Origin: Bugula neritina
Lineage: Eukaryota > Animalia > Bryozoa
Assembly (NCBI GenBank): GCA_964035545.1
Contig: OZ037765.1
Span: 35,426,080 to 35,490,079 of the forward strand
DNA length: 64,000 nt
Reading direction: 5' to 3'
Shown here: positions 1 through 64,000 of the stretch, piece after piece
Position numbering within the stretch: position 1 is the stretch's first letter
How the letters are laid out: each line of letters opens with the position of its first letter
Position numbers and translations under genes: made by a program
Notes under the pieces: model-generated
Told to the model about the DNA's origin: nothing
Databases searched by the model: none
What the model saw: the letters and a program-made list of their open reading frames with translations, nothing else

Positions 1-21
1 TATTACATTACTTACACTTTC

Positions 22-845
22 CACTCTACTCTATACTCTACTCTATACTCTACTCTATACTCTACTCTATAATCTACTCTATACTCTACTCTATACTCTA
101 CTTTATACTCTATACTCTACTTTATACTCTATACTCTACTCTACTCTACTCTACTCTACTCTACTCTACTCTACTCTACTCTACTCTACTCTACTCTACT
201 CTACTCTACTCTACTCTACTCCACTCCACTCCACTCCACTCCACTCCACTCCACTCCACTCCACTCCACTCCACTCCACTCCACTCCACTCCACTCCACT
301 CCACTCCACTCCACTCCACTCCACTCCACGCCACTCCACGCCACACGCCACTCCACGCCACACGCCACACGCCACTCCACGCCACACGCCACTCCACGCC
401 ACACTCCACACTCCACACTCCACTCCACGCCACACTCCACACTCCACACTCCACTCCACGCCACACTCCACACTCCACTCCACGCCACACTCCACACTCC
501 ACACTCCACTCCACGCCACACTCCACACTCCACACTCCACTCCACGCCACACTCCACACTCCACACTCCACTCTACGCCACACTCCACACTCCACACTCC
601 ACTCTACGCCACACTCCACACTCCACACTCCACTCTACGCCACACTCCACACTCCACACTCCACACTACGCCACACTCCACACTCCACACTCCACACTAC
701 GCCACACTCCACACTCCACACTCCACACTCCACACTCCACACTCCACACTCCACACTCCACACTCCACACTCCACACTCCACACTCCACACTCCACACTC
801 CACACTCCACACTCCACACTCCACACTCCACACTCCATACTCTAC
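22..845. repeat. compound microsatellite (CTATA/CTACT)n to (CCACT)n to (CCACACT)n
   Basis: Direct reading; lies in an SZT2 intron. Confidence 0.95.
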
Positions 846-981
846 TCAGTAGTAAATATTATTTGTGGTCTTTTGAAGCACATAATGGGAGTTATCATCT
901 CATCCCCCTGTATCGTGTGAGATATGAATGAAAATCAAAGTTAGAAGTTGTGTTCTCATATGGACCTTTCTCTCTCTGTAG

Positions 982-3517
982 CAGCAGCGAACCTAGAGGT
1001 GCTGCCTCAGCCTGGCATGGCCACACCCCCACTGGACGTAGCCACACCCCCACTGGACGTAGCGACACGCCCACTGGCCAGAGCCACACCCCCACTGGAC
1101 GTAGCCACACCCCCACTGGACGTAGTGTCACGACCTCTACAGCAGAAGAGGAGAGTGTAGAGATACCGGAGTGGAAGTGTTACTGTTTCCCTGATCTGAG
1201 TTCCACAGACAAGAGCGGGGCTCCCAACACTGTGACGATACTTTTCCTCCCCGCCTCCTACCAGAGTCTGTCTATGATCTCACGCTACCCTGAGACACAC
1301 AGGGGTGAGCGGATAACTTCTTCTACACCTGCCACTCTACAGTATAGTTAGTTATCCAATGAAATGTCTCGTTAATCGTGTGTTGTTCAATGAAATGCAG
1401 TATTACAAGGTCACATGACATTATTCTGTTTCACAGCTGCAGACTGTAGCAACGTTGAATCGGCCAATGAGGTGCCTCCTCTCAATTTAAATGGATATGC
1501 CGGGAACACACCCACAGACTCCGCCCACAGTTACCTCCCCCTCCCGATATACCTGTACCACTGCGCCAGGTCTCAGGTGGTCAAGAGATTGGTGAGCTAC
1601 AGCACCTACCAGCCAGCACCTGACGAGTACATAGTAAGTGTAACTTACCTGACTAGTACATAGTAAGTGTAACTTACCTCACTAGTATATAGTAAGTGTA
1701 ACTTACCTCACTAGTATATAGTAAGTATAACTTACCTCACTAGTATATGGTAAGTATAACCTACCTCACTAGTATATAGTAAGTATAACTTACCTCACTA
1801 GTATATAGTAAGTATAACTTACCTCACGAGTACATAGTAAGTGTAACTTACCTCACTAGTATATAGTAAGTGTAACTTACACCTGACGAGTACAATATTG
1901 TCTTGTAGGACATGAATCCCCCGACCATCCAGGAAAGTGATGCTCAGAAAGAGGCTGCATCCTCTCAGCGCTCCCAGAAGGCCGAGCAGGCAGACGACGT
2001 CCTTCACTCTCCAACCTACAGACGGAGACGGCGGAACGAGTCGAGTGGCTCTCGGTATTCGTTCAGCAGAGCTCAGTCTATGGAGTTCTCCAACACTCAG
2101 CTAATTGACTACTGCGGCGAGATATTCTACAAGAGCTTCGTTCACGGTACTCTCTCCACTACTCTGTGTGTTTATCTGTGTCATTCTCTTCATTCTTCTG
2201 TGTGTTTATCTGTGTCACTCTCTCCACTCTTCTGTGTGTTTATCTGTGTCACTCTCTCCACTCTTCTGTGTGTTTATCTGTGTCACTCTCTCCACTCTTC
2301 TGTGTGTTTATCTGTGTCACTCTCTCCACTCTTCTGTGTGTTTATCTGTGTCACTCTCTCCACTCTTCTGTGTGTTTATCTGCGTCACTCTCTTCATTCT
2401 TCTGTGTGTTTATCTGTGTCACTCTCTCCACTCTTCTGTGTGTTTATCTGTGTCACTCTCTCCACTCTTCTGTGTGTTTATCTGTGTCACTCTCTCCACT
2501 CTTCTGTGTGTTTATCTGTGTCACTCTCTCCACTCTTCTGTGTGTTTATCTGTGTCACTCTCTTCATTACTCTGTGTGTTTATCTGCGTCACTCTCTTCA
2601 TTACTCTGTGTGTTTATCTGTGTCACTCTCTCCACTCTTCTGTGTGTTTATCTGTGTCACTCTCTCCACTCTTCTGTGTGTTTATCTGTGTCACTCTCTC
2701 CACTCTTCTGTGTGTTTATCTGTGTCACTCTCTTCATTCTTCTGTGTGTTTATCTGTGTCACTCTCTCCACTCTTCTGTGTGTTTATCTGTGTCACTCTC
2801 TCCACTCTTCTGTGTGTTTATCTGTGTCACTCTCTTCATTCTTCTATGTGTTTATCTGTGTCACTCTCTCCACTCTTCTGTGTGTTTCTCTGTGTCACTC
2901 TCTTCACTCTTCTGTGTGTTTATCTGTGTCACTCTCTTCACTCTTCTGAGTGTTTATCTGTGTCACTCTCTTCACTCTTCTGTGTGTTTATCTGTGTCAC
3001 TCTCTCCACTCTTCTGTGTGTTTATCTGTGTCACTCTCTTCATTCTTCTGTGTGTTTATCTGTGTCACTCTCTTCATTCTTCTGTGTGTTACTTTGTGTG
3101 ACTATACTTTGTATTACTCTATATTATATATACTTTATAAGGAGTTATTCCCCCTCCCTTTCCTCTAGGAGTATTCCACAGTCTCCAGACCGGTCACCAC
3201 GTCTGTAACGAAGACATCGAGCTGGCCCTGAGTAAGTGCGTACAGAACCACATCTGCGAGGTGGACATCACGGACTTCTTGCAACACGTCTGCTCTCACC
3301 TCAAGGTCGTACTGGACCGCTCTCCCTCCTCACACCGACTCTCACTGGACAGCTCGGCCAACGACCAGGTCTTCCTGCAACCACCTGCCACCGTGACTAC
3401 CCCTGGCTCTGCTACTAAATGCGTCAAGTTTGATACGAACACGCCTCTCTCCTCCGCCAATTCCTCTCCGGAGTATCCTAAGAAGCAGAATCGTACCAGG
3501 TGCGTCATATAGCACTG

Positions 3518-3564
<47 letters not shown>

Positions 3565-6500
3565 ACCAAGTGCCTTATATAACACTGTGTCTGTCTGTTT
3601 ATATACTCTACTCTACATATACTAAGTCTTTCCTACTCGTCTGCAGTGGCTCCTCCGATTGCCGGGCCTCCAGTCTCCGGTCCTCCTGGCCCACCAGACT
3701 CCCGTGTCACATCCTCTCCGACAGGAAGTGTGCCTCTCAGAAGTCGGCTCAAAGGGTCAAGGAGAAGTTTGCGGATGTGCTGGACAAGTGGTTCAAGCCC
3801 ATCGCTACGTGCAAAGATGTGTTTTACTACAGCCCGCCCTACTCCACCTCGTCTTCTCCACAGGTTGGTTCTCAGTCTTTGTTCCCTAAAGTGTAATCTG
3901 CAGTCTGTATTCCTTAAAGTGTAATCTACAGTCTCCATTCCCTAAAGTGTAATCTGCAGTCTGTATTCCCTAAAGTGTAATCTACAGTCAGTATCCCTAA
4001 AGTGTAATCTACAGTCTGTATTCCTTAAAGTGTAATCTACAGTCTCCATTCCCTAAAGTGTAATCTGCAGTCTGTATTCCCTAAAGTGTAATCTACAGTC
4101 AGTATCCCTAAAGTGTAATCTACAGTCTGTATTTCCTAAAGTGTAATCTACAGTCTGTATTTCCTAAAGTGTAATCTACAGTCTGTATTCCCTAAAGTGT
4201 AATCTACAGTCTGTATTCCCTAAAGTATAATCTGCAGTCAGTATTCCCTAAAGTATAATCTACAGTCAGTATCCCTAAAGTATAATCTACAGTCAGTATT
4301 CCCTAAAGTATAAGCTACAGTCAGTATCCCTAAAGTATAATCTACAGCTCGTTCCCATATTAGATTAGAGTATGTGTATTGTGACTCCATAAGTATGCGT
4401 GACGTTATCTACTCTGACTTAGTTGTGGCATATCACTGACCTCGTAAGTATGCTGTGTGAGCTTAATGTCACATGCGCCAGTGTTCACTTTACAGCCACC
4501 GTTGTGTTCACTTTACTCACCCAATTTCACTTGCACTGTAACATCTGCATGCAGTTGATCTGAAATTTTATGTTCACACCTGTGCTTTATTTTCTTTGAG
4601 GAGTTGTCATTCCATAGAGTTTTCCATTCATTCTATGAGTGTATTGTAACTTGTTAATCAGTTGACTAGAAGTGGTATTCAATCAGATAAAGTGTGGACA
4701 AGTGAATAGGAAGTTTCTACACTCTCTGTTACTGGGTCATTTCACTTAGTTTAGTACACACGATTAACCTCTAATTTTCAGCTATTTTTTACAATTTAGC
4801 TGCTAATGAACAAGGGTTTTTGCCCATAACTAGTAAAGTATGATTGAATACAATTGACTAATCAGGGTTCTTCTTAATTTTGCTTGATTTCCCTTTTTTT
4901 CCTAATTATTCAGCTACTGTTGATTTCGCAGAGTTATGGTTTTTTATAACACTTTGCAATCAAAGGTTACTGAATATTTAGAAAAAACATGGGAAACCAA
5001 GCAAAATTAAGAAGAATCTTGGTTATTTAGGTGTATTCAATCATATTTTACTAGTTATGGGCAAAAACCCTTGTTCATTAGCAGCTAAATTGTAAAAGAT
5101 AGCTGAAAACTGAAGATTTCCAGTGTGCACTAAATTAGGTAAAATGACCCTAGTACTACTAAGTACAAGGTATGCCACTAGTGACCTTTGACCTCTGTGT
5201 GACCTCTGTATGACCTCTATAGCTCTGCGTTGTCTCCTACAGACAGACGATCAGAAGACCAGCGCCTTCGAATCAGACGAGATGTTTGAAGACGAGGTCT
5301 CAGCTGGTCACATGACCAATGGAGAAAGTCACATGACTGACGGAGGGGGTCACCTGATGCACTCGATGTCGGTAGAGTCAAGGGCTACGACTATAGACGA
5401 TTCTATGCCCCTGTTTGTCTACCTCACAGCTAGCATACACAATGAGAGGGTGGACCAGCCCGTCTCCACTATTCCAGTGTGTCTGTGTGAGTCTCTCAGT
5501 CTAAGACCAGACTTGCTGTCCCATAAAATGTGGCAGCATTCTGAAGTGCGGTATTGTATAGTCACGAGACATGTATACAATTAGCTGCGTATCACTATAG
5601 TATTAATATTTGTGTAATATACAGTGTGTTGTACGACCAGGTGAGCTAGAAGAGGCCCTGGAAGGGAAGGAGAGCATAGATGTGACCCCTGGCACTGCCA
5701 AGGTCACTCTAGACATTATCTGCCTCACTCTGCCCAATGAGCTGAGCGACGTAGACGATACAGACGAACAGTACAGTGACAGGAGCAGACGTCAGACGAG
5801 ATTCAGTACCGGCTCTGTGGACGAGAGAGTGTGTGAACTGGAGAGAGGTATACTATATGATACAGTACTAGTTGTGTAGTGTGTGTACTAGAGAGAGATA
5901 TACTATATGATACAGTACTAGTTGTGTAGTGTGTGTACTAGAGAGATATATACTATATGATACAGTACTAGTTGTGTAGTGTGTGTACTAGAGAGAGATA
6001 TACTATATGATACAGTACTAGTTGTGTAGTGTGTGTACTAGAGAGAGATATACTATATGATACACTACTAGTTGTGTAGTGTGTACTAGAGAGATATATA
6101 CTATATGATACACTACTAGTTGTGTAGTGTGTGTACTAGAGAGAGGTATACTATATGATACAGTACTAGTTGTGTAGTGTGTGTACTAGAGAGAGATATA
6201 CTATATGATACAGTACTAGTTGTGTAGTGTGTGTACTAGAGATATACTATATGATACAGTACTAGTTGTGTAGTGTGTACTAGAGAGATATACTATATGA
6301 TACAGTACTAGTTGTGTAGTGTGTGTACTAGAGAGAGGTATACTATATGATACAGTACTAGTTGTGTAGTGTGTACTAGAGAGATATACTATATGATACA
6401 GTACTAGTTGTGTAGTGTGTACTAGAGAGAGATATACTATATGATACAGTACTAGTTGTGTAGTGTGTGTACTAGAGAGAGATATACTATATGATACAGT

Positions 6501-9500
6501 ACTAGTTGTGTAGTGTGTGTACTAGAGAGAGATATACTATATGATACAGTACTAGTTGTATAGTGTGTGTACTAGAGAGATATACTATATGATACAGTAC
6601 TAGTTGTGTAGTGTGTGTACTAGAGAGAGGTATACTATATGATACAGTACTAGTTGTGTAGTGTGTGTACTAGAGAGAGATATACTATATGATACAGTAC
6701 TAGTTGTGTAGTGTGTACTAGAGAGATATACTATATGATACAGTACTAGTTGTGTAGTGTGTACTAGAGAGGTATACTATATGATACAGTACTAGTTGTG
6801 TAGTGTGTACTAGAGAGAGGTATACTATATGATACAGTACTAGTTGTGTAGTGTGTGTACTAGAGAGAGATATACTATATGATACAGTACTAGTTGTGTA
6901 GTATGTGACCTGGAGAGATATACTATATGATACAGTACTAGTTGTGTAGTGTGTGTACTAGAGAGATTTACTATATGATACAGTACTAGTTGTGTAGTGT
7001 GTACTAGAGAGATATACTATATGATACAGTACTAGTTGTGTAGTGTGTGTACTAGAGAGATATACTATATGATACAGTACTAGTTGTGTAGTGTGTGTAC
7101 TAGAGAGATATACTATATGATACAGTACTAGTTGTGTAGTGTGTGTACTAGAGAGAGGTATACTATATGATACAGTACTAGTTGTGTAGTGTGTGTACTA
7201 GAGAGAGATATACTATATGATACAGTACTAGTTGTGTAGTGTGTGTACTAGAGATATACTATATGATACAGTACTAGTTGTGTAGTGTGTGTACTAGAGA
7301 TATATACTATATGATACAGTACTAGTTGTGTAGTGTGTGTACTAGAGAGATATACTATATGATACAGTACTAGTTGTGTAGTGTGTACTAGAGAGAGGTA
7401 TACTATGTTGTGTACCATATTCAGATTTCGGGGAGGCGTTGGCGCAGTGCCAGCAAGGAATAGAGTGGCTGGTGAGGGATGAGATTGCAGCTGCAATGAG
7501 GTCTTCAGGCTCTATTACTGCCGATACACTGAAAATGGTAACGGATCATGTGAAAAGTAGCACGAGCGAAAAGTCTTGTAAATACGCCAAAGAGAGGCTG
7601 AGATATGTGTTTGGAGCCGAGGACAGCCATGCCATGTTCCTCCAGGTAATGATGTGGCAACAGCTCATTGGCTCTTCATTCAGACATTAGCCAATCAGCT
7701 CTTATAGTTGTTAGGCATGATATTCTACCATCTATTGGTGGAAGGAAAGAGGGTTGAGCTGTAGAGTGTAGAGAGAGATGTTGGGAATATCGTACATAGT
7801 ACATAGCTAGATATAGTATATAGCTAGATATAGTATAGTACATAGCTAGATATAGTACATAGCTAGATATAGTACATAGCTAGATATAGTACATAGCTAG
7901 ATATAGTACATAGCTAGATATAGTACATAGCTAGATATAGTACATAGCTAGATATAGTACATAGCTAGATATAGTACATAGCTAGATATAGTACGTAGCT
8001 AGATATAGTACATAGCTAGATATAGTATAGTACATAGCTAGATATAGTACATAGCTAGATATAGTACATAGCTAGATATAGTACATAGCTAGATATAGTA
8101 CATAGCTAGATATAGTATATAGCTAGATATAGTATAGTACATAGCTAGATATAGTACATAGCTAGATATAGTACATAGCTAGATATAGTACATAGCTAGA
8201 TATAGTACATAGCTAGATATAGTACATAGCTAGATATAGTACATAGCTAGATATAGTACATAGCTAGATATAGTACATAGCTAGATATAGTACGTAGCTA
8301 GATATAGTACATAGCTAGATATAGTATAGTACATAGCTAGATATAGTACATAGCTAGATATAGTACATAGCTAGATATAGTACATAGCTAGATATAGTAC
8401 ATAGCTAGATATAGTACATAGCTAGATATAGTACATAGCTAGATATAGTACAATGTGGTGGTCCAATGCAGGAGTTCGTACGGATGAATGTGACAGGCTA
8501 CCAGCTGGTGCCGTGCTCAGACTACTACTACCTCAGCGTAGACCGAGCGCGTCTCAAGTCTTCTCACCCCAGGGACCTGCACAGTTTCCAGAGTCTGCAG
8601 GACCTGGAGTGTGTCGTGGGACTGCTCAGTGACATGAACCAACAGGGTGCTGAGCTAGACTCACAAGGTTAGTGTGGTCTCCTATCCCCTCCCTACTTCA
8701 GAGTGTTCTCCACATGGCACTGAGGCTATACATTCTCCCCTTATCTTTCTGTCTGTTCATGTCTTTAGCGAGTTTAAAGTTTACTTCCTTAGATCTTGTG
8801 CTGAAACTATTCTGTCTTCTCGTACCAAAGAGTTCATTCTACTAGTTATTTATTAATCAATGTGAATTCTGTGAGTGTCAAGTATTATGGCGGTGTGAGT
8901 AAGAGATGACCTTTAACCTTTATGTTGTGATATACAGTTTATTTCTGAAGCAGGTACCAGCTAATTTGTGTTCTGGTTTAGAGTTACCAAGGTCACCATA
9001 AGGTCACCTCAGTATGCATGACTCAGTCAGTCTTTCCATGTAGTGGCAGAGACCGGGCCAGACGTCACGCCCTCCTCAAAGATGCCCCTAGCCAGGGTAT
9101 CCTCCCTACCTGAACCCACCCCCGTCCCCAGCTGGTCTCTCGACTTCAGTACTTCTGCTGTGGAGGATAACAGGAAGTCCGCCGAGTTTGAGGAGGAGTT
9201 CAGCAGCGGCAGCGAAGAGGTGGGCTGGCTTACCGTAGTGTATAGTAGTATCTAGTGTATATATATACTGTGTCACGTGATAGAGTATACAGTGTACACT
9301 ATACTAGCTAATAGTATCTAGTATATATATATACTGTGTCACGTGATAGAGTATACAGTGTACACTATACTAGCTAATAGTATCTAGTATATATATATAC
9401 TGTGTCACGTGATAGAGTATACAGTGTACACTATACTAGCTAATAGTATCTAGTGTATATACTGTGTCACGTGATAGAGTATACAGTGTACACTATACTA

Positions 9501-12500
9501 GCTAATAGTATCTAGTATATATATACTGTGTCACGTGATAGAGTATACAGTGTACACTATACTAGCTAATAGTATCTAGTATATATATACTGTGTCACGT
9601 GATAGAGTATACAGTGTACACTATACTAGCTAATAGTAGTATCTAGTATATATATATACTCTGTCACGTGATAGAGTATACAGTGTACACTATACTAGCT
9701 AATAGTATCTAGTATATATATACTGTGTCACGTGATAGAGTATACAGTGTACACTATACTAGCTAATAGTAGTATCTAGTATATATATACTGTGTCACGT
9801 GATGGAGTATACAGTGTACACTATACTAGCTAATAGTATCTAGTATATATACTGTGTCACGTGATAGAGTATACAGTGTACACTATACTAGCTAATAGTA
9901 GTATCTAGTATATATATACTCTGTCACGTGATAGAGTATACAGTGTACACTATACTAGCAAATAGTATCTAGTATATATACTGTGTCACGTGATAGAGTA
10001 TACAGTGTACACTATACTAGCTAATAGTATGTAGTATATATATACTGTGTCTCGTGATAGAGTATACAGTGTACACTATACTAGCTAGTAGTATCTAGTA
10101 TATATATATACTCTGTCACGTGATAGAGTATACAGTGTACACTATACTAGCTAGTAGTATCTAGTATATATATATACTGTGTCACGTGATAGAGTATACA
10201 GTGTACACTATACTAGCTAATAGTAGTATCTAGTATATATATATATACTGTGTCACGTGATAGAGTATACAGTGTACACTATACTAGCTAATAGTATCTA
10301 GTATATATATATACTGTGTCACGTGATAGAGTATACAGTGTACACTATACTAGCTAATAGTAGTATCTAGTATATATATACTGTGTCACGTGATGGAGTA
10401 TACAGTGTACACTATACTAGCAAATAGTATCTAGTATATATATACTGTGTCACGTGATAGAGTATACAGTGTACACTATACTAGCTAATAGTATCTAGTA
10501 TATATATACTGTGTCACGTGATAGAGTATACAGTGTACACTATACTAGCTAATAATAGTATATATATATATACTGTGTCACGTGATAGAGTATACAGTGT
10601 ACACTATACTAGCTAATAGTATGTAGTATATATATACTGTGTCTCGTGATAGAGTATACAGTGTACACTATACTAGCTAGTAGTATCTAGTATATATATA
10701 TACTCTGTCACGTGATAGAGTATACAGTGTACACTATACTAGCTAGTAGTATCTAGTATATATATATACTCTGTCACGTGATAGAGTATACAGTGTACAC
10801 TATACTAGCTAATAGTAGTATCTAGTATATATATATATACTGTGTCACGTGATAGAGTATACAGTGTACACTATACTAGCTAATAGTATCTAGTATATAT
10901 ATATACTGTGTCACGTGATAGAGTATACAGTGTACACTATACTAGCTAATAATAGTATATATATATACTGTGTCACGTGATAGAGTATACAGTGTACACT
11001 ATACTAGCTAATAGTATCTAGTATATATATATATACTGTGTCACGTGATAGAGTATACAGTGTACACTATACTAGCTAATAATAGTATATATATATACTG
11101 TGTCACGTGATAGAGTATACAGTGTACACTATACTAGCTAATAGTATCTAGTATATATATATACTGTGTCACGTGATAGAGTATACAGTGTACACTATAC
11201 TAGCTAATAGTATCTAGTATATATATACTGTGTCACGTGATAGAGTATACAGTGTACACTATACTAGCTAATAGTATCTAGTATATATATACTGTGTCAC
11301 GTGATAGAGTATACAGTGTACACTATACTAGCTAATAGTAGTATCTAGTATATATATATACTCTGTCACGTGATAGAGTATACAGTGTACACTATACTAG
11401 CTAATAGTATCTAGTATATATATACTGTGTCACGTGATGGAGTATACAGTGTACACTATACTAGCAAATAGTATCTAGTATATATACTGTGTCACGTGAT
11501 AGAGTATACAGTGTACACTATACTAGCAAATAGTATGTAGTATATATATACTGTGTCTCGTGATAGAGTATACAGTGTACACTATACTAGCTAGTAGTAT
11601 CTAGTATATATATATATACTCTGTCACGTGATAGAGTATACAGTGTACACTATACTAGCTAGTAGTATCTAGTATATATATATACTCTGTCACGTGATAG
11701 AGTATACAGTGTACACTATACTAGCTAATAGTAGTATCTAGTATATATATATATATACTGTGTCACGTGATAGAGTATACAGTGTACACTATACTAGCTA
11801 ATAGTATCTAGTATATATATATACTGTGTCACGTGATAGAGTATACAGTGTACACTATACTAGCTAATAATAGTATATATATATACTGTGTCACGTGATA
11901 GAGTATACAGTGTACACTATACTAGCTAATAGTATCTAGTATATATATATACTGTGTCACGTGATAGAGTATACAGTGTACACTATACTAGCTAATAGTA
12001 TCTAGTATATATATATACTGTGTCACGTGATAGAGTATACAGTGTACACTATACTAGCTAATAATAGTATATATATATACTGTGTCACGTGATAGAGTAT
12101 ACAGTGTACACTATACTAGCTAATAGTATCTAGTATATATATATACTGTGTCACGTGATAGAGTATACAGTTTGTTTGTTTGTTTGTTTGTTTGGTTTAT
12201 TTCATCAAAGGTATTTAATAACACAAGGACATTAGAAAATGCCAAGGAGGCGATGATGAGGCCCATTGCGCTATAGCCTAGCTAGTCATGCGCGGGCCAA
12301 CACGAGCTGACAGCGACTCTATCCAGAAAAATACAAAAAAAATACAACTATTCTAACAGATAAAGCCTCAACTTCCTCCCAAATTCATTAGGGTTGCTAA
12401 TTGACCGTAAAGGGATTGGCAGTTCATTCCATAGTGCCACCTCCTGATAACAGTTTCTTCTGTGACCTGCTGCTGTTTGAGAGTGAGGAAGGGGGAGATT

Positions 12501-15500
12501 TATGAATGATTGACGTGTATTGATAGAGTGAGTGGGAAAAAAATTGTCAGAGTAGAAAAAAGAATGAGCTTTCTTTAACACTTTAAAACGGTAAATCTGG
12601 TATATTGAGAGAACTTTATGCTTAGTAAATAGAGGCGCTGATGGATGGTCAAACGGTTTTTTGTTCATGATACGCATTACCTTTTTTTGAAAAATAAAAA
12701 TCTTGTTTAGATGGGTATTAGCTGCATTTCCCCAGGCCTCTGCACAATAATTTAACTTGGAATTGATGAAAGAATTATATATCAAAAGTAAAATTTTTTG
12801 AGGGAGATATTCAGAACATCGGTATATTAATCCACTAAGTGGTCGTAATTTTGTAAGTAGGTTTGAGATGTGCAAGCTCCAATTTAAATTTTTATCTATT
12901 TGTACACCTAGAAAAGTTATGCTGTTAGAGTAATTTATAGGTCTTTTATTTAATAATATACAGTTTTCTAGAATTTGAAAAGGATTTTGGTAGTTTTTTA
13001 AAACAATATAGTTGCATTTTTCATAGTTTATAGTGAGTTTGTTTTTATTGCACCAAATTGACAGAGAGTTTAGATCTTGATTTATAGCTTCCAAATGGGA
13101 GTTCAAATCTTTTGATTCAAAAAATAAATTAGTGTCGTCGGCATAGAAAATGGGATTAAAAAGTTTAAATTGTTGAGCAAGATCGTTTATATATATCAAA
13201 AATAAGGTAGGGCCCAAGACAGATCCCTGGGGAACCCCACAGGTCACTGATCGTGAACTTGATAAGGTTGCATTTACTAGTGTGGAATGACTTCGGTTTG
13301 ATAGGTAGTTAGCAACCCATGACACTGTGGATTCACTAAAACCAAGTTTTCTCATTTTTGCAAGTAAAATATTGTGATTTATAGTGTCAAAAGCCTTACT
13401 AAAATCTATAAAAATTCCGAGAACGCAATTTCCATTGTTAAAAGCTTCGAGCGTATTATTTTTAAATTTAACAACAGCATCTGCAGTACTTAAATTTTTT
13501 CGAAAGCCATATTGATTCTTAGAAATCAAATTTTTAGATTCTAAAAAGTTTAAAATTTGATTGTTAACAATTTTTTCAAGTATTTTACTAAAAATGGGGA
13601 GGATTGAAATAGGGCGGTAGTTTTCACATCTGTCATGAGAACCTTTTTTGTAGAATGGTAATATTTTAGCAGTTTTAATTTGCGCTGGAACAATTTTTTC
13701 TTCTATGCTTTTGTTAAATAAATAGGCAAGTGGTGTAGATAGTGAAATTTTGCAAAATTTGATAAGTTTAGTCGGGATATTGTCTAAACCTATAGCTTTC
13801 TTGGAATCTAGTTTTTCAATGATCTCAATTATTTGAGATTCATCAGTTTTTTTTAAATGAAATTCTTCTTTAGTAATATTTGTCAGCATTGAGTAGGTAT
13901 CGGAGTTCGAATTTGTAAAATTTGAAGCTAGTTTTTGGGCTATTGTTGAAAAATACAGATTGAAATTGTTAGCTATATCCATATTGCTATCTAGCATGGT
14001 TTCAGAGTCCTCAACCGAATACAGTTTTGATGAAAAGCATCTTTTGTTTAGTTTGGCTTTCCCTGTTTGTTCATTTATAAGTACCCAAAGCTGCGAACTG
14101 TTACAATTGCTAATAAAAGCTTTAAAATAATCATATTTAGCGGTTCTCAGATCAGCATTCAAATTATTTCTAAAAGCATTATATCTTTTTAAAATCTTTT
14201 TATTCAGGGGTGCTTTTTTCACTCGTTTGTGAAGTGCATATTTCTTTTTGATTTGAGTTAAAAGATGTTCAGTAATCCATGGTTTTTGTGCAAACTTTTT
14301 AGAAGGCCTATTGTTTTCAATAGTCTGTGAACAACTTTCAATGAGAAATTTTAGTCTAGTAATAAATATATCATAGTTTACTTCACAATTTTGTGAGTCA
14401 TCAAAGAGCTTCAACCAGCAAAATGAGTTTATCTTGGAAACTAGTTTGGAATAATTAATAGTTCTATACATATCATCTGAGACAATATTAGTTCTATTTG
14501 AACAATTCAGTTGAAACGTCACAAAAGTGGGTAGGTGGTCACTCAAATCTGACTCAATGGTTCCAGATTTACCGTTTATGCAAGAGAAGTTTAGAAGGAT
14601 ATGATCTAAACAGCTAGCTCGTGACGATGAGATTCTAGTTGGGAGAGTGATAGCATTGTAAAAGGCATAGGTAGAAATAGTGGTGGAATAAGTGTCACTT
14701 ACATTCATGTCAAGGGTATCTATATTGATGTCACCTACTACAATATGGGGAGAAGAATCATGGGAAATATAAGCCTCCAGGTCACTAAGAAACGCATCAG
14801 TGGAGGAAGCACCGGGCTGCCTGTATATAATTGTGAGTCTGAAATGGGAAGACTTTGAGGCCTGACTGTGTAGAACAAGTGAGAGGACGTCTGCTCCAGA
14901 CAGCGAAACAGCCTTCGTGTCGGCCCCCAGGCCACACCGCACATAGGCCCCAACACCACCTCCTCTACCCAGTCTCTGACTACCTACAAAATCATAACCT
15001 TCAAGTTTAAAAAATTGAATTTCATCATCATTTAGCCAAGTTTCAGTTAAACAAATTACATCAAAGGGGTTAGAAAAAGTGTTCAAAAAATATTCAAAAT
15101 GTGAAAATTTATTTCTAATGCTTTGAATATTAAAGTTAAGAAGAGAGAAAGTTGAATTATTTACTTCTAGTTTGTTAAAAGAAAAGATGTCGTATGCTGT
15201 GCAGTTAATTTCATGCATTTTGCAAAAGATAACTTAGCAGTTTAAGTTAAATACAAAAGTGAGGTACACTAAACACATTTCAGGTTCTCGAGATCATTTA
15301 CATCATTTATTTGGATAGCCTCCGAGTCAGGTGTTCTGCGCAAGTAAATTCGTTGGGCAAATGTCCAAACATACTTATAGTTGTTTGATTTTTTGAAGTT
15401 TAGTATAGCTAATAGTATATAGTATATATATATACTGTGTCACGTGATAGAGTATACAGTGTACACTATACTAGCTAATAGTATCTAGTATATATATACT

Positions 15501-18500
15501 GTGTCACGTGATAGAGTATACAGTGTACACTATACTAGCTAATAGTATCTAGTGTATATATACTGTGTCACGTGATAGAGTATACAGTGTACACTCTACT
15601 AGCTAATAGTAGTATCTAGTATATATATATACTCTGTCACGTGATAGAGTATACAGTGTACACTATACTAGCTAATAGTATCTAGTATATATATATACTG
15701 TGTCACGTGATAGAGTATACAGTGTACACTATACTAGCTAATAGTATCTAGTATATATATATACTGTGTCACGTGATAGAGTATACAGTGTACACTATAC
15801 TAGCTAATAATAGTATATATATATACTGTGTCACGTGATAGAGTATACAGTGTACACTATACTAGCTAATAGTATCTAGTATATATATATACTGTGTCAC
15901 GTGATAGAGTATACAGTGTACACTATACTAGCTAATAATAGTATATATATATACTGTGTCACGTGATAGAGTATACAGTGTACACTATACTAGCTAATAG
16001 TATCTAGTATATATATATACTGTGTCACGTGATAGAGTATACAGTGTACACTATACTAGCTAATAATAGTATATATATATACTGTGTCACGTGATAGAGT
16101 ATACAGTGTACACTATACTAGCTAATAGTATATAGTATATATATATACTGTGTCACGTGATAGAGTATACAGTGTACACTATACTAGCTAATAGTATCTA
16201 GTATATATATACTGTGTCACGTGATAGAGTATACAGTGTACACTATACTAGCTAATAGTATCTAGTGTATATATACTGTGTCACGTGATAGAGTATACAG
16301 TGTACACTATACTAGCTAATAGTATCTAGTATATATATATACTGTGTCACGTGATAGAGTATACAGTGTACACTCTACTAGCTAATAGTAGTATCTAGTA
16401 TATATATATACTCTGTCACGTGATAGAGTATACAGTGTACACTATACTAGCTAATAGTATCTAGTATATATATATACTGTGTCACGTGATAGAGTATACA
16501 GTGTACACTATACTAGCTAATAGTATCTAGTGTATATATATACTGTGTCACGTGATAGAGTATACAGTGTACACTCTACTAGCTAATAGTAGTATCTAGT
16601 ATATATATATATACTCTGTCACGTGATAGAGTATACAGTGTACACTATACTAGCTAATAGTATCTAGTATATATATATACTGTGTCACGTGATAGAGTAT
16701 ACAGTGTACACTATACTAGCTAATAGACTAATAGATGTCTGGGTGCTGTTTAATGCCTTCATGGTATTATTCAATGTATTGGTGCTGCAGGGACTGGAAA
16801 ACAGAGTGGACACAGAACTGACCAGTCCTATACCCATATCTGGCCGTAGTGCAGACGACCACCAGTATGGAGACCAGCAGTATGGAGATGAGACTTCAGC
16901 TAGCAGAGAGACCATTCTCAACAGTCTGCCTCGCGCCAACCCTATAGAGCACTGGAACAGGTGAGTTATAGTAGAACAGGTGAGGTACAGTAAAACAGGT
17001 GAGATACAGGTGAGATGCAGTAGAACAGGTGAGATACAGTAAAACAGGTGAGATACAGGTGAGATACAGTAGAACAGGTGAGATACAGGTGAGATACAGG
17101 TGAGATACAGGTGAGATATAGGTGAGATACAGTAGAACAGGTGAGATACAGGTGAGATACAGGTGAGATACAGGTGAGATACAGGTGAGATACAGTAGAA
17201 CAGGTGAGATACAGGTGATATACAGGTGAGATACAGTAGAACGGGTGAGGAACAGGTGAGATACAGGTGAGATACAGGTGAGATACAGTAGAACACTACC
17301 TCCACTGTTCCCACATCTAACTCGTAACTGGATGTTGTGTAGAGATGAAGACGAGTTTTCCAGCAAGTGCGGTTCCCTTCCCAAAGCCTTCAGTTCCTCC
17401 AATGTCAACATCGACTGCTCGACTGGCCGCAAGATACTGAAGCGTGTGTCTAGCGGCCCACAGGACCTGCGCTCTGCTGCTCATTTGGCTAAGGCTAAGA
17501 TCAGGTGGGTCAGAGTTTACGTCTGCTTCTCGTCAGAGAACGTCTGCCTGATTATTACATCCTGTCTACTTGTTGATATAGCTCTGTGTACTGAGATACT
17601 GTCTACTTGTTGATATAGCCCAGTGTACTGAGATACTGTCTACTTGTTAATATAACTCAGTATACTGTCTACTTGTTGATATAACTCAGTATACTGTCTA
17701 CTTGTTGATATAACTCAGTATACTGTCTACTTGTTGATATAACTCAGTATACTGTCTACTTGTTGATATAACTCAGTATACTCTGCACACAGACACGTAA
17801 GTGAAGACACTGGGCGGAGTAAGAGAGCCACATTTGCTGCCGGTGTACGATCTCCTCCGTCAGCATCTCACACTCTCATGTCGTGCATGAAGGAGTCTAG
17901 CGATGCCGGATCTAGCAGCCGGTCTCGTAATCCGTCTGGACCCCTCACTCCTGTCAGCATGAGGAACAACGGCTCCATGGGCAGCGGTGAGCTCTTTGTC
18001 CTCTGTGTAGTAGTCGTCAGGTCTAGTCATACAGGGTGTGCATATCTTAGAGTAACTTTATAGTTATTAGATTCTGTTGACTCACTTTTCTATCTGATGA
18101 TTAATAAAGTTGTACTCTGACTCTTGATGACAATTGTATATTCATAATGACTCAGTCGCTGAGACTCAGACATAGTGGCTAAGTCACAGCGCCATCACTG
18201 AGACTCAGTCTGAATTACTCAGTCTCACCTACCATTATTGAGACTCTCTTGTTAGCTGACAGCATATCAAACTACTCATAGTTTCCATAGAAACTGTACT
18301 CACTGCTCTGCATCACAGTGATCCACCCTCCAGACTGTGTGATGGCTGTTAAACAGTTTGGGGTTATTGTTTCAATTTTTCTCTCCTGTCTATGAAACTG
18401 GTAAATATAACTTTTGAGCATTAGTTATATAATAGTAGAAAGTAAATCAACTTGTATTTTGTGTTGCATTGTATTCCGCAGCCCTCCGGCCATCGTCAGC

Positions 18501-20570
18501 GGACAGCGATCAAGGTAAACCGATCACCTGTGCTGCCTCATTGCACCTCACACAGCACAACCTCAGTCTGGTGTACTTCTCATTTCTCATGTTATTCTCT
18601 TCAACTTTGAAATCTAGTTTAAAACTTACAAAGTAACACACTTAGGTTGTTGTGCTCTATTGTTATATTTCCCTGTTGAGTTATTATTGTGTTGGTGTTT
18701 CATAACATGGAATAGTATTAGAACTAGACGGTGTTGTGTTTTCATGAGTTTCATTTATTGCGTTGATTTTGTCACACTAGATGTTTGAATAAGTTACTAA
18801 ACTACTAGACACTCTAGCTGTTAACCAAACCCAACCATTGGTGAGGAATTTATAGTTAGGAAACTGCATGACTCATTGACTATTTCACTCTGCATTGTGG
18901 GACTTGAAGGTTTCTGTACATTGCATGAGTCATGCTGGGGATAAATAACACCAACACGTGTCACTTCCTGTCAAGGGAGAAGTGTTTATTCAGTTAGCTC
19001 AGTCCAATTAACAGAATGGTCATTCACGGGCTTTCCATGTACCGATCTCAGCTGAGATCGATCGTTTTTCCATGAGGGTACAGATCGATCTCGCAAAGTT
19101 GCCTCCTCTTAAGTGAAAGATACTTTAAAAGTAGAATTTGTTCACCTATTTGAGTGATTAAAGCTACTACTGTTGAAAACAAGATAGTAGTAGTCTAAAA
19201 TTTAATCCCAGCTATAAATTTACGCAGCATAGCTTTCAGTGTATGGTAATTTGGCCAATTTAAAATAATCAATTTTAATTTTTTAGCTTGACAGCTTATA
19301 TAAAATTAATGGCTGTCTTCTAGATTATTAATAAAGTTACAGGACTGTTAGGCTTAAAATTACAAAGAAAATAGCTAATGAAACTAAGTTTTGATAGTCA
19401 TTTAAATTCAATTTAAATTTTCCCATTTTTTTACCTTCTACTGCATATAATTGAGTTTTCCTAAACATTGTACTGAAAGTCAAAGTTTTGGCATCTGAAA
19501 AGGTGGCTATCATGATTATTTAATACTTTGCTTAGTAATTATCAATAAGTTATCATTTTTATTAGCAGACAACATTGTAGCACGCAGTCTTTTTCCACTT
19601 CTCAGATTGATCTGGCGTCTTTCCATGGTCTTATTGACATGAGATCGATCTGAGTTCGAGCTCCACAGACCGACCAGCTCAAATCGACAGAGATCGATCT
19701 TTGGCATCTTTCCATGGATCGATCTCGCTGAGATCGATCTGAGATCGGTCCATGGAAAGCCGGTGATAGCTTTTTCTGTCCCTGGGTCTTCCTTTTCACT
19801 GTATGAACTCTTGACCTCTCTATTCCTTTTCACTGTATGAACTCTTGACCTCTCTATTCCTTTTCACTGTATGAACTCTTGACCTCTCTATTCCAGTATG
19901 TCACATGACTACTCTACATCTCCCAGTATGTCACATGACTACTTCACATCTCTCAGTATGTCACATGACTACTCTATATCTCTCCGTATGTCACATGACT
20001 ACTCCACATCTCTCAGTATGTCACATGACTACATCTCTCAGTATGTCACATGACTACTCTACATCTCTCAGTATGTCACATGACTACATCTCTCAATATG
20101 TCACATGACTACTCCACGTCCCTCAGTATGTCACATGACTACTCTACATCTCTCAGTATGTCACATGACTACTCCACATCTCTCAGTATGTCACATGACT
20201 ACTCCACTTCTCTCAATATGTCACATGACTACTCTACATCTCTCAATATGTCACATGACTACTCTACATCTCTCAGTATGTCACATGACTACTTCACGTC
20301 TCTCAATATGTCACATGACTACTTCACGTCTGCAGGTTACGAAGCAGACTTCAGTGACGAGGAAGGCACGGCTGATGGACTCTCTCTCCTAGAGTTGGGA
20401 GCCAGAAACCACCAGATGCCCGACTTCTGGCTCATCATGAAAATAGTGTCCAATGGCTCCGATGATGGCGACAGGGCAGCCAATCACAGACTGGCACAGG
20501 CTGACTGGAATCATGGCTACCGAGTCGACGTCTTCTTCCACACCAGGTTCTTCCTTTTCTCTCTCTCTCC

Positions 20571-20663
<93 letters not shown>

Positions 20664-23600
20664 GGTTTATAGACTGGTAGTGTAGACTGTATTACTATCC
20701 CTTCTCTCTCTGTGTAGGTTTATAGACTGGTAGTGTAGACTGTATTACTATCCCTTCTCTCTCTCTCTGTAGGTTTATAGACTGGTAGTGTAGACTGTAT
20801 TACTATCCCTTCTCTCTCTGTGTAGGTTTATAGACTGGTAGTGTAGACTGTATTACTATCCCTTCTCTCCCTGTGTAGGTTTATAGACTGGTAGTGTAGA
20901 CTGTATTACTATCCCTTCTCTCTGTGTAGGTTTATAGACTGGTAGTGTAGACTGTATTACTATCCCTTCTAGTGGCAGCGAGACAGCACCCTCTGGGAGA
21001 CATTTCTCGGACAGTCTGGAAGGGAACATACCGAAGGCGCAGGTCTACTCCCAGATGCTGTCGGAGATTCGCAGGACGTGTAAACTGGTGAACCAACGTC
21101 TGCTACTCAGAGATCTCTACAACAAACGCAGGTCGGTGGCCTGTAGACATCATTGTATATTATATCATACAGTATATCATATCATACTGTTTATATACCT
21201 CACAGGATATGACATCACACTGTATATTACATCTCCCAGGATATGACATCACACTGTATATTATATCTCACAGGATATGACATCATACTGTATATTACAT
21301 CTCACAGGATATGACATCACACTGTATATTATATCTCACAGGATATGACATCACACTGTATATTATATCTCACAGGATATGACATCATACTGTATATTAC
21401 ATCTCACAAGATATGACATCACACTGTATATTATATCTCACAGGATATGACATCATACTGTATATTATATCTCACAGGATATGACATCACACTGTATATT
21501 ATATCTCACAGGATATGACATCACACTGTATATTATATCTCACAGGATATGACATCATACTGTATATTACATCTCACAAGATATGACATCACACTGTATA
21601 TTATATCTCACAGGATATGACATCATACTGTATATTATATCTCACAGGATATGACATCATACTGTATATTACATCTCACAAGATATGACATCACACTGTA
21701 TATTATATCTCACAGGATATGACATCATACTGTATATTATATCTCACAGGATATGACATCACACTGTATATTATATCTCACAGGATATGACATCACACTG
21801 TATATTATATCTCACAGGATATGACATCATACTGTATATTACATCTCACAAGATATGACATCACACTGTATATTATATCTCACAGGATATGACATCATAC
21901 TGTATATTATATCTCACAGGATATGACATCATACTGTATTTTGAAGGTGTGACGTACTGCTAGAGGAAGATTGGGATGATGAACTGAATTCAAGTGGGAG
22001 CACTCGGGGAAGGGGACTCGTGGATGGTGTGTCTTCTATTATTAGATTATGTAGTCTAATATTAGATAGTCTAGTAGTCTATTATTAGATAGTCTAGTAG
22101 TATATTATTAGATAGTCTAGTAGTATATTATTAGATAGTCTAGTAGTATATTATTAGATAGTCTAGTAGTATATTATTAGATAGTCTAGTAGTCTATTAT
22201 TAGATAGTCTAGTAGTCTATTATTAGATAGTCTAGTAGTCTATTATTAGATAGTCTAGTAGTCTATTATTAGATAGTCTAGTAGTCTATTATTAGATAGT
22301 CTAGTAGTCTATTATTAGATAGTCTAGTAGTATATTATTAGATAGTCTAGTAGTCTATTATTAGATAGTCTAGTAGTCTATTATTAGATTTAGTCTGTTG
22401 CATACTGCAGACATGGACGCAGATGGCGCTGCAGAAGACACCTACCTGTTTGCCAGGACAGAGTTTGAACACGGACACTTCAAGTGTAACGTTCAGTGGG
22501 AGAAAGTCTTCACTCTTCACCCTAGACTGAGGAGCAGCAAGAACAAGCTGAGTTCCAACAGAGGTGAGGGGCGCGTAGTACACCCCCTTCCCAGTGCAGT
22601 CTACTGACTACACAATACTGAGTACTTCATAATACTGAGTACTTCATAGTACTCAGTATTACATAGTACTGAGTACTGTGTAGTACTGAGTACTATGTAG
22701 TACTGAGTACTACATAGTAATGTGTACTGAGTACTACTGTGTACTGAGTACTACTGTGTATACTGCAGGGTTCCTGGGTCTGAAGGCAGTACTGAGTAAC
22801 CTCGCCATCACCAACCGGAGTAACATGTTTGTCCACAAGGAGAATCAGACTGAGAACATCTTCTACCTCAGGTGAGGTGTTGTCAGCTTTTACAGGTCAC
22901 CTTCTACAGGTCACCTCAGGTGACCTTCTACAGGTCACCTCAGGTTGGCAGTATATTAACAGGGCTGTGTATTGTCTATATGCAGACTATCAGAGTGCGG
23001 AGACACTACCTCCAGGATGGACTCAGCAGACGACACCAGAAGTGTTGCTGGGGAGACGGCAGCGCCCTCTATGCTGTCGAGGAGCTCTTCTGTCAGGTCT
23101 ATGCCCAGATTCAGAGAAGACAGCGACGTGAGTTGTGTTAGAGTACGAATACCTGTCAGCCATGATGTCTCCGTGATGAGGTCTGTTTACTAGTCGGGTC
23201 AGCTGGATTTCTGTTGTAGAGCTCAAGGAGACAGTCTGTAGATGAAAGTGACGAGATGCAGTTTCTCTCTCTCAGTAAAGCATCGATGGCGAAGCGCCAC
23301 CCGTCTTGTGATGATGGAGTGAAGCTCTCGGTCTATGGCATTGACCCCGTCGGTATGTTCTCTCTGAATCATATGTCTGTTGGTCTGTTAGATACGTCTG
23401 CTAGATACGTCTGCTAGATACGTCTGCTAGATACGTCTGCTAGATACGTCTGTGCAATACGTCTGCTAGATACGTCTGCTAGATACGTCTGCTAGATACG
23501 TCTGCTAGATACGTCTGTTAGATACGTCTGCTAGATACGCCTGCTAGATACGTCTGCTAGATATATCTGTTAGATACGTCTGCTAGATACGTCTGCTAGA

Positions 23601-26600
23601 TACGTCTGTTAGATATATCTGTGGAGTACGTCTGCAGTGTAGAGTTGTCTCCTCGCAGGTTCTGACATCAAGGTGGAGTTGGTGAAGATGCTGGAGGCCC
23701 GACTAGACACGACTATTCTGGGAGAGATTGAGATGCTGCTGGCTAGGAACCCAAACTGTATGCTCACTCCACAGGATGTGCAGGTATTCCCTTGTATATC
23801 TACTGTGTGCTCACTCCACAGGATGTGCAGGTATTTCCTTGTATATCTACTGTATGCTCACTCCACAGGATGTGCAGGTATTCCCTTGTATATCAACTGT
23901 GTGCTCACTCCACAGGATGTGCAGGTATTCCCTTGTATCTCAACTGTGTCTCCTTTTATCTGTTCCACTAGTTTATAGTTTCTGCAGAATGCATCTGTTA
24001 TGTTGCCAATTTGTAGTTTCTGCAGAAGAAAGAGCCACCATCTGTCTCACTGAAGCTGAGTCTACCAGACGAGGTGCTGCACCACCAGATGGCGGTACTC
24101 AGTTATCTCCGTCAGAACCTCCTCATCCCGGACTTCCTGTTCCACCCGAAGTACCAGGACTCTGAGCACCGGTTCATGGACTACACGGAGTCAGTTCTGG
24201 GAGCCAGTCCTATGGCTGAGTCCAACACTTTCCTTTTCAACAAGTCTCCGTCCTATCAGAACGCAGGGAAGGGGGCCGGTCAGTCTATTACCATGTCTAT
24301 TACCATGTCTACTCTATATCTACTGTATATCTACTGTATATCTACTCTGTATCTACTCTGTATCTACTCTGTATCTACTGTATATCTACTGTATATCTAC
24401 TCTGTATATCTACTGTATATCTACTGTATATCTACTGTATATCTACTCTGTATACCTACTCTGTATATCTACTGTATGTCTACTGTATATCTACTCTGTA
24501 TATCTACTGTATATCTACTCTGTACACCTACTGTATATCTACTACATATATACTGTATATCTACTCTATATCTACTCTATATCTACTCTGTACATCTACT
24601 GTATATCTACTCTGTATATCTACTCTGTATATCTACTCTGTATCTACTGTATATCTACTACATATATACTGTATATCTACTGTATATCTACTGTACACCT
24701 ACTGTATATCTATTGTATGTCTACTGTATGTTACCATATATCTACTGTATATTACCCTCAGGACTGGCTGTGATATACCTCCAGCTGGTAGACAGTATGA
24801 ATCATCCTAAGAACATTCTAGACTGTCCGAAGGCTGATATGGACGGCTGGAAGAAGCTGAATGTTTCCTCGTTCACCAGGTGATGTGTCCGTGCGTCTTA
24901 TGACATATCTGCTGTAGAATACACTCTGATATGTACTGTAGAATACACTCTGATATGTACTGTAGAATACACTCTGATATATGCTGTAGAATACACTCTG
25001 ATATGTGCTGTAGAATACACTCTGATATATGCTGTAGAATACACTCTGATATGTACTGTAGAATACACTCTGATATGTGCTGTAGAATACACTCTGATAT
25101 GTGCTGTAGAATACACTCTGATATGTACTGTAGAATACACTCTGATATATGCTGTAGAATACACTCTGATATGTGCTGTAGAATACACTCTGATATATAC
25201 TGTAGAATACACTCTGATATATACTGTAGAATACACTCTGATATATACTGTAGAATACACTCTGACGTCTGCTGCACAGTATACAGAGTGTAATGTATAT
25301 TATTATATAGCTCTATGATTGATAAACTGCTGCCTCTTGTAGACTGACTCGAGTCACCAAAGTGTCCCCTGATGACTCATCCACCTGTATGAGTACGGCA
25401 GCGTTCATCAGGTTCAGGTAGATCAGCTGATACAGCTGCGTTATTTTATAAGCAACAACACGCGTTATTGTTTTTATTTTTACTTTCAATGTTAATTATT
25501 TTCATTAATATAACATGTTACATAATTCTCTCTGAATAGAGTCTATACTTCGTACTATTAAAACTGTGTTTAGCTTGTCTTCCCAATTCCTTAGCATTTG
25601 GTTGAGGGGTGACATAGACGTCCCCTCACTGGAGAGTAAACTGAGCAGGTGCGTGCAGCACTCCCTCTCTGACTTTGTCTGTGAGTTCTACGCCCTTACG
25701 GCTCCTCTCTGCGCCGTCCCTCCTGAACTCCTCTGTGATGCTCAGACCACAGGCCAGATTTTCTCACTTCCTGCCAAAGGTTTGTGTCACCAGAGGGCGT
25801 TGCTATGACTACTTAGCCAACCTGAACAGCCCCGAATGTCTTGCTCTATTGTCACTGTTGTTTATCTGAAGGCAATCTGACTCCGAAGAACGCGGGCAGC
25901 AAACACCCTCCTCTCACAAAAGCCAAGTCCACCACTGGCAGCGCCTTCTCCTTCAGTTCAGATCACGTCAGCATGAGAGAACAACTCTCCTCGCCAACTC
26001 TCTCGGTATGTCTGTCTGTGTGTCTCTTGGTATGTCTGTCTGTCCGCTCTCGGTATATCTGTCTGTGTGTCTCTCGGTATGTCTGTCTGTCTGTCTGTCT
26101 CTCGGTATGTCCGTCTGTCTGTCTGTGTGTCTCTCGGTATGTCTGTCTGTCTGTCTCTTGGTATATCTGTCCGTCTGTGTGTCTGTCTCTCGGTATATCT
26201 GTCTGTCTGTCTCTCGGTATGTCTGTCTGTGTGTCTCTCGGTATGTCTGTCTGTCTGTCGGTATGTTTACTGTATTGTACCCTGTACTCTGCGTTTACTC
26301 AACAGATTGCAGAGAGTTTAGGGGACGGCACCAGAACCCCCCTGCAGGTGGATGTAGAGAAATACCTGTTTGGGGAGAAAGGTCACTTGTTACCTTTTTA
26401 TACAGAGACGCTGATAGCCTGGTTTGAGTTCTGTACTCAGTTAGGTTAGTATATACAGTATTCTGATAGTATTATAGACTGGTTTGAGTTCTGTACTCAG
26501 TTAGGTTAGTATATACAGTATTCTGATAGTATTATAGACTGGTTTGAGTTCTGTACTCAGTTAGGTTAGTATATACAGTATTCTGATAGTATTATAGACT

Positions 26601-29600
26601 GGTTTGAGTTCTGTACTCAGTTAGGTTAGTATATACAGTATTCTGATAGTATTATAGACTGGTTTGAGTTCTGTACTCAGTTAGGTTAGTATATACAGTA
26701 TTCTGATAGTATTATAGACTGGTTTGAGTTCTGTACTCAGTTAGGTTAGTATATACAGTATTCTGATAGTATTATAGACTGGTTTGAGTTCTGTACTCAG
26801 TTAGGTTAGTATATACAGTATTCTGATAGTATTATAGACTGGTTTGAGTTCTGTACTCAGTTAGGTTAGTATATACAGTATTCTGATAGTATTATAGACT
26901 GGTTTGAGTTCTGTACTCAGTTAGGTTAGTATATACAGTATTCTGATAGTATTATAGACTGGTTTGAGTTCTGTACTCAGTTAGGTTAGTATATACAGTA
27001 TTCTGATAGTATTATAGACTGGTTTGAGTTCTGTACTCAGTTAGGTTAGTATATACAGTATTCTGATAGTATTATAGACTGGTTTGAGTTCTGTACTCAG
27101 TTAGGTTAGTATATACAGTATTCTGATAGTATTATAGACTGGTTTGAGTTCTGTACTCAGTTAGGTTAGTATATACATTATTCTGATAGTATTATAGACT
27201 GGTTTGAGTTCTGTACTCAGTTAGGTTAGTATATACAGTATTCTGATAGTATTATAGACTGGTTTGAGTTCTGTACTCAGTTAGGTTAGTATATACAGTA
27301 TTCTGATAGTATTATAGACTGGTTTGAGTTCTGTACTCAGTTAGGTTAGTATATACAGTATTCTGATAGTATTATAGACTGGTTTGAGTTCTGTACTCAG
27401 TTAGGTTAGTATATACAGTATTCTGATAGTATTATAGACTGGTTTGAGTTCTGTACTCAGTTAGGTTAGTATATACAGTATTCTGATAGTATTATAGACT
27501 GGTCGTACTAACAGGTGTACCTGCTGTAACCAAGTCGCCGTGTGGTCTCCTCAATGGATGTGTGGTGGAGTCCATCATGAAGGAAATTGAATCTGTAGTC
27601 AGCGAACTGCCTGGCGTCAGCGTTCAGCCATTCAAACTAACTCACGGCCAGTATCTGCCCTACAGCACGTCGAGAAATGCTGAAACTGTATGTATTCTAT
27701 AGTATATTATATAATATATTACACACTATAGTATATTATATAATATATTACACACTATAGTATATTATATAATATATTACACACTATAGTATACTATATA
27801 ATATACTACACACTATAGTGTAATATATAACATCTGTTGATAGGAACCAGGCGAACCAGAAGAGCCGACACATCTGGACACTCCCTTCTCCCAACTCTCA
27901 GCTGGTCACATAATGACGGTGAGAAACAGGCAGCTCTGGATAGACAGTGTCATGGGGAAACAGGACGATGATGGGGGGCCTATGCTCACCCCCCAACCCA
28001 ACTCTCTGCCCAGAGGTAGGTCTGCCTTAGCTCGTGTTGATAGTCGTTAGCATGGAAACATAATATCATGTCGATATTAGTTGATAGGAAGAGAGAGCAA
28101 CCTATAGTATCATTCTATTACATCTGTATACAGTGTATCTACCTTGCTGTCACCTACACTATGTACATCTATATACAGTGTATCTACCTTGCTGTCACCT
28201 ACACTATGTACATCTATATACAGTGTATCTACCTTGCTGTCACCTACACTGTGTACATCTATATACAGTGTATCTACCTTGCTGTCACCTACACTGTGTA
28301 CGTACATGTACATCTATATGCAATGTATCTACCTTGCTGTCACCTACACTATGTACATCTGTATACAGTGTATCTACCTTGCTGTCACCTACACTATGTA
28401 CATCTATATACAGTGTATCTACCTTGCTGTCACCTACACTATGTACATCTATATACAGTGTATCTACCTTGCTGTCACCTACACTGTGTACGTACATGTA
28501 CATCTATATGCAATGTATCTACCTTGCTGTCACCTACACTATGTACATCTGTATACAATGTATCTACCTTGCTGTCACCTACACTATGTACATCTATATA
28601 CAGTGTATCTACCTTGCTGTCACCTACACTATGTACATCTATATACAGTGTATCTACCTTGCTGTCACCTACACTGTGTACGTACATGTACATCTCCTAT
28701 TCTAATACTTCAGTCTCTAAGAATAACCAGAAGTTCCCACCTGTCTACGTCGGAGTGGAAACATCCCCCAGCCTTACCAGCTCTCTCCCTCACTTCTCAC
28801 TGGACAGGCAGCTTCTACCTCGGCAGCAGTTCCTTCTCCTTGTCATCAGGGTGAGACTGGCAGCTTCTTGTAGCTGTACTTTAGTTATACTATTCACTCT
28901 GTATACTCCGTATACTCTGTATACTCTGTATACTCTGTATACTCTGTATACTCTGTATACTCTGTATACTCTGTATACTCTGTACACTCTGTACACTCTG
29001 TATACTCTGTATACTCTGTACACTCTGTATACTCTACTCTACTCTGTATACTCTGTACACTCTGTATACTCTGTATACTCTGTATACTCTGTATACTCTG
29101 TATACTCTGTATACTCTGTCTACTCTGTATACTCTGTATACTCTGTCTACTCTGTCTACTCTGTATACTCTGTCTACTCTGTCTACTCTGTATACTCTGT
29201 ATACTCTGTATACTCTGTATACTCTGTATACTCTGTATACTCTGTACTCTGTATACTCTGTATACTCTGTATACTCTGTATACTCTACTCTGTATACTCT
29301 GTATACTCTGTATACTCTGTATACTCTGTATACTCTGTATACTCTGTATACTCTGTATACTCTGTATACTCTGTATACTCTGTGTACTCTGTACACTCTG
29401 TGTACTCTGTGTACTCTGTATACTCTGTATACTCTGTATACTCTGTATACTCTGTATACTCTGTATACTCTGTATACTCTGTATACTCTGTATACTCTAC
29501 TCTGTATACTCTGTATACTCTGTATACTCTGTATACTCTGTATACTCTGTATACTCTGTATACTCTGTATACTCTGTATACTCTGTATACTCTCTGTATA

Positions 29601-32600
29601 CTCTGTATACTCTGTATACTCTGTATACTCTGTATACTCTGTATACTCTGTATACTCTGTATACTCTGTATACTCTGTATACTCTGTATACTCTGTATAC
29701 TCTGTATACTCGGTATACTCTGTGTACTCTGCGTACTCTGCGTACTCTGCATACTCTCTCTTTCTCTCTCTAACAGAATGCTGAGCTCACCCTCTACTCC
29801 TACAACTTAGCAGACGGCAAGGACATGTCCTTCCAGGAGCACATAACTCAGAGTGTGAAGAAGGTTACTCGCTGGAACAACGCCAGATTCCATCTGCTCA
29901 ACTCGGTGGCCCACCAGAAGATGGGGCTTTTCCAACACGCCAGTATACAGGATGTGCCCAGAGAGAGGCACTGCACGGTAAGTTACCAGTTCTCAGTGGA
30001 GTAAGTATATAGTACGTAGAGTAAGTATACTGTACGTAGAGTAAGTATACTGTACCTATAGAGTAAGTATGCTGTAAGTATAGTATACTTACTCTACGTA
30101 CAGTATACTGTACATGTATGTAGTAAGTATACTGTACATATAGCAAGTGTACTGTACATATAGAGTAAGTATACTGTACATATAGTAAGTATACTGTACC
30201 TATAGAGTAAGTATACTGTACATATAGTAAGTATACTGTACGTATAGTATGTATGCTTACTCTCCTAAGAACTGTTAACTTACGTTGACAGGACAAGAAC
30301 CTCTCCACCTCCACCTGTGAAGATACTTGTCTACTTGTCAAGTCGTCTCGCCCGGCACAGGAAAAGCCGAGACACAAGTCCGCAGTCACTGCAGCTAGCA
30401 GTCGATTTAGACAGACCACGCCCACCCCAGGGCCAATCAGTGGCCTGGACAAGGTGTTCAGAGGGCTGAAGCCCACTCGGCCCATGCACCTCAGTAAGAC
30501 TGGGAAGGAGAGAGACCCCATCATACGGCATGGCAGTCAGTTACTGGAAACTCACAAGAATGAGATGAGAGGTGAGTCATACTATTGAGAGGTGAGTCAT
30601 ATTGTTGAGAGGTGAGTCATATTGTTGAGAGGTGAGTTATATTATTGAGAGGTGAGTCATATTATTGAGAGGTGAGTCATACTATTGAGAGGTGAGTCAT
30701 ACTATTGAGAGGTGAGTCATATTGTTGAGAGGTGAGTCATACTATTGAGAGGTGAGTTATATTATTGAGAGGTGAGTCATATTATTGAGAGGTGAGTCAT
30801 ATTATTGAGAGGTGAGTCATATTATTGAAAGGTGAGTCATACTATTGAGAGGTGAGTCATACTATATTGCTGGTTCATTCAGATGAGGAGAGGAGAAACA
30901 CCCTGGACAGTCTCTACACCAACTGGCTGGACAGACCCTCCACTGAGATCACCGAGGACCAGCTCAACGTCCTCAAACAGTCTTCTAGACTGGTGCATCA
31001 TGTGGTCACCCCACTTCTGTTCAGTCCCACGTGGAGGAACAAGGCTATCAATCTGCCTAAAACTGTGGAAGAACTTCGCAGGATAGAAGAGAGCAAGTTG
31101 GCAGTCATCGTGAGTGGATAGAACAGTTTACTCTGCTGGGGGCTCTCAGTGCCGTAATGTATGAACCCCTGTAACTACTGGTGTACACCACTGTTTATTT
31201 TTTTCTCTTTGAATTCCTCTTGTAGAAGCAGAGATCGAGGAACAACTCGGGCACAAGTGTGCGCAGTGCCAAAGGAGGTGAAGGTCGCTCAGGGGCCCGT
31301 GACTCCCCGACTAGTGCTGTGATAAAAGGCTACGAGGAGGAGACGTGGCATGAGGAGATGAGGAACGCCTTCGTCAGCAGTTACATCGACTACCTGAGGC
31401 AGACTCAGCAGCCTGAGCAAGCTGACAGATCTGAGCTGACGTCTCTTGATGAGCTGAGATTCAGCACCATCAAACTTCTCAGCAGACGACCCAACAAGAC
31501 GTACGTAACTACACTATATGCTATACACTATATGCTATACACTATATGCTATACACTATATGCTACACAGTAACTACACTATACAGTAACTATACTATAC
31601 AGTAACTATACTATACAGTAACTATACTATACAGTAACTATACTATACAGTAACTATACTATACAGTAACTATACTATACAGTAACTAAACTATACAGTA
31701 ACTATACTATACAGTAACTATACTATACAGTAACTATACTATACAGTAACTATACTATACAGTAACTACACTATACAGTAACTACACTATACAGTAACTA
31801 GACTATACAGTAACTACACTATACAGTAACTACACTATCCAGTAACTACACTATACAGTAACTACACTATACAGTAACTACACTATACAGTAACTATACT
31901 ATACAGTAACTATACTATACAGTAACTATACTATACAGTAACTATACTATACAGTAACTATACTATACAGTAACTATACTATACAGTAACTATACTATAC
32001 AGTAACTATACTATACAGTAACTAGACTATACAGTAACTAAACTATACAGTAACTAAACTATACAGTAATTACACTATACAGTAACTATACTATACAGTA
32101 ACTATACTATACAGTAACTTGGTAATACTGGTTCCTCTCCAGAGTTCCAGAGTTTCACCGCAAACACTCCTCAGGAGGTTCCGGCACCGAGCAGCTGGTC
32201 AGACGTCGCGCCACCGAGAGTCTGCAGATGAGCATGCCCGGTGGCATCTTCCTCATAGAGCTCTCCTTCCAGGAAGTCTATTTTGTTGTCAAACTGTACG
32301 TCTTCAGCTCTCCACTACTCTCTATTTATACACAGACCTACCACTCTCTGCACAAGGTAAGTGCATATCTCATACACGTCATGTGACACACACCTGTCAT
32401 GTGACGCGCACACACCTGTCATGTGACACACACCTGTCGTGTGACGCACACTTGTCATGTGACACACACACTTGTCATGTGACGCACACCTGTCTTGTGA
32501 CACACACTTGTCATGTGACGCACACTTGTCATGTGACACTCTCACCTGTCATGTGACGCACACTTGTCATGTGACGCACCCACTTGTCATCACTGAACCT

Positions 32601-35600
32601 GTATCTTACAGAAAACCTACATGTCAAACCTGGTGGACATGTGTGACAGACTGAAGGACAACACCCACTGTCACTCCTTCTCCTACGACTTCCACCTCAG
32701 AGCTGCACACAAGTACATCAAGAGTAGCAAAGTGTTCCACGACAGTTACCACTTGGTCAACATGCTTCACGACTTCACGCTATACTACTCCGACTCTCCC
32801 AGGTTTTCTCGCAACGCCATAGCTAAGGGTGAGTATTTCATAGTCAGTAGTGAGTATTTCATAGTTAGTAGTGAGTATTTCATAGTCAGTAGTGAGTATT
32901 TCATAGCTAGTAGTGAGTATTTCATAGCTAGTAGTGAGTATTTCATAGCTAGTAGTGAGTATTTCATAGTCAGTAGTGAGTATTTCATAGCTAGTAGTGA
33001 GTATTTCATAGCTAGTAGTGAGTATTTCATAGCTAGTAGTGAGTATTTCATAGTCAGTAGTGAGTATTTCATAGTTAGTAGTGAGTATTTCATAGTCAGT
33101 ACTGAGTATTTCATAGCTAGTAGTGAGTATTTCATAGCTAGTAGTGAGTATTTCATAGCTAGTAGTGAGTATTTCATAGTCAGTAGTGAGTATTTCATAG
33201 CTAGTAGTGAGTATTTCATAGCTAGTAGTGAGTATTTCATAGCTAGTAGTGAGTATTTCATAGTCAGTAGTGAGTATTTCATAGCTAGTAGTGAGTATTT
33301 CATAGTCAGTAGTGAGTATTTCATAGCTAGTAGTGAGTATTTCATAGCTAGTAGTGAGTATTTCATAGCTAGTAGTGAGTATTTCATAGTCAGTAGTGAG
33401 TATTTCATAGCTAGTAGTGAGTATTTCATAGCTAGTAGTGAGTATTTCATAGCTAGTAGTGAGTATTTCATATCTAGTAGTGAGTATTTCATAGCTAGTA
33501 GTGAATATTTCATAGTCAGTAGTGAGTATTTCATAGCTAGTAGTGAGTATTTCATAGCTAGTAGTGAGTATTTCATAGCTAGTAGTGAGTATTTCATAGC
33601 TAGTAGTAAGTGTTTCATAGCTAGTAGTGAGTATTTCATAGCTAGTAGTGAGTATTTCATAGCTAGTAGTGAATATTTCATAGTCAGTAGTGAGTATTTC
33701 ATAGCTAGTAGTGAGTATTTCATAGCTAGTAATGAGTATTTCATAGCTAGTAGTGAGTATTTCATAGCTAGTAGTGAGTATTTCATATCTAGTAGTGAGT
33801 ATTTCATATCTAGTAGTGAGTATTTCATGGCTAGTAGTGAGTATTTCATAGCTAGTAGTGAGTATTTCATAGCTAGTAGTGAGTATTTCATATCTAGTAG
33901 TGAGTATTTCATAGATAGTAGTGAGTATTTCATAGCTAGTAGTGAGTATTTCATAGCTAGTAGTTAGTATTTCATAGCTAGTAGTGAGTATTTCATAATC
34001 AGTAGTGAGTATTTCATAGCTAGTAGTGAGTATTTCATAGCCAGTAGTGAGTATTTCACAGCTAGTAGTAACTAAACTGTGTGCTGCAGACGTACTGATG
34101 CTCGAGTCAACCAACAACCCATGTAAGAGACTCTACGATCACATTCTGAAACACGAGAACACAGTTCTGCTTATGATGAAGAAAATAGCGATGAAGGATG
34201 AGGATGACCTTGAAAATCAGGTGTGACCTTCACCCTTCCTCCCCCAGTTGCTCTGTTCATGCGGTGTTAGGATTTCTTGTCATTGGTCATTAAGATCCGG
34301 CTCCTTTAGTTGACCCGGTCTAAGTTTTGTTGATTTGGTTGGTGTTGTGGTCTTTAGTGCACCTTTAATGAATAGATCTCTATACATTGTTATGTGTTCA
34401 TTGGCTGGCGTATGAATCCCTTATGATAATGACTCATTATACAGGAAGACTCGTGTGAGTACGCTCTTGTCTATCACAAACACATACAGAACCATCCAGT
34501 GTCCGGCAAGAAGCTACCAGAGTATGAAGCTAGTATTATTATAGCTCACAATCACTATCCAGGTGAGTGTATCTACTTCCCTGTGAGTGTATCTACCTCC
34601 CTGTGAGTGTATCTACCTCCCTGTGAGTATATCTACCTCCCTGTGAGCGTATCTACCTCCCTGTGAGTATATCTACCTCCCTGTGAGTATATCTACCTCC
34701 CTGTGAGTGAGTATATCTACCTCCCTGTGAGTATATCTACCTCCCTGTGGTGTATTGTTGCAGCTCAGAGACACCATGCTGTCAAAGGCAGCCTCCACCT
34801 TGCCTACTTTGTAATACTAGTCAACAAGGAGCAGCTGTTTCCTATAAAGATGACACCTCTGGTGTCAGACAGTCAGCATGTTATGGAGATATCTGCTGAT
34901 AAACTTTCTGCAGATTCTTCAGTCTCAGTCAGTGAGTATCACTCTGTACTCTCAGTCAGTGAGTATCACTCTGTACTCTCAGTCAGTGAGTATCACTCTG
35001 TACTCTCAGTCAGTGAGTATCACTCTGTACTCTCAGTCAGTGAGTATCACTCTGTACTCTCAGTCAGTGAGTATCACTCTGTACTCTCAGTCAGTGAGTA
35101 TCACTCTGTACTCTCAGTCAGTGAATATCACTCTGCACTCTCAGTCAGTGAGTATCACTCTCTACTCTCAGTCAGTGAGTATCACTCTCTACTCTCATTC
35201 AGTGAGTATCACTCTGTACTCTCAGTCAGTGAGTATCACTCTACTCTCAGTCAGTGAGTATCACTCTCTACTCTCAGTCAGTGAGTATCACTCTCTACTC
35301 TCAGTCAGTGAGTATCACTCTCTACTCTCAGTCAGTGAGTATCACTCTGTACTCTCAGTCAGTGAGTATCACTCTCTACTCTCAGTCAGTGAGTATCACT
35401 CAAATGTACTTTCAGCCGTATACTCTTTCTGTTTAGGTCCCATCAGTCCATCTCCTATCCAAGAGAGGAAAATTTCTCAGCAATCACCAGACACGCCCTT
35501 CTCCCCGCCCACCTCACTCTCTGTCCACCAGATTTTAGCCAATCAGTGCAGTGACGTCAAGTGAGTTGCCCTACATCTGTATGTTATATCACAGTCATAG

Positions 35601-37114
35601 CTCAGGGAATACAGCATTTGGTATAAGTTTGTTAGAGATCATTGGGACAAGAACATCTGACATTGAACAGCCAATCAGCTCTGATTATTAACCTTTAGTT
35701 ACAGCAGCAGACGGCTGAGAGACAAGTAGTTGATCTCATTTGGTTATCAACCTGTGTGACATTTTTTCTGATCCTTAGCATCTTACTCTCTCACTGTGAC
35801 TACCATGTCATTCTCTCACTGTGACTACTATGTCACTCTCTCACTGTGACTACCATGTCACTCTCTCACTGTGACCACTATGTCACTCTATCACTGTGAC
35901 TACCATCTCACTCAGTCAATTGACCAGTACGATGTGTTTCATGGTTCGAGAATTGTCCACCCTACACTTCACTATACTGTCTGTTATTTAAAGAAAGACG
36001 CTGACGAATCTGGTAGAGACAGCCAGTCTGCAGTGTAGAAAGAACACTCTCTGGACTCAGATGGTTCAAATTCTCAAAGAATCCGACAGGAGGAGTGTGT
36101 CTGACCCTTCTAAGTCTAGAACTAATGTGAGTATACTTTGTACTATTCTATATCTATATCTAGTGTGAGTATACTTCATACTATTCTATATCTATATCTA
36201 TTGTGAGTATACTTTATACTATTCTATATCTATATCTAGTGTGAGTATACTTTATACTATTCTATATCTATATCTAGTGTGAGTATATTCTTTACTATTC
36301 TATATCTAGTGTGAGTATACTTTATACTATTATATATCTATATCTAATGTGAGTATACTTTATACTATTCTATATCTACATATAGTGTGAGTATATTCTT
36401 TACTATTCTATATCTATGTCTAATGTGGATATAGTTTACACTTCTGTTCTAGACTGAGCTCTCTTCATTTGATGAGTTTGAGGAGCTACTGAAAAACGCT
36501 GTAAATGAGGAGATACAGCTGAGTGAAAGCATACTCAGTGTGATATACAGTCAGAGTAACATCTGGTTCACCAACTTAACTAAAGTCCTGCATGCCAAGT
36601 ACGGCTCTCAGTACAGGGAGTACGTCCGCTCAGATAAACAGCTCACTTACGCCGTTAGTATTCTCTAGTTCTAGTATCTGTGGGTCTCATTGATGTCTTC
36701 ATTGTGTTGTAGTTGTTATATAGTTATAGATATTGAAGAGTAGCAGTGGCATTCAGTTAGAGATCTTTGTATTCTTGTTTCCAGGTGGTGCTGGTAGCCG
36801 GGGTGGAAGGAGCGGCCATATTGTTGAGGGTAGACAGCCAGCGTAGAGGAGCTGTAAGTATTAGTCCCGTCTCCAGTACACAGAACTTGGTCTAATGTTG
36901 AGATAGCCTGAGTTCTAATCAAATGTTTCTTTAAACAAGCTAGATGTACTAAATATTTGGGTTTACGTATGTGAGAATTGTCTTTTAGAAACTGACTTTG
37001 ATGCTACAAGACGGAAAGGCCGACCACGTGTTGGATGACAAAGTGTTCAACATGGCGCTCTCTGACTACGTCAATACTCTACTCTTCCACATGTGGGCTC
37101 AGATGGCCGTCTGA
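982..37114 (+). CDS. SZT2: KICSTOR complex scaffold SZT2, 3' portion (5' end upstream of window), about 45 exons
   Basis: Phase-compatible GT-AG exons: 982-1304, 1437-1633, 1909-2146, 3169-3499, 3647-3863, 5243-5486, 5641-5847, 7425-7645, 8472-8667, 9044-9219, 16791-16960, 17343-17504, 17793-17986, (18482-18514), 20336-20546, 20973-21131, 21947-22026, 22411-22563, 22769-22871, 22986-23127, 23220-23352, 23659-23783, 24017-24278, 24762-24879, 25343-25417, 25595-25779, 25872-26005, 26306-26444, 27515-27687, 27844-28015, 28714-28850, 29777-29977, 30292-30571, 30883-31109, 31226-31500, 32143-32356, 32612-32828, 34090-34220, 34445-34562, 34764-34931, 35437-35560, 35994-36126, 36453-36653, 36785-36853, 36989-37114 (TGA). 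Peptides recalled as SZT2-like: PDFWLIM, MLLARNPNCMLTPQDVQF, WNNARFHLLNSVAHQKMGLF, PGGIFLIELSFQ, HSFSYDFHLR, QCRKNTLW, and C-terminal YVNTLLFHMWAQMAV*. Confidence 0.88.
1020..1125 (+). repeat. exonic 21-bp repeat x5 encoding (HTPTGRS)
   Basis: gccacacccccactggacgta units inside SZT2 exon 982-1304. Confidence 0.85.
1626..1893. repeat. 29-bp minisatellite containing the splice donor GTAAGT and its complement ACTTAC
   Basis: gtacatagtaagtgtaacttacctcacta, about 9 copies. Confidence 0.95.
2150..3090. repeat. 34-bp minisatellite
   Basis: ctctctccactcttctgtgtgtttatctgtgtca units. Confidence 0.95.
3883..4347. repeat. 28-bp minisatellite
   Basis: ccctaaagtgtaatctacagtctgtatt units. Confidence 0.95.
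4734..5150. mobile_element. MITE / foldback element with about 160-bp inverted arms
   Basis: GGGTCATTTCACTTAGTTTAGTACAC... is mirrored by ...GTGCACTAAATTAGGTAAAATGACCC. A partial related copy lies at about 58261-58368. Confidence 0.8.
5829..7406. repeat. 46-50-bp minisatellite derived from exon end plus donor
   Basis: gtgtgtactagagagag(g/a)tatactatatgatacagtactagttgtgta units. Confidence 0.95.
7792..8452. repeat. 17-bp minisatellite
   Basis: gtacatagctagatata units. Confidence 0.95.
12171..15400 (-). mobile_element. 5'-truncated non-LTR retrotransposon (CR1/L2/Crack group) inserted in an intronic satellite
   Basis: (AAAC)n 3' tail (tttg repeats at 12171-12195), intact ORF2, and an ORF1 C-terminal remnant at 15269-15400 (NNYKYVWTFAQRIYLRRTPDSEAIQINDVNDLENL). 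Satellite on both flanks. Confidence 0.92.
12348..15218 (-). CDS. LINE ORF2: AP endonuclease plus reverse transcriptase (956 aa)
   Basis: NIQSI, CLTETWL, GDINID and SDHLP (APE); NYRPISIL, FIDFSKAFDTINH, GVPQGSVLGPTLFLIYIND and YADD (RT). Confidence 0.95.
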   Translation of the reverse strand: MHEINCTAYDIFSFNKLEVNNSTFSLLNFNIQSIRNKFSHFEYFLNTFSNPFDVICLTETWLNDDEIQFFKLEGYDFVGSQRLGRGGGVGAYVRCGLGADTKAVSLSGADVLSLVLHSQASKSSHFRLTIIYRQPGASSTDAFLSDLEAYISHDSSPHIVVGDINIDTLDMNVSDTYSTTISTYAFYNAITLPTRISSSRASCLDHILLNFSCINGKSGTIESDLSDHLPTFVTFQLNCSNRTNIVSDDMYRTINYSKLVSKINSFCWLKLFDDSQNCEVNYDIFITRLKFLIESCSQTIENNRPSKKFAQKPWITEHLLTQIKKKYALHKRVKKAPLNKKILKRYNAFRNNLNADLRTAKYDYFKAFISNCNSSQLWVLINEQTGKAKLNKRCFSSKLYSVEDSETMLDSNMDIANNFNLYFSTIAQKLASNFTNSNSDTYSMLTNITKEEFHLKKTDESQIIEIIEKLDSKKAIGLDNIPTKLIKFCKISLSTPLAYLFNKSIEEKIVPAQIKTAKILPFYKKGSHDRCENYRPISILPIFSKILEKIVNNQILNFLESKNLISKNQYGFRKNLSTADAVVKFKNNTLEAFNNGNCVLGIFIDFSKAFDTINHNILLAKMRKLGFSESTVSWVANYLSNRSHSTLVNATLSSSRSVTCGVPQGSVLGPTLFLIYINDLAQQFKLFNPIFYADDTNLFFESKDLNSHLEAINQDLNSLSIWCNKNKLTINYEKCNYIVLKNYQNPFQILENCILLNKRPINYSNSITFLGVQIDKNLNWSLHISNLLTKLRPLSGLIYRCSEYLPQKILLLIYNSFINSKLNYCAEAWGNAANTHLNKIFIFQKKVMRIMNKKPFDHPSAPLFTKHKVLSIYQIYRFKVLKKAHSFFYSDNFFPTHSINTRQSFINLPLPHSQTAAGHRRNCYQEVALWNELPIPLRSISNPNEFGRKLRLYLLE
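16955..17292. repeat. 11-bp repeat of the donor motif CAG/GTGAG
   Basis: acaggtgagat units. Confidence 0.95.
18482..18514 (+). CDS. putative 33-nt symmetric micro-exon of SZT2 (ALRPSSADSDQ)
   Basis: gtattccgcag|CCCTCC...GATCAAG|gtaaac. Phase 1-1, no stop, and a GC-rich island within an AT-rich intron. Confidence 0.5.
19024..19766. mobile_element. MITE with GATC-rich terminal inverted repeats
   Basis: TCACGGGCTTTCCATGTACCGATCTCAG ... CTGAGATCGGTCCATGGAAAGCCGGTGA, with an AT-rich non-coding core. Confidence 0.7.
19794..20330. repeat. two adjacent minisatellites (about 31-bp x3, then a 30-bp array)
   Basis: ttttcactgtatgaactcttgacctctctat units, followed by cagtatgtcacatgactactctacatctct units. 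Confidence 0.9.
20557..20969. repeat. (CT)n followed by a 53-bp repeat x6
   Basis: ctctctgtgtaggtttatagactggtagtgtagactgtattactatccctt units. Confidence 0.95.
21199..21938. repeat. 34-bp minisatellite
   Basis: ctcacaggatatgacatcacactgtatattatat units. Confidence 0.95.
22035..22395. repeat. 23-bp minisatellite
   Basis: tagtctattattagatagtctag units. Confidence 0.9.
23385..23635. repeat. 13-bp minisatellite
   Basis: ctagatacgtctg units. Confidence 0.9.
23755..23946. repeat. 47-bp repeat x4 duplicating an exon end plus donor
   Basis: actgtatgctcactccacaggatgtgcag|gtattcccttgtatatct. Confidence 0.95.
24910..25266. repeat. 24-bp minisatellite
   Basis: ctgtagaatacactctgatatgta units. Confidence 0.95.
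26419..27503. repeat. 60-bp near-perfect array x18 containing exon end plus donor
   Basis: ctggtttgagttctgtactcagttag|gttagtatatacagtattctgatagtattataga. One substitution seen, near 27178. Confidence 0.97.
28120..28694. repeat. 45-bp minisatellite with a 190-bp higher-order period
   Basis: acatctatatacagtgtatctaccttgctgtcacctacactatgt, with a 10-bp insert every fourth unit. Confidence 0.9.
28896..29756. repeat. 9-bp repeat (tatactctg)n
   Basis: Direct reading. Confidence 0.95.
30566..30865. repeat. 20-bp repeat x15, each with an AG/GTGAGT donor
   Basis: tgagaggtgagtcatattat units. Confidence 0.97.
31565..32118. repeat. 16-bp minisatellite
   Basis: tatacagtaactatac units. Confidence 0.95.
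32378..32590. repeat. about 17-19-bp repeat with a GTCATGTGAC core
   Basis: cacacttgtcatgtgacg units. Confidence 0.85.
32829..34068. repeat. 21-bp minisatellite containing the donor GTGAGT
   Basis: gtgagtatttcatagctagta units. Confidence 0.97.
34924..35401. repeat. 27-bp minisatellite containing the donor GTGAGT
   Basis: ctcagtcagtgagtatcactctgtact units. Confidence 0.95.
36127..36425. repeat. about 38-bp minisatellite starting at the donor GTGAGT
   Basis: gtgagtatactttatactattctatatctatatctagt units. Confidence 0.9.
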
Positions 37115-37648
37115 TGCACACTGCTAACTCCTCCATCCTTCAGGAAGATATGCCTGTCCAGTATTTTCAGTTTCAGCCTCAGGAATTTATCACTTGACTT
37201 TACTGTGTTTTCCCTCCCACCTGCGGAATGCATGCTTTTCATTGTAATAGAATATCTTTGTACTACATGTATGGTATTACGCCGTATATTTCTCACATTA
37301 TACTACACGTATTATATTACGCCGTATATTTCTCACATTATACTACACGTATTATATTACGCCGTATATTTTTCACAATGTACTACACGTACTACGGGCT
37401 ATAAATTATTTTCTTTCTGCTCAGCCTGGCGCCAAAAATATGCAACAGTGAAATTTTGTGCAATTTTTTATTATGATGTAAAGTGAAAGGTTATGTAGCA
37501 TTATAGCTTATCATTATTCTATCTGCTGTTCGTAGAGTAGAACATGATGCAGTTTACTCACTAATATAAACTTATTTTCTATTCAACAGTGGCATGATGT
37601 ACATTTTTACATTTTTTACACGAATAATACACGTTATACAGATATAGA

Positions 37649-40418
37649 CTAAATTCCTAACAATGCCTTTGCTTCCGCAGCCTCGGCGCGTAACGTGTCA
37701 CTGGCATACTTTTGTAGCAATTCCATTTTCTTGCGTCTAACAATGGCCTCCTCTATGTCCTGTTGGGAGGGTACGGGCACGTGCGAGATGAACTGTTTGG
37801 GGCCGTCTGCTGTCTCCAGGACTTTGTTAGTTTCACCGTCTGAGTCATCTGACAGTCTGCTGCCATTAGCCTCAGTTCCATAGATATCCTCTTCCCCGTC
37901 ATCTGCAGTCTCTCCGCCTCCTCTACTTCTTCCCTTTCTCCACTCCTCAATCATTCTCTGCTGCACCTGAGAAATGTTAGCAGATGACTGACCAAGCACA
38001 GGTGTAACTGAACTATTGCTGCCTTAAGGTGTGACATAACAAACCACCCACCTCCTTCTCCACCTCCCTCTCCAGGGGAACCAAGATGCCGTCGTCTTCA
38101 TCTCGGTAGCCGTAGTAGTCAGCATCTATGTCCTTCATCAGCTCTGCTCTTGTCTTACGAGGTGCTGCCGCTGGCTCCTGTACCACATATGAGTCAATCT
38201 CAGACAACCATTCATGATACACCATGATACACTTACCATTATACCAGATATACTTACTACTATACCAGATACACTTACTACTGTACCAGATACACTTACT
38301 ACTATACCAGATACACTTACTACTATACCAGATATACTTACTACTATACCAGATATACTTACTACTATACCAGATACACTTACTACTATACCAGATATAC
38401 TTACTACTATACCAGATATACTTACTACTATACCAGATACACTTACTACTATACCACTTACTACTATACCAGATATACTTACTACTATACCAGATATACT
38501 TACTACTATACCAGATATACTTACTACTATACCATATATACTTACTACTATACCAGATATACTTACTACCGTACCAGATAGACTTAGTACTATACCAGAT
38601 AACAACAACCTATCACTTACCAACTCAAACAGCTCCTTCACTCCAGGCAGGTCCTTGGCAGCTCCGAAATACTTGTATCCTCTGTTTCCTGGAACCTCCT
38701 TCCCTTCGTGGTCCAACATCTTTGGGCCTATCTTTCTGTAGTCTGGACCTCCCAGCTCTTTTATCTGCCAACAAAGGTAAATACATGTGTGCCACAGCAT
38801 GCTGGAGAGAGAGATCAGTGCCTGCAGACAACTTATCTCACTGACTAATATACACAACTCACCCGGTCTTCCCAATGCCCCTTCTCCCGAAGAAGCTTGT
38901 TAATTTCATCGTTGAGATCACGCAATTTGAACTCGCCCAGTCCGGCATTCTGAATTTGAGAAACCTTTTTTGAAACTTCTCCTAGAATTTGGCGCCTCCA
39001 TTTCTCAGCTTTTCTCAGATCATCACACTCTGTGGCCAAGTATGGGCGACGCTCTTTATCTTCTGAAATCAGCCAATCATATATCATAACACAATCAGCC
39101 AATCATATATCATAACACAATCAGCCAATCAAATATCATAACACGGTCAGCCATCATAACGATGTCAGCCATCAAAACTATTGCCAAAACTTGTGAGAAG
39201 CTCTTCTTACAAGAGAGAGGGCATGAGTCCTACCTGTTTGTTACTGAATGGCTCAAAGTAGCACATGCCACCCATTTATTTTACTCGGACACTAAAATTA
39301 ACCTAATTTCAAACAATGAGTTTTTGTTTGAGTGACAAGTTTCATATTTTGCTGGCTGGGTTAAATGTCATGTGTATGGTTTGAAACAAAGATACTTATA
39401 AAAAGAAATAACTAATCACAAATCACAAAATGCTAACTGCCATCGATATTTGTTTTTCAACCAAAAATTATACCTATTAGCAAATAATAAATCGGGAAAT
39501 TGTGAATTTCTTGCAAACTTGTAAATTTATTTTTTCAAATCAGTCAAGCAGTCATTCCAAAAATAGCTGTAAACAACTGTAGCCTATTGTGATAAAACCA
39601 ATTTTGCAAACTGTTTTAATGCAACTCAACCATCTATCATGACAATATTATCCAAATCTGAAAACAATTTAAGTTCATATATCCATTATGAAATAAATTT
39701 CAATGATTACAAAGACAGTCGGTTTCTTAGTACAATTGTTGAACACTCGTATTCAAAAACTTTTAGAATATAGGTATAGATACAGGTCTACACACTTTTA
39801 TATCATATCTAACTCTTTTTGTAAGCATGCATAAACTTTACAACAGAAACTACACATAGGATACCATAAAAATACTCCACTCGAACTTCACTACTAAGCA
39901 TTGCACTTCACAGTCAGATTTGGTATTACATTATACAACTATAATAATTGCCTTGAAAATAAAAAATATTGTTTAAAGTTCGCCAATATTAATTATCATA
40001 AAGATTATACTAATCCATCAAACGTAATAAAACAATTTAAGACCATATCAATCAATATGAATACGAATTCCCCTTATTATATATTTATATTGAACAGTAA
40101 TTAATAGTAACTCACAACGTCAACTGACACTGTGAGTAAGTAACACGGATGGTTACTGATCACCGTCAAGTGTAAACATTTCATAAATATAATACTTATA
40201 GTTACATTTCCTATTGTTCGCAGCTACACTTGCAGTTATTGCAACATCCTACAGGGCTAAAACAGACTCAGTTTTACTTTTAGTTTTAGTTTAATTTATA
40301 TTTAATTTCATTTTATAAGACTAAATACTTCTCTAGTAACTACCGTACCTCCTTTTTCTTCGAATGCTGCTCTCCAACGTGCAAGTGCCGTCATAGCTTT
40401 TTCTGTATTTCTTGCCAT
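37649..40418 (-). CDS. ISY1: pre-mRNA splicing factor ISY1 (NTC/Prp19-associated), 5 exons
   Basis: Exons 40418-40349 (MARNTEKAMTALARWR), 39062-38863 (RRPYLATECDDLRKAEKWRRQILGEVSKKVSQIQNAGLGEFKLRDLNDEINKLLREKGHWE), 38764-38621 (ELGGPDY...GKEVPGNRGYKYFGAAKDLPGVKELFE), 38177-38052 (DADYYGYRDEDDGILVPLE), 37966-37649 (HVPVPSQQDIEEAIVRRKKMELLQKYAS). All junctions are GT-AG and in phase. Confidence 0.95.
38225..38600. repeat. 21-bp minisatellite in ISY1 intron 3, carrying GTAAGT on the - strand
   Basis: ccagatatacttactactata units. Confidence 0.95.
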
Positions 40419-40904
40419 TTTTAATTAGTGTATTTAAAATTAAATTGCTTGCATTTACCATGAAATTAATACTAAAAAATAATGTAACGTGAAAAGGAAA
40501 CTCAAACTAATACTGATCGGAAACCAAACTAAAGAATAAAATTCTGACTCGCTGACGAAGTATAGTTGGTTTTCTCACAGCATTGCCATGGTTTTGTCTT
40601 CAAGAGAACCACTTTAAAGTTAAAAAATATTGCCTAAACTTTAGTAAATAATAAATAAAAAATAATGTTGATGTTTTCTATTTGTCTGTAAAGTTACAAC
40701 AAGCCTAGCTAAAGGGTTAAAGTTCAATAAAGCAAATAGTTTCTTCTTTTTGAGACAACTCCAATATTGCAACGTTGCTTTTATGTGGCCTTGACTGTAG
40801 TTGAAAACACGATTTTGCGTACAAAGAGAGTGAAACGTACCACCGTACGATATTTTTCTTTCGATTATTGAAATAAGGCCATTTTATGATACAATTTTCA
40901 TACA

Positions 40905-41740
40905 TTTACTATTACTATTAATTAGTATTAGTATTGGTAAATTACTATTGGTATTAGTATTACTATTACTATTAGTATTAATATTTACTTCTAGTTCTAG
41001 CCATAACAATTACAGTAAGTCAATAGCTATAATAAGCGATACTAAATTGAAATAATCATTATGGGAACATTGATAATATTAATAATAATAAATTTATATT
41101 TATAATCATAATGATAATGATAATCATAATGATACTATAAAGTATAATCATAATGGTAATTGATTATGATAATACTAATAGTACTAATACTAATAGTAAA
41201 AGCAATACTAATACTTATACTAATAGTAATGCTAATTACTAATACTAATGTCTAATAGTAATACTAATACTAATAGTAATAGTGTTCAATTAGGGAATTT
41301 TCCCGATAATAAATTATTATCATTATCATTAGGATAATTTTACCAACATTTTAATTTCATTTTATTTTATATATAATATTAATAATGATAATCATAATAA
41401 TCATTATATTATTTTATTATATAATAATCACTTACCACTTTGACTTTCACTATCAGCCATCGTCATCAGGATAGATACTCATAGTCATAGTCATACTGAT
41501 ACTGATACTAATTCACTAATACTAATAGTAATAACTAATAAGTAATATTTTTTATTAATTGTAAAACCTAAAATCATTATTATAATCTATGGGCATGGGT
41601 ATGGATAAGTATATGAAATCGGTCATCATCATCATGATTATCGTTGCCATTATGATAGAGTGATAATGATTATGATTATTCAGATAGTGATTTACATTAT
41701 CATTATCATAATTATAATTCTAAATTAATAATTATAAATT
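40905..41740. repeat. AT-rich degenerate trinucleotide tract (AAT/ACT/ATC)
   Basis: Low-complexity region between divergent ISY1 and B4GALT7. Confidence 0.7.
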
Positions 41741-43257
41741 GCCTCAGTTAAAGTAGGACTTACGCAGCAACTAGAATGTCTACAGGGAAGCCTCTAGCTA
41801 CAATTTATATTACACCAGGCCAGGGTTAGCACTTGTTACAGCATTTGCTGTAATTTATGATAACTAATAGTAATAATGATACTAATACTTAAAGTTTTTT
41901 CTCATAGTTACCTTGTTTTTCGTTCTAAATTTCTAGTTATGCTGTTATTGTGATTATCCGTATAGCTATGATAAATATTCTCTTCTTTATTTTTCTAGCA
42001 ATTTATGTATCTTCCTCTACATTTCATTTGCAATTCTGGTAAGTTATAATATGGCAGAAGTCCGTATTATTATCCCTGGAACTTAACTTAGTTACAATCT
42101 ATGGGAAATCACTATTATAATCAACATTCACTTAAAGTAATTAAAGGTTTGTTTTAGCACTCATTGACCTTCTATGATTTCTATGGTGCCCTAGTGTCTA
42201 GGTGCCATCAGATTGTTACTGTTCAATTATTTCTCAATCTTTTCATAACTTCAATGTTTTTGTTGAAATTCAATGGGAAACTTATCTAAACTTGTTTGTA
42301 TTGCTGTTGAGGATTGGTTGACTAGGATCAACATTTGCTGTCCTACTGCAATACCAATTGTATGATTAGTCAGTATAAGTGTTGCTAACCAAACAGCTCA
42401 TCATGATGGTCGCTGTATCTCAAGTCCTATCAACATTACAACTTTAACCCAACATGTAGTATATTTTCTTGGCTTGTCTGTAAACAGCTAGCGGTAGTGC
42501 CTTAGTATATTCATGCTGATGTTGCAATATAAATAGTTTATTGCTGTCATTAGATGTGGTGGAAATTTCTAAACATTTTACAAGATAATTTGCGATAATG
42601 TTGCCTTTATATCGGAACATATTTATGTCTTCAACTACTTTGGTATAGATGAAATGTTATTCTATGCAGCAGTGTATCATGTCACATGTGGCTGCTGTAT
42701 TTTGTTTTACTAAAAAGGCTGTTGAGAAGATCACAAAAGTTTAGACTAGATTATGCAGGGCAGTCTCAGTATTTTCCCATTCTATTTAAACATCTAAACA
42801 TATGCAGTTTGATGCATGCTTGTAGAAAAAAAAAATTTATGTTTCTTTTCTTATTCATTAAAAATAAATTATGACATGCAAGGAAAGAATTGACACCCAA
42901 CATTACATATTACAATATTAATATATTCTCAAAAGACTCATACTAATGGCATTATTCGCTTTACCAATGTGACTATCATATAGGTGAATATATAGCATGA
43001 AGATCTTCTGATATTGCTTAATGGTAGTATTACTATTAGTAGAGTAGAGTTTCTCTCTGTGTTGAGTAACACCAAGTCTGGTCAGTGCTGAATGTTTTGT
43101 CCTAATGAAGGTTACATGACTATCCTGATATGATGACATGCCAACAGGAAGTAATGTACATTACTCTCAGCTGTTCATGTCTATGTTGCAGATATACCTC
43201 TAAGCATGTAATCTACACACCATATTCTGCTGAGGTAGTAGACATGGAAATACTAAA

Positions 43258-44378
43258 ATGCCTCGAATACAATGGAAAAGAAACCGGATCGTGCTGATAT
43301 GCGTCAGCGTTGCTTGTTTTCTTTTACTCAGTTTGAAATTGCTAGGTTATTCCCTCCTCCATCAGAGAGTTTCTGAAGATAGACTTAGGACTAGTAAAGT
43401 ATCTTTTACGATCCCGCCCCTTCCTACTCAGCATAAACTGGCCGTAATAGTTCCGTTTAGAGACAGGTTTGAGGAACTGTTAGAGTTTGTTCCCCATATG
43501 CACAGCTTCTTGAAGAATGCCTCCATAGCGCATAAGATATACGTAATCAACCAGGTGGACACTCACAGGTTCAACAGAGCCTCCCTAATCAATGTGGGGT
43601 ATAAGCTGAGTGTACTAGAGTGCGATTACCTGGCCATGCATGATGTAGACTTGTTACCTCTCAACCCTCTCCTAGACTACGGCTTCCCTGCAGACCACGT
43701 GTTCCACGTCGCCTCTCCCTACCTCCACCCTATTTATCACTACAAGAAGTTTGTTGGAGGGATTTTACTGCTAACTCACGCTCACTTTCAGCGACTTAAT
43801 GGATTGTCTAATAGGTACGTGTGCATTACTCTGTGTACATTACTATGTGTACATTACTCTGTGTGTACATTACTCTCTGTACATTACTATATATATACAT
43901 TACTCTCTGTACATTACTCTGTATACATTACTCTGTGTACATTACTCTCTGTACATTACTCTGTATACATTACTCTGTATACATTACTCTCTGTACATTA
44001 CTCTCTGTACATTACTCTCTGTACATTACTCTGTCTTCATTCAGGTACTGGGGATGGGGTAGAGAAGATGACGAGTTCTATGTACGTATGAAGGAAGCAG
44101 ACCTGACTATTCTCCGCCCAGACCTTGAGAAGGTCACCACTGGCTATAAAACATTTCGCCACATTCACGACCGGAAACGTCGCCCCAGGGACAACAAACG
44201 TTACGGCAATCAGGGACCCTCCGGGTCCCACAGGGACAGAAAAACTGGATTAGCTGATGTAGATTTTGATTTAATAAGCAAACACAGGATTGTTATTGAG
44301 AATTCGCCAGCAACTATATACAATGTTGAGTTACAATGTGATGTTACAGATACCCCTTGGTGTGATGCTCCTACCTAG
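43258..44378 (+). CDS. B4GALT7: beta-1,4-galactosyltransferase 7 (xylosylprotein galactosyltransferase, GT7), 2 coding exons
   Basis: Exons 43258-43814 and 44045-44378. N-terminal type II TM segment, HKLAVIVPFRDRFEELLEFVPHM, FNRASLINVG, MHDVDLLP (DxD motif), GLSNR|YWGWGREDDEFY, and C-terminal TPWC. AATAAA at 44723. Confidence 0.95.
43824..44034. repeat. 14-16-bp minisatellite filling the B4GALT7 intron
   Basis: acattactctctgt units. Confidence 0.9.
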
Positions 44379-46727
44379 CTGTTCTACTACCTTTATACTC
44401 TCTCATTATATACTATCTGTAAGGTGCTCTGTCTATTATTTAGTCATCTATTTGTAAAGGAAATTCACATCCTGATTTCAGTACGAGTCTTTTAGAATTG
44501 TTTACAACGACCAACTATTTTATATGATCCCTATTGGTAGTGTTCACACAGGAGTCTAATTTACACATTTCCTGTGCAGGGTGTTGGGGTGTAGTTCTCT
44601 CATCTTTATTCTAATAACTTATTCTGTTAGAAACACTACACTAGTATTTCATATGCTGACAATCAAAGTAAACTTAACAGTGACTTAACTTTTGTAACCA
44701 ACATGTTTGTACAACTCATTCTAATAAACGTGTAACATTCCCTGCTTCTGTTTCCATGTGAATAGAAACAGCTGTTTGACTGTTTGACCTGGATATGATA
44801 TGCCAGTAACACTCACTGTTCTACATGGTGATGTATTTACTTACCAACTTGCAAACATGACTGAGTACTTGATGGTAGTTTGCTCAGAGTCTAGACCAGC
44901 TCACATCCAGTTGAATTACTTGTTAGTGTCAGTACTTGAACTTTGAATCCTCCTGCTGCAATTACTTGCATGATTTGACTTGACCTTTTCAACTATATAA
45001 TAGACTTGAATGGAGTTACATAAGAATTTAACTGGTTGGATTTACTGAGTATAATGATATATTGCAGCAAGAGAGCGTGTTCTGTTAGGACTCCGAGTTT
45101 ACTGGTTAGCAATGCCTATGACTCACTCTCAGCTATATAACTACAGTCATTGTTTATGTTATGCACACCTAGATAACCTGCTGACCTAACCCTTGCAGCT
45201 GACACTTATTTGTTGATGTAATAAGAGCGTAAATGACTCATCTTTTGTTATGCTGACTTAGATTATACCTTCAAAGTCTGCTGGCAAAAGGTTGGGATTT
45301 ATTGTGATGGCTCTAATAAAAACATATGTTGTCTGAAAACACGGAGATCAGAATTCAAGATGAAATGTTTTGTAGTAAAATATTATAATATTTTATATGC
45401 TGTGTGGTTTATAGGAAACACATATAAACAAAACCTCCAGTTTTTAACTTGATATACATTGTTTAGATACTTCCTCTACATTGTTCATGAATCGTGTGGA
45501 ACTGACACTATTCATATAGTACAATAAACCATGAATAAATATGTAAACAAATATCACGCAATAACATATTACTCTACAAGCCATATTAATAAGTAATAAA
45601 ACTGCAGGCAAATACCAAAATAATATAATATATACAATAATTGTAACTAATTCCTTTGTGCTGTAGATATTTCAGAATACTATATTTGTTATCGTTTTTC
45701 TATACTGGCATATAGGTATCCTGGTTGTATATGTTATACATTATTTTTAGTGTGGTTGTATTTTTTATACAGTATGTTTATAGTGAGAATGTATATGTTA
45801 CACATTATATACATTAAATCCTGGTATATATATAACAGCACCTTCAGTTTACCTTGCAGTTGGTGTATATAATGAACCATTTGAAATCTTCTCATCTATT
45901 CCAGGCTATGATTTATTTTGTACAATTATATTATTACCATCATTCTGGTGTTATTCTTTTATTAAAGTGTAACCTAATGCGAACTCTCCTTTCTTTAGCT
46001 AGAGGAGGCTAGGAAACCTACAAAGGGGTACTCTGATGATAAATATTAACTAAAACTAGGTAAATTCTTTAGCAAAGGTATAATAGACACACAATTAACA
46101 TATATGGTAATTAGTGTGTATTATAGAATCTTTTTATATCCTAAATATTTCCATGACTATACTCAGTTGGGTTGTCTCACCTTGTGTATTTTCATAGTGC
46201 TGAAACAATGGTATGTATAAGTATCAAAATCTTATATCTGGTACTTATGACCTTTCAGAATAGCTAGCATTATTTTACTTGATGACACTTGAATTTTAGC
46301 ACTTTTATAAATACTGGTTAAAAATGTATAACATGTTTTACCAAAATCAACGTTTTAATTAGAGAACTAGAAAATTGAAATGTGTAGCCTAGTGTTTAAA
46401 GGAGAAAAAAGCAAAATGCAAAATATTATGAATATTATTATAAGATAATAAAACAGAAGATGTAACGACATAATTCCATAGGATGTAAAAATAAAGTTTA
46501 AATTTAAAAACACTCTGTAGAATATAAATGTTTATATGAAGACTCGTTAAAGTTAAAAGAGAAATGATGCAATATGAATGTATCTTTTTGTTGGTTGGTA
46601 GAATAAATGTTATTCAAACTCAAAGTCCAAAGTTGCAGGCGTCATTTTGTTGGTATTAGGAGCAACATACTTCATATTGGATGAAGTTTTCTAATTTCCA
46701 ATCTGAAACTCAGAGTCAGACATACTG

Positions 46728-49557
46728 TTATATTATAGAACATGAGTTCCATATTCTATATAACATGGTAGAGCCAACGGACTCTGGTTCTTTCTCTCCT
46801 TCTATCTGAGTAGCTCCTTGATGGATATCTGTACCAGAAACTCCGTTGTATCCAGGAAACAGGTAGAGTTTCCTTTCATGAGAGAGAGTGTCACTAGCAT
46901 CTACCAGCTGTCCAGTTAGAATGTTCTTCGTTCTCTTACAATATTTGCTGATTCTGTGTTGAACCTGTAATAATATTTTCTAACAGTATCTAGTATATAG
47001 AATATGTAACATGTTTTAACAATATTATATAATATATAGAATATGTAACATAATCTAACAGTATCTAGTATATAGAATATGTAACATACTCTAACAGTAT
47101 CTAGTATATAGAATATGTAACATATTCTAACAGCATCTAGTATATAGAATATGTAACATGTTTTAACAATATTATATAATATATAGAATATGTAACATAA
47201 TCTAACAGCATCTAGTATATAGAATATGTAACATGTTTTAACAATATTATATAATATATAGAATATGTAACATAATCTAACAGCATCTAGTATATAGAAT
47301 ATGTAACATACTCTAACAGTATCTAGTATATAGAATATGTAACATAATCTAACAGTATATAGTATATAGAATATGTAACATAATCTAACAGTATATAGTA
47401 TATAGAATATGTAACATAATCTAACAGTATATAGTATATATAATATGTAACATACTCTAACAGTATCTAGTATATAGAATATGTAACATACTCTAACAGT
47501 ATCTAGTATATAGAATATGTAACATAATCTAACAGTATCTAGTATATAGAATATGTAACATAATCTAACAGTATCTAGTATATAGAATATGTAACATACT
47601 CTAACAGCATCTAATATATAGAATATGTAACATAATCTAACAGTATATAGTATATAGAATATGTAACATAATCTAACAGCATCTAGTATATAGAATATGT
47701 AACATAATCTAACAGTATATAGTATATAGAATATGTAACATAATCTAACAGCATCTAGTATATAGAATATGTAACATGTTCTAACAATAGCTTCACAATA
47801 TCCCCAGCCTGTAAACTTTCATGCAGTTATAGCTTAGCCGATTAAAATTTCAATCATATACATGCTATTGGTTCACAGGAATATCAGTAACAAATACCAA
47901 AATGACTAACAACTGAAATATTAAAAACTAAAACTTAATCTCATATAATATTTCTTAAGCTTTTAGCTTTCAATTATTTTCCAAGTATCTGTTATGTTTT
48001 GATGAAACTTTTTGTATCATGTAACACATTTACCGCTTTGTAGATCTCATGCATATCACGATGACAGGCATGTCTGTAGAGAGTTCTGACCAGACATCTG
48101 ACTAGTAGAGAACCGTACACAGGATGTCTTATAGACACATAGGCTATAACAAAGTGAAAACTCTAATATACTATATATGGTACATCATCAGTACTCTCAG
48201 ATATGTACATATGTTCTTATGCTTTACCACCTAATTTATACAACTGATAGTATGCTATAGGCATATATATGAACCCACTGTAAATATTGCAACAACAAAA
48301 AATACTACTGAGGTAGTCACAAAGTGAATAGCTTGATCGATTTTTTTTACAAATTTACACTGTGTCACAAAACTCTATAGTTCCAAGGTAAACCAACATT
48401 AAAATCACATACAAAAGACTACTTTTGAAGAACAGTTAAGATACTCACAATCAAAGCTGGCTTTTATAACAAACAGGTTTTCACAGTGAAGTGTCTCAAT
48501 TCCATCTCCTTTATAATATCCACCAGAGAAGTACTTTGGAGGAGTGAATACTTCTGGTTGAGTCACACTCTCATCTTCATCACCAAATTCATTGTCTCCT
48601 CCTGTCTCTACATCCTTGTGTCCTTTCTTACCCAAATCTTTTCTACCTGTTTACCATGGAATATTGAAGCAGTTATTGTTAAGCAGCAGTTGAATAGTAC
48701 CAGTAAAAGTGCACTGTCTGTGACTGTATTTCAAATAAATACAACATATCAACTCAATAGAAACTCACCACCACTACAAGCTTGGATAACAACCAGTTTA
48801 GGTTTATCAGCAACCACTGGGTTCTGAGGAACAGATAGTACGTCATACAGGTCTGTCAGTTTCACCAACTTTCCATCTGAACCATAGACATGACCCTCAA
48901 CTCCATGAGATCCAATAAACAGGAAGAACATCCCATAGTCTGCATTCTTCACATCATTCACTTCTTGCTTTACTGTTTCCCACATCTCCTGTGGTTACAT
49001 TCAGTATAATGTGAAAACTTTGTCAGCAGCCAAGTGAAGAAAATAAATATCATTTAATGAATCATTCTGTTTGTTGCAAATTAGTCTGCATATTAAGAGA
49101 ATTGAGTTTTTCATAATATTTAGGACTTTTCTGATTTGAAGTATCCCTCATCAAATTCTTTCTTTTCCAGTAATTTGTTGTGAAATAACCACTGTATGCG
49201 TAAAATCTAAAGATGAGATTTTGCTAATTGAAGTTCATTTTGCATGTTTCCTACCAAGATATCATGATTGAGAAGGTTCAAATGAGACATTTTAATGTAA
49301 CCATGGTATGTGTAAAATAACAAAGTATACTATAATAAATATTTAGCTATCGTTTTTTTCATTTATAAAACACAATGTGTCAAAACCTGAGCAGAGAGGT
49401 CCTTTTTGGTTACAACATCAAACTGAAAGGAGTTCAACAAATGTTCTAAATTTTTAACATCTACATCAGAGCCCTGTCTATAATAATCTGGATGAGCTTT
49501 CACTTCTTTGTTGTTGATTAAAACAGCTCTGCCTCTTCTCCTAGTCATAGGAAACAC
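46728..49557 (-). CDS. caspase (peptidase C14) domain exons, p20 and p10
   Basis: MTRRRGRAVLINN..RQGSDVDVKNL; FIGSHG (catalytic His); KPKLVVIQACSG (catalytic Cys); p10 SYVSIRHPVYGSLLV; RKLYLFPG. Confidence 0.9.
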
Positions 49558-49942
49558 CTGGATGTTGTAGATATAAGTAAATTAAAACTCAATACACAAA
49601 ATCGCAAAGCTGACAAAACGTATGCAGACGGTTGATTCAAAATACTATTCCTTGTAGTCTTTTCAAAATTTTGCTCACTTTATCAGAGTTCAAGAACAAG
49701 TCTGTAGTTTTCTGTTTAGATGTAGGAACAGGTGTCTGGTGAAGAAAAAGTTTCTTTCTGTCAGCATCAGCTTTGGGCACCAGATAGTCATCATCATCAG
49801 ACAAATCACTTTCTTCATGTTCCTCACTGGGCTGACTTGATGTAGTCGGTGTAGTTGTAAATAGCCCTAAAATAACTAATGACTCTACTACATGTATCTA
49901 ATAACTGTTGTGTTTACATCGAGGTTATATTATAATTTAGAG

Positions 49943-50028
<86 letters not shown>

Positions 50029-53000
50029 TCCGGGCATGCGTGGTGTTACGCTAGTTGGTTAAACTCGTGCTTGAGAATTTTAGTTCGATTTAAATAAATT
50101 ATATATTTGATTTGATTGCAAATTATATTTGATTGCTCATTCAAATCTTACAATATAACAATAACTAATTTGTTTTTATATTTTAAATAGCAAATAATTT
50201 GGTGATACAAGTTTTTGCAGTTTGAAAAGTTGAGTAAATACCTGATTTATTTTCACCTCTCTTTATAGCATTGTTTTCTTCTTTCAATTTGGTAACATTT
50301 GCTTTCAATTCCTTTATTTCAGACTCCTTCAAATGAACACCTGAATTCAATCAAAACAATTATACAATAAAGTGTATATTTGAAACATGCTGGAGCAAAA
50401 ATTTGTGATAAGCTCAAAAATTTGATAGTCTTTAATAATTGCTTAGCTAAATATTTAAGAAATTGAAGCATTTAAAAGACCTAATAAACCGGTAAAAACA
50501 ACTCTATTTGCAGCAATCTGACTTTGATCTCAATTTCATATTATTCTGATAACCAAATTTTGCTATTAAACTATTCCAACACTAACTTACATGGGTGAAC
50601 AAAAAGACTCCGAATCTTATCTCCCCCACAGCGAACTGTCACCATCTTCCTCTGGAACGCCTGATATGGTTTCTCAGTTTGAAAGTCATGACACCATTTG
50701 GGAGTTACCTGAACTTTAGGATTAGATTCACCTTTCAATATGCAGTGTGTACAACTAGACTTGTGAACCATTCTGCTGGCAGGCCAGGAACTTCGAATCT
50801 CCTTGGAGATTTTCCTGGTTATACTGACCATGTGCTCCCAGCAATCTGTGATTTTCTCTACTGCTCCGGACACTGTAACATCTGCCTTCCTTGAGAGGCC
50901 ATCATGGACAAGGCGCACCGAGATATCATCAGGAGATATTTTTACACCGTTTTTTCTAACAGTTAAAGAACTTGTTTCATCTGGGAACATATTTAGCACA
51001 ACAACACTCATCTGTTGGTAGACATATTGTGGAATTGAGAGACCTTTGAACATGATCTCAGCATGGAGAATGATGTCTTGATCAGTGGTAAAAGTGTTCT
51101 CTATGTAATCAGGGGAGTGGAAGGGTACAATAAAACAGCTCTTTGATTCCAGATCAACTGGTCCGTAAAGAATGCTGAATTTCTGCAGCAAAGTGACAGC
51201 AAGTTGATATGCATCTTCATCAATGAATGCTGTCTCAGCTTTGATTAAATATTCAAGAAGTTGGTTCCCCATGATTCCTGCCGACAAGAAAAATTCCATG
51301 AAATTATCAAACTGTTCTTTCTCAAGAAAAGCTCCGTTAGTCAGTAAAAGTGGTTCAAAATTTGCTTGCCGAGTCTGCCAGACTTTTTCATCGTGATTAA
51401 ACAAGACTGTGAGTAGTTTAGTAACTTCCTCAATCTTGTGAAAAATAATCTGGTTCAACTCTTCAATCTCCTTGTACCACAAGACTTTACCACAATCATG
51501 CATGTAGGTGAGGATTGTGGTGAGCTGATCAGGTGTGATACTTCCATCTACTTGCTGCACTGTGCGAAGTATCTCATCAAATGTACTGAATGCTGTTTGT
51601 AATCCTAAGACTTTCTCATTCACATCTTCCCACAGCTTTGGCAGCACTTTCACAAAATTTTGAGCTGAATTAAAAATGGCAGTTTTCATGACTTCGTATG
51701 TTTGATAATTATCTTCTTTTCCAACTGAGTAGATATCTTCTTGCAAGAACAGCTCTCTGTGTTGATAGAAGTGCTCTATCTTTGCTATGCTTTGGTCAAG
51801 TTGTTTCTCTTCTCTCATGATTTCATCTTTCAGTAGATCAGCTGTGCTGGTGAAAGCAGTAGTCAGCTTTGTGAAATTCTCCTCATCAAACTTGTCTTTG
51901 TGAGTAAACACAAGTTTTGGTGGTCCAATGCCAGGGTTTGCCACGTATAAATGAGCCAGCCAATCAAAAGCCAGTCTTCTCACAGCCTCTCTGTCTCCCT
52001 TTTCTCGCGCCAGCTGATCATACTGCTCCATGTTCACCACTACTATCTGGATGCAGTTCTGTTTAAGTGTTAACTGGTAAGTCATGTGGTACACTGGTTG
52101 TCCTCCCATGTCAATTAGTCTCAGAACCGTTTTATTTACTTTCAACTCTTCAACTTTAAAGACTTTAGTTGTTTCATCAACAACAGCCTCAGGTTCACGA
52201 TTTGTCAGCACTCTCTTTCTCTCTTCACTCTGCAATGTTCTGATGAGACTTGTCTTCCCTGCCATTGTGTTACCAATCACTGCAATGGTGACTAGTGGAA
52301 GACTTTTACCTTCACCTTTAGCAAGATCTCTGTAGTACTGTCTGATTGCTGGCAATCCTCTGGTGCAGACTTCATAAGGGGGAGTGGTTAGAAACGTGCA
52401 TCCATCAGCCTTTATCGTTTGCAACTCCTTCAAGTTGCAGACTGCCTCGGAAATTGAAGCTAACTTGTTTTTCTGAATATCCAAAGACTGCAGATTTTCT
52501 AAGTGTTTCAAACTGCAAGTTGGATAAAAAAAAGCACATAAATAGAATTAGATTCTTCCAACTGCAGCAGTTTCTAACAAATTAATCTGATCTCTATTCC
52601 TGATTAAATCTGCTGTTTTGTTGCAGATATTTTGGCCCTTCTAATATATTCTCACTTGAAGTAAGTTTACATATTAGTGCTTTGTTTAATTTTGTTCTTT
52701 CTAATAAACACTATTTTATAATACATTTCATTTATTTTTCAGCCGTGAAACAGGTGAAAACAGTATTTCGGTTTGCCAATGATTTTAACTGCATTTTTAT
52801 AAGTCACCATAAAGTTTAAATATTAACATACAATCATAAATATTGAGAGCCTACAAATGCATATTGGATTTGATGGATGTCAAAGCTGATATGGGAAATA
52901 TTTGTTTATTGCGCAATTGATGGGCTTAGCCTAGGGCCACACGGTGCGTATTTCCGCATGCAAAAACTGAAATCACAAGTAGCAAAGGTGCATGTCCACC

Positions 53001-56000
53001 GTAGCGTCAGTGATGCGTGATAAATAAAGCTTCTATTTTTAAATCGCACTCGCTTTCAATAAAACGAAATTTACTGCAATGTAGCACTAAAATAAAGAAA
53101 TTGGGCTCTCTGAATAACTAGCAGCCAATTAGGTGACGACGACAGAGACGATTCGCACTTGTCGCTCAGCATTCTGAACAACAAGTGCGAATGTTTTCTC
53201 AACGCGCACAGTGGACACCTTTGCTACTTGTGATTTCAATTTTCGCATGCGAAAATACGCACAGTGTGGCCCTAGGCTTATTCTAAGTTGTATATTATTC
53301 TTTAATGTAGCAATTAGTGCAGGTAACAGCATAATGACAATGAGTTTGCCTCTAGAGAAGAATGCAGATGCTACAACTATAACTGCTTCTGCACCAAGAA
53401 TGACTAGTCCCAATGAAAAGAACCAAGACTTCCACAGTCCACTTATTTCTAGAAAAAAAAACAACAGGCAACTCAATACAAGAGTAGGCTAAAGGAATAA
53501 ATGGGAAAGTGTTATTGGTCTACATGAGACTGGGGAGTGTAACTTTGAAAGAAAGCTGTTGCTAGCAACATGTGCTATAAGTACAGATTTGTATTCACCA
53601 GCTAGACGCCCTGCTAAATCTACGTCAACATAGTCAAATCCTACATTAGAGTTATAGCATACAAGCTTCTGTATCCATGGAATTAATCTATCTACAAAGG
53701 GTTTGCAGTAACATACAGAGTTAAAAAGGCTGCCTTGTTGCTGTTATACCACAAAAGGAGCTAGAAAGACTTTAAAATGAACTCAATGATCATAAAATTT
53801 AGATTTGAAATTGAACGGCACTCATTGCAAAAGTTGCGCAACTATATTTAGATGCATGAAATCATGAATTTTTTACTCAAACTGGATTTCGTACAAGCTT
53901 TACCAGTGAAATATTATAGTGTTAAACATCGCTGATTGACTGAGTTTTACTTGGTCTCTTCTTGACTCAGCAATGCTAAAAGAAAGATCTCCTATTTTGA
54001 CTATTTGAGTTTCCTTGACATATTGCATGCATTTAAAGAATTTTATAGCTTCATACATTGATACAAAGTTGTGTCACCAGCTACTTTATAGTTTTCATGA
54101 TACACTGAGGCTATATAGTGTCTTGCAGTACTTCATGGAGAGGCACAGAAAGCAAGTTAATTGGCAGCTATAAGCCATGCAGTAGTGTTCAACTAAACAC
54201 TGTGAGTATTTCTAAGTTCCAGCTTGCATGAAGGGCAAGTAATTGGTATTGGAATGCAAATTAAAAACTGATTTGGCAATAAGAAGTTATTACAACACAA
54301 CCTGGAAGAATACAATTTCTTGGAATGCAATTTCTTGGTAGAACCATTGTTTCAGTTTGCATCAAAACTCAACATTCGATTTAGTATTCAGTTTGTTTAA
54401 TATAGTTTCTCTTATCACACACACTTGTGAGGCTTTTTGCAATAAGCAACACACTTGTGAACAAATTAATTTTAATAAACTTTATGCAACTTTTTTCTCC
54501 TATGAAAGAGGTTGTATTCTGCTGACCATTGCAATCTCAGTCTAGTTTATGAAAGCTGATTTTAAATGTTTTTGAACTTTTCAAGAAATTTTTTCAACAA
54601 ACTAACTTTAAGATATTATTCTGTTAAAAATTTTTGATTCGAATGGAACGGAGAGAAAATTAGTCTTTCATATAGTGCATGTGTGGGGTGTTGGCCGAAA
54701 AATTAAAAATTTTATACATTTTTGAAACACAGTATTCAGCATATATTATAAAACTTTGGTTTTACTATTGGAACCTTAGTTTGAGTAACATAATATTCTC
54801 TACAACATGTACAAAACTTTTTGAAATACAAACTTAAGCACTATTTACAGCAAGTGCAGCAGCTCCATGGTTTTAATCGAATAATATAAAAAAATTGAAT
54901 TAAAGTAGTAATAGAGTTTCGTAACACAAATTTAAAAGCAAATTCTACAGAAAATACAGAACTATAAATGAGCAAGTATACCTGGAACACTAAATAATTA
55001 GCAATTCATATAAATTTGCTTTCACTAACCTCTCAGGTAGAGTTGGTAGTTTACAGTTACTAATATCCAACTGCTTTAGAGATGTCATTGATGTGACTAC
55101 ATCAGGTAATCCTTCACTGAAGTTATTCCATGATATATCAAGAGTCTCCAGATTCTTCAGATCAGACATGCTATAATAAACATATACTAGTTGAGACATA
55201 ATATATTCTAATATATGATTTAACATAATACAATAAAATATAATATACAATATAAAATTTGATCCAACATATTATATTAAAATATATTACAATACAATAT
55301 AACACAATATACCAAATATAAAATTTGATATAATATATTATATTAAAATTTAATATATTTTATCATAATATACTGTAATATATATAGTAAAACTATACTA
55401 TAGTTGAGATAGGCTGTATTATATTTTAATATAGAATAACATATATTATGATATACAATGATGTGACAGAGTATACAATATAAAATATTGGAGTACATAT
55501 TGTAAGATAATATAGCGCATTATAATAATTTAGTGTAATATAATATAATATAATACAATATACCACTTATAATAGCACTTTCAATTCCATGGAATGTTTG
55601 TAACAAGTAAAACTATATACAAACATATTATCTTATCTGTGATTATAATTGGATGTCTGATCAAAATTATTATAGAAATCAATATTTTTCTTGAAGGGAA
55701 CTGAAATTTCTAGATGAGCATTTTATATATAAAGTTGCTTTTACTAACCACTCAGGAAGAGTTGATAGTTTACACTCAATAATATTCAACTCTCTTAAAG
55801 ATGTCACCGGTGTGAATACATCAGGTAATCCTTTACTGAAGTTATTCCATGATATATTAAGAGTCTCCAGATTCTTCAGATTAGACAAGCTATAGTAAAC
55901 ATATACTAGTTGAGATATAAGTTATATTTTAATATGATATAACATAATACATACAATAAAATAGATAATAATACAATATAAAATTTGACAGTAATATAAT

Positions 56001-59000
56001 ATTATATTGAAATATAATATAATATAGCGTGTAAAGTTATCACTGAGCATAATTAATTCAAGCAGTAAAAGTAACATAGTGTAATGAATACGTAATAGTT
56101 AATCGGGCATTCAGCGTTGCGTTTAGCATAACGTTTCACTCAAATAGATTATCGCAGATTCCTGCCTGCAACGGCTGCTAGTTGTAAATTCATTAATTAT
56201 ATAACAGCACGCTCTCGCTCATTGGCTGTGGCTTTATGCTTTGGCAGCCCGGATGTTTCAGTGCAGGCGTTGACCCTACAGTTAGTAGAATAGCATCAGC
56301 TAGCAATGCAAGTTCATCACATCAATAACAATCAATTTTAAATGATGTAATTAATAAAATATAGATGAATTTAAATTGGAATTAACTTAAAGAGGCACAG
56401 GTTAGTTTTGTCTTTCAGTATTTGTAATAATTTGAAGCTTTCTTTAAGTATTTTTATCTATTTCAACTATAAGAATAACTATTTGGTTTATTAAACATGT
56501 TTATAAGTTTGACAATTTTTAGAATGCCAGTGTGGTCAGTGCATGATAGAATTCATGGCTATGTGTTTATTTCACAATAGATTTCTCATAAAATTACAAA
56601 TTCTTAAGGCAGGCTCTCCAGTGATTGATTAGTTTGTCACAAGATAGTATTCTAATTGGCAGTTAAAGCCTTATTTTTATACTTACAGCATTTTACTGCA
56701 GCTACTAATTAAAGTCAACATTGAATATAAGTTTTAATCTCTGTCTATATGAGCTATACATTCATTCTTACTAATTGTCTCAACATTTGTCTAATTGCAG
56801 TTATCATTTAATGTCATTTTTATTATAGTTTGATATTTTTTAGTAGACCTGTAATACCGTTTCATAGAAACAAACTCACTCTAGCTAGCCACTAAAAGAA
56901 GGCAAGAGGTGATTAAATTAATATCTGTAAATATGTTTGAATACTTTACAATTTCATAAATAATTTTCTGTTTGTTTCATTTTAAAAACCTGTTATATAA
57001 TTTCATTTATATTAATAACCTACTTTTACAAAACTTTTCTTACGGCAGTTGGAATAAATAAAAATAAAGTTACTAACACCAACACCAGTACAACTCATCT
57101 ATAGTTAGTGGCGACGCTACATAGCGTAATGTAATATAATACAAAATTATATATTATAATACAACATACTATAGTCAACATGTATATAATAGTGAAGATA
57201 TCCTATAATATTATATTATAATAGAGTATAATATATAATCATAATATAACGTAATGCAGTATAGTATATTAACATAAAATAGCATAATGCAGGGTAATAT
57301 AATATTATGCAATACACTAGGTAAAAAAGCACTCAAAATTCTAAGAAATATGTTTGTAACAAGTAAAACTATATACAAACATACTTTCTTTGCGATTATA
57401 ATTGGATGTCTGATCAAAATTATAGAAATCAATATTTTTTTGAAAAAAAACTGAAAATACTAAATTGACATTTCCTATATAAAGTTAATTTTACTAACCT
57501 CTCAGGTAGAGTTGATAGTTTACAGTTACTAATATCCAACTTCCTTAGAGATGTCATTGATGTGAATACATCAGGTATTCCTTCACTGAAGTTATTCCTT
57601 GACATATCAAGAGTCTCCAGATTCTTCAGATTAGACATGCTATAGTAAACGTACATAATACAGTATATTATACTAGCTGAGATATGATATATGCTAATAT
57701 AAACTAACACAAAACGATGAAATATAATATAGTACAATATAAAATTTGATTTAATATATTGTCAACTTGTGCTATTCACTAATTATATGGATATTTAAAA
57801 CTGAATGCTAATAGCCCGCCAATGTACAGTATTGAGTATATAGACAAAGTTTATTTAGTACGAATAATACAAAAGTGAAATAAAATACATAAGTGAGAAG
57901 AATTACATAACTTAACAATAACGATGCATGCAACTTAACTATTCAAATGCTACTCTCTAACTGCATTCTGCTGATCCAAGCTGCTAATAATTGTATGATC
58001 CTTTGCATTATCCTGATTGGTCTATCCTATCCAATACCATGGGAGATGGCAGAGTAGCGTAGGCTGGTATTAGACTAGGGAGTAGCTTAGCGTATCGTAG
58101 ATGATTGCAGCGCTAAAGTATTCGAGTGAGGTACAGGAGTTGTCACTTCTGATGCACCATGATTCACCGCACCCCCCTATCTATCATAAGGCATGGCTGC
58201 TGATTAACCAACATATCAGAAGTTTAAAAAATATGACAATAATGAACAACACAAAAATATGAGTCATTTTACTTAGTTTAGTACAGACTGGAAATCTCCA
58301 GTTTTTAGCTATTTTTCACACTCTAGCTGCTAATGACCATGGGTTTTTGCCCAAAACTAGTAAAACATCAACAAATACACCTTGACTACAGTCGCATGCT
58401 CTCGCAAGGGTGTCTTATAGTCACGCCTCAACTCTTGCAACTAAGCTTGTGTTTTTTTGACAGTGAGTCTGGAATAGGCCCTCACTGCCTCAAAGATGCT
58501 GTTAACGTTTGGGTCAATACCTTATTTTTTTTACCGTTCCCGTTAAACTAATCTGTAGCTGTATCAGAGCTCCACATCTTCTTCTCCACAAAAATCGAGA
58601 TGTTGTAAATGATATCTGTCCATAGGCAGCGCTGCGCCACCTATAACATCTTGTACAGCTACGAGTGCCTTTTCCTCAGGCTCTAGGCGAGGCACCTCCT
58701 CCTTGTCGCTAGCCATGCTCCTCTACTCCTTGGTAAGGGGCATCGATCTCAATTAGATCCCACTGCTGCTATCACTGTGGTGAATTTATGGAGATAAATC
58801 ACCTTGTGTGGGTTATTGAGAATCTAAGAGCATGTAGCGTTATGTGTGCAAGTGTGTGTGTCAGAGTTGTCAGTGATACTAATTTGTGTGCGTGCAATAA
58901 TCCAATACTAACTATAATGGCGATAATAATCCAAGCAAGAAAAGCTACATAATATAAGATTTACATTGGGTAAAAAGAAAAAAATACAATCTACAAGTAG

Positions 59001-61677
59001 CTACTAAACTAAGCCGGCTCTTCTAGAACACAACATGGGGCTGGTACAGGGCTAGTGTTTTATACCTGCGCAGCCTCCTCTGATGTAAAGTTAGTATAAA
59101 CAGCTATGTGATCGTTAGCCAATCAAACCGTTGGGGCATAATGAATGTGTAAACAATAGTGTGAATTGTCACTGATGTTGGGTGTTGTGATGTTTAGCCT
59201 CGGTTAAGCGCGTAGCAAATGAATGCACTGAAAACTTTTACAATATTTTCTCCTTTTTTTGGAAAACTGTGGTTCCATCGTGGTCACAGAGTTAATTAAT
59301 TCCTCTTAATTTGAGACCATGAGCTTCCTTTAAGCCTAAATAGAATGCTTTAATGCCCCTTCTGTCTGCTGCCATTTGAAGTTCTATTGCTTTTTCTTGC
59401 CACCATCGAGGTTTTATTTTTTGGCATACCTCTGAAGACTGCTTTGTGATTTTCAGTAGGTTTTCCTTTTCAATCTGGTATGACACTGGATGAAAGCTTG
59501 TCTTGCCTTGTTTCTATTCTCAATCAACTGTCGTAGGAATTCATCATGTTCATTTAACCAACATTAATTTTTTTGTCTTTGTTTACTAAGCACTTCACTA
59601 GCTGTTGAAAACACTGTTTTCTTGAAAAATTTATCTATGTCATCATTATTTGCATCCGAACACTTTATATTCTCATTCAATTCCTTTTCAAGTTGTTTTC
59701 TTTTTTTCGACTGTTCAGCATGCCGCAGTGTTTAGTTTAATTAATGGCTTAGATCCAGTTTTCTTGTGATGTAATTTTCTTTTAATCTTTATTTTTGATT
59801 TTAGCATTATATGATCTGTGCCACAATATACTCTTCTTACAGGTCAAGTATCTAAAACCACACTCAAATTTTTATGGGTCATAGTAGGAGCATATATTTG
59901 CTAATAAAAGTCGCGTAAAATAATTTTTGGAGAGAAAGCCTAAATGTCATGATTCAGTCATTTACAGGAGTTGGTTCTTCATCCAAGGTTGGCAGCAATC
60001 TCATTTCTGAATGCAAATCTCACCCTTGCTTCTCTTCTTTCATCAGCTGACTTTCCACTTCAGTAGAAAGTATAGCCATATTCTATTAAGGTATCACCAC
60101 CTGGAAATCTTGTGTCACTAAGTGCGGCACAAAGCCATATGTATCCATGGCCATGGCCACAAAAGCTGTCTGTCTCTCTAGACGCTGCAATTGTGATCAA
60201 TCCATCAGTGTTTGTACATACCACTCTGCTACATATAAGAGGACATTTCTTCTCTTTTCCATTCTGTCTCCTAGCACACTTTTTGCTTACTGCTGCAGGA
60301 GTGAGAACAGATCAGCTTGAACCTTGTTATTTCGAGCAACGTCCAAGTCAGCATGAACTTGTTTTTGACGTAGCATTTTATAGAAACTGCTTACAAAAGA
60401 TTTAAGGTATAACCTATAACTGGCTTTTTCATGACCAATAGCACACACTTGGACGAAAAAGCCTAGAAATGCTGACCCCTTCCTTATCTGTTGCAGTGAC
60501 TGCATGACCAAGAAATAAGTATGCTAATCCCTGCTCTTTGGAAATGTGTCACCTCACATTGACTGGCATGGTCCACCACAGACCTAAGAATGCCCATGCA
60601 GTCCCACTCACTAGTTAGCTTGGTCATTGACCACTCGACCCATGGAACACGTTGTACCGATTTTTATGGTTATCTGGTAGCAGGCATTATACTTGACCTG
60701 ATCTGAATTACTCGATAAAAATTTCATATAAACTTGCTTTGACTAACCTCTCAGGTAGAGTTTGTAGTTTACACTCAATAATATTCAACTCTCTTAGAGA
60801 TGTCATTGATGTGAATACATCAGGTAATCTTTTACTGAACTTATTGAATGACATGTCAAGAGTCTCCAGATTCTTCAGATTAGACATGCTATATTAAACA
60901 TATACTAGTTAAGATATAATATATTCTAATATGATTCAACATTATACAGTAAAATATAATATAATACAATATCAAATTCGATATAATATATTATATTAAG
61001 ATATGATGTAACATAATACAGTAAATAATAACATACAATATAAAGTTTGATCTAATATATTATATTAAAATATATTACAATACAATATAACACAAAATAC
61101 CAAATATAAAATTTGATATAACATATTATAATAAAATATAATATATTTTGTTATAATATATTGTAATATATATAGTAAAACTATACTATAGTTGAGATAT
61201 GCTGTATTATATTTTAATATAGAATAACATATATTATGATATACAATGATGTGACAGAGTATACAATATAAAATATCAGAGTACATATTGTAAGATAATA
61301 TAGCACATTATAATTATTCAGTGTAATATAATATAATATAATACAATATACCACTTATAATAGCACTTTCAATTCCATGAAATGTTTGTAACAAGTAAAA
61401 CTATATACAAACATATTATCTTATCTGTGATTATAATTGGATGTCTGATCAAAATTATTATAGAAATCAATATTTTTCTTGAAGGGAACTGAAATTGCTG
61501 GATGAACATTTTATATATAAAGTTGCTTTCACTAACCTCTTAGGTAGAGTTGATAGTTTACACTCAAAAATATTCAACTCTCTTAAAGATGTCATTGATG
61601 TGACTACATCAGGTAATCCTTTACTGAAGTTATTCCCTGATATATTAAGAATGTCCAGATTCTTCAGATTAGACATG
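46728..61677 (-). CDS. LRR-ROC-COR-caspase fusion protein (Roco-family GTPase with C-terminal C14 caspase); 5' end not resolved
   Basis: In-frame exon chain on -: 61677-61537, 60888-60748, 57639-57499, 55889-55749, 55170-55030 (LRR cassettes); 52512-50591 (LRR+ROC+COR); 50340-50257 or 50242 (coiled coil); 49866-49679 (acidic linker); 49557-49387, 48988-48769, 48646-48449, 48143-48034, 46964-46728 (caspase, TAA). All junctions are GT-AG with compatible phases. Confidence 0.8.
46977..47787. repeat. 36-bp minisatellite in the last caspase intron
   Basis: aacagtatctagtatatagaatatgtaacataatct units. Confidence 0.95.
49944..50024. repeat. (TA)n microsatellite
   Basis: Direct reading. Confidence 0.97.
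50591..52512 (-). CDS. exon encoding terminal LRRs, ROC GTPase and COR domain
   Basis: LRR cap LTTPPYEVCTRGLPAIRQYY, P-loop GNTMAGKTS, G3 DMGGQ, G4 THKD, and COR-type LTYMHDCGKVLWY. Acceptor ttgcag at 52513 and donor gtaagt at 50590. Confidence 0.9.
52929..53277. mobile_element. PIF/Harbinger-type (Tourist-like) MITE
   Basis: About 60-bp TIRs starting GCCTAGGGCCACAC, flanked by TTA on both sides (52926-28 and 53278-80). Confidence 0.85.
55030..55170 (-). CDS. 141-bp two-LRR cassette exon 5
   Basis: MSDLKNLETLDISWNNFSEGLPDVVTSMTSLKQLDISNCKLPTLPE. Confidence 0.85.
55749..55889 (-). CDS. 141-bp two-LRR cassette exon 4
   Basis: LSNLKNLETLNISWNNFSKGLPDVFTPVTSLRELNIIECKLSTLPE. Confidence 0.85.
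56030..57121. mobile_element. probable solo LTR in the LRR exon array
   Basis: TGTA...TACA termini, 5-bp TSD TAGCG (56025-29 and 57122-26), AATAAA near the right end. It interrupts the repeated intron sequence. Confidence 0.65.
57499..57639 (-). CDS. 141-bp two-LRR cassette exon 3
   Basis: MSNLKNLETLDMSRNNFSEGIPDVFTSMTSLRKLDISNCKLSTLPE. Confidence 0.85.
58261..58368. mobile_element. fragment of the 4734-5150 MITE family
   Basis: gagtcattttacttagtttagtac...gctgctaatga...gggtttttgccca matches the MITE arm. Confidence 0.65.
59230..60420 (-). mobile_element. degenerate RTE-like LINE fragment
   Basis: Interrupted frames include WWQEKAIELQMAADRRGIKAFYLGLKEAHG and endonuclease-like DTRFPGGDTLIEYGYTFY*SGK. 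Multiple stops. Confidence 0.65.
60748..60888 (-). CDS. 141-bp two-LRR cassette exon 2 (absent from ORF track)
   Basis: MSNLKNLETLDMSFNKFSKRLPDVFTSMTSLRELNIIECKLQTLPE; same phase-2 splice sites as the other cassettes. Confidence 0.85.
61537..61677 (-). CDS. 141-bp two-LRR cassette exon 1
   Basis: ag|C ATG TCT...CCT AAG AG|gttagt; MSNLKNLDILNISGNNFSKGLPDVVTSMTSLRELNIFECKLSTLPK. Confidence 0.85.
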
Positions 61678-62017
61678 CTATATTAAACATATACTAGTTA
61701 AGACATAATATATTCTAATATATGATTTAACATAATACAATAAAATATAATATAATACAATATCAAATTCGATCTAATATATTATATTAAAATATATTAC
61801 AATACAATATAACACAAAATACCAAAAATACAATTTGATATAACATATTATATTAAAATATAATATATTTTATTATAATGTATTGTAATATATATATAAT
61901 ATAGTTGAGATATGCTATATTATAATATTTTAATATAGAATAACATATATTATGATACAATGTGACAGAGTATATTATAAAATATTAGAGTACACATTGT
62001 AAGATAATATAGCACAT

Positions 62018-62478
62018 TGTGACAGCCGATAATGGTTACTGTATCAGCTGATAATTGTTGCTGCGTCAGCACGGATGCTGTTTGGCACAGATGCCTATGT
62101 ATTGTAATTCACTTAATGAAGGGTGAAAGGATGGAGGACACAGAAGCAGGCCACAACTCTATTTTTGTCTATTGCCAACAGTATATTTTCTAAGTTAGAC
62201 TTCATTCATACTTAAACTCATATTCACACTTGTACTCATACTGTAACCTATAAACATAAAAATTACAAAAATCTTGTTAGCTGACAAAACATTTAGTTAA
62301 TGAAGTTCAAAACAAAAGATAATATAATACTTGATACTCACAATTATTTTGACAATTAGGTATAGATTGCCTGCATGCATCTTTAGCAGGAGGAAAACTG
62401 AGCTACACTGACTCATCGACCAAAAACTGAGAGTAAATAGCTATCGCGAAAGCTTTCACAAATAGCTTTCGTTACACA
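62018..62478 (+). mobile_element. possible LTR (TGTGAC...GTTACA followed by TGGT)
   Basis: Begins exactly where the LRR-array intron homology ends. It has TG..CA termini, but no partner LTR or TSD is visible. Confidence 0.3.
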
Positions 62479-63872
62479 ATGGTATTTGAAAAGCTGCCAA
62501 AAAGCCACTGCAACACCGGAGGAGCGAGTTGATTGAATTAAATTTCTAATTTAATCAAAAAATAACAATAGAACAAAATATAAAGGCAACAAAAACATAG
62601 CATTGGAATGTAACAAAACTTAACGGTAAGCAAAAATACTATTTGGCTTATCAGATATATTGCAAACCTCACTGTTAAATGTAGTGTAAAATGATTGTTT
62701 GGTTTGGCACCGAAACGAACCTAAAAGCGCACCTAGTCGACTGAGACAAGCAATGCAAGGTTCTGCACTGCATGAATCACCCGGCCTCTTTGCACCCTGT
62801 ATGAACCCCAACCCCTGAGCCAACTTTAAGTGTTTTGTATTTTACTGCAATTGTCTGCTCCTGTCGCTACATCTCCAACTTTCCCTCTGATCACTGGGCG
62901 TCACTATGATGATTTTCAACTTTCTGCTAACCCAATCCGCTAAATTGATATTGCTCTTAATTCACCACCACTCACTCGAGTTACCTTCGTAGCAATTTGA
63001 ATCTTTCCTATTTTAGCCTTGTAAAAATGTCTTGCAGTACTTGCTTGAGATTTATCATACACTGGATTTGTGGAAACTTTTTGTTGGTATGGATCTTGAG
63101 GAGTGACTTTTTTCAATTTTACTTCTGGTTCTTTCGGACAGCTTTTACACTTCCAAAAATAGGTTAAAACTTGAGCAGTATTTTCTTCACAATTCAGTAG
63201 TTTGTTGGACTCGTCTATTCCTACTGTGGAAGGAATGACAGGTTGGTTGCTGTCATCAGACTGGAGGTCATGCTCATCTGCTGAACTATCTGAAGTCTGC
63301 AGCAACAAATTTGTTGGATGCTCAGCGTCACCTTTGCTTTCCTCTTGCTTCACTTGCGAGAGACCTAACTGAGATCCAGATGGTTGGCTGGAACTTGTGC
63401 CAGACACTGACTGACTAACTTCACTACTCTGACCCAGTGTGGTATATTTAAGAGTGTTGCCATTAGCAAATCTTACGGAATCATATGGGCGCCATTATGC
63501 CGAGATTGGTATCGCGAGTTTATATAAGTTATAAAGGAAAAATTTTGCCACTTTTGTTATTTTATTTTTTTTCTATTTTATCTGTACATTTTTTTTAATT
63601 TTTTTTATTGGTAAAGTTTTTAAACACATTTTTAATGCACATAAAATTAAAAGAAAAATTAAAACTCAATCATGCACATAAATACAAAGCTATAAAGTTA
63701 AAGCTTCGCTGTGATTTTAATGTGAATATGAATTGAATAATGCTTGTAATAACCATTATACACAAAATACGTTACAGTTGCTATAAATGTAAGACTAGTT
63801 AATTGGATGCAAATAGGCACGGTAATACTACTTAATTTATGCTATTTTTGAATTTTGTATTAAATATTTGGC

Positions 63873-63983
<111 letters not shown>

Positions 63984-64000
63984 GATATTATTATATATAT

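Follow-up and report, generated by a model that had tools for sequence, protein, structure and literature searches.

The stretch of Bugula neritina DNA analysed here (64,000 nucleotides, called the window below) carries on its minus strand a gene predicted to join LRRs, a ROC-COR module and a caspase in one chain: five LRR exons, one ROC-COR exon, two linker exons and five caspase exons. All 13 exons are free of stops, all introns are GT-AG, and the phases agree from one exon to the next (2,2,2,2,2,1,1,0,0,1,1,0; each exon was checked separately). The parts of this LRR-ROC-COR-caspase gene and the neighbouring genes, numbered from the first letter of the window, are:

61677 to 46728, minus strand: full chain, 13 exons, about 1,280 codons, closing in frame
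61537..61677, minus strand: LRR exon 1, the first exon identified, 141 nt, two LRRs, phase 2-2
60748..60888, minus strand: LRR exon 2, 141 nt, phase 2-2
57499..57639, minus strand: LRR exon 3, 141 nt, phase 2-2
55749..55889, minus strand: LRR exon 4, 141 nt, phase 2-2
55030..55170, minus strand: LRR exon 5, 141 nt, phase 2-2
50591..52512, minus strand: large exon with the last LRRs, alpha0 helix, ROC GTPase, COR-A and COR-B, 1,922 nt, 640 codons, phase 2-1
52251..52274, minus strand: P-loop (G1), GNTMAGKT; G2 Thr115, G3 DMGG and G4 THKD follow further on in the same exon
50628..50753, minus strand: C-x-H-C ... C motif closing COR-B, nearly invariant across 99 family rows
50585..50590, minus strand: phase-1 donor gtaagt, by splice-site reading, bypassing the stop at 50573-50571
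50257..50340, minus strand: linker exon 1, phase 1-1, with an alternative donor giving an end at 50242 in the same phase
49679..49866, minus strand: linker exon 2, phase 1-0, S-D-L-S-D motif and the segment leading to the caspase
49387..49557, minus strand: caspase exon 1, R-Q-G-S with the Arg of the S1 pocket
48769..48988, minus strand: caspase exon 2, S-H-G with the catalytic His (48907-48905) and QACSG (48784-48770) with the Cys (48778-48776)
48449..48646, minus strand: caspase exon 3, in which the small subunit begins after an acidic intersubunit linker containing several Asp
48034..48143, minus strand: caspase exon 4, S-I-R-H-P (Arg341 equivalent) and the G-S-L-L-V helix
46728..46964, minus strand: caspase exon 5, K-L-Y-L-F-P-G dimer strand, 39-residue tail and stop (46730-46728)
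43258-44378, plus strand: gene of Glycosyltransferase family 7, by eye similar to B4GALT7, split by a tandem-repeat intron and converging on the 3' end of the Roco-caspase gene
37649-38875, minus strand: ISY1 splicing-factor gene
12348-15218, minus strand: intact endonuclease-RT LINE frame, 956 codons

The ROC-COR exon ends CCA T/gtaagt, with a donor at 50590 that matches the consensus at 8 of 9 positions, and the stop that read-through would reach sits 6 codons beyond it. A first-pass annotation of this DNA had placed the donor here and drawn an in-phase path from ROC-COR through the linkers into the caspase; its coordinates, donor and path all proved correct. The start of the gene may be an ATG within LRR exon 1 or may lie in an exon further upstream: LRR exon 1 has a phase-2 acceptor, so that upstream coding exons may exist, possibly past the window edge. 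A 184-codon Ser/Gln-rich open frame is present upstream of LRR exon 1 (62943-63494, minus strand); as a candidate first exon it was rejected, having neither a Pfam match nor a counterpart upstream of the paralogues.

Repeats are found in and around the gene. About 340 nt upstream of LRR exon 1 (62020-62360), 74% identical and inverted relative to an intron stretch at another family locus (L008), are probably a dispersed repeat. The 3.1-kb intron between LRR exons 2 and 3 contains broken frames (57800-60700) that look mobile-element-like by eye, and no Pfam match was obtained with two pieces of this intron. The last caspase intron holds a 36-nt minisatellite in 22 copies (46979-47786), and a (TA)40 run lies between the two linker exons (49945-50025).

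An exon-by-exon Pfam scan returned Roc (E 2e-7, above the cut-off) and COR-A (E 6.5e-5, below the cut-off), plus LRR. Two marks of a Roco protein are present: a ROC GTPase with G1-G4 (Pfam and motifs), and a COR directly C-terminal to it (a weak Pfam COR-A match together with a match in fold). The G1-G4 motifs are conserved in 93-99 of 99 family rows, and the C-x-H-C ... C motif at the end of COR-B is a possible candidate for a metal site. Among sequences with solved structures, those nearest to the large exon are the C. tepidum and Methanosarcina Rocos. A single-sequence AlphaFold model of this exon had a pLDDT of 34, and an alignment-based model (monomer, single exon; pLDDT 90.9, pTM 0.88) was used instead: its best structural matches are LRRK1, C. 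tepidum Roco and LRRK2 (E 1e-20 to 1e-15), with alignments that span the whole LRR-ROC-COR over 550-700 columns, and the isolated COR 3dpt was also matched. A search of the ESM Atlas gave Roco clusters only, all below 0.9, the top one being a cyanobacterial COR+CHAT. By Pfam and structure match, a NACHT or NB-ARC ATPase is absent and the nucleotide module is a Ras-like ROC GTPase.

Linker exon 1 encodes a short amphipathic, coiled-coil-like helix. The acidic S-D-L-S-D motif of linker exon 2 (49810-49796) belongs to a D-x-x-D type that is kept in the window, at most genomic loci and in 10 of 13 bryozoan database proteins; rather than being cleaved, it may serve as an acidic site for a kinase. 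Beyond the linkers, Pfam Peptidase_C14 was matched on two caspase exons. The His-Cys dyad is intact (S-H-G and QACSG, both in the exon at 48988-48769), and motif comparison gives an Asp-specific S1 pocket, in which R-Q-G-S, the Q of QACSG and S-I-R-H-P supply the equivalents of Arg179, Gln283 and Arg341. Large and small subunits are complete, with an Asp-bearing intersubunit linker, and the exon order matches that of full-length fused caspases through K-L-Y-L-F-P-G. Judged on its sequence, the predicted caspase is catalytically intact; the initial claim of an intact GTPase beside a complete caspase agrees with the presence of G1-G4, His and Cys, the Asp-pocket residues and all subunit exons.

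A CARD/DED prodomain or other death fold gave no Pfam match in the exons scanned or in full-length Watersipora fusions. Caspase exon 2 is closest to caspase-2 and then to caspase-8; the whole Watersipora caspase domain scores about equally to caspase-3, CED-3, caspase-9 and caspase-8, and the caspase tree, which has no reference caspases and in which long branches meet, cannot class the caspase. By analogy it would work like an initiator, though without an initiator prodomain. At three paralogous loci (L004, L005, L006) the Gln of QACxG in caspase exon 2 is replaced (H-A-C-S-G, E-T-C-S-G and E-V-C-S-G) while His and Cys are kept, hinting at altered substrate specificity within the family.

At the other end of the chain, the five LRR exons are 87-94% identical to each other and were recently duplicated along with flanking intron. 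Among them the amino acid varies at 9 of 10 exposed beta-strand positions, which were picked from the LRR motif in advance, versus 12 of 36 positions elsewhere (Fisher p 0.002), and one position holds four different residues. LRR pN/pS is about 1.5 (1.3-1.5), a ratio that comes from few changes and whose excess over 1 is not established. The signature supports a putative diversifying ligand-binding surface in the LRR region. Ectocarpus ROCO genes show a like pattern of LRR variation, which has been read as immune (PMC3341825), and the same reading has been given to bacterial AP-GTPases with such fast-evolving LRRs (PMC8195603).

All named close homologues of the large exon are bryozoan (Bugula neritina, Watersipora subatra), and the gene in the window, initially taken to stand alone, is by this comparison one member of an expanded bryozoan family with relatives in both. 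At nine other distinct loci (L001-L006, L008, L010, L011), 32-80% identical, a GT donor occurs one base past the last COR Pro codon, GT[AG] having a background frequency of 2.8% per position; the read-through tails beyond it are unconserved and of random length (1-77 aa). This recurrence and the unconserved tails put the COR donor beyond chance. Eight of the nine loci continue with an acidic linker exon, S-[DE]-[LVC]-S-D (generally phase 1-0), and then with caspase exons in the same order. L011 and its allele, L012, have the donor followed by linker 1, and their sequence runs out before any caspase: the 1.2-1.9 kb at hand (L011:2546-3718, L012:3398-5328) contains neither an S-D-L-S-D exon nor a caspase. 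This family member may have a longer linker or a different C-terminus. A locus search with the single large exon gives only these two near-identical ENA loci, whose short flank has no caspase.

Among database models, at least eight from Watersipora in RefSeq carry, on a single chain, ROC-COR plus a caspase that is complete or nearly so (XP_067947674.1 and XP_067948342.1 among them), and three from Bugula neritina are partial fusions; some RefSeq models end after the linker or place the caspase in a separate gene. Annotation of this kind may err, and the raw loci were therefore read directly for donor, linker and caspase exons. Public records name family members “MFHAS1 homolog,” “CASP8” or “uncharacterized protein.” Other caspase fusions were also seen: long LRR-caspase fusions without a Roc match (P0256, P0257 and P0259, from ENA) and ankyrin-caspase fusions (P0200 and P0255, from Logan). 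Purifying selection acts on the ROC, COR and caspase exons (dN/dS 0.16-0.29 relative to the two closest loci), and ROC-COR and caspase identities to the window covary (Spearman 0.72, p 0.045, for 8 loci that are not independent). With phases that fit, no stop, and the same layout kept at other loci, the proposed fusion into one gene is supported.

Four runs, one recorded as RNA-Seq and three of guessed type, were aligned to 50070-55190, a region chosen clear of the (TA)n run and the minisatellite and lying outside the caspase exons; the runs derive from other individuals, perhaps other lineages. None of the runs listed matches the window copy well as RNA, and most RNA contigs are paralogues at 86-92% identity. 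In three runs there are head-to-tail joints at exact LRR exon boundaries, those of LRR exon 5 being among the boundaries used, which indicates, at the level of the family, that it is transcribed and that its LRR exons are spliced as modelled. The junctions 50591>50340, 50257/50242>49866 and 49679>49557 were not seen in the four runs over 50070-55190, where the intron after COR has no coverage; one contig departs from the genome at 50593, adjoining the donor, and carries on for 314 further letters. No long contig at 99% identity or more was listed, only short 97-98% pieces on the ROC exon. A short inverted-end element in the LRR5-ROC intron (52930-53280), probably a MITE-like repeat, is extremely abundant in RNA-type contigs.

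What might such a protein do? We think it reasonably probable that the single LRR-ROC-COR-caspase chain would serve as a cytosolic danger or non-self receptor in which self-association of ROC-COR activates the caspase; the immune role is proposed because of analogy. At rest, the LRR arc would be folded back onto ROC-COR and the caspase would be off, as in LRRK2 and C. tepidum Roco. The LRR would be opened, and the GTP cycle driven, by a ligand on its concave face or by the protein being recruited to a membrane or to the surface of a microbe. Self-association of ROC-COR, possibly aided by the linker-1 helix, would then bring two caspase domains together, taking the place of a CARD/DED platform; caspase catalytic domains can be activated by forced dimerisation (cited in PMC2575513). 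The caspase would cut after Asp within the intersubunit linker, and possibly also at S-D-L-S-D for self-release, and would then cleave downstream substrates, leading to cell killing or signalling. The order put forward in the first-pass annotation, from ligand binding to ROC-COR dimerisation and then caspase activation, is not supported in that form. The C. tepidum protein, the best-studied bacterial Roco dimer, is dimeric in its empty or GDP-bound state, and GTP causes it to become a monomer with its LRR opened (PMC5714945, PMC11052575). If the bryozoan protein behaves in the same way, dimers could form in the GDP state that follows hydrolysis and not while GTP is bound: since GTP splits the C. 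tepidum dimer, activation may come after hydrolysis or through clustering at a surface, or else ROC-COR may hold the caspase in check. More tentatively, cheilostome bryozoans may have independently built and expanded GTPase-gated single-chain caspase receptors that do the job of an NLR inflammasome, with specificity coming from duplicated, perhaps alternatively spliced, symmetric 141-nt LRR exons.

Restraint is the basis of one alternative, which we consider rather improbable: ROC-COR would be a restraint or localisation module whose GDP dimer holds the caspases inactive, until GTP opening, or cleavage of the acidic linker by another caspase, frees a self-dimerising caspase. Monomerisation of C. 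tepidum Roco by GTP fits this, as does the finding that COR-B interface mutants raise LRRK2 activity (PMC5714945, PMC11052575). So do the conservation of the D-x-x-D-type linker motif across bryozoan loci and proteins, and the roughly 90 linker residues, which permit loose coupling. Caspase-2 and caspase-8, however, to which caspase exon 2 is nearest, require induced proximity, and the linker motif is followed by D, V, E or P, which are poor caspase P1' residues. A different doubt concerns the ligand. The fusion could be real and serve programmed death unrelated to infection, or the control of self and non-self between colonies or with symbionts, as in polypide turnover or allorecognition, with LRRs that read host ligands. 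Variable LRR faces suit any diversifying ligand, the caspase is intact, and allo-incompatibility in colonial animals, bryozoans among them, involves cell death (PMC8195603); but a family of this size, with exons duplicated in tandem, resembles those of pathogen receptors (PMC3341825), and we hold this use of the protein to be unlikely.

The remaining alternatives bear on the gene itself. Roco and caspase could be two adjacent genes, or a caspase-less LRR-ROC-COR isoform could dominate, with the fusion minor. RefSeq does annotate one Watersipora locus in this way, with 121 nt between a Roco model (P0042) and a separate caspase gene; in the window, an ATTAAA at 50436 lies inside the intron after COR and an in-frame ATG (49548) lies in caspase exon 1; and the two ENA loci with donor and linker 1 have no caspase in 1.2-1.9 kb. 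Yet the phase-0 linker donor at the split Watersipora locus fits the caspase acceptor, the phases and the linker motif are conserved family-wide with many full fusion models, and the contig that leaves the genome at 50593 does so beside the donor, the intron itself being uncovered, so that separate genes or a dominant short isoform seem very unlikely. There is also the question of whether the window copy might be silent, a recently inactivated duplicate in a birth-and-death family, as could be read from the lack of a long, nearly identical contig. This we find very unlikely: about 1,280 codons contain no stop or frameshift, the splice sites are all canonical, the terminal branch is short and under purifying selection, and the RNA runs come from other individuals, perhaps other lineages.

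If the window gene is the receptor proposed here, with a caspase switched on by self-association of ROC-COR, a protease output would be added to those of animal Roco proteins. Intracellular immunity in bryozoans is barely described, and the Roco-caspase family gives it a concrete candidate. What the ROC-COR monomer-dimer cycle does in LRRK2 is still debated; a native Roco with a proximity-activated caspase makes that question directly testable, for the caspase, if the model is right, would report dimerisation directly and provide a natural read-out of nucleotide state for Roco dimerisation and signalling.

With MFHAS1/MASL1, C. tepidum Roco and LRRK1/LRRK2 the bryozoan proteins share the order and fold of LRR, alpha0 helix, ROC and COR-A/COR-B, and the G1-G4 motifs; where LRRK1 and LRRK2 carry a kinase they have a caspase, while MFHAS1 is without an effector. 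A Roco review mentions neither caspase nor protease (PMC6337361). Roco-TIR and Roco-Death combinations have been noted in Aplysia and other animals. The suggestion that the architecture is uncharacterised in animals is not supported as it stands: it has precedents in amphioxus models and in bacteria (PMC8195603), and it is the bryozoan family that appears to be uncharacterised. No paper on a bryozoan Roco family or an animal Roco-caspase, and no functional test, was found in a search that left subscription journals mostly uncovered.

In bacteria, LRR+AP-GTPase+COR+caspase is listed as a predicted counter-invader system (Kaur et al. 2021, PMC8195603; e.g., OQX07365.1), the caspase being one among at least 24 effectors (PMC8195603). 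The window gene has the same domain order of LRR, GTPase, COR and caspase, and fast-evolving LRRs are common to both. The bacterial systems are known by prediction only and have swapped effectors, whereas bryozoan members with an identified effector all have a caspase; and the window gene, unlike them, has an animal QACxG caspase spread over five exons. A caspase of this animal-type, intron-rich form would argue against descent from a bacterial fusion.

Twelve amphioxus models combine LRR and caspase with ROC and/or COR matches (e.g., XP_002614028.1). They have the same architecture as the bryozoan proteins, the same five-exon caspase layout, which may be ancestral, and a phase-1 intron after COR, but their ROC-COR is only 22% identical to the bryozoan one, their caspases are 24% identical and do not group with it, their LRR-ROC-COR lies in one exon, and the S-D-L-S-D linker is missing. 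Effectors are swapped among Branchiostoma LRR-Roc-COR proteins (P0138, P0149, P0151, P0159, P0218 and P0222) between OTU, GT4, Death, caspase and combinations of these, as in the bacterial systems. In a ROC-COR tree of 47 rows, made by a quick method after 17 rows that were near-duplicates or short had been dropped, the bryozoan proteins form a single, well-supported long branch, separate from other animal Rocos including shark MFHAS1. The caspase fusions of amphioxus nest among that animal's Rocos carrying OTU, GT4 or Death effectors. A single clade of all caspase-bearing proteins is rejected (p-AU 5e-8); rejection of a clade uniting the bryozoans with the whole amphioxus effector family (p-AU 0.011) is only moderately safe, given the long bryozoan stem. 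The better reading of this quick tree with its long branches would be that the bryozoan and amphioxus fusions arose separately. The findings suggest that a sensor-GTPase-caspase design had separate origins in bacteria, in amphioxus and among bryozoans. In 2008, hybrids of amphioxus named “LRRs-caspase” were put forward as a shortcut from recognition to apoptosis, with the GTPase unmentioned (Zhang et al., PMC2575513); these may or may not be the Roco-caspase models found here. A paper on amphioxus caspases (PMC3196919) mentions neither LRR nor GTPase.

The Ectocarpus LRR-ROCO genes (PMC3341825) resemble the bryozoan family in one-exon LRR modules, exon duplication, a variable concave face and family expansion, and differ in their 72-nt exons, in having no caspase, and in formal positive selection, which in the bryozoan gene is only suggested. 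NLR inflammasomes and the Apaf-1 apoptosome follow a like functional logic, with a repeat sensor, a nucleotide switch and a proximity-activated caspase, and the functional analogy drawn in the first-pass annotation is supported by this sensor-switch-protease anatomy. The construction is different: the bryozoan gene has no STAND ATPase, CARD, PYD or DED, its sensor is N-terminal, its protease is part of the same chain, and its product would be expected to act as a dimer, as opposed to the wheel of the NLRs and Apaf-1.

Follow-up and report, generated by a model that had tools for sequence, protein, structure and literature searches.

The six leucine-rich repeat (LRR) cassettes of this Bugula neritina locus, c1 to c6, are probably germline tandem-duplicated two-LRR modules that are spliced in series and together make up the N-terminal solenoid in one gene of a large LRR-Roc-COR-caspase family. 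Five of them lie in the window, that is, the whole stretch of 64,000 nucleotides analyzed here, and the features of the gene are collected in Table 1.

Table 1. Features of the cassette array and of the exons and introns 3' of it. Positions are those of the window and are continued past its end for c6; a slash marks the splice border.
Feature	Position	Strand	Remarks
LRR cassette exon c1	55030-55170	(-)	last cassette before the Roc-COR exon; open frame, splice sites, nhmmer, RNA-like coverage
LRR cassette exon c2	55749-55889	(-)	open frame, splice sites, nhmmer; RNA-like coverage in X8/X7/X1, flanking AT-rich intron uncovered
LRR cassette exon c3	57499-57639	(-)	open frame, splice sites, nhmmer; RNA-like contig ends at border
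LRR cassette exon c4	60748-60888	(-)	open frame, splice sites, nhmmer
LRR cassette exon c5	61537-61677	(-)	141 bp, two LRRs, phase 2-2; nhmmer E 8e-45
Sixth cassette c6	66826-66969 (L031:2826-2969)	(-)	144 bp, one codon more; splice sites as in c1-c5
Intron c1 to Roc-COR exon	52513-55029	(-)	MITE-like repeat at 52928-53278
Intron c2-c1	55171-55748	(-)	duplicated together with the exons
Intron c3-c2	55890-57498	(-)	unit intron plus insertion of ~1.1 kb (about 56000-57100); ends homologous to 55171-55748
Intron c4-c3	57640-60747	(-)	unit intron plus insertion of ~2.9 kb (about 57750-60680)
Intron c5-c4	60889-61536	(-)	duplicate of 55171-55748; aligned part 60980-61536
Start of intron c6-c5	61678-62017	(-)	homologous to the other unit introns
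Large exon	50571-52512 (3' end putative)	(-)	Roc GTPase and COR, preceded by a terminal LRR pair in cassette register; acceptor cag/T at 52513/52512
Caspase ORF pieces	47992-49557: 49363-49557, 48749-48985, 48405-48635, 47992-48138	(-)	PF00656

Exons c1 to c5 measure exactly 141 bp each and are 86.5-94.3% identical in pairs, with nhmmer matches of E 1e-45 to 1e-47 (8e-45 listed for c5). Each encodes 47 residues, split codon included, which make up two LRRs in a single open frame, the two remaining frames carrying 5-8 stops each. A 33-nt pattern occurs four times where none is expected. All cassette acceptors read ..atag/C and all donors G/gttagt, and c1 to c6 are without exception in phase 2-2, the first base being the last of a codon and the final two bases being AG. 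Because a cassette ends in AG and the following exon starts with C (another cassette) or T (the exon at 52512), every joint encodes Ser and both the frame and the LRR register are kept. The preliminary description, which had proposed five two-LRR exons of equal length with common phase and splice sites, holds in coordinates, frame and borders, as does its claim that any subset of cassettes splices in frame; the junction of the cassettes with the exon at 52512 is likewise compatible in frame and LRR register. It had also supposed that further cassettes lie upstream, and a search of the adjoining DNA located c6, 2.8 kb past the end of the window.

The exon that receives the cassettes is open over 646 codons. 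Its Roc domain scores 31.6 bits against a Pfam cut-off of 27 (PF08477), its translation carries the P-loop GNTMAGKT and the DxxG motif DMGGQ, and its best sequence matches in the PDB are the Roco proteins of C. tepidum and M. barkeri and the Roc domain of LRRK2. By Pfam alone, COR-A reaches 23.3 bits, under the cut-off of 35.3 (E 6.7e-5). The AF2 model of the exon (pLDDT 86, pTM 0.84) has its best fold match in the C. tepidum LRR-Roc-COR structure 6hlu (E 1.7e-21), and it also matches the isolated COR domain 3dpt (E 7e-11, TM 0.66 by target) and animal ROCO folds including LRRK1/2 (E 1e-15 to 1e-19). The model confirms a predicted LRR-Roc-COR fold, with COR directly after Roc as befits a ROCO protein. 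Farther 3', the caspase exons match PF00656 with E 2.8e-8 and 1.7e-10 (34.2 and 41.4 bits, cut-off 21.4), and the SHG and QACSG motifs in the ORF at 48749-48985(-) leave the catalytic His/Cys dyad intact, by which a predicted caspase (peptidase C14) domain with catalytic His and Cys is confirmed at the sequence level. No 5' end of the gene emerged from tblastx and blastn searches upstream of four arrays, in which the sole matches were a Ty3/Gypsy element and homology between introns, so this gene copy could be incomplete; the ORF at 62940-63407(-) has no significant domain.

The preliminary description had further proposed that exons and introns were duplicated in tandem as one unit, and the introns agree with this: the c2-c1 intron is 94.3% identical over 557 bp to the aligned part of the c5-c4 intron and 87.6% identical over 356 bp to the start of the c6-c5 intron. 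In the c4-c3 intron the match to the unit intron is limited to 57669-57760, and GC in this intron rises to 0.385; the middle part of the c3-c2 intron consists of repeat sequence that shows RNA and a high DNA depth. The c6-c5 intron extends over 5.1 kb, the remainder holding transposon debris that includes a BEL/Pao protease ORF (L031:1296-2078(-)). Insertions of BEL/Pao, Gypsy and MITE-like type occur in the introns of the gene, and no Rfam match was found in 46000-64000.

Exon and flanking-intron similarities disagree, which points to the cassette units as recombination mosaics: c1 and c3 are 94% identical in their exons and 82% and 74% in their flanks, and c2 and c6 are 85% identical in their exons and 94% in the downstream intron. 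Inside the 141-bp exon, a PHI-type permutation test for recombination was non-significant (p = 0.93, 0.65 and 0.10). A joint from 55058 to 55782 in the DNA run X10, a candidate in-register fusion of c1 and c2 such as an unequal-crossover allele would carry, was rejected as evidence: its four bridging letters match neither exon and fall in the hypervariable codons 37-38, with only 25 nt per side, and a search of 0.3 Mb of genome sequence yielded no copy. The joint probably represents another paralogue.

Variation among the cassettes is concentrated at the LRR x positions. For 12 such positions, chosen in advance, entropy amounts to 1.65 bits as compared with 0.47 elsewhere (Mann-Whitney p = 6e-5), and dN is 0.28-0.38 as compared with 0.07-0.08, with an overall dS of 0.085-0.10. 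Since dS is also elevated at the face codons, the local ratio there is only 1.35-2.0; at non-face codons within the window gene dN/dS is about 1.1-1.3, which fits relaxed constraint equally as well as selection. When the block c5-intron-c4 is compared with the block c2-intron-c1, 29 of 282 exon bases and 32 of 557 intron bases differ (Fisher p = 0.024), and the amino acid is altered in 22 of the 24 codons hit. In the AF2 model, the beta strands of the homologous terminal LRR pair fall at residues 9-11 and 32-34, which would set cassette positions 11, 33 and 35 within strands. Judging from entropy, dN and the exon-versus-intron divergence, diversifying change appears to be concentrated on predicted concave-face residues, in agreement with the variable recognition surface that had been claimed for this array. 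The variation at x positions, the greater divergence of exons than of introns and the predominance of replacement changes together point to duplication and recombination in the germline and to diversifying selection.

On the scale of the genome, at least 107 places in B. neritina are candidates for the cassette, and of 142 candidate Roc-COR exons at least 68 were scored, 65 of them being open. Six genes have a Roc-COR exon at least 81% identical to that of the window gene, and their arrays hold about 4-6 cassettes at the short end and a dozen or more at the long end (the cassette counts of the C8 arrays are lower bounds). The close paralogues thus differ in the number and arrangement of their LRR exons, with counts that are partly lower bounds, as expected from the earlier proposal that cassette number varies. 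In the cassette tree 29 of 46 inner branches are unresolved, and the cassettes of the window do not form one clade. The frame is intact in 50 of 55 copies, whereas about 65% would be expected to stay open under random substitution at the observed divergence (binomial p = 9e-6). Relic cassettes and orphan arrays that lack a Roc-COR exon also lie in the neighborhood.

These relics and orphan arrays, the 5' exon that was not found, the transposon insertions in the introns, the dN/dS near 1 off the binding face and the weak, patchy RNA coverage of the Roc-COR exon are what would be seen if the array, although real, were a by-product without function of a family undergoing rapid birth and death, in a decaying or incomplete paralogue. 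We regard this as very unlikely, given that the frames of the six cassettes, of the Roc-COR exon and of the caspase exons all remain open and that the P-loop, DxxG, SHG and QACSG motifs and all splice sites are intact. Moreover, RNA-like contigs are 95-99% identical to the Roc-COR exon, as against about 88% for the closest paralogue checked at the nucleotide level, which suggests that the window gene or its allele is transcribed.

The RNA data consist of short Logan contigs that are collapsed across paralogues, and no run recorded as RNA holds the gene well. In the RNA-like runs X8, X7 and X1, c1 to c3 are covered and the unit introns are uncovered, and high-depth joints connect the end of a cassette with the start of a cassette exactly at the predicted borders. 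RNA-like contigs end exactly at 57639, the 5' border of c3, and the back-joint from 57641 to 55033 corresponds to a cassette-to-cassette splice junction. Over the cassettes, the RNA contigs show about 3% mismatches. The junctions suggest that cassettes are used in series, a statement about the family as a whole, not about this locus in particular; no transcript assignable to the window locus was recovered, and the junction of c1 with the exon at 52512 was not observed in the RNA-like contigs, which are short and paralogue-collapsed. In the DNA run X10, no joint connecting cassettes at these borders is listed and the contigs are consistent with germline exon-intron junctions.

Different cells or conditions might skip different subsets of cassettes, so that one gene would yield many LRR arms; the preliminary description had named combinatorial exon skipping among the ways of varying the recognition surface. 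Any subset would preserve the frame and the LRR register, the transposon-laden introns of 3.1 and 5.1 kb between some cassettes could favor skipping, and the LRR-ROCO genes of Ectocarpus, which follow the same exon logic, show as many as nine splice variants (PMC11378527). We nevertheless hold combinatorial alternative splicing to be rather unlikely, and it is unsupported at the window locus: no skipping joint was seen there in short, paralogue-collapsed contigs unable to resolve isoforms, the sole RNA joints, from those collapsed contigs, are of the adjacent cassette-to-cassette type, and the splice sites all look equally strong and canonical, with no sign of regulated weak sites. Such splicing could add to the germline mechanism and would not necessarily replace it.

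Lampreys and hagfish likewise diversify an LRR binding surface, that of their variable lymphocyte receptors (VLRs), by drawing on numerous similar LRR modules that sit in genomic clusters. VLR modules carry no splice sites and lie beside an incomplete germline gene, into which they are copied in somatic cells with the aid of a cytidine deaminase. That the bryozoan cassettes are donor modules of this kind, which somatic cells would copy into an expressed gene through gene conversion or recombination, is extremely improbable, the resemblance being a general one of clustered LRR modules with mosaic similarity. Acceptor and donor are canonical in every cassette, all cassettes are in gene orientation and directly upstream of the Roc-COR exon, and in the RNA-like runs ordinary splicing at those sites joins them; the X10 contigs agree with germline junctions as well, and an incomplete germline gene carrying a non-coding spacer is absent. 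The VLR analogy of the preliminary description does not carry over to the mechanism: the cassettes have canonical splice sites and lie in one orientation inside the gene.

The nearest parallel in the literature is that of the brown-algal ROCO genes, which have 72-bp phase-2 LRR exons; this bears out the parallel drawn with them in the preliminary description (PMC3341825, PMC11378527), and these LRR exons are shuffled in the LRR-ROCO genes of Ectocarpus and Saccharina (Zambounis et al., 2012, PMC3341825; Teng et al., 2024, PMC11378527). The window gene belongs to the same design, as a variant whose 141-bp unit comprises two LRRs where the algal 72 bp comprise one. In both groups an LRR-Roc-COR protein has its LRR arm built from symmetric phase-2 exons of equal length, recent paralogues differ in exon number and order, and the sites under positive selection map to the concave face; the algal proteins are proposed immune receptors. 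Apart from its host, the bryozoan gene differs in that the intron was duplicated along with the exon and in its C-terminal caspase effector, unmentioned in the algal papers, whereas splice isoforms are documented for the Ectocarpus genes. The likeness is one of design, and common descent of the exon structure is unlikely.

The prokaryotic LRR-AP-GTPase(Roc)-COR conflict proteins have variable C-terminal effectors, caspase among them (Kaur et al., 2021, PMC8195603), and share with the bryozoan protein the order of fast-evolving N-terminal LRRs, Roc-COR and C-terminal effector. The C. tepidum Roco protein (structures 6hlu, 3dpu and 8r4b) is the best match of the window exon in both sequence and fold, although sequence identity is just ~13-14% in structural alignment, and the bacterial genes are intronless and hence without exon cassettes. 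Arthropod Dscam1 also encodes a variable recognition domain in tandem-duplicated exons of equal length; there one exon per cluster is included in a mutually exclusive manner, unlike the serial inclusion indicated by the cassette-to-cassette junctions of X8, X7 and X1, which are again family-wide. The Roc-COR tandem is shared with LRRK1, LRRK2 and DAPK1, and preceding LRRs with the LRRKs, but these proteins have a kinase effector and are single-copy and conserved, in contrast to the expanded, fast-evolving bryozoan family with its cassette exons and caspase.

In the germline reading that we prefer, each unit, a 141-bp exon with its AT-rich intron of ~0.6 kb, would have arisen by unequal crossing-over or segmental duplication. 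As all units are in phase 2-2 and start and end at the same point of the LRR, their gain, loss or exchange never breaks the frame or the solenoid, so that paralogues can rapidly drift apart in array length and content. Following duplication, the x-position codons of LxxLxLxxN/CxL, on the concave, ligand-facing strand, would diversify faster than neutral DNA, and the cassettes would be spliced one by one onto the Roc-COR exon. The variable arm may sense a microbial, viral or allogeneic ligand, the Roc-COR GTPase may act as a conformational or dimerization switch, by analogy with C. tepidum Roco and LRRK2, and the C-terminal caspase may be the effector, activated by induced proximity. That cassette inclusion is, atop this germline diversity, varied by regulated skipping or by somatic recombination between units, so that cells, zooids or colonies differ in their LRR arm, seems to us decidedly unlikely; if true, an animal recognition system, immune or allorecognition, would anticipate ligands combinatorially without immunoglobulins, VLRs or NLRs.

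In a full-text literature search, brown algae were the sole source of cassette-built LRR arms on ROCO GTPases, LRR-Roc-COR-caspase chains were reported from bacteria alone, and nothing relevant was found on animal Roco-caspase proteins or bryozoan immune receptors. The two features meet here in an animal, in a family of at least 68 mostly intact genes whose binding-face codons change faster than the neighboring introns. The exon architecture makes the evolution of a binding surface by gain, loss and exchange of units readable directly from genomes, and the co-duplicated introns of the window locus provide a clean internal neutral yardstick for it. Bryozoans, being colonial, are exposed to pathogens and to fusion with non-kin, and if these proteins are receptors, they would give bryozoans an intracellular sensor, switch and executioner in one chain, in the role that NLRs fill elsewhere.

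The leucine-rich repeat (LRR) cassette exons c1 to c5 of the preliminary description, five 141-bp exons of one phase with the same type of acceptor and donor, were all verified at 55030-61677 on the minus strand. Its suggestion that further cassettes may lie upstream of the window was borne out by c6, which is found in the flanking DNA beyond the window end (L031, where 2826 is window position 66826). Pairwise identity among c1-c5 is 86.5-94.3%, and each has a single open frame, with 5-8 stops in each of the other two frames. Cassette copies are far beyond chance, with nhmmer E values of 1e-45 to 1e-47 and four occurrences of a 33-nt cassette pattern versus 0 expected, and Pfam recognizes LRRs in every cassette exon (LRR_1, LRR_4, LRR_8).

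LRR cassette exons of the array and their positions
Feature	Position	Strand	Length and remarks
c1	55030-55170	-	141 bp
c2	55749-55889	-	141 bp
c3	57499-57639	-	141 bp
c4	60748-60888	-	141 bp
c5	61537-61677	-	141 bp
c6	L031:2826-2969	-	144 bp, one additional codon, splice sites as c1-c5; 2.8 kb past window end

In 5/5 of the window cassettes the acceptor ends in atag before an initial C, and the donor gttagt follows a terminal G. The first base of a cassette finishes a codon and its terminal two bases (AG) open the next, so that all introns are phase 2. Every junction encodes Ser, by AGC where two cassettes meet and by AGT between a cassette and the Roc-COR exon after c1, which starts at 52512, is preceded by cag and encodes in its initial 45 residues an LRR pair that keeps the cassette register. 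Given this shared phase and register, any cassette donor fits any cassette acceptor or the 52512 exon with frame and repeat intact; the earlier claim that any cassette subset stays in frame thus holds at each possible junction.

The ORF at 50571-52511(-), 646 codons long, comprises the terminal LRR pair, a Roc GTPase and COR-A; in Pfam, Roc (PF08477) exceeds the cut-off and the COR-A match is weak. Its nearest solved relatives by sequence are C. tepidum Roco, M. barkeri Roco2 and LRRK2, and an AlphaFold2 model (31 homologues, pLDDT 86, pTM 0.84) matches the folds of C. tepidum Roco LRR-Roc-COR (6hlu, E 1.7e-21), LRRK1 and LRRK2, as well as the isolated COR domain (3dpt, E 7e-11). The Roc score together with the LRR-Roc-COR fold matches places the protein in the ROCO family. 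With the exons searched individually, a caspase (PF00656) was scored in the downstream ORF pieces 49363-49557 and 48749-48985, with SHG and QACSG motifs present. The 5' end of the gene was searched for upstream of the cassette array and was not found.

The window lies on chromosome 1, around 150 kb from the chromosome end. Immediately 3' of the caspase exons there is a non-coding 36-bp tandem repeat (46979-47786, 22 copies, 89% matches), identically placed in the paralogue at 35.24 Mb of the same chromosome (90-95% identity) and therefore a conserved 3' feature of the gene, UTR or satellite. Neighbouring genes include a B4GALT7-like (xylosylprotein galactosyltransferase) gene at 43258-44378(+), for which the closest named relative comes from the bryozoan Watersipora subatra (66% identity) and which is 98% identical to an unnamed JGI metagenome protein. 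A coding-looking tandem repeat at 38138-38875 (SGIVVSI runs on the minus strand, TTIPDIL on the plus) is placed between exons of an ISY1-like splicing-factor gene, 37649-39102(-).

The proposed tandem duplication of exon plus intron was confirmed by the intron 55171-55748, which is 94.3% identical to 60889-61536 over 557 bp and 87.6% identical to 61678-62017 over 356 bp. The basic duplication unit is about 720-790 bp; insertions swell two cassette introns (~56000-57100 and ~57750-60680), and the intron upstream of c5 reaches 5.1 kb. Retroelement ORFs lie in this c6-c5 intron on the gene's strand (L031:1296-2534(-), 1.3-2.5 kb past the window end), one a BEL/Pao-type aspartic protease (DUF1758, E 3.9e-7) and the second gag-like. 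The c1/Roc-COR intron carries a 351-bp MITE-like element (52928-53278) with 63-nt terminal inverted repeats, 94% complementary, whose summed contig depth amounts to ~1,000-4,000x the single-copy level in the DNA run and is very high in RNA-like runs, and which is therefore among the most abundant repeats of the B. neritina genome. A Ty3/Gypsy-like reverse transcriptase and RNase H element is located 8.6 kb upstream of c6, in flanking DNA (L047:1584-3618(-)); copies with 69-74% protein identity adjoin or interrupt three paralogous cassette arrays and may be a homology source for rearrangements.

Among 50 intact cassettes the framework residues L, N, C and P are almost unvarying, and positions 11, 14, 33, 35, 37, 38 and 40 show 5-8 or more residue types each. 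A test set fixed blind to the data, made up of the 12 x positions in the paired LxxLxLxxN/CxL motifs, averages 1.65 bits of entropy versus 0.47 elsewhere (p = 6e-5), and dN there is 0.28-0.38 versus 0.07-0.08 elsewhere, with an overall dS of 0.085-0.10; dS is likewise elevated at the face codons, and off-face dN/dS is ~1. The AlphaFold2 model has the beta strands of the homologous terminal repeat at residues 9-11 and 32-34, which puts the variable cassette positions within, and immediately past, the concave-face strands. Using as neutral yardstick the intron inside the duplicated block (c5-intron-c4 against c2-intron-c1), we found 32/557 differences in the intron versus 29/282 in the exons (Fisher p = 0.024), and 22/24 altered codons change the amino acid.

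The c1 and c3 exons share 94% identity, against 82% and 74% for their flanks, and the c2 and c6 exons 85%, against 94% for the downstream intron. Such discordance is the pattern that unequal crossing-over or conversion between units would produce. A PHI-type test for recombination inside the 141-bp exon was not significant. One contig of the DNA run X10 fuses c1-like and c2-like sequence in register (55058/55782), with four differing letters precisely at the hypervariable codons 37-38 and a depth about half that of single-copy DNA; this joint has no match in the 0.3 Mb examined, and the contig is presumably an allele or an unseen paralogue.

The suggested genome-wide search for cassettes and paralogues yielded at least 107 candidate cassette places, clustered at 35.22-35.33 Mb of chromosome 1 and 4.81-5.03 Mb of a second contig, C8. 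For the Roc-COR exon there are 142 candidate places; 68 were scored, and 65/68 lack a stop. Six genes including the window gene form a close subfamily (Roc-COR at least 81% identical), with six cassettes in the window gene, nine in another, and four in a third, or six if two past a Gypsy insertion count; the C8 arrays have minimum counts of 6, 8 and about a dozen or more intact cassettes. Intact copies make up 50/55 of those examined, with uniform splice sites; were substitutions random, only ~65% would be expected to stay open at the divergence seen (binomial p = 9e-6), which indicates that the cassette frame is being maintained. Arrays with no nearby Roc-COR exon also occur on chromosome 1 (35280612-35287795, six intact cassettes; 35321886-35323146, two; 35269104, one) and may be spare modules, broken genes or pieces of genes whose introns are very long. 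Located 22 kb past the window end, a seventh copy (L048:2184-2324(-)) has a donor broken to attagt and, 1.1 kb downstream, a 59-residue Roc-exon LRR-pair fragment (L048:917-1090(-), 68% identity); together they look like the relic of a neighbouring family member.

Among the sequencing runs checked, none recorded as RNA covers the gene well. Four were aligned to 51900-57899: X8 and X7, labelled metagenomic RNA-Seq of the symbiont metagenome, the unlabelled X1, and X10. The first three cover c1, c2 and c3 with the unit introns at zero depth, and thus behave as RNA; X10 covers all bins. The strongest joints of X8, X7 and X1 lead backwards, from 57641 to 55033/55035, across 1-3 bridging letters (depth ~2000 in X8, 470 in X7 and 42 in X1); on the gene strand this is cassette end to cassette start, falling precisely on the predicted donor and acceptor. 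No joint of this type is among those listed for X10. The match of a 516-nt X1 contig stops exactly at the c3 acceptor, 57639, and continues upstream with 451 more letters unlike the intron. Joints at the predicted borders show that cassettes are spliced in series, and this family-wide evidence excludes Dscam-like mutual exclusion. The 57641 to 55033 joint runs against genomic order and the RNA contigs are ~3% mismatched; these contigs are collapsed across paralogues and uninformative on isoforms at the window locus. Combinatorial skipping of cassettes, reported for analogous Ectocarpus genes (PMC11378527), is possible in principle. As for the parallel with lamprey VLRs, somatic assembly of that kind is not supported; the cassettes are ordinary exons. 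In X8, X7 and X1 no c1-to-52512 junction was seen and the 5' end of the Roc-COR exon has no coverage. Short RNA-like contigs are 95-99% identical to 51900-52312, with the nearest paralogue compared at nucleotide level at ~88%, which suggests weak transcription of the window gene or its allele.

A full-text literature search returned no description of an animal Roco-caspase or of animal cassette-exon LRR-ROCO genes, the nearest animal mention being molluscan TIR-Roc-COR proteins (PMC9334734). If the protein works like ROCO proteins of known structure and like bacterial LRR-Roc-COR-effector conflict proteins, among which caspase fusions occur (PMC8195603), the LRR arm would sense, Roc-COR would switch and the caspase would execute. 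Germline modularity is the best-supported reading of the array: phase-symmetric two-LRR units would duplicate with their introns, be gained, lost and exchanged through unequal recombination, and afterwards diversify at ligand-facing codons inside a large birth-and-death family. Within that family, the window locus represents the chromosome 1 subfamily with 141-bp cassettes and offers an intron as a clean yardstick.

Follow-up and report, generated by a model that had tools for sequence, protein, structure and literature searches.

Five tandem exons in the genome of the bryozoan Bugula neritina each encode two leucine-rich repeats (LRRs), and at codons chosen in advance exons of this kind show replacement divergence far above that of introns. 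The five exons lie in a 64,000-nucleotide stretch of contig OZ037765.1 (assembly GCA_964035545.1, positions 35,426,080 to 35,490,079 of the forward strand), which we call the window. We consider it probable that they are tandem-duplicated germline sensor exons of an intact ROCO-caspase gene, in which the repeat framework has been kept or homogenised while exposed residues have been under diversifying selection.

Cassette exons encoding paired LRRs

A preliminary description of this DNA proposed five LRR cassettes, and all five were recovered on the minus strand, each 141 nt long. They are cassettes C1 (61537–61677), C2 (60748–60888), C3 (57499–57639), C4 (55749–55889) and C5 (55030–55170), every one an open frame with AG/GT flanks. 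The reading pattern is the same in five of five, 1 base plus 46 codons plus 2 bases, giving identical phase at both ends (phase 1-1). All five are likewise preceded by a pyrimidine-rich tract and AG, and followed by GTTAGT. The two LRRs of each cassette are 24 and 23 residues long and follow the framework L7-x-x-L10-x-M/I12-x-x-N15 and L31-x-x-L34-x-M/I36-x-x-C39, and the Pfam LRR_1 model matches C1 with 25.5 bits (cut-off 20.6).

C4 is a syntenic duplicate of C1, from which it differs at 12 of 141 positions, and C5 is a syntenic duplicate of C2, from which it differs at 17 (but at only 8 from C3). The intron joining C1 to C2 (60889–61536, minus strand) aligns to that joining C4 to C5 (55171–55748, minus strand). 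Thus C1–intron–C2 and C4–intron–C5 are the two copies of a tandem two-cassette duplicate. By sequence and composition, the intron between C2 and C3 (57640–60747, minus strand) holds an insert of roughly 2.9 kb with higher G+C, in which three open frames matched no Pfam family.

Because all cassettes share length and phase at both ends, blocks can be gained or lost without a break in the frame. Unequal crossing-over can therefore lengthen or shorten the array by one or two cassettes with the reading frame preserved, and the C1–C2/C4–C5 pair is one such block.

A predicted LRR-Roc-COR-caspase gene

The next exon after C5 starts at position 52512, and its acceptor (AG at 52514–52513) and reading phase match those of the cassettes, so that the LRR frame continues into it. 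This large exon (50574–52512, minus strand, its 3′ limit set at the end of the open frame) encodes a last LRR followed by predicted Roc and COR domains. Roc (PF08477) is matched with 31.6 bits (cut-off 27) at residues 88–179. COR-A (PF16095) reaches 23.2 bits, under the cut-off of 35.3, at residues 303–387, which is the expected place after Roc; several homologues carry PF16095 in precomputed domain lists. Only Roc/small-GTPase families were matched as the switch, and Pfam gave no NACHT or NB-ARC match in the large exon.

Farther along the minus strand, the open frame at 49366–49581 matches the N-terminal part of a caspase (Peptidase_C14, PF00656, 33.7 bits). The exon at 48767–48991 (PF00656, 43.2 bits) contains both the catalytic His (SHG) and the catalytic Cys (QACSG), and it aligns by tblastn to Bugula protein P0034. 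Protein searches and the fold prediction were made exon by exon rather than on a joined, spliced protein. Among named relatives, the best are proteins of the bryozoans Bugula neritina and Watersipora. Given the fit of acceptor and phase, together with the downstream matches to Roc, COR-A and Peptidase_C14, the cassettes are the LRR sensor arm of a predicted LRR-Roc-COR-caspase gene.

A large gene family

The published B. neritina assembly tzBugNeri2.1 spans 216.00 Mb in 320 scaffolds plus the mitochondrion, with chromosome 1 at 35.64 Mb and chromosome 8 at 13.35 Mb (PMC11480708). The window lies near one end of chromosome 1, at a distance of about 150 kb. Genome-wide, at least 40 cassette copies were scored from 100 candidates, and at least 67 copies of the Roc-COR exon from 185 candidates; 64 of the 67 are free of stops. 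At 80% identity or above, the Roc-COR exon belongs to a subfamily of six members that adjoin arrays of 141-nt cassettes. Judged from these matches, the gene is a member of a large Bugula neritina family of predicted ROCO-caspase genes.

Across eight regions sampled on chromosomes 1 and 8 there are 70 cassette copies, of which 63 are intact by the definition used here (141 nt, AG/GT flanks, no stop). The arrays on chromosome 8 show a 1,840-bp periodicity that comprises two cassettes of alternating types.

Variable residues and the LRR register

The preliminary description had drawn attention to a patchwork of residue types among the five cassettes, and its observations were reproduced. From C1 to C5, the residue preceding the first LRR Asn (position 14) is G, F, R, W and W, and the second-LRR strand reads RELNIFE, RELNIIE, RKLDISN, RELNIIE and KQLDISN. 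The first-LRR type runs NIS, DMS, DMS, NIS and DIS, and it combines with the second-strand types as had been claimed. A recount of C1 against C2 again gave 12 differing codons, 11 with a replacement and 1 silent. The patchwork is real: of 55 pairs of informative sites in the exon, 22 fail the four-gamete test.

The larger sample separates a fixed framework from a small set of variable positions. L7, N15, L31, C39 and L41 are invariant across 61–63 cassettes, and most framework residues are more than 90% conserved among the 63. At each of eight positions (11, 14, 33, 35, 37, 38, 40 and 42), between 7 and 12 different amino acids occur. In the first LRR, nearly all variation falls at motif positions 5 and 8, and the second LRR is variable at motif positions 3, 5, 7, 8, 10 and 12.

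A profile of the cassettes aligns in canonical register to solved LRR structures (best E value 4e-27). This profile match, with the Leu/Asn(Cys) framework, indicates that the predicted repeats fit the canonical LRR class with its LxxLxLxxN/C register. An AlphaFold2 model of one 46-residue cassette, computed from the cassette alignment, has a pLDDT of 74.6 and strands at residues 9–13 and 33–37. A Foldseek search with this lone-cassette model, a very small query, returned no meaningful fold match. The canonical register and the modelled strands make residues 11, 33, 35 and 37 strand residues that alternate with buried L/M residues, and residues 14 and 38 come after the strand, directly ahead of Asn or Cys. 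In LRR proteins, strand x positions of this kind line the concave face. The variable residues are thus predicted, from sequence register and textbook LRR geometry, to lie on the concave face.

Diversifying selection at predicted concave positions

Among C1–C5, the ten pairwise comparisons by the method of Nei and Gojobori (NG86) give ω values of 0.76 to 2.3. C3 and C5 differ by 8 replacement and 0 silent changes, and pooling the ten comparisons by hand yields a pN of 0.119 and a pS of 0.080, a ratio of about 1.5. For the selection tests, we used the 63 intact cassettes, which are paralogous exons rather than alleles. A class of codons was fixed before any rates were seen, namely the x positions of LxxLxLxxN/C (codons 8, 9, 11, 13, 14, 32, 33, 35, 37 and 38).

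Likelihoods were computed on a FastTree topology with IQ-TREE branch lengths by using our own codon-likelihood code, which reproduced the IQ-TREE M0 likelihood; the site models were M1a/M2a and a two-class model. Under M0, whole-exon ω is 1.22 with κ of 2.7. M2a improves on M1a with a 2ΔlnL of 148, placing 17% of sites at an ω of 4.7, and this result persists when each LRR half is given its own tree (2ΔlnL of 19.5 and 94.2). With a shared synonymous scale, the maximum-likelihood ω is 3.28 for the predefined class and 0.79 elsewhere, and the likelihood-ratio statistic against ω = 1 is 85.6.

M2a selects nine sites (11, 14, 25, 33, 35, 37, 38, 40 and 42). Six of the nine are among the 10 of 46 codons that had been predefined (p = 0.0014), and the expected enrichment of variable sites on the predicted concave face is therefore present. 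Site 25, an F/V dimorphism, is probably not a selected site and instead appears to have been reshuffled by recombination.

Recombination inflates likelihood-ratio tests of site models, and the cassettes are recombining paralogues; for this reason tree-free pairwise diversity was used as well. This measure gives a whole-exon πN/πS of 1.17, and the πN of the predefined class divided by the πS of the remaining codons is 3.35 (bootstrap confidence interval 2.6–4.6). The two approaches agree that ω exceeds 1 in the larger sample, with 1.17–1.22 for the whole exon and 3.3 at the predefined x positions. By this estimate, change at the predicted ligand-facing residues is about three times as fast as at silent sites, a pace like that of fast-evolving immune receptors.

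These ratios could in principle arise through relaxed constraint only, if surface positions evolve at an ω near 1 and the apparent excess comes from silent divergence that homogenisation or splicing constraint has depressed. One result in keeping with that account is the minimum count of distinct variants, in which the replacement/silent ratio is 0.5–0.65 in every class, below 1 and thus without a replacement excess. The excess is one of variant frequency and recurrence, not of the number of variant types. Against relaxed constraint, however, linked sites of a 141-nt exon have a common genealogy, and yet πN/πS is 3.35 with a lower bound of 2.6. The comparison with introns, given below, bears on the same account.

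Exon divergence measured against introns

An alignment of 18 units from the chromosome 8 arrays was tried as a neutral yardstick and gave an intron diversity of 0.33 and an exon diversity of 0.126. In these arrays, the hypervariable-codon diversity of 0.32 is about that of the introns (0.33), with framework third positions at 0.098, which is the pattern that relaxed constraint would produce. The array-wide intron figure, however, blends two old unit types, as the two-cassette periodicity of 1,840 bp reveals, and this yardstick was dropped and replaced by syntenic pairs.

The replacement consists of 11 independent syntenic cassette pairs within collinear duplications of 1.8–5.4 kb. Their introns (17,173 nt) have diverged to p = 0.070, and silent sites outside the 10 predefined codons stand at 0.076, with replacement sites outside these codons at 0.064. 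Replacement sites reach 0.27 in the 10 predefined codons and 0.36 in the six hypervariable codons within them. Silent sites behave neutrally in these pairs, and the variable codons evolve about four to five times faster. Because silent p equals intron p, silent sites are not depressed in the young syntenic duplicates, and replacement p is still 0.27–0.36. We therefore regard relaxed constraint only as improbable. Comparing exon replacement divergence with intron divergence had been put forward as a check on positive selection, and with an intron p of 0.070 its outcome favours selection. Together with an ω above 1 at the predefined sites, replacement divergence above the intron level gives the positive-selection reading strong support.

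The duplicated block in the window behaves in the same manner. Between C1–intron–C2 and C4–intron–C5, the intron is 95.0% identical (29 mismatches in 578 nt) apart from one 70-nt indel, and the two exon pairs are 89.7% identical (29 differences in 282 nt; exon versus intron, one-sided Fisher p = 0.0037). The differences comprise 4 silent changes in about 61 sites and 24 replacements in about 215 sites. The earlier impression that the introns are at least as similar as the exons thus holds for this block, but most other cassette pairs depart from it, with flanks that are far more diverged.

The syntenic pairs also bear on the proposal that the cassettes represent old, fixed, position-specific types that gene duplicates have inherited, with no ongoing selection. 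The two-cassette higher-order repeat of alternating types on chromosome 8 is what such inheritance would leave behind. Recently duplicated syntenic cassettes, however, have a pN of 0.27 at the predefined face codons, where random pairs have 0.32. Furthermore, the youngest bin of pairs (flank p of 0.033, framework pS of 0.013) already shows a pN of 0.14 at the six hypervariable codons. Inheritance of old types is accordingly very unlikely to account for the diversity.

Probable gene conversion and mosaicism

The preliminary description coupled selection with gene conversion. Framework silent divergence stays at 0.08–0.11 throughout a range of flank divergence from 0.08 to 0.32, and only the youngest pairs (flank p of 0.033) show a low framework pS, 0.013. 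Even a slow clock would produce some rise; the flat relationship therefore fits exon homogenisation in copies whose introns have become too different to pair. In the window, the intron partner of C5 is C2, yet its exon is nearer to C3 (8 differences as against 17). C3 and C5 share a five-site tract at exon nucleotides 97–115, linked within 19 nt, although their flanks are unrelated. A comparison of 150-nt flanks among C1–C5 was set aside as evidence for mosaicism, being partly confounded by the 70-nt indel just upstream of C2.

Two results speak against such exchange. In a PHI-like test of the 141-nt alignment, incompatibility between sites did not increase with their distance (p of about 0.98), nearby sites being if anything more incompatible; because the hypervariable codons cluster, this test is uninformative here. 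Variable positions are nearly independent even within one LRR, with 4 of 78 position pairs associated at p ≤ 0.01. Given the null result and this near-independence, recurrent mutation under selection can account for some of the patchwork.

A stricter version of that explanation would have diversifying selection act through recurrent point mutation alone, with the patchwork arising as convergence at a few saturated sites and without any gene conversion. The non-significant PHI-like test and the near-independence of hypervariable positions agree with it, as does the fact that several changes are single-base steps (for example, N/D/Y/H at position 35). By contrast, point mutation alone is at odds with a framework silent divergence that does not grow with flank divergence and with five linked differences within 19 nt of C3 and C5 on unrelated flanks. 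Many hypervariable codons also show differences of two or three bases in duplicates with introns that are 5–7% diverged. On balance, we judge it unlikely that point mutation acted alone. Of the claim of gene conversion, the decoupling of exon and intron genealogies and the C3–C5 tract stand in favour, and the PHI-like test does not lend it significance. Exon-scale gene conversion is probable from these alignments, and it may be the agent that has both homogenised and shuffled the exons.

Proposed mode of evolution and action

These findings suggest a model in which, after duplication, cassettes retain their hydrophobic framework, apparently homogenised among cassettes by exon-scale gene conversion. 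Diversifying selection would then drive apart exposed residues on or beside the β-strands, at positions 11 and 14 of the first LRR and 33, 35, 37, 38, 40 and 42 of the second. The variable face presumably binds ligands, and we infer that binding would act via the Roc-COR switch on the fused caspase, making the protein a one-piece intracellular immune or self/non-self sensor. The domain architecture and family size suggest that its target may be a pathogen or an allorecognition cue, as the preliminary description had also proposed.

There is a slim chance that cassettes are used in combination, through alternative or mutually exclusive splicing or through haplotype-specific content, to produce a colony-specific ROCO-caspase repertoire that decides between fusion and rejection. 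If true, this combinatorial reading would amount to a death-effector allorecognition system in a bryozoan. The reading that we favour is that of germline sensor exons diversified by selection, and the known systems are compared with it below.

Relation to known LRR receptors

The predicted protein resembles animal ROCO proteins of the MFHAS1/MASL1 type in having N-terminal LRRs followed by Roc-COR. Indeed, its nearest named relatives beyond Bugula are annotated as ‘malignant fibrous histiocytoma-amplified sequence 1 homolog’ in Watersipora, Glandiceps and a shark, at 21–32% identity. MFHAS1 occurs as a single copy and is not known to carry a caspase, whereas the Bugula genome has at least 67 copies (from 185 candidates) with cassette exons and a predicted fused caspase.

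The LRRs of NLR and plant R-genes belong to expanded, clustered families in which β-strand x positions are hypervariable with ω above 1, and their repeats are shaped by unequal crossing-over and gene conversion. The Bugula genes likewise form an expanded clustered family with hypervariable x positions and ω above 1. However, their predicted switch is a Roc GTPase in place of a STAND NTPase, and their predicted effector belongs to the same polypeptide instead of being recruited through CARD, PYD or TIR domains.

Lamprey VLRs gain their diversity by somatic assembly of flanking cassettes that are not spliced. VLR chains are among the PDB matches of the cassette profile, and both systems use short LRR cassettes in which the framework is conserved and residues of the concave face (predicted for Bugula) vary. 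Unlike those of VLRs, the Bugula cassettes are ordinary exons with splice sites, ordered within the gene.

The closest published system is the LRR-ROCO family of brown algae, in which same-phase LRR exons duplicate and shuffle to yield candidate immune receptors (Zambounis et al. 2012, cited in Teng et al. 2024, PMC11378527). Each algal LRR is encoded by a 72-bp, phase-2 exon, PAML site models find four concave-side sites to be positively selected, and alternative splicing is reported (PMC11378527). Both systems have an LRR-Roc-COR architecture (predicted for Bugula), same-phase LRR exons and diversifying selection at concave-side positions, which in Bugula are predicted ones. The Bugula exon differs from the algal one in length (141 nt), phase (phase 1) and content (two LRRs), and also in having a first LRR that is mostly constant and a second that is hypervariable. 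The algal genes have no fused effector domain, whereas the Bugula gene, from an animal host, has a predicted C-terminal caspase with both His and Cys. A literature search turned up no paper in which ROCO proteins are mentioned alongside bryozoans or Bugula, and to our knowledge almost nothing has been described of the genetics of bryozoan immunity or allorecognition.

Implications

Bugula has a very large gene family whose members are predicted to unite a recognition surface with a GTP switch and a caspase in one polypeptide. The predicted recognition surface bears the evolutionary signature of an arms-race receptor, which would make this protein a candidate one-piece sensor-executioner built on a Roc GTPase instead of a STAND NTPase. 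As an animal counterpart to the brown-algal LRR-ROCO genes, the family points to convergent use of exon-modular LRRs. Its cassette arrays, where a few hundred bases suffice to set framework, silent sites and introns side by side, provide a clean natural case for the interplay of exon duplication, conversion and selection.

Organization of cassette arrays and their introns

The chromosome 8 cassette arrays (regions L042–L048, G000:C8 4.80–5.03 Mb) are built on a repeat unit of roughly 915 bp, and a higher-order repeat made of two cassettes of alternating type recurs every 1,840 bp. Entire arrays on this chromosome are also duplicated, with about 92% identity across 5.4 kb. Upstream of every cassette, the final 60–80 nt of the intron are near-invariant across arrays, such that diversity in this segment before the acceptor is 0.008–0.18, compared with approximately 0.35 in mid-intron. 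This pattern reflects either strong constraint on splicing signals or conversion tracts that extend beyond the exon edge.

The intron between the second and third cassettes of the window gene (C2 and C3; window 57640–60747, minus strand) carries an insert of about 2.9 kb that is richer in G+C, at around 38% versus around 28% in the surrounding sequence. Several short open frames lie on the minus strand of this insert, and a Pfam search with three of them returned no match. The insert is probably a decayed mobile element whose insertion split the array.

Elsewhere in the window, an intact open frame of 961 amino acids (12351–15233, minus strand) belongs to a LINE-type retrotransposon and combines an endonuclease/exonuclease/phosphatase domain with a reverse transcriptase (RVT_1, E = 1e-40). 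Long minisatellite arrays are unusually abundant, occupying 9243–12171 and many further stretches (for example, 1–3200, 20000–20700, 24900–25300, 28000–29800 and 46919–47818), and one array matches itself at shifts of roughly 66 nt across nearly 3 kb.

Sequences upstream of the window cassettes and cassette turnover

Upstream of the first cassette, a Ser-rich open frame of 184 amino acids (window 62943–63494, minus strand) has no Pfam match, and could represent an N-terminal exon of the LRR-Roc-COR-caspase gene or noise. Two further cassettes are located upstream on the same strand, roughly 3 kb and 22 kb past the window end, and may or may not be part of this gene. The nearer (G000:C1:35492905–35493048) is 144 nt long, with one additional in-frame codon and intact splice sites, and the farther (G000:C1:35512263–35512403) has an AT donor instead of GT.

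These two chromosome 1 copies are among the seven of 70 cassette copies that fail a strict test for an intact 141-nt exon (others include G000:C8:4807218, 4811877, 4851387 and 5022665, and C1:35333518). The remaining five are truly broken by a frameshift, stop or truncation. The presence of these seven failing copies thus indicates birth-and-death turnover of cassettes within arrays.
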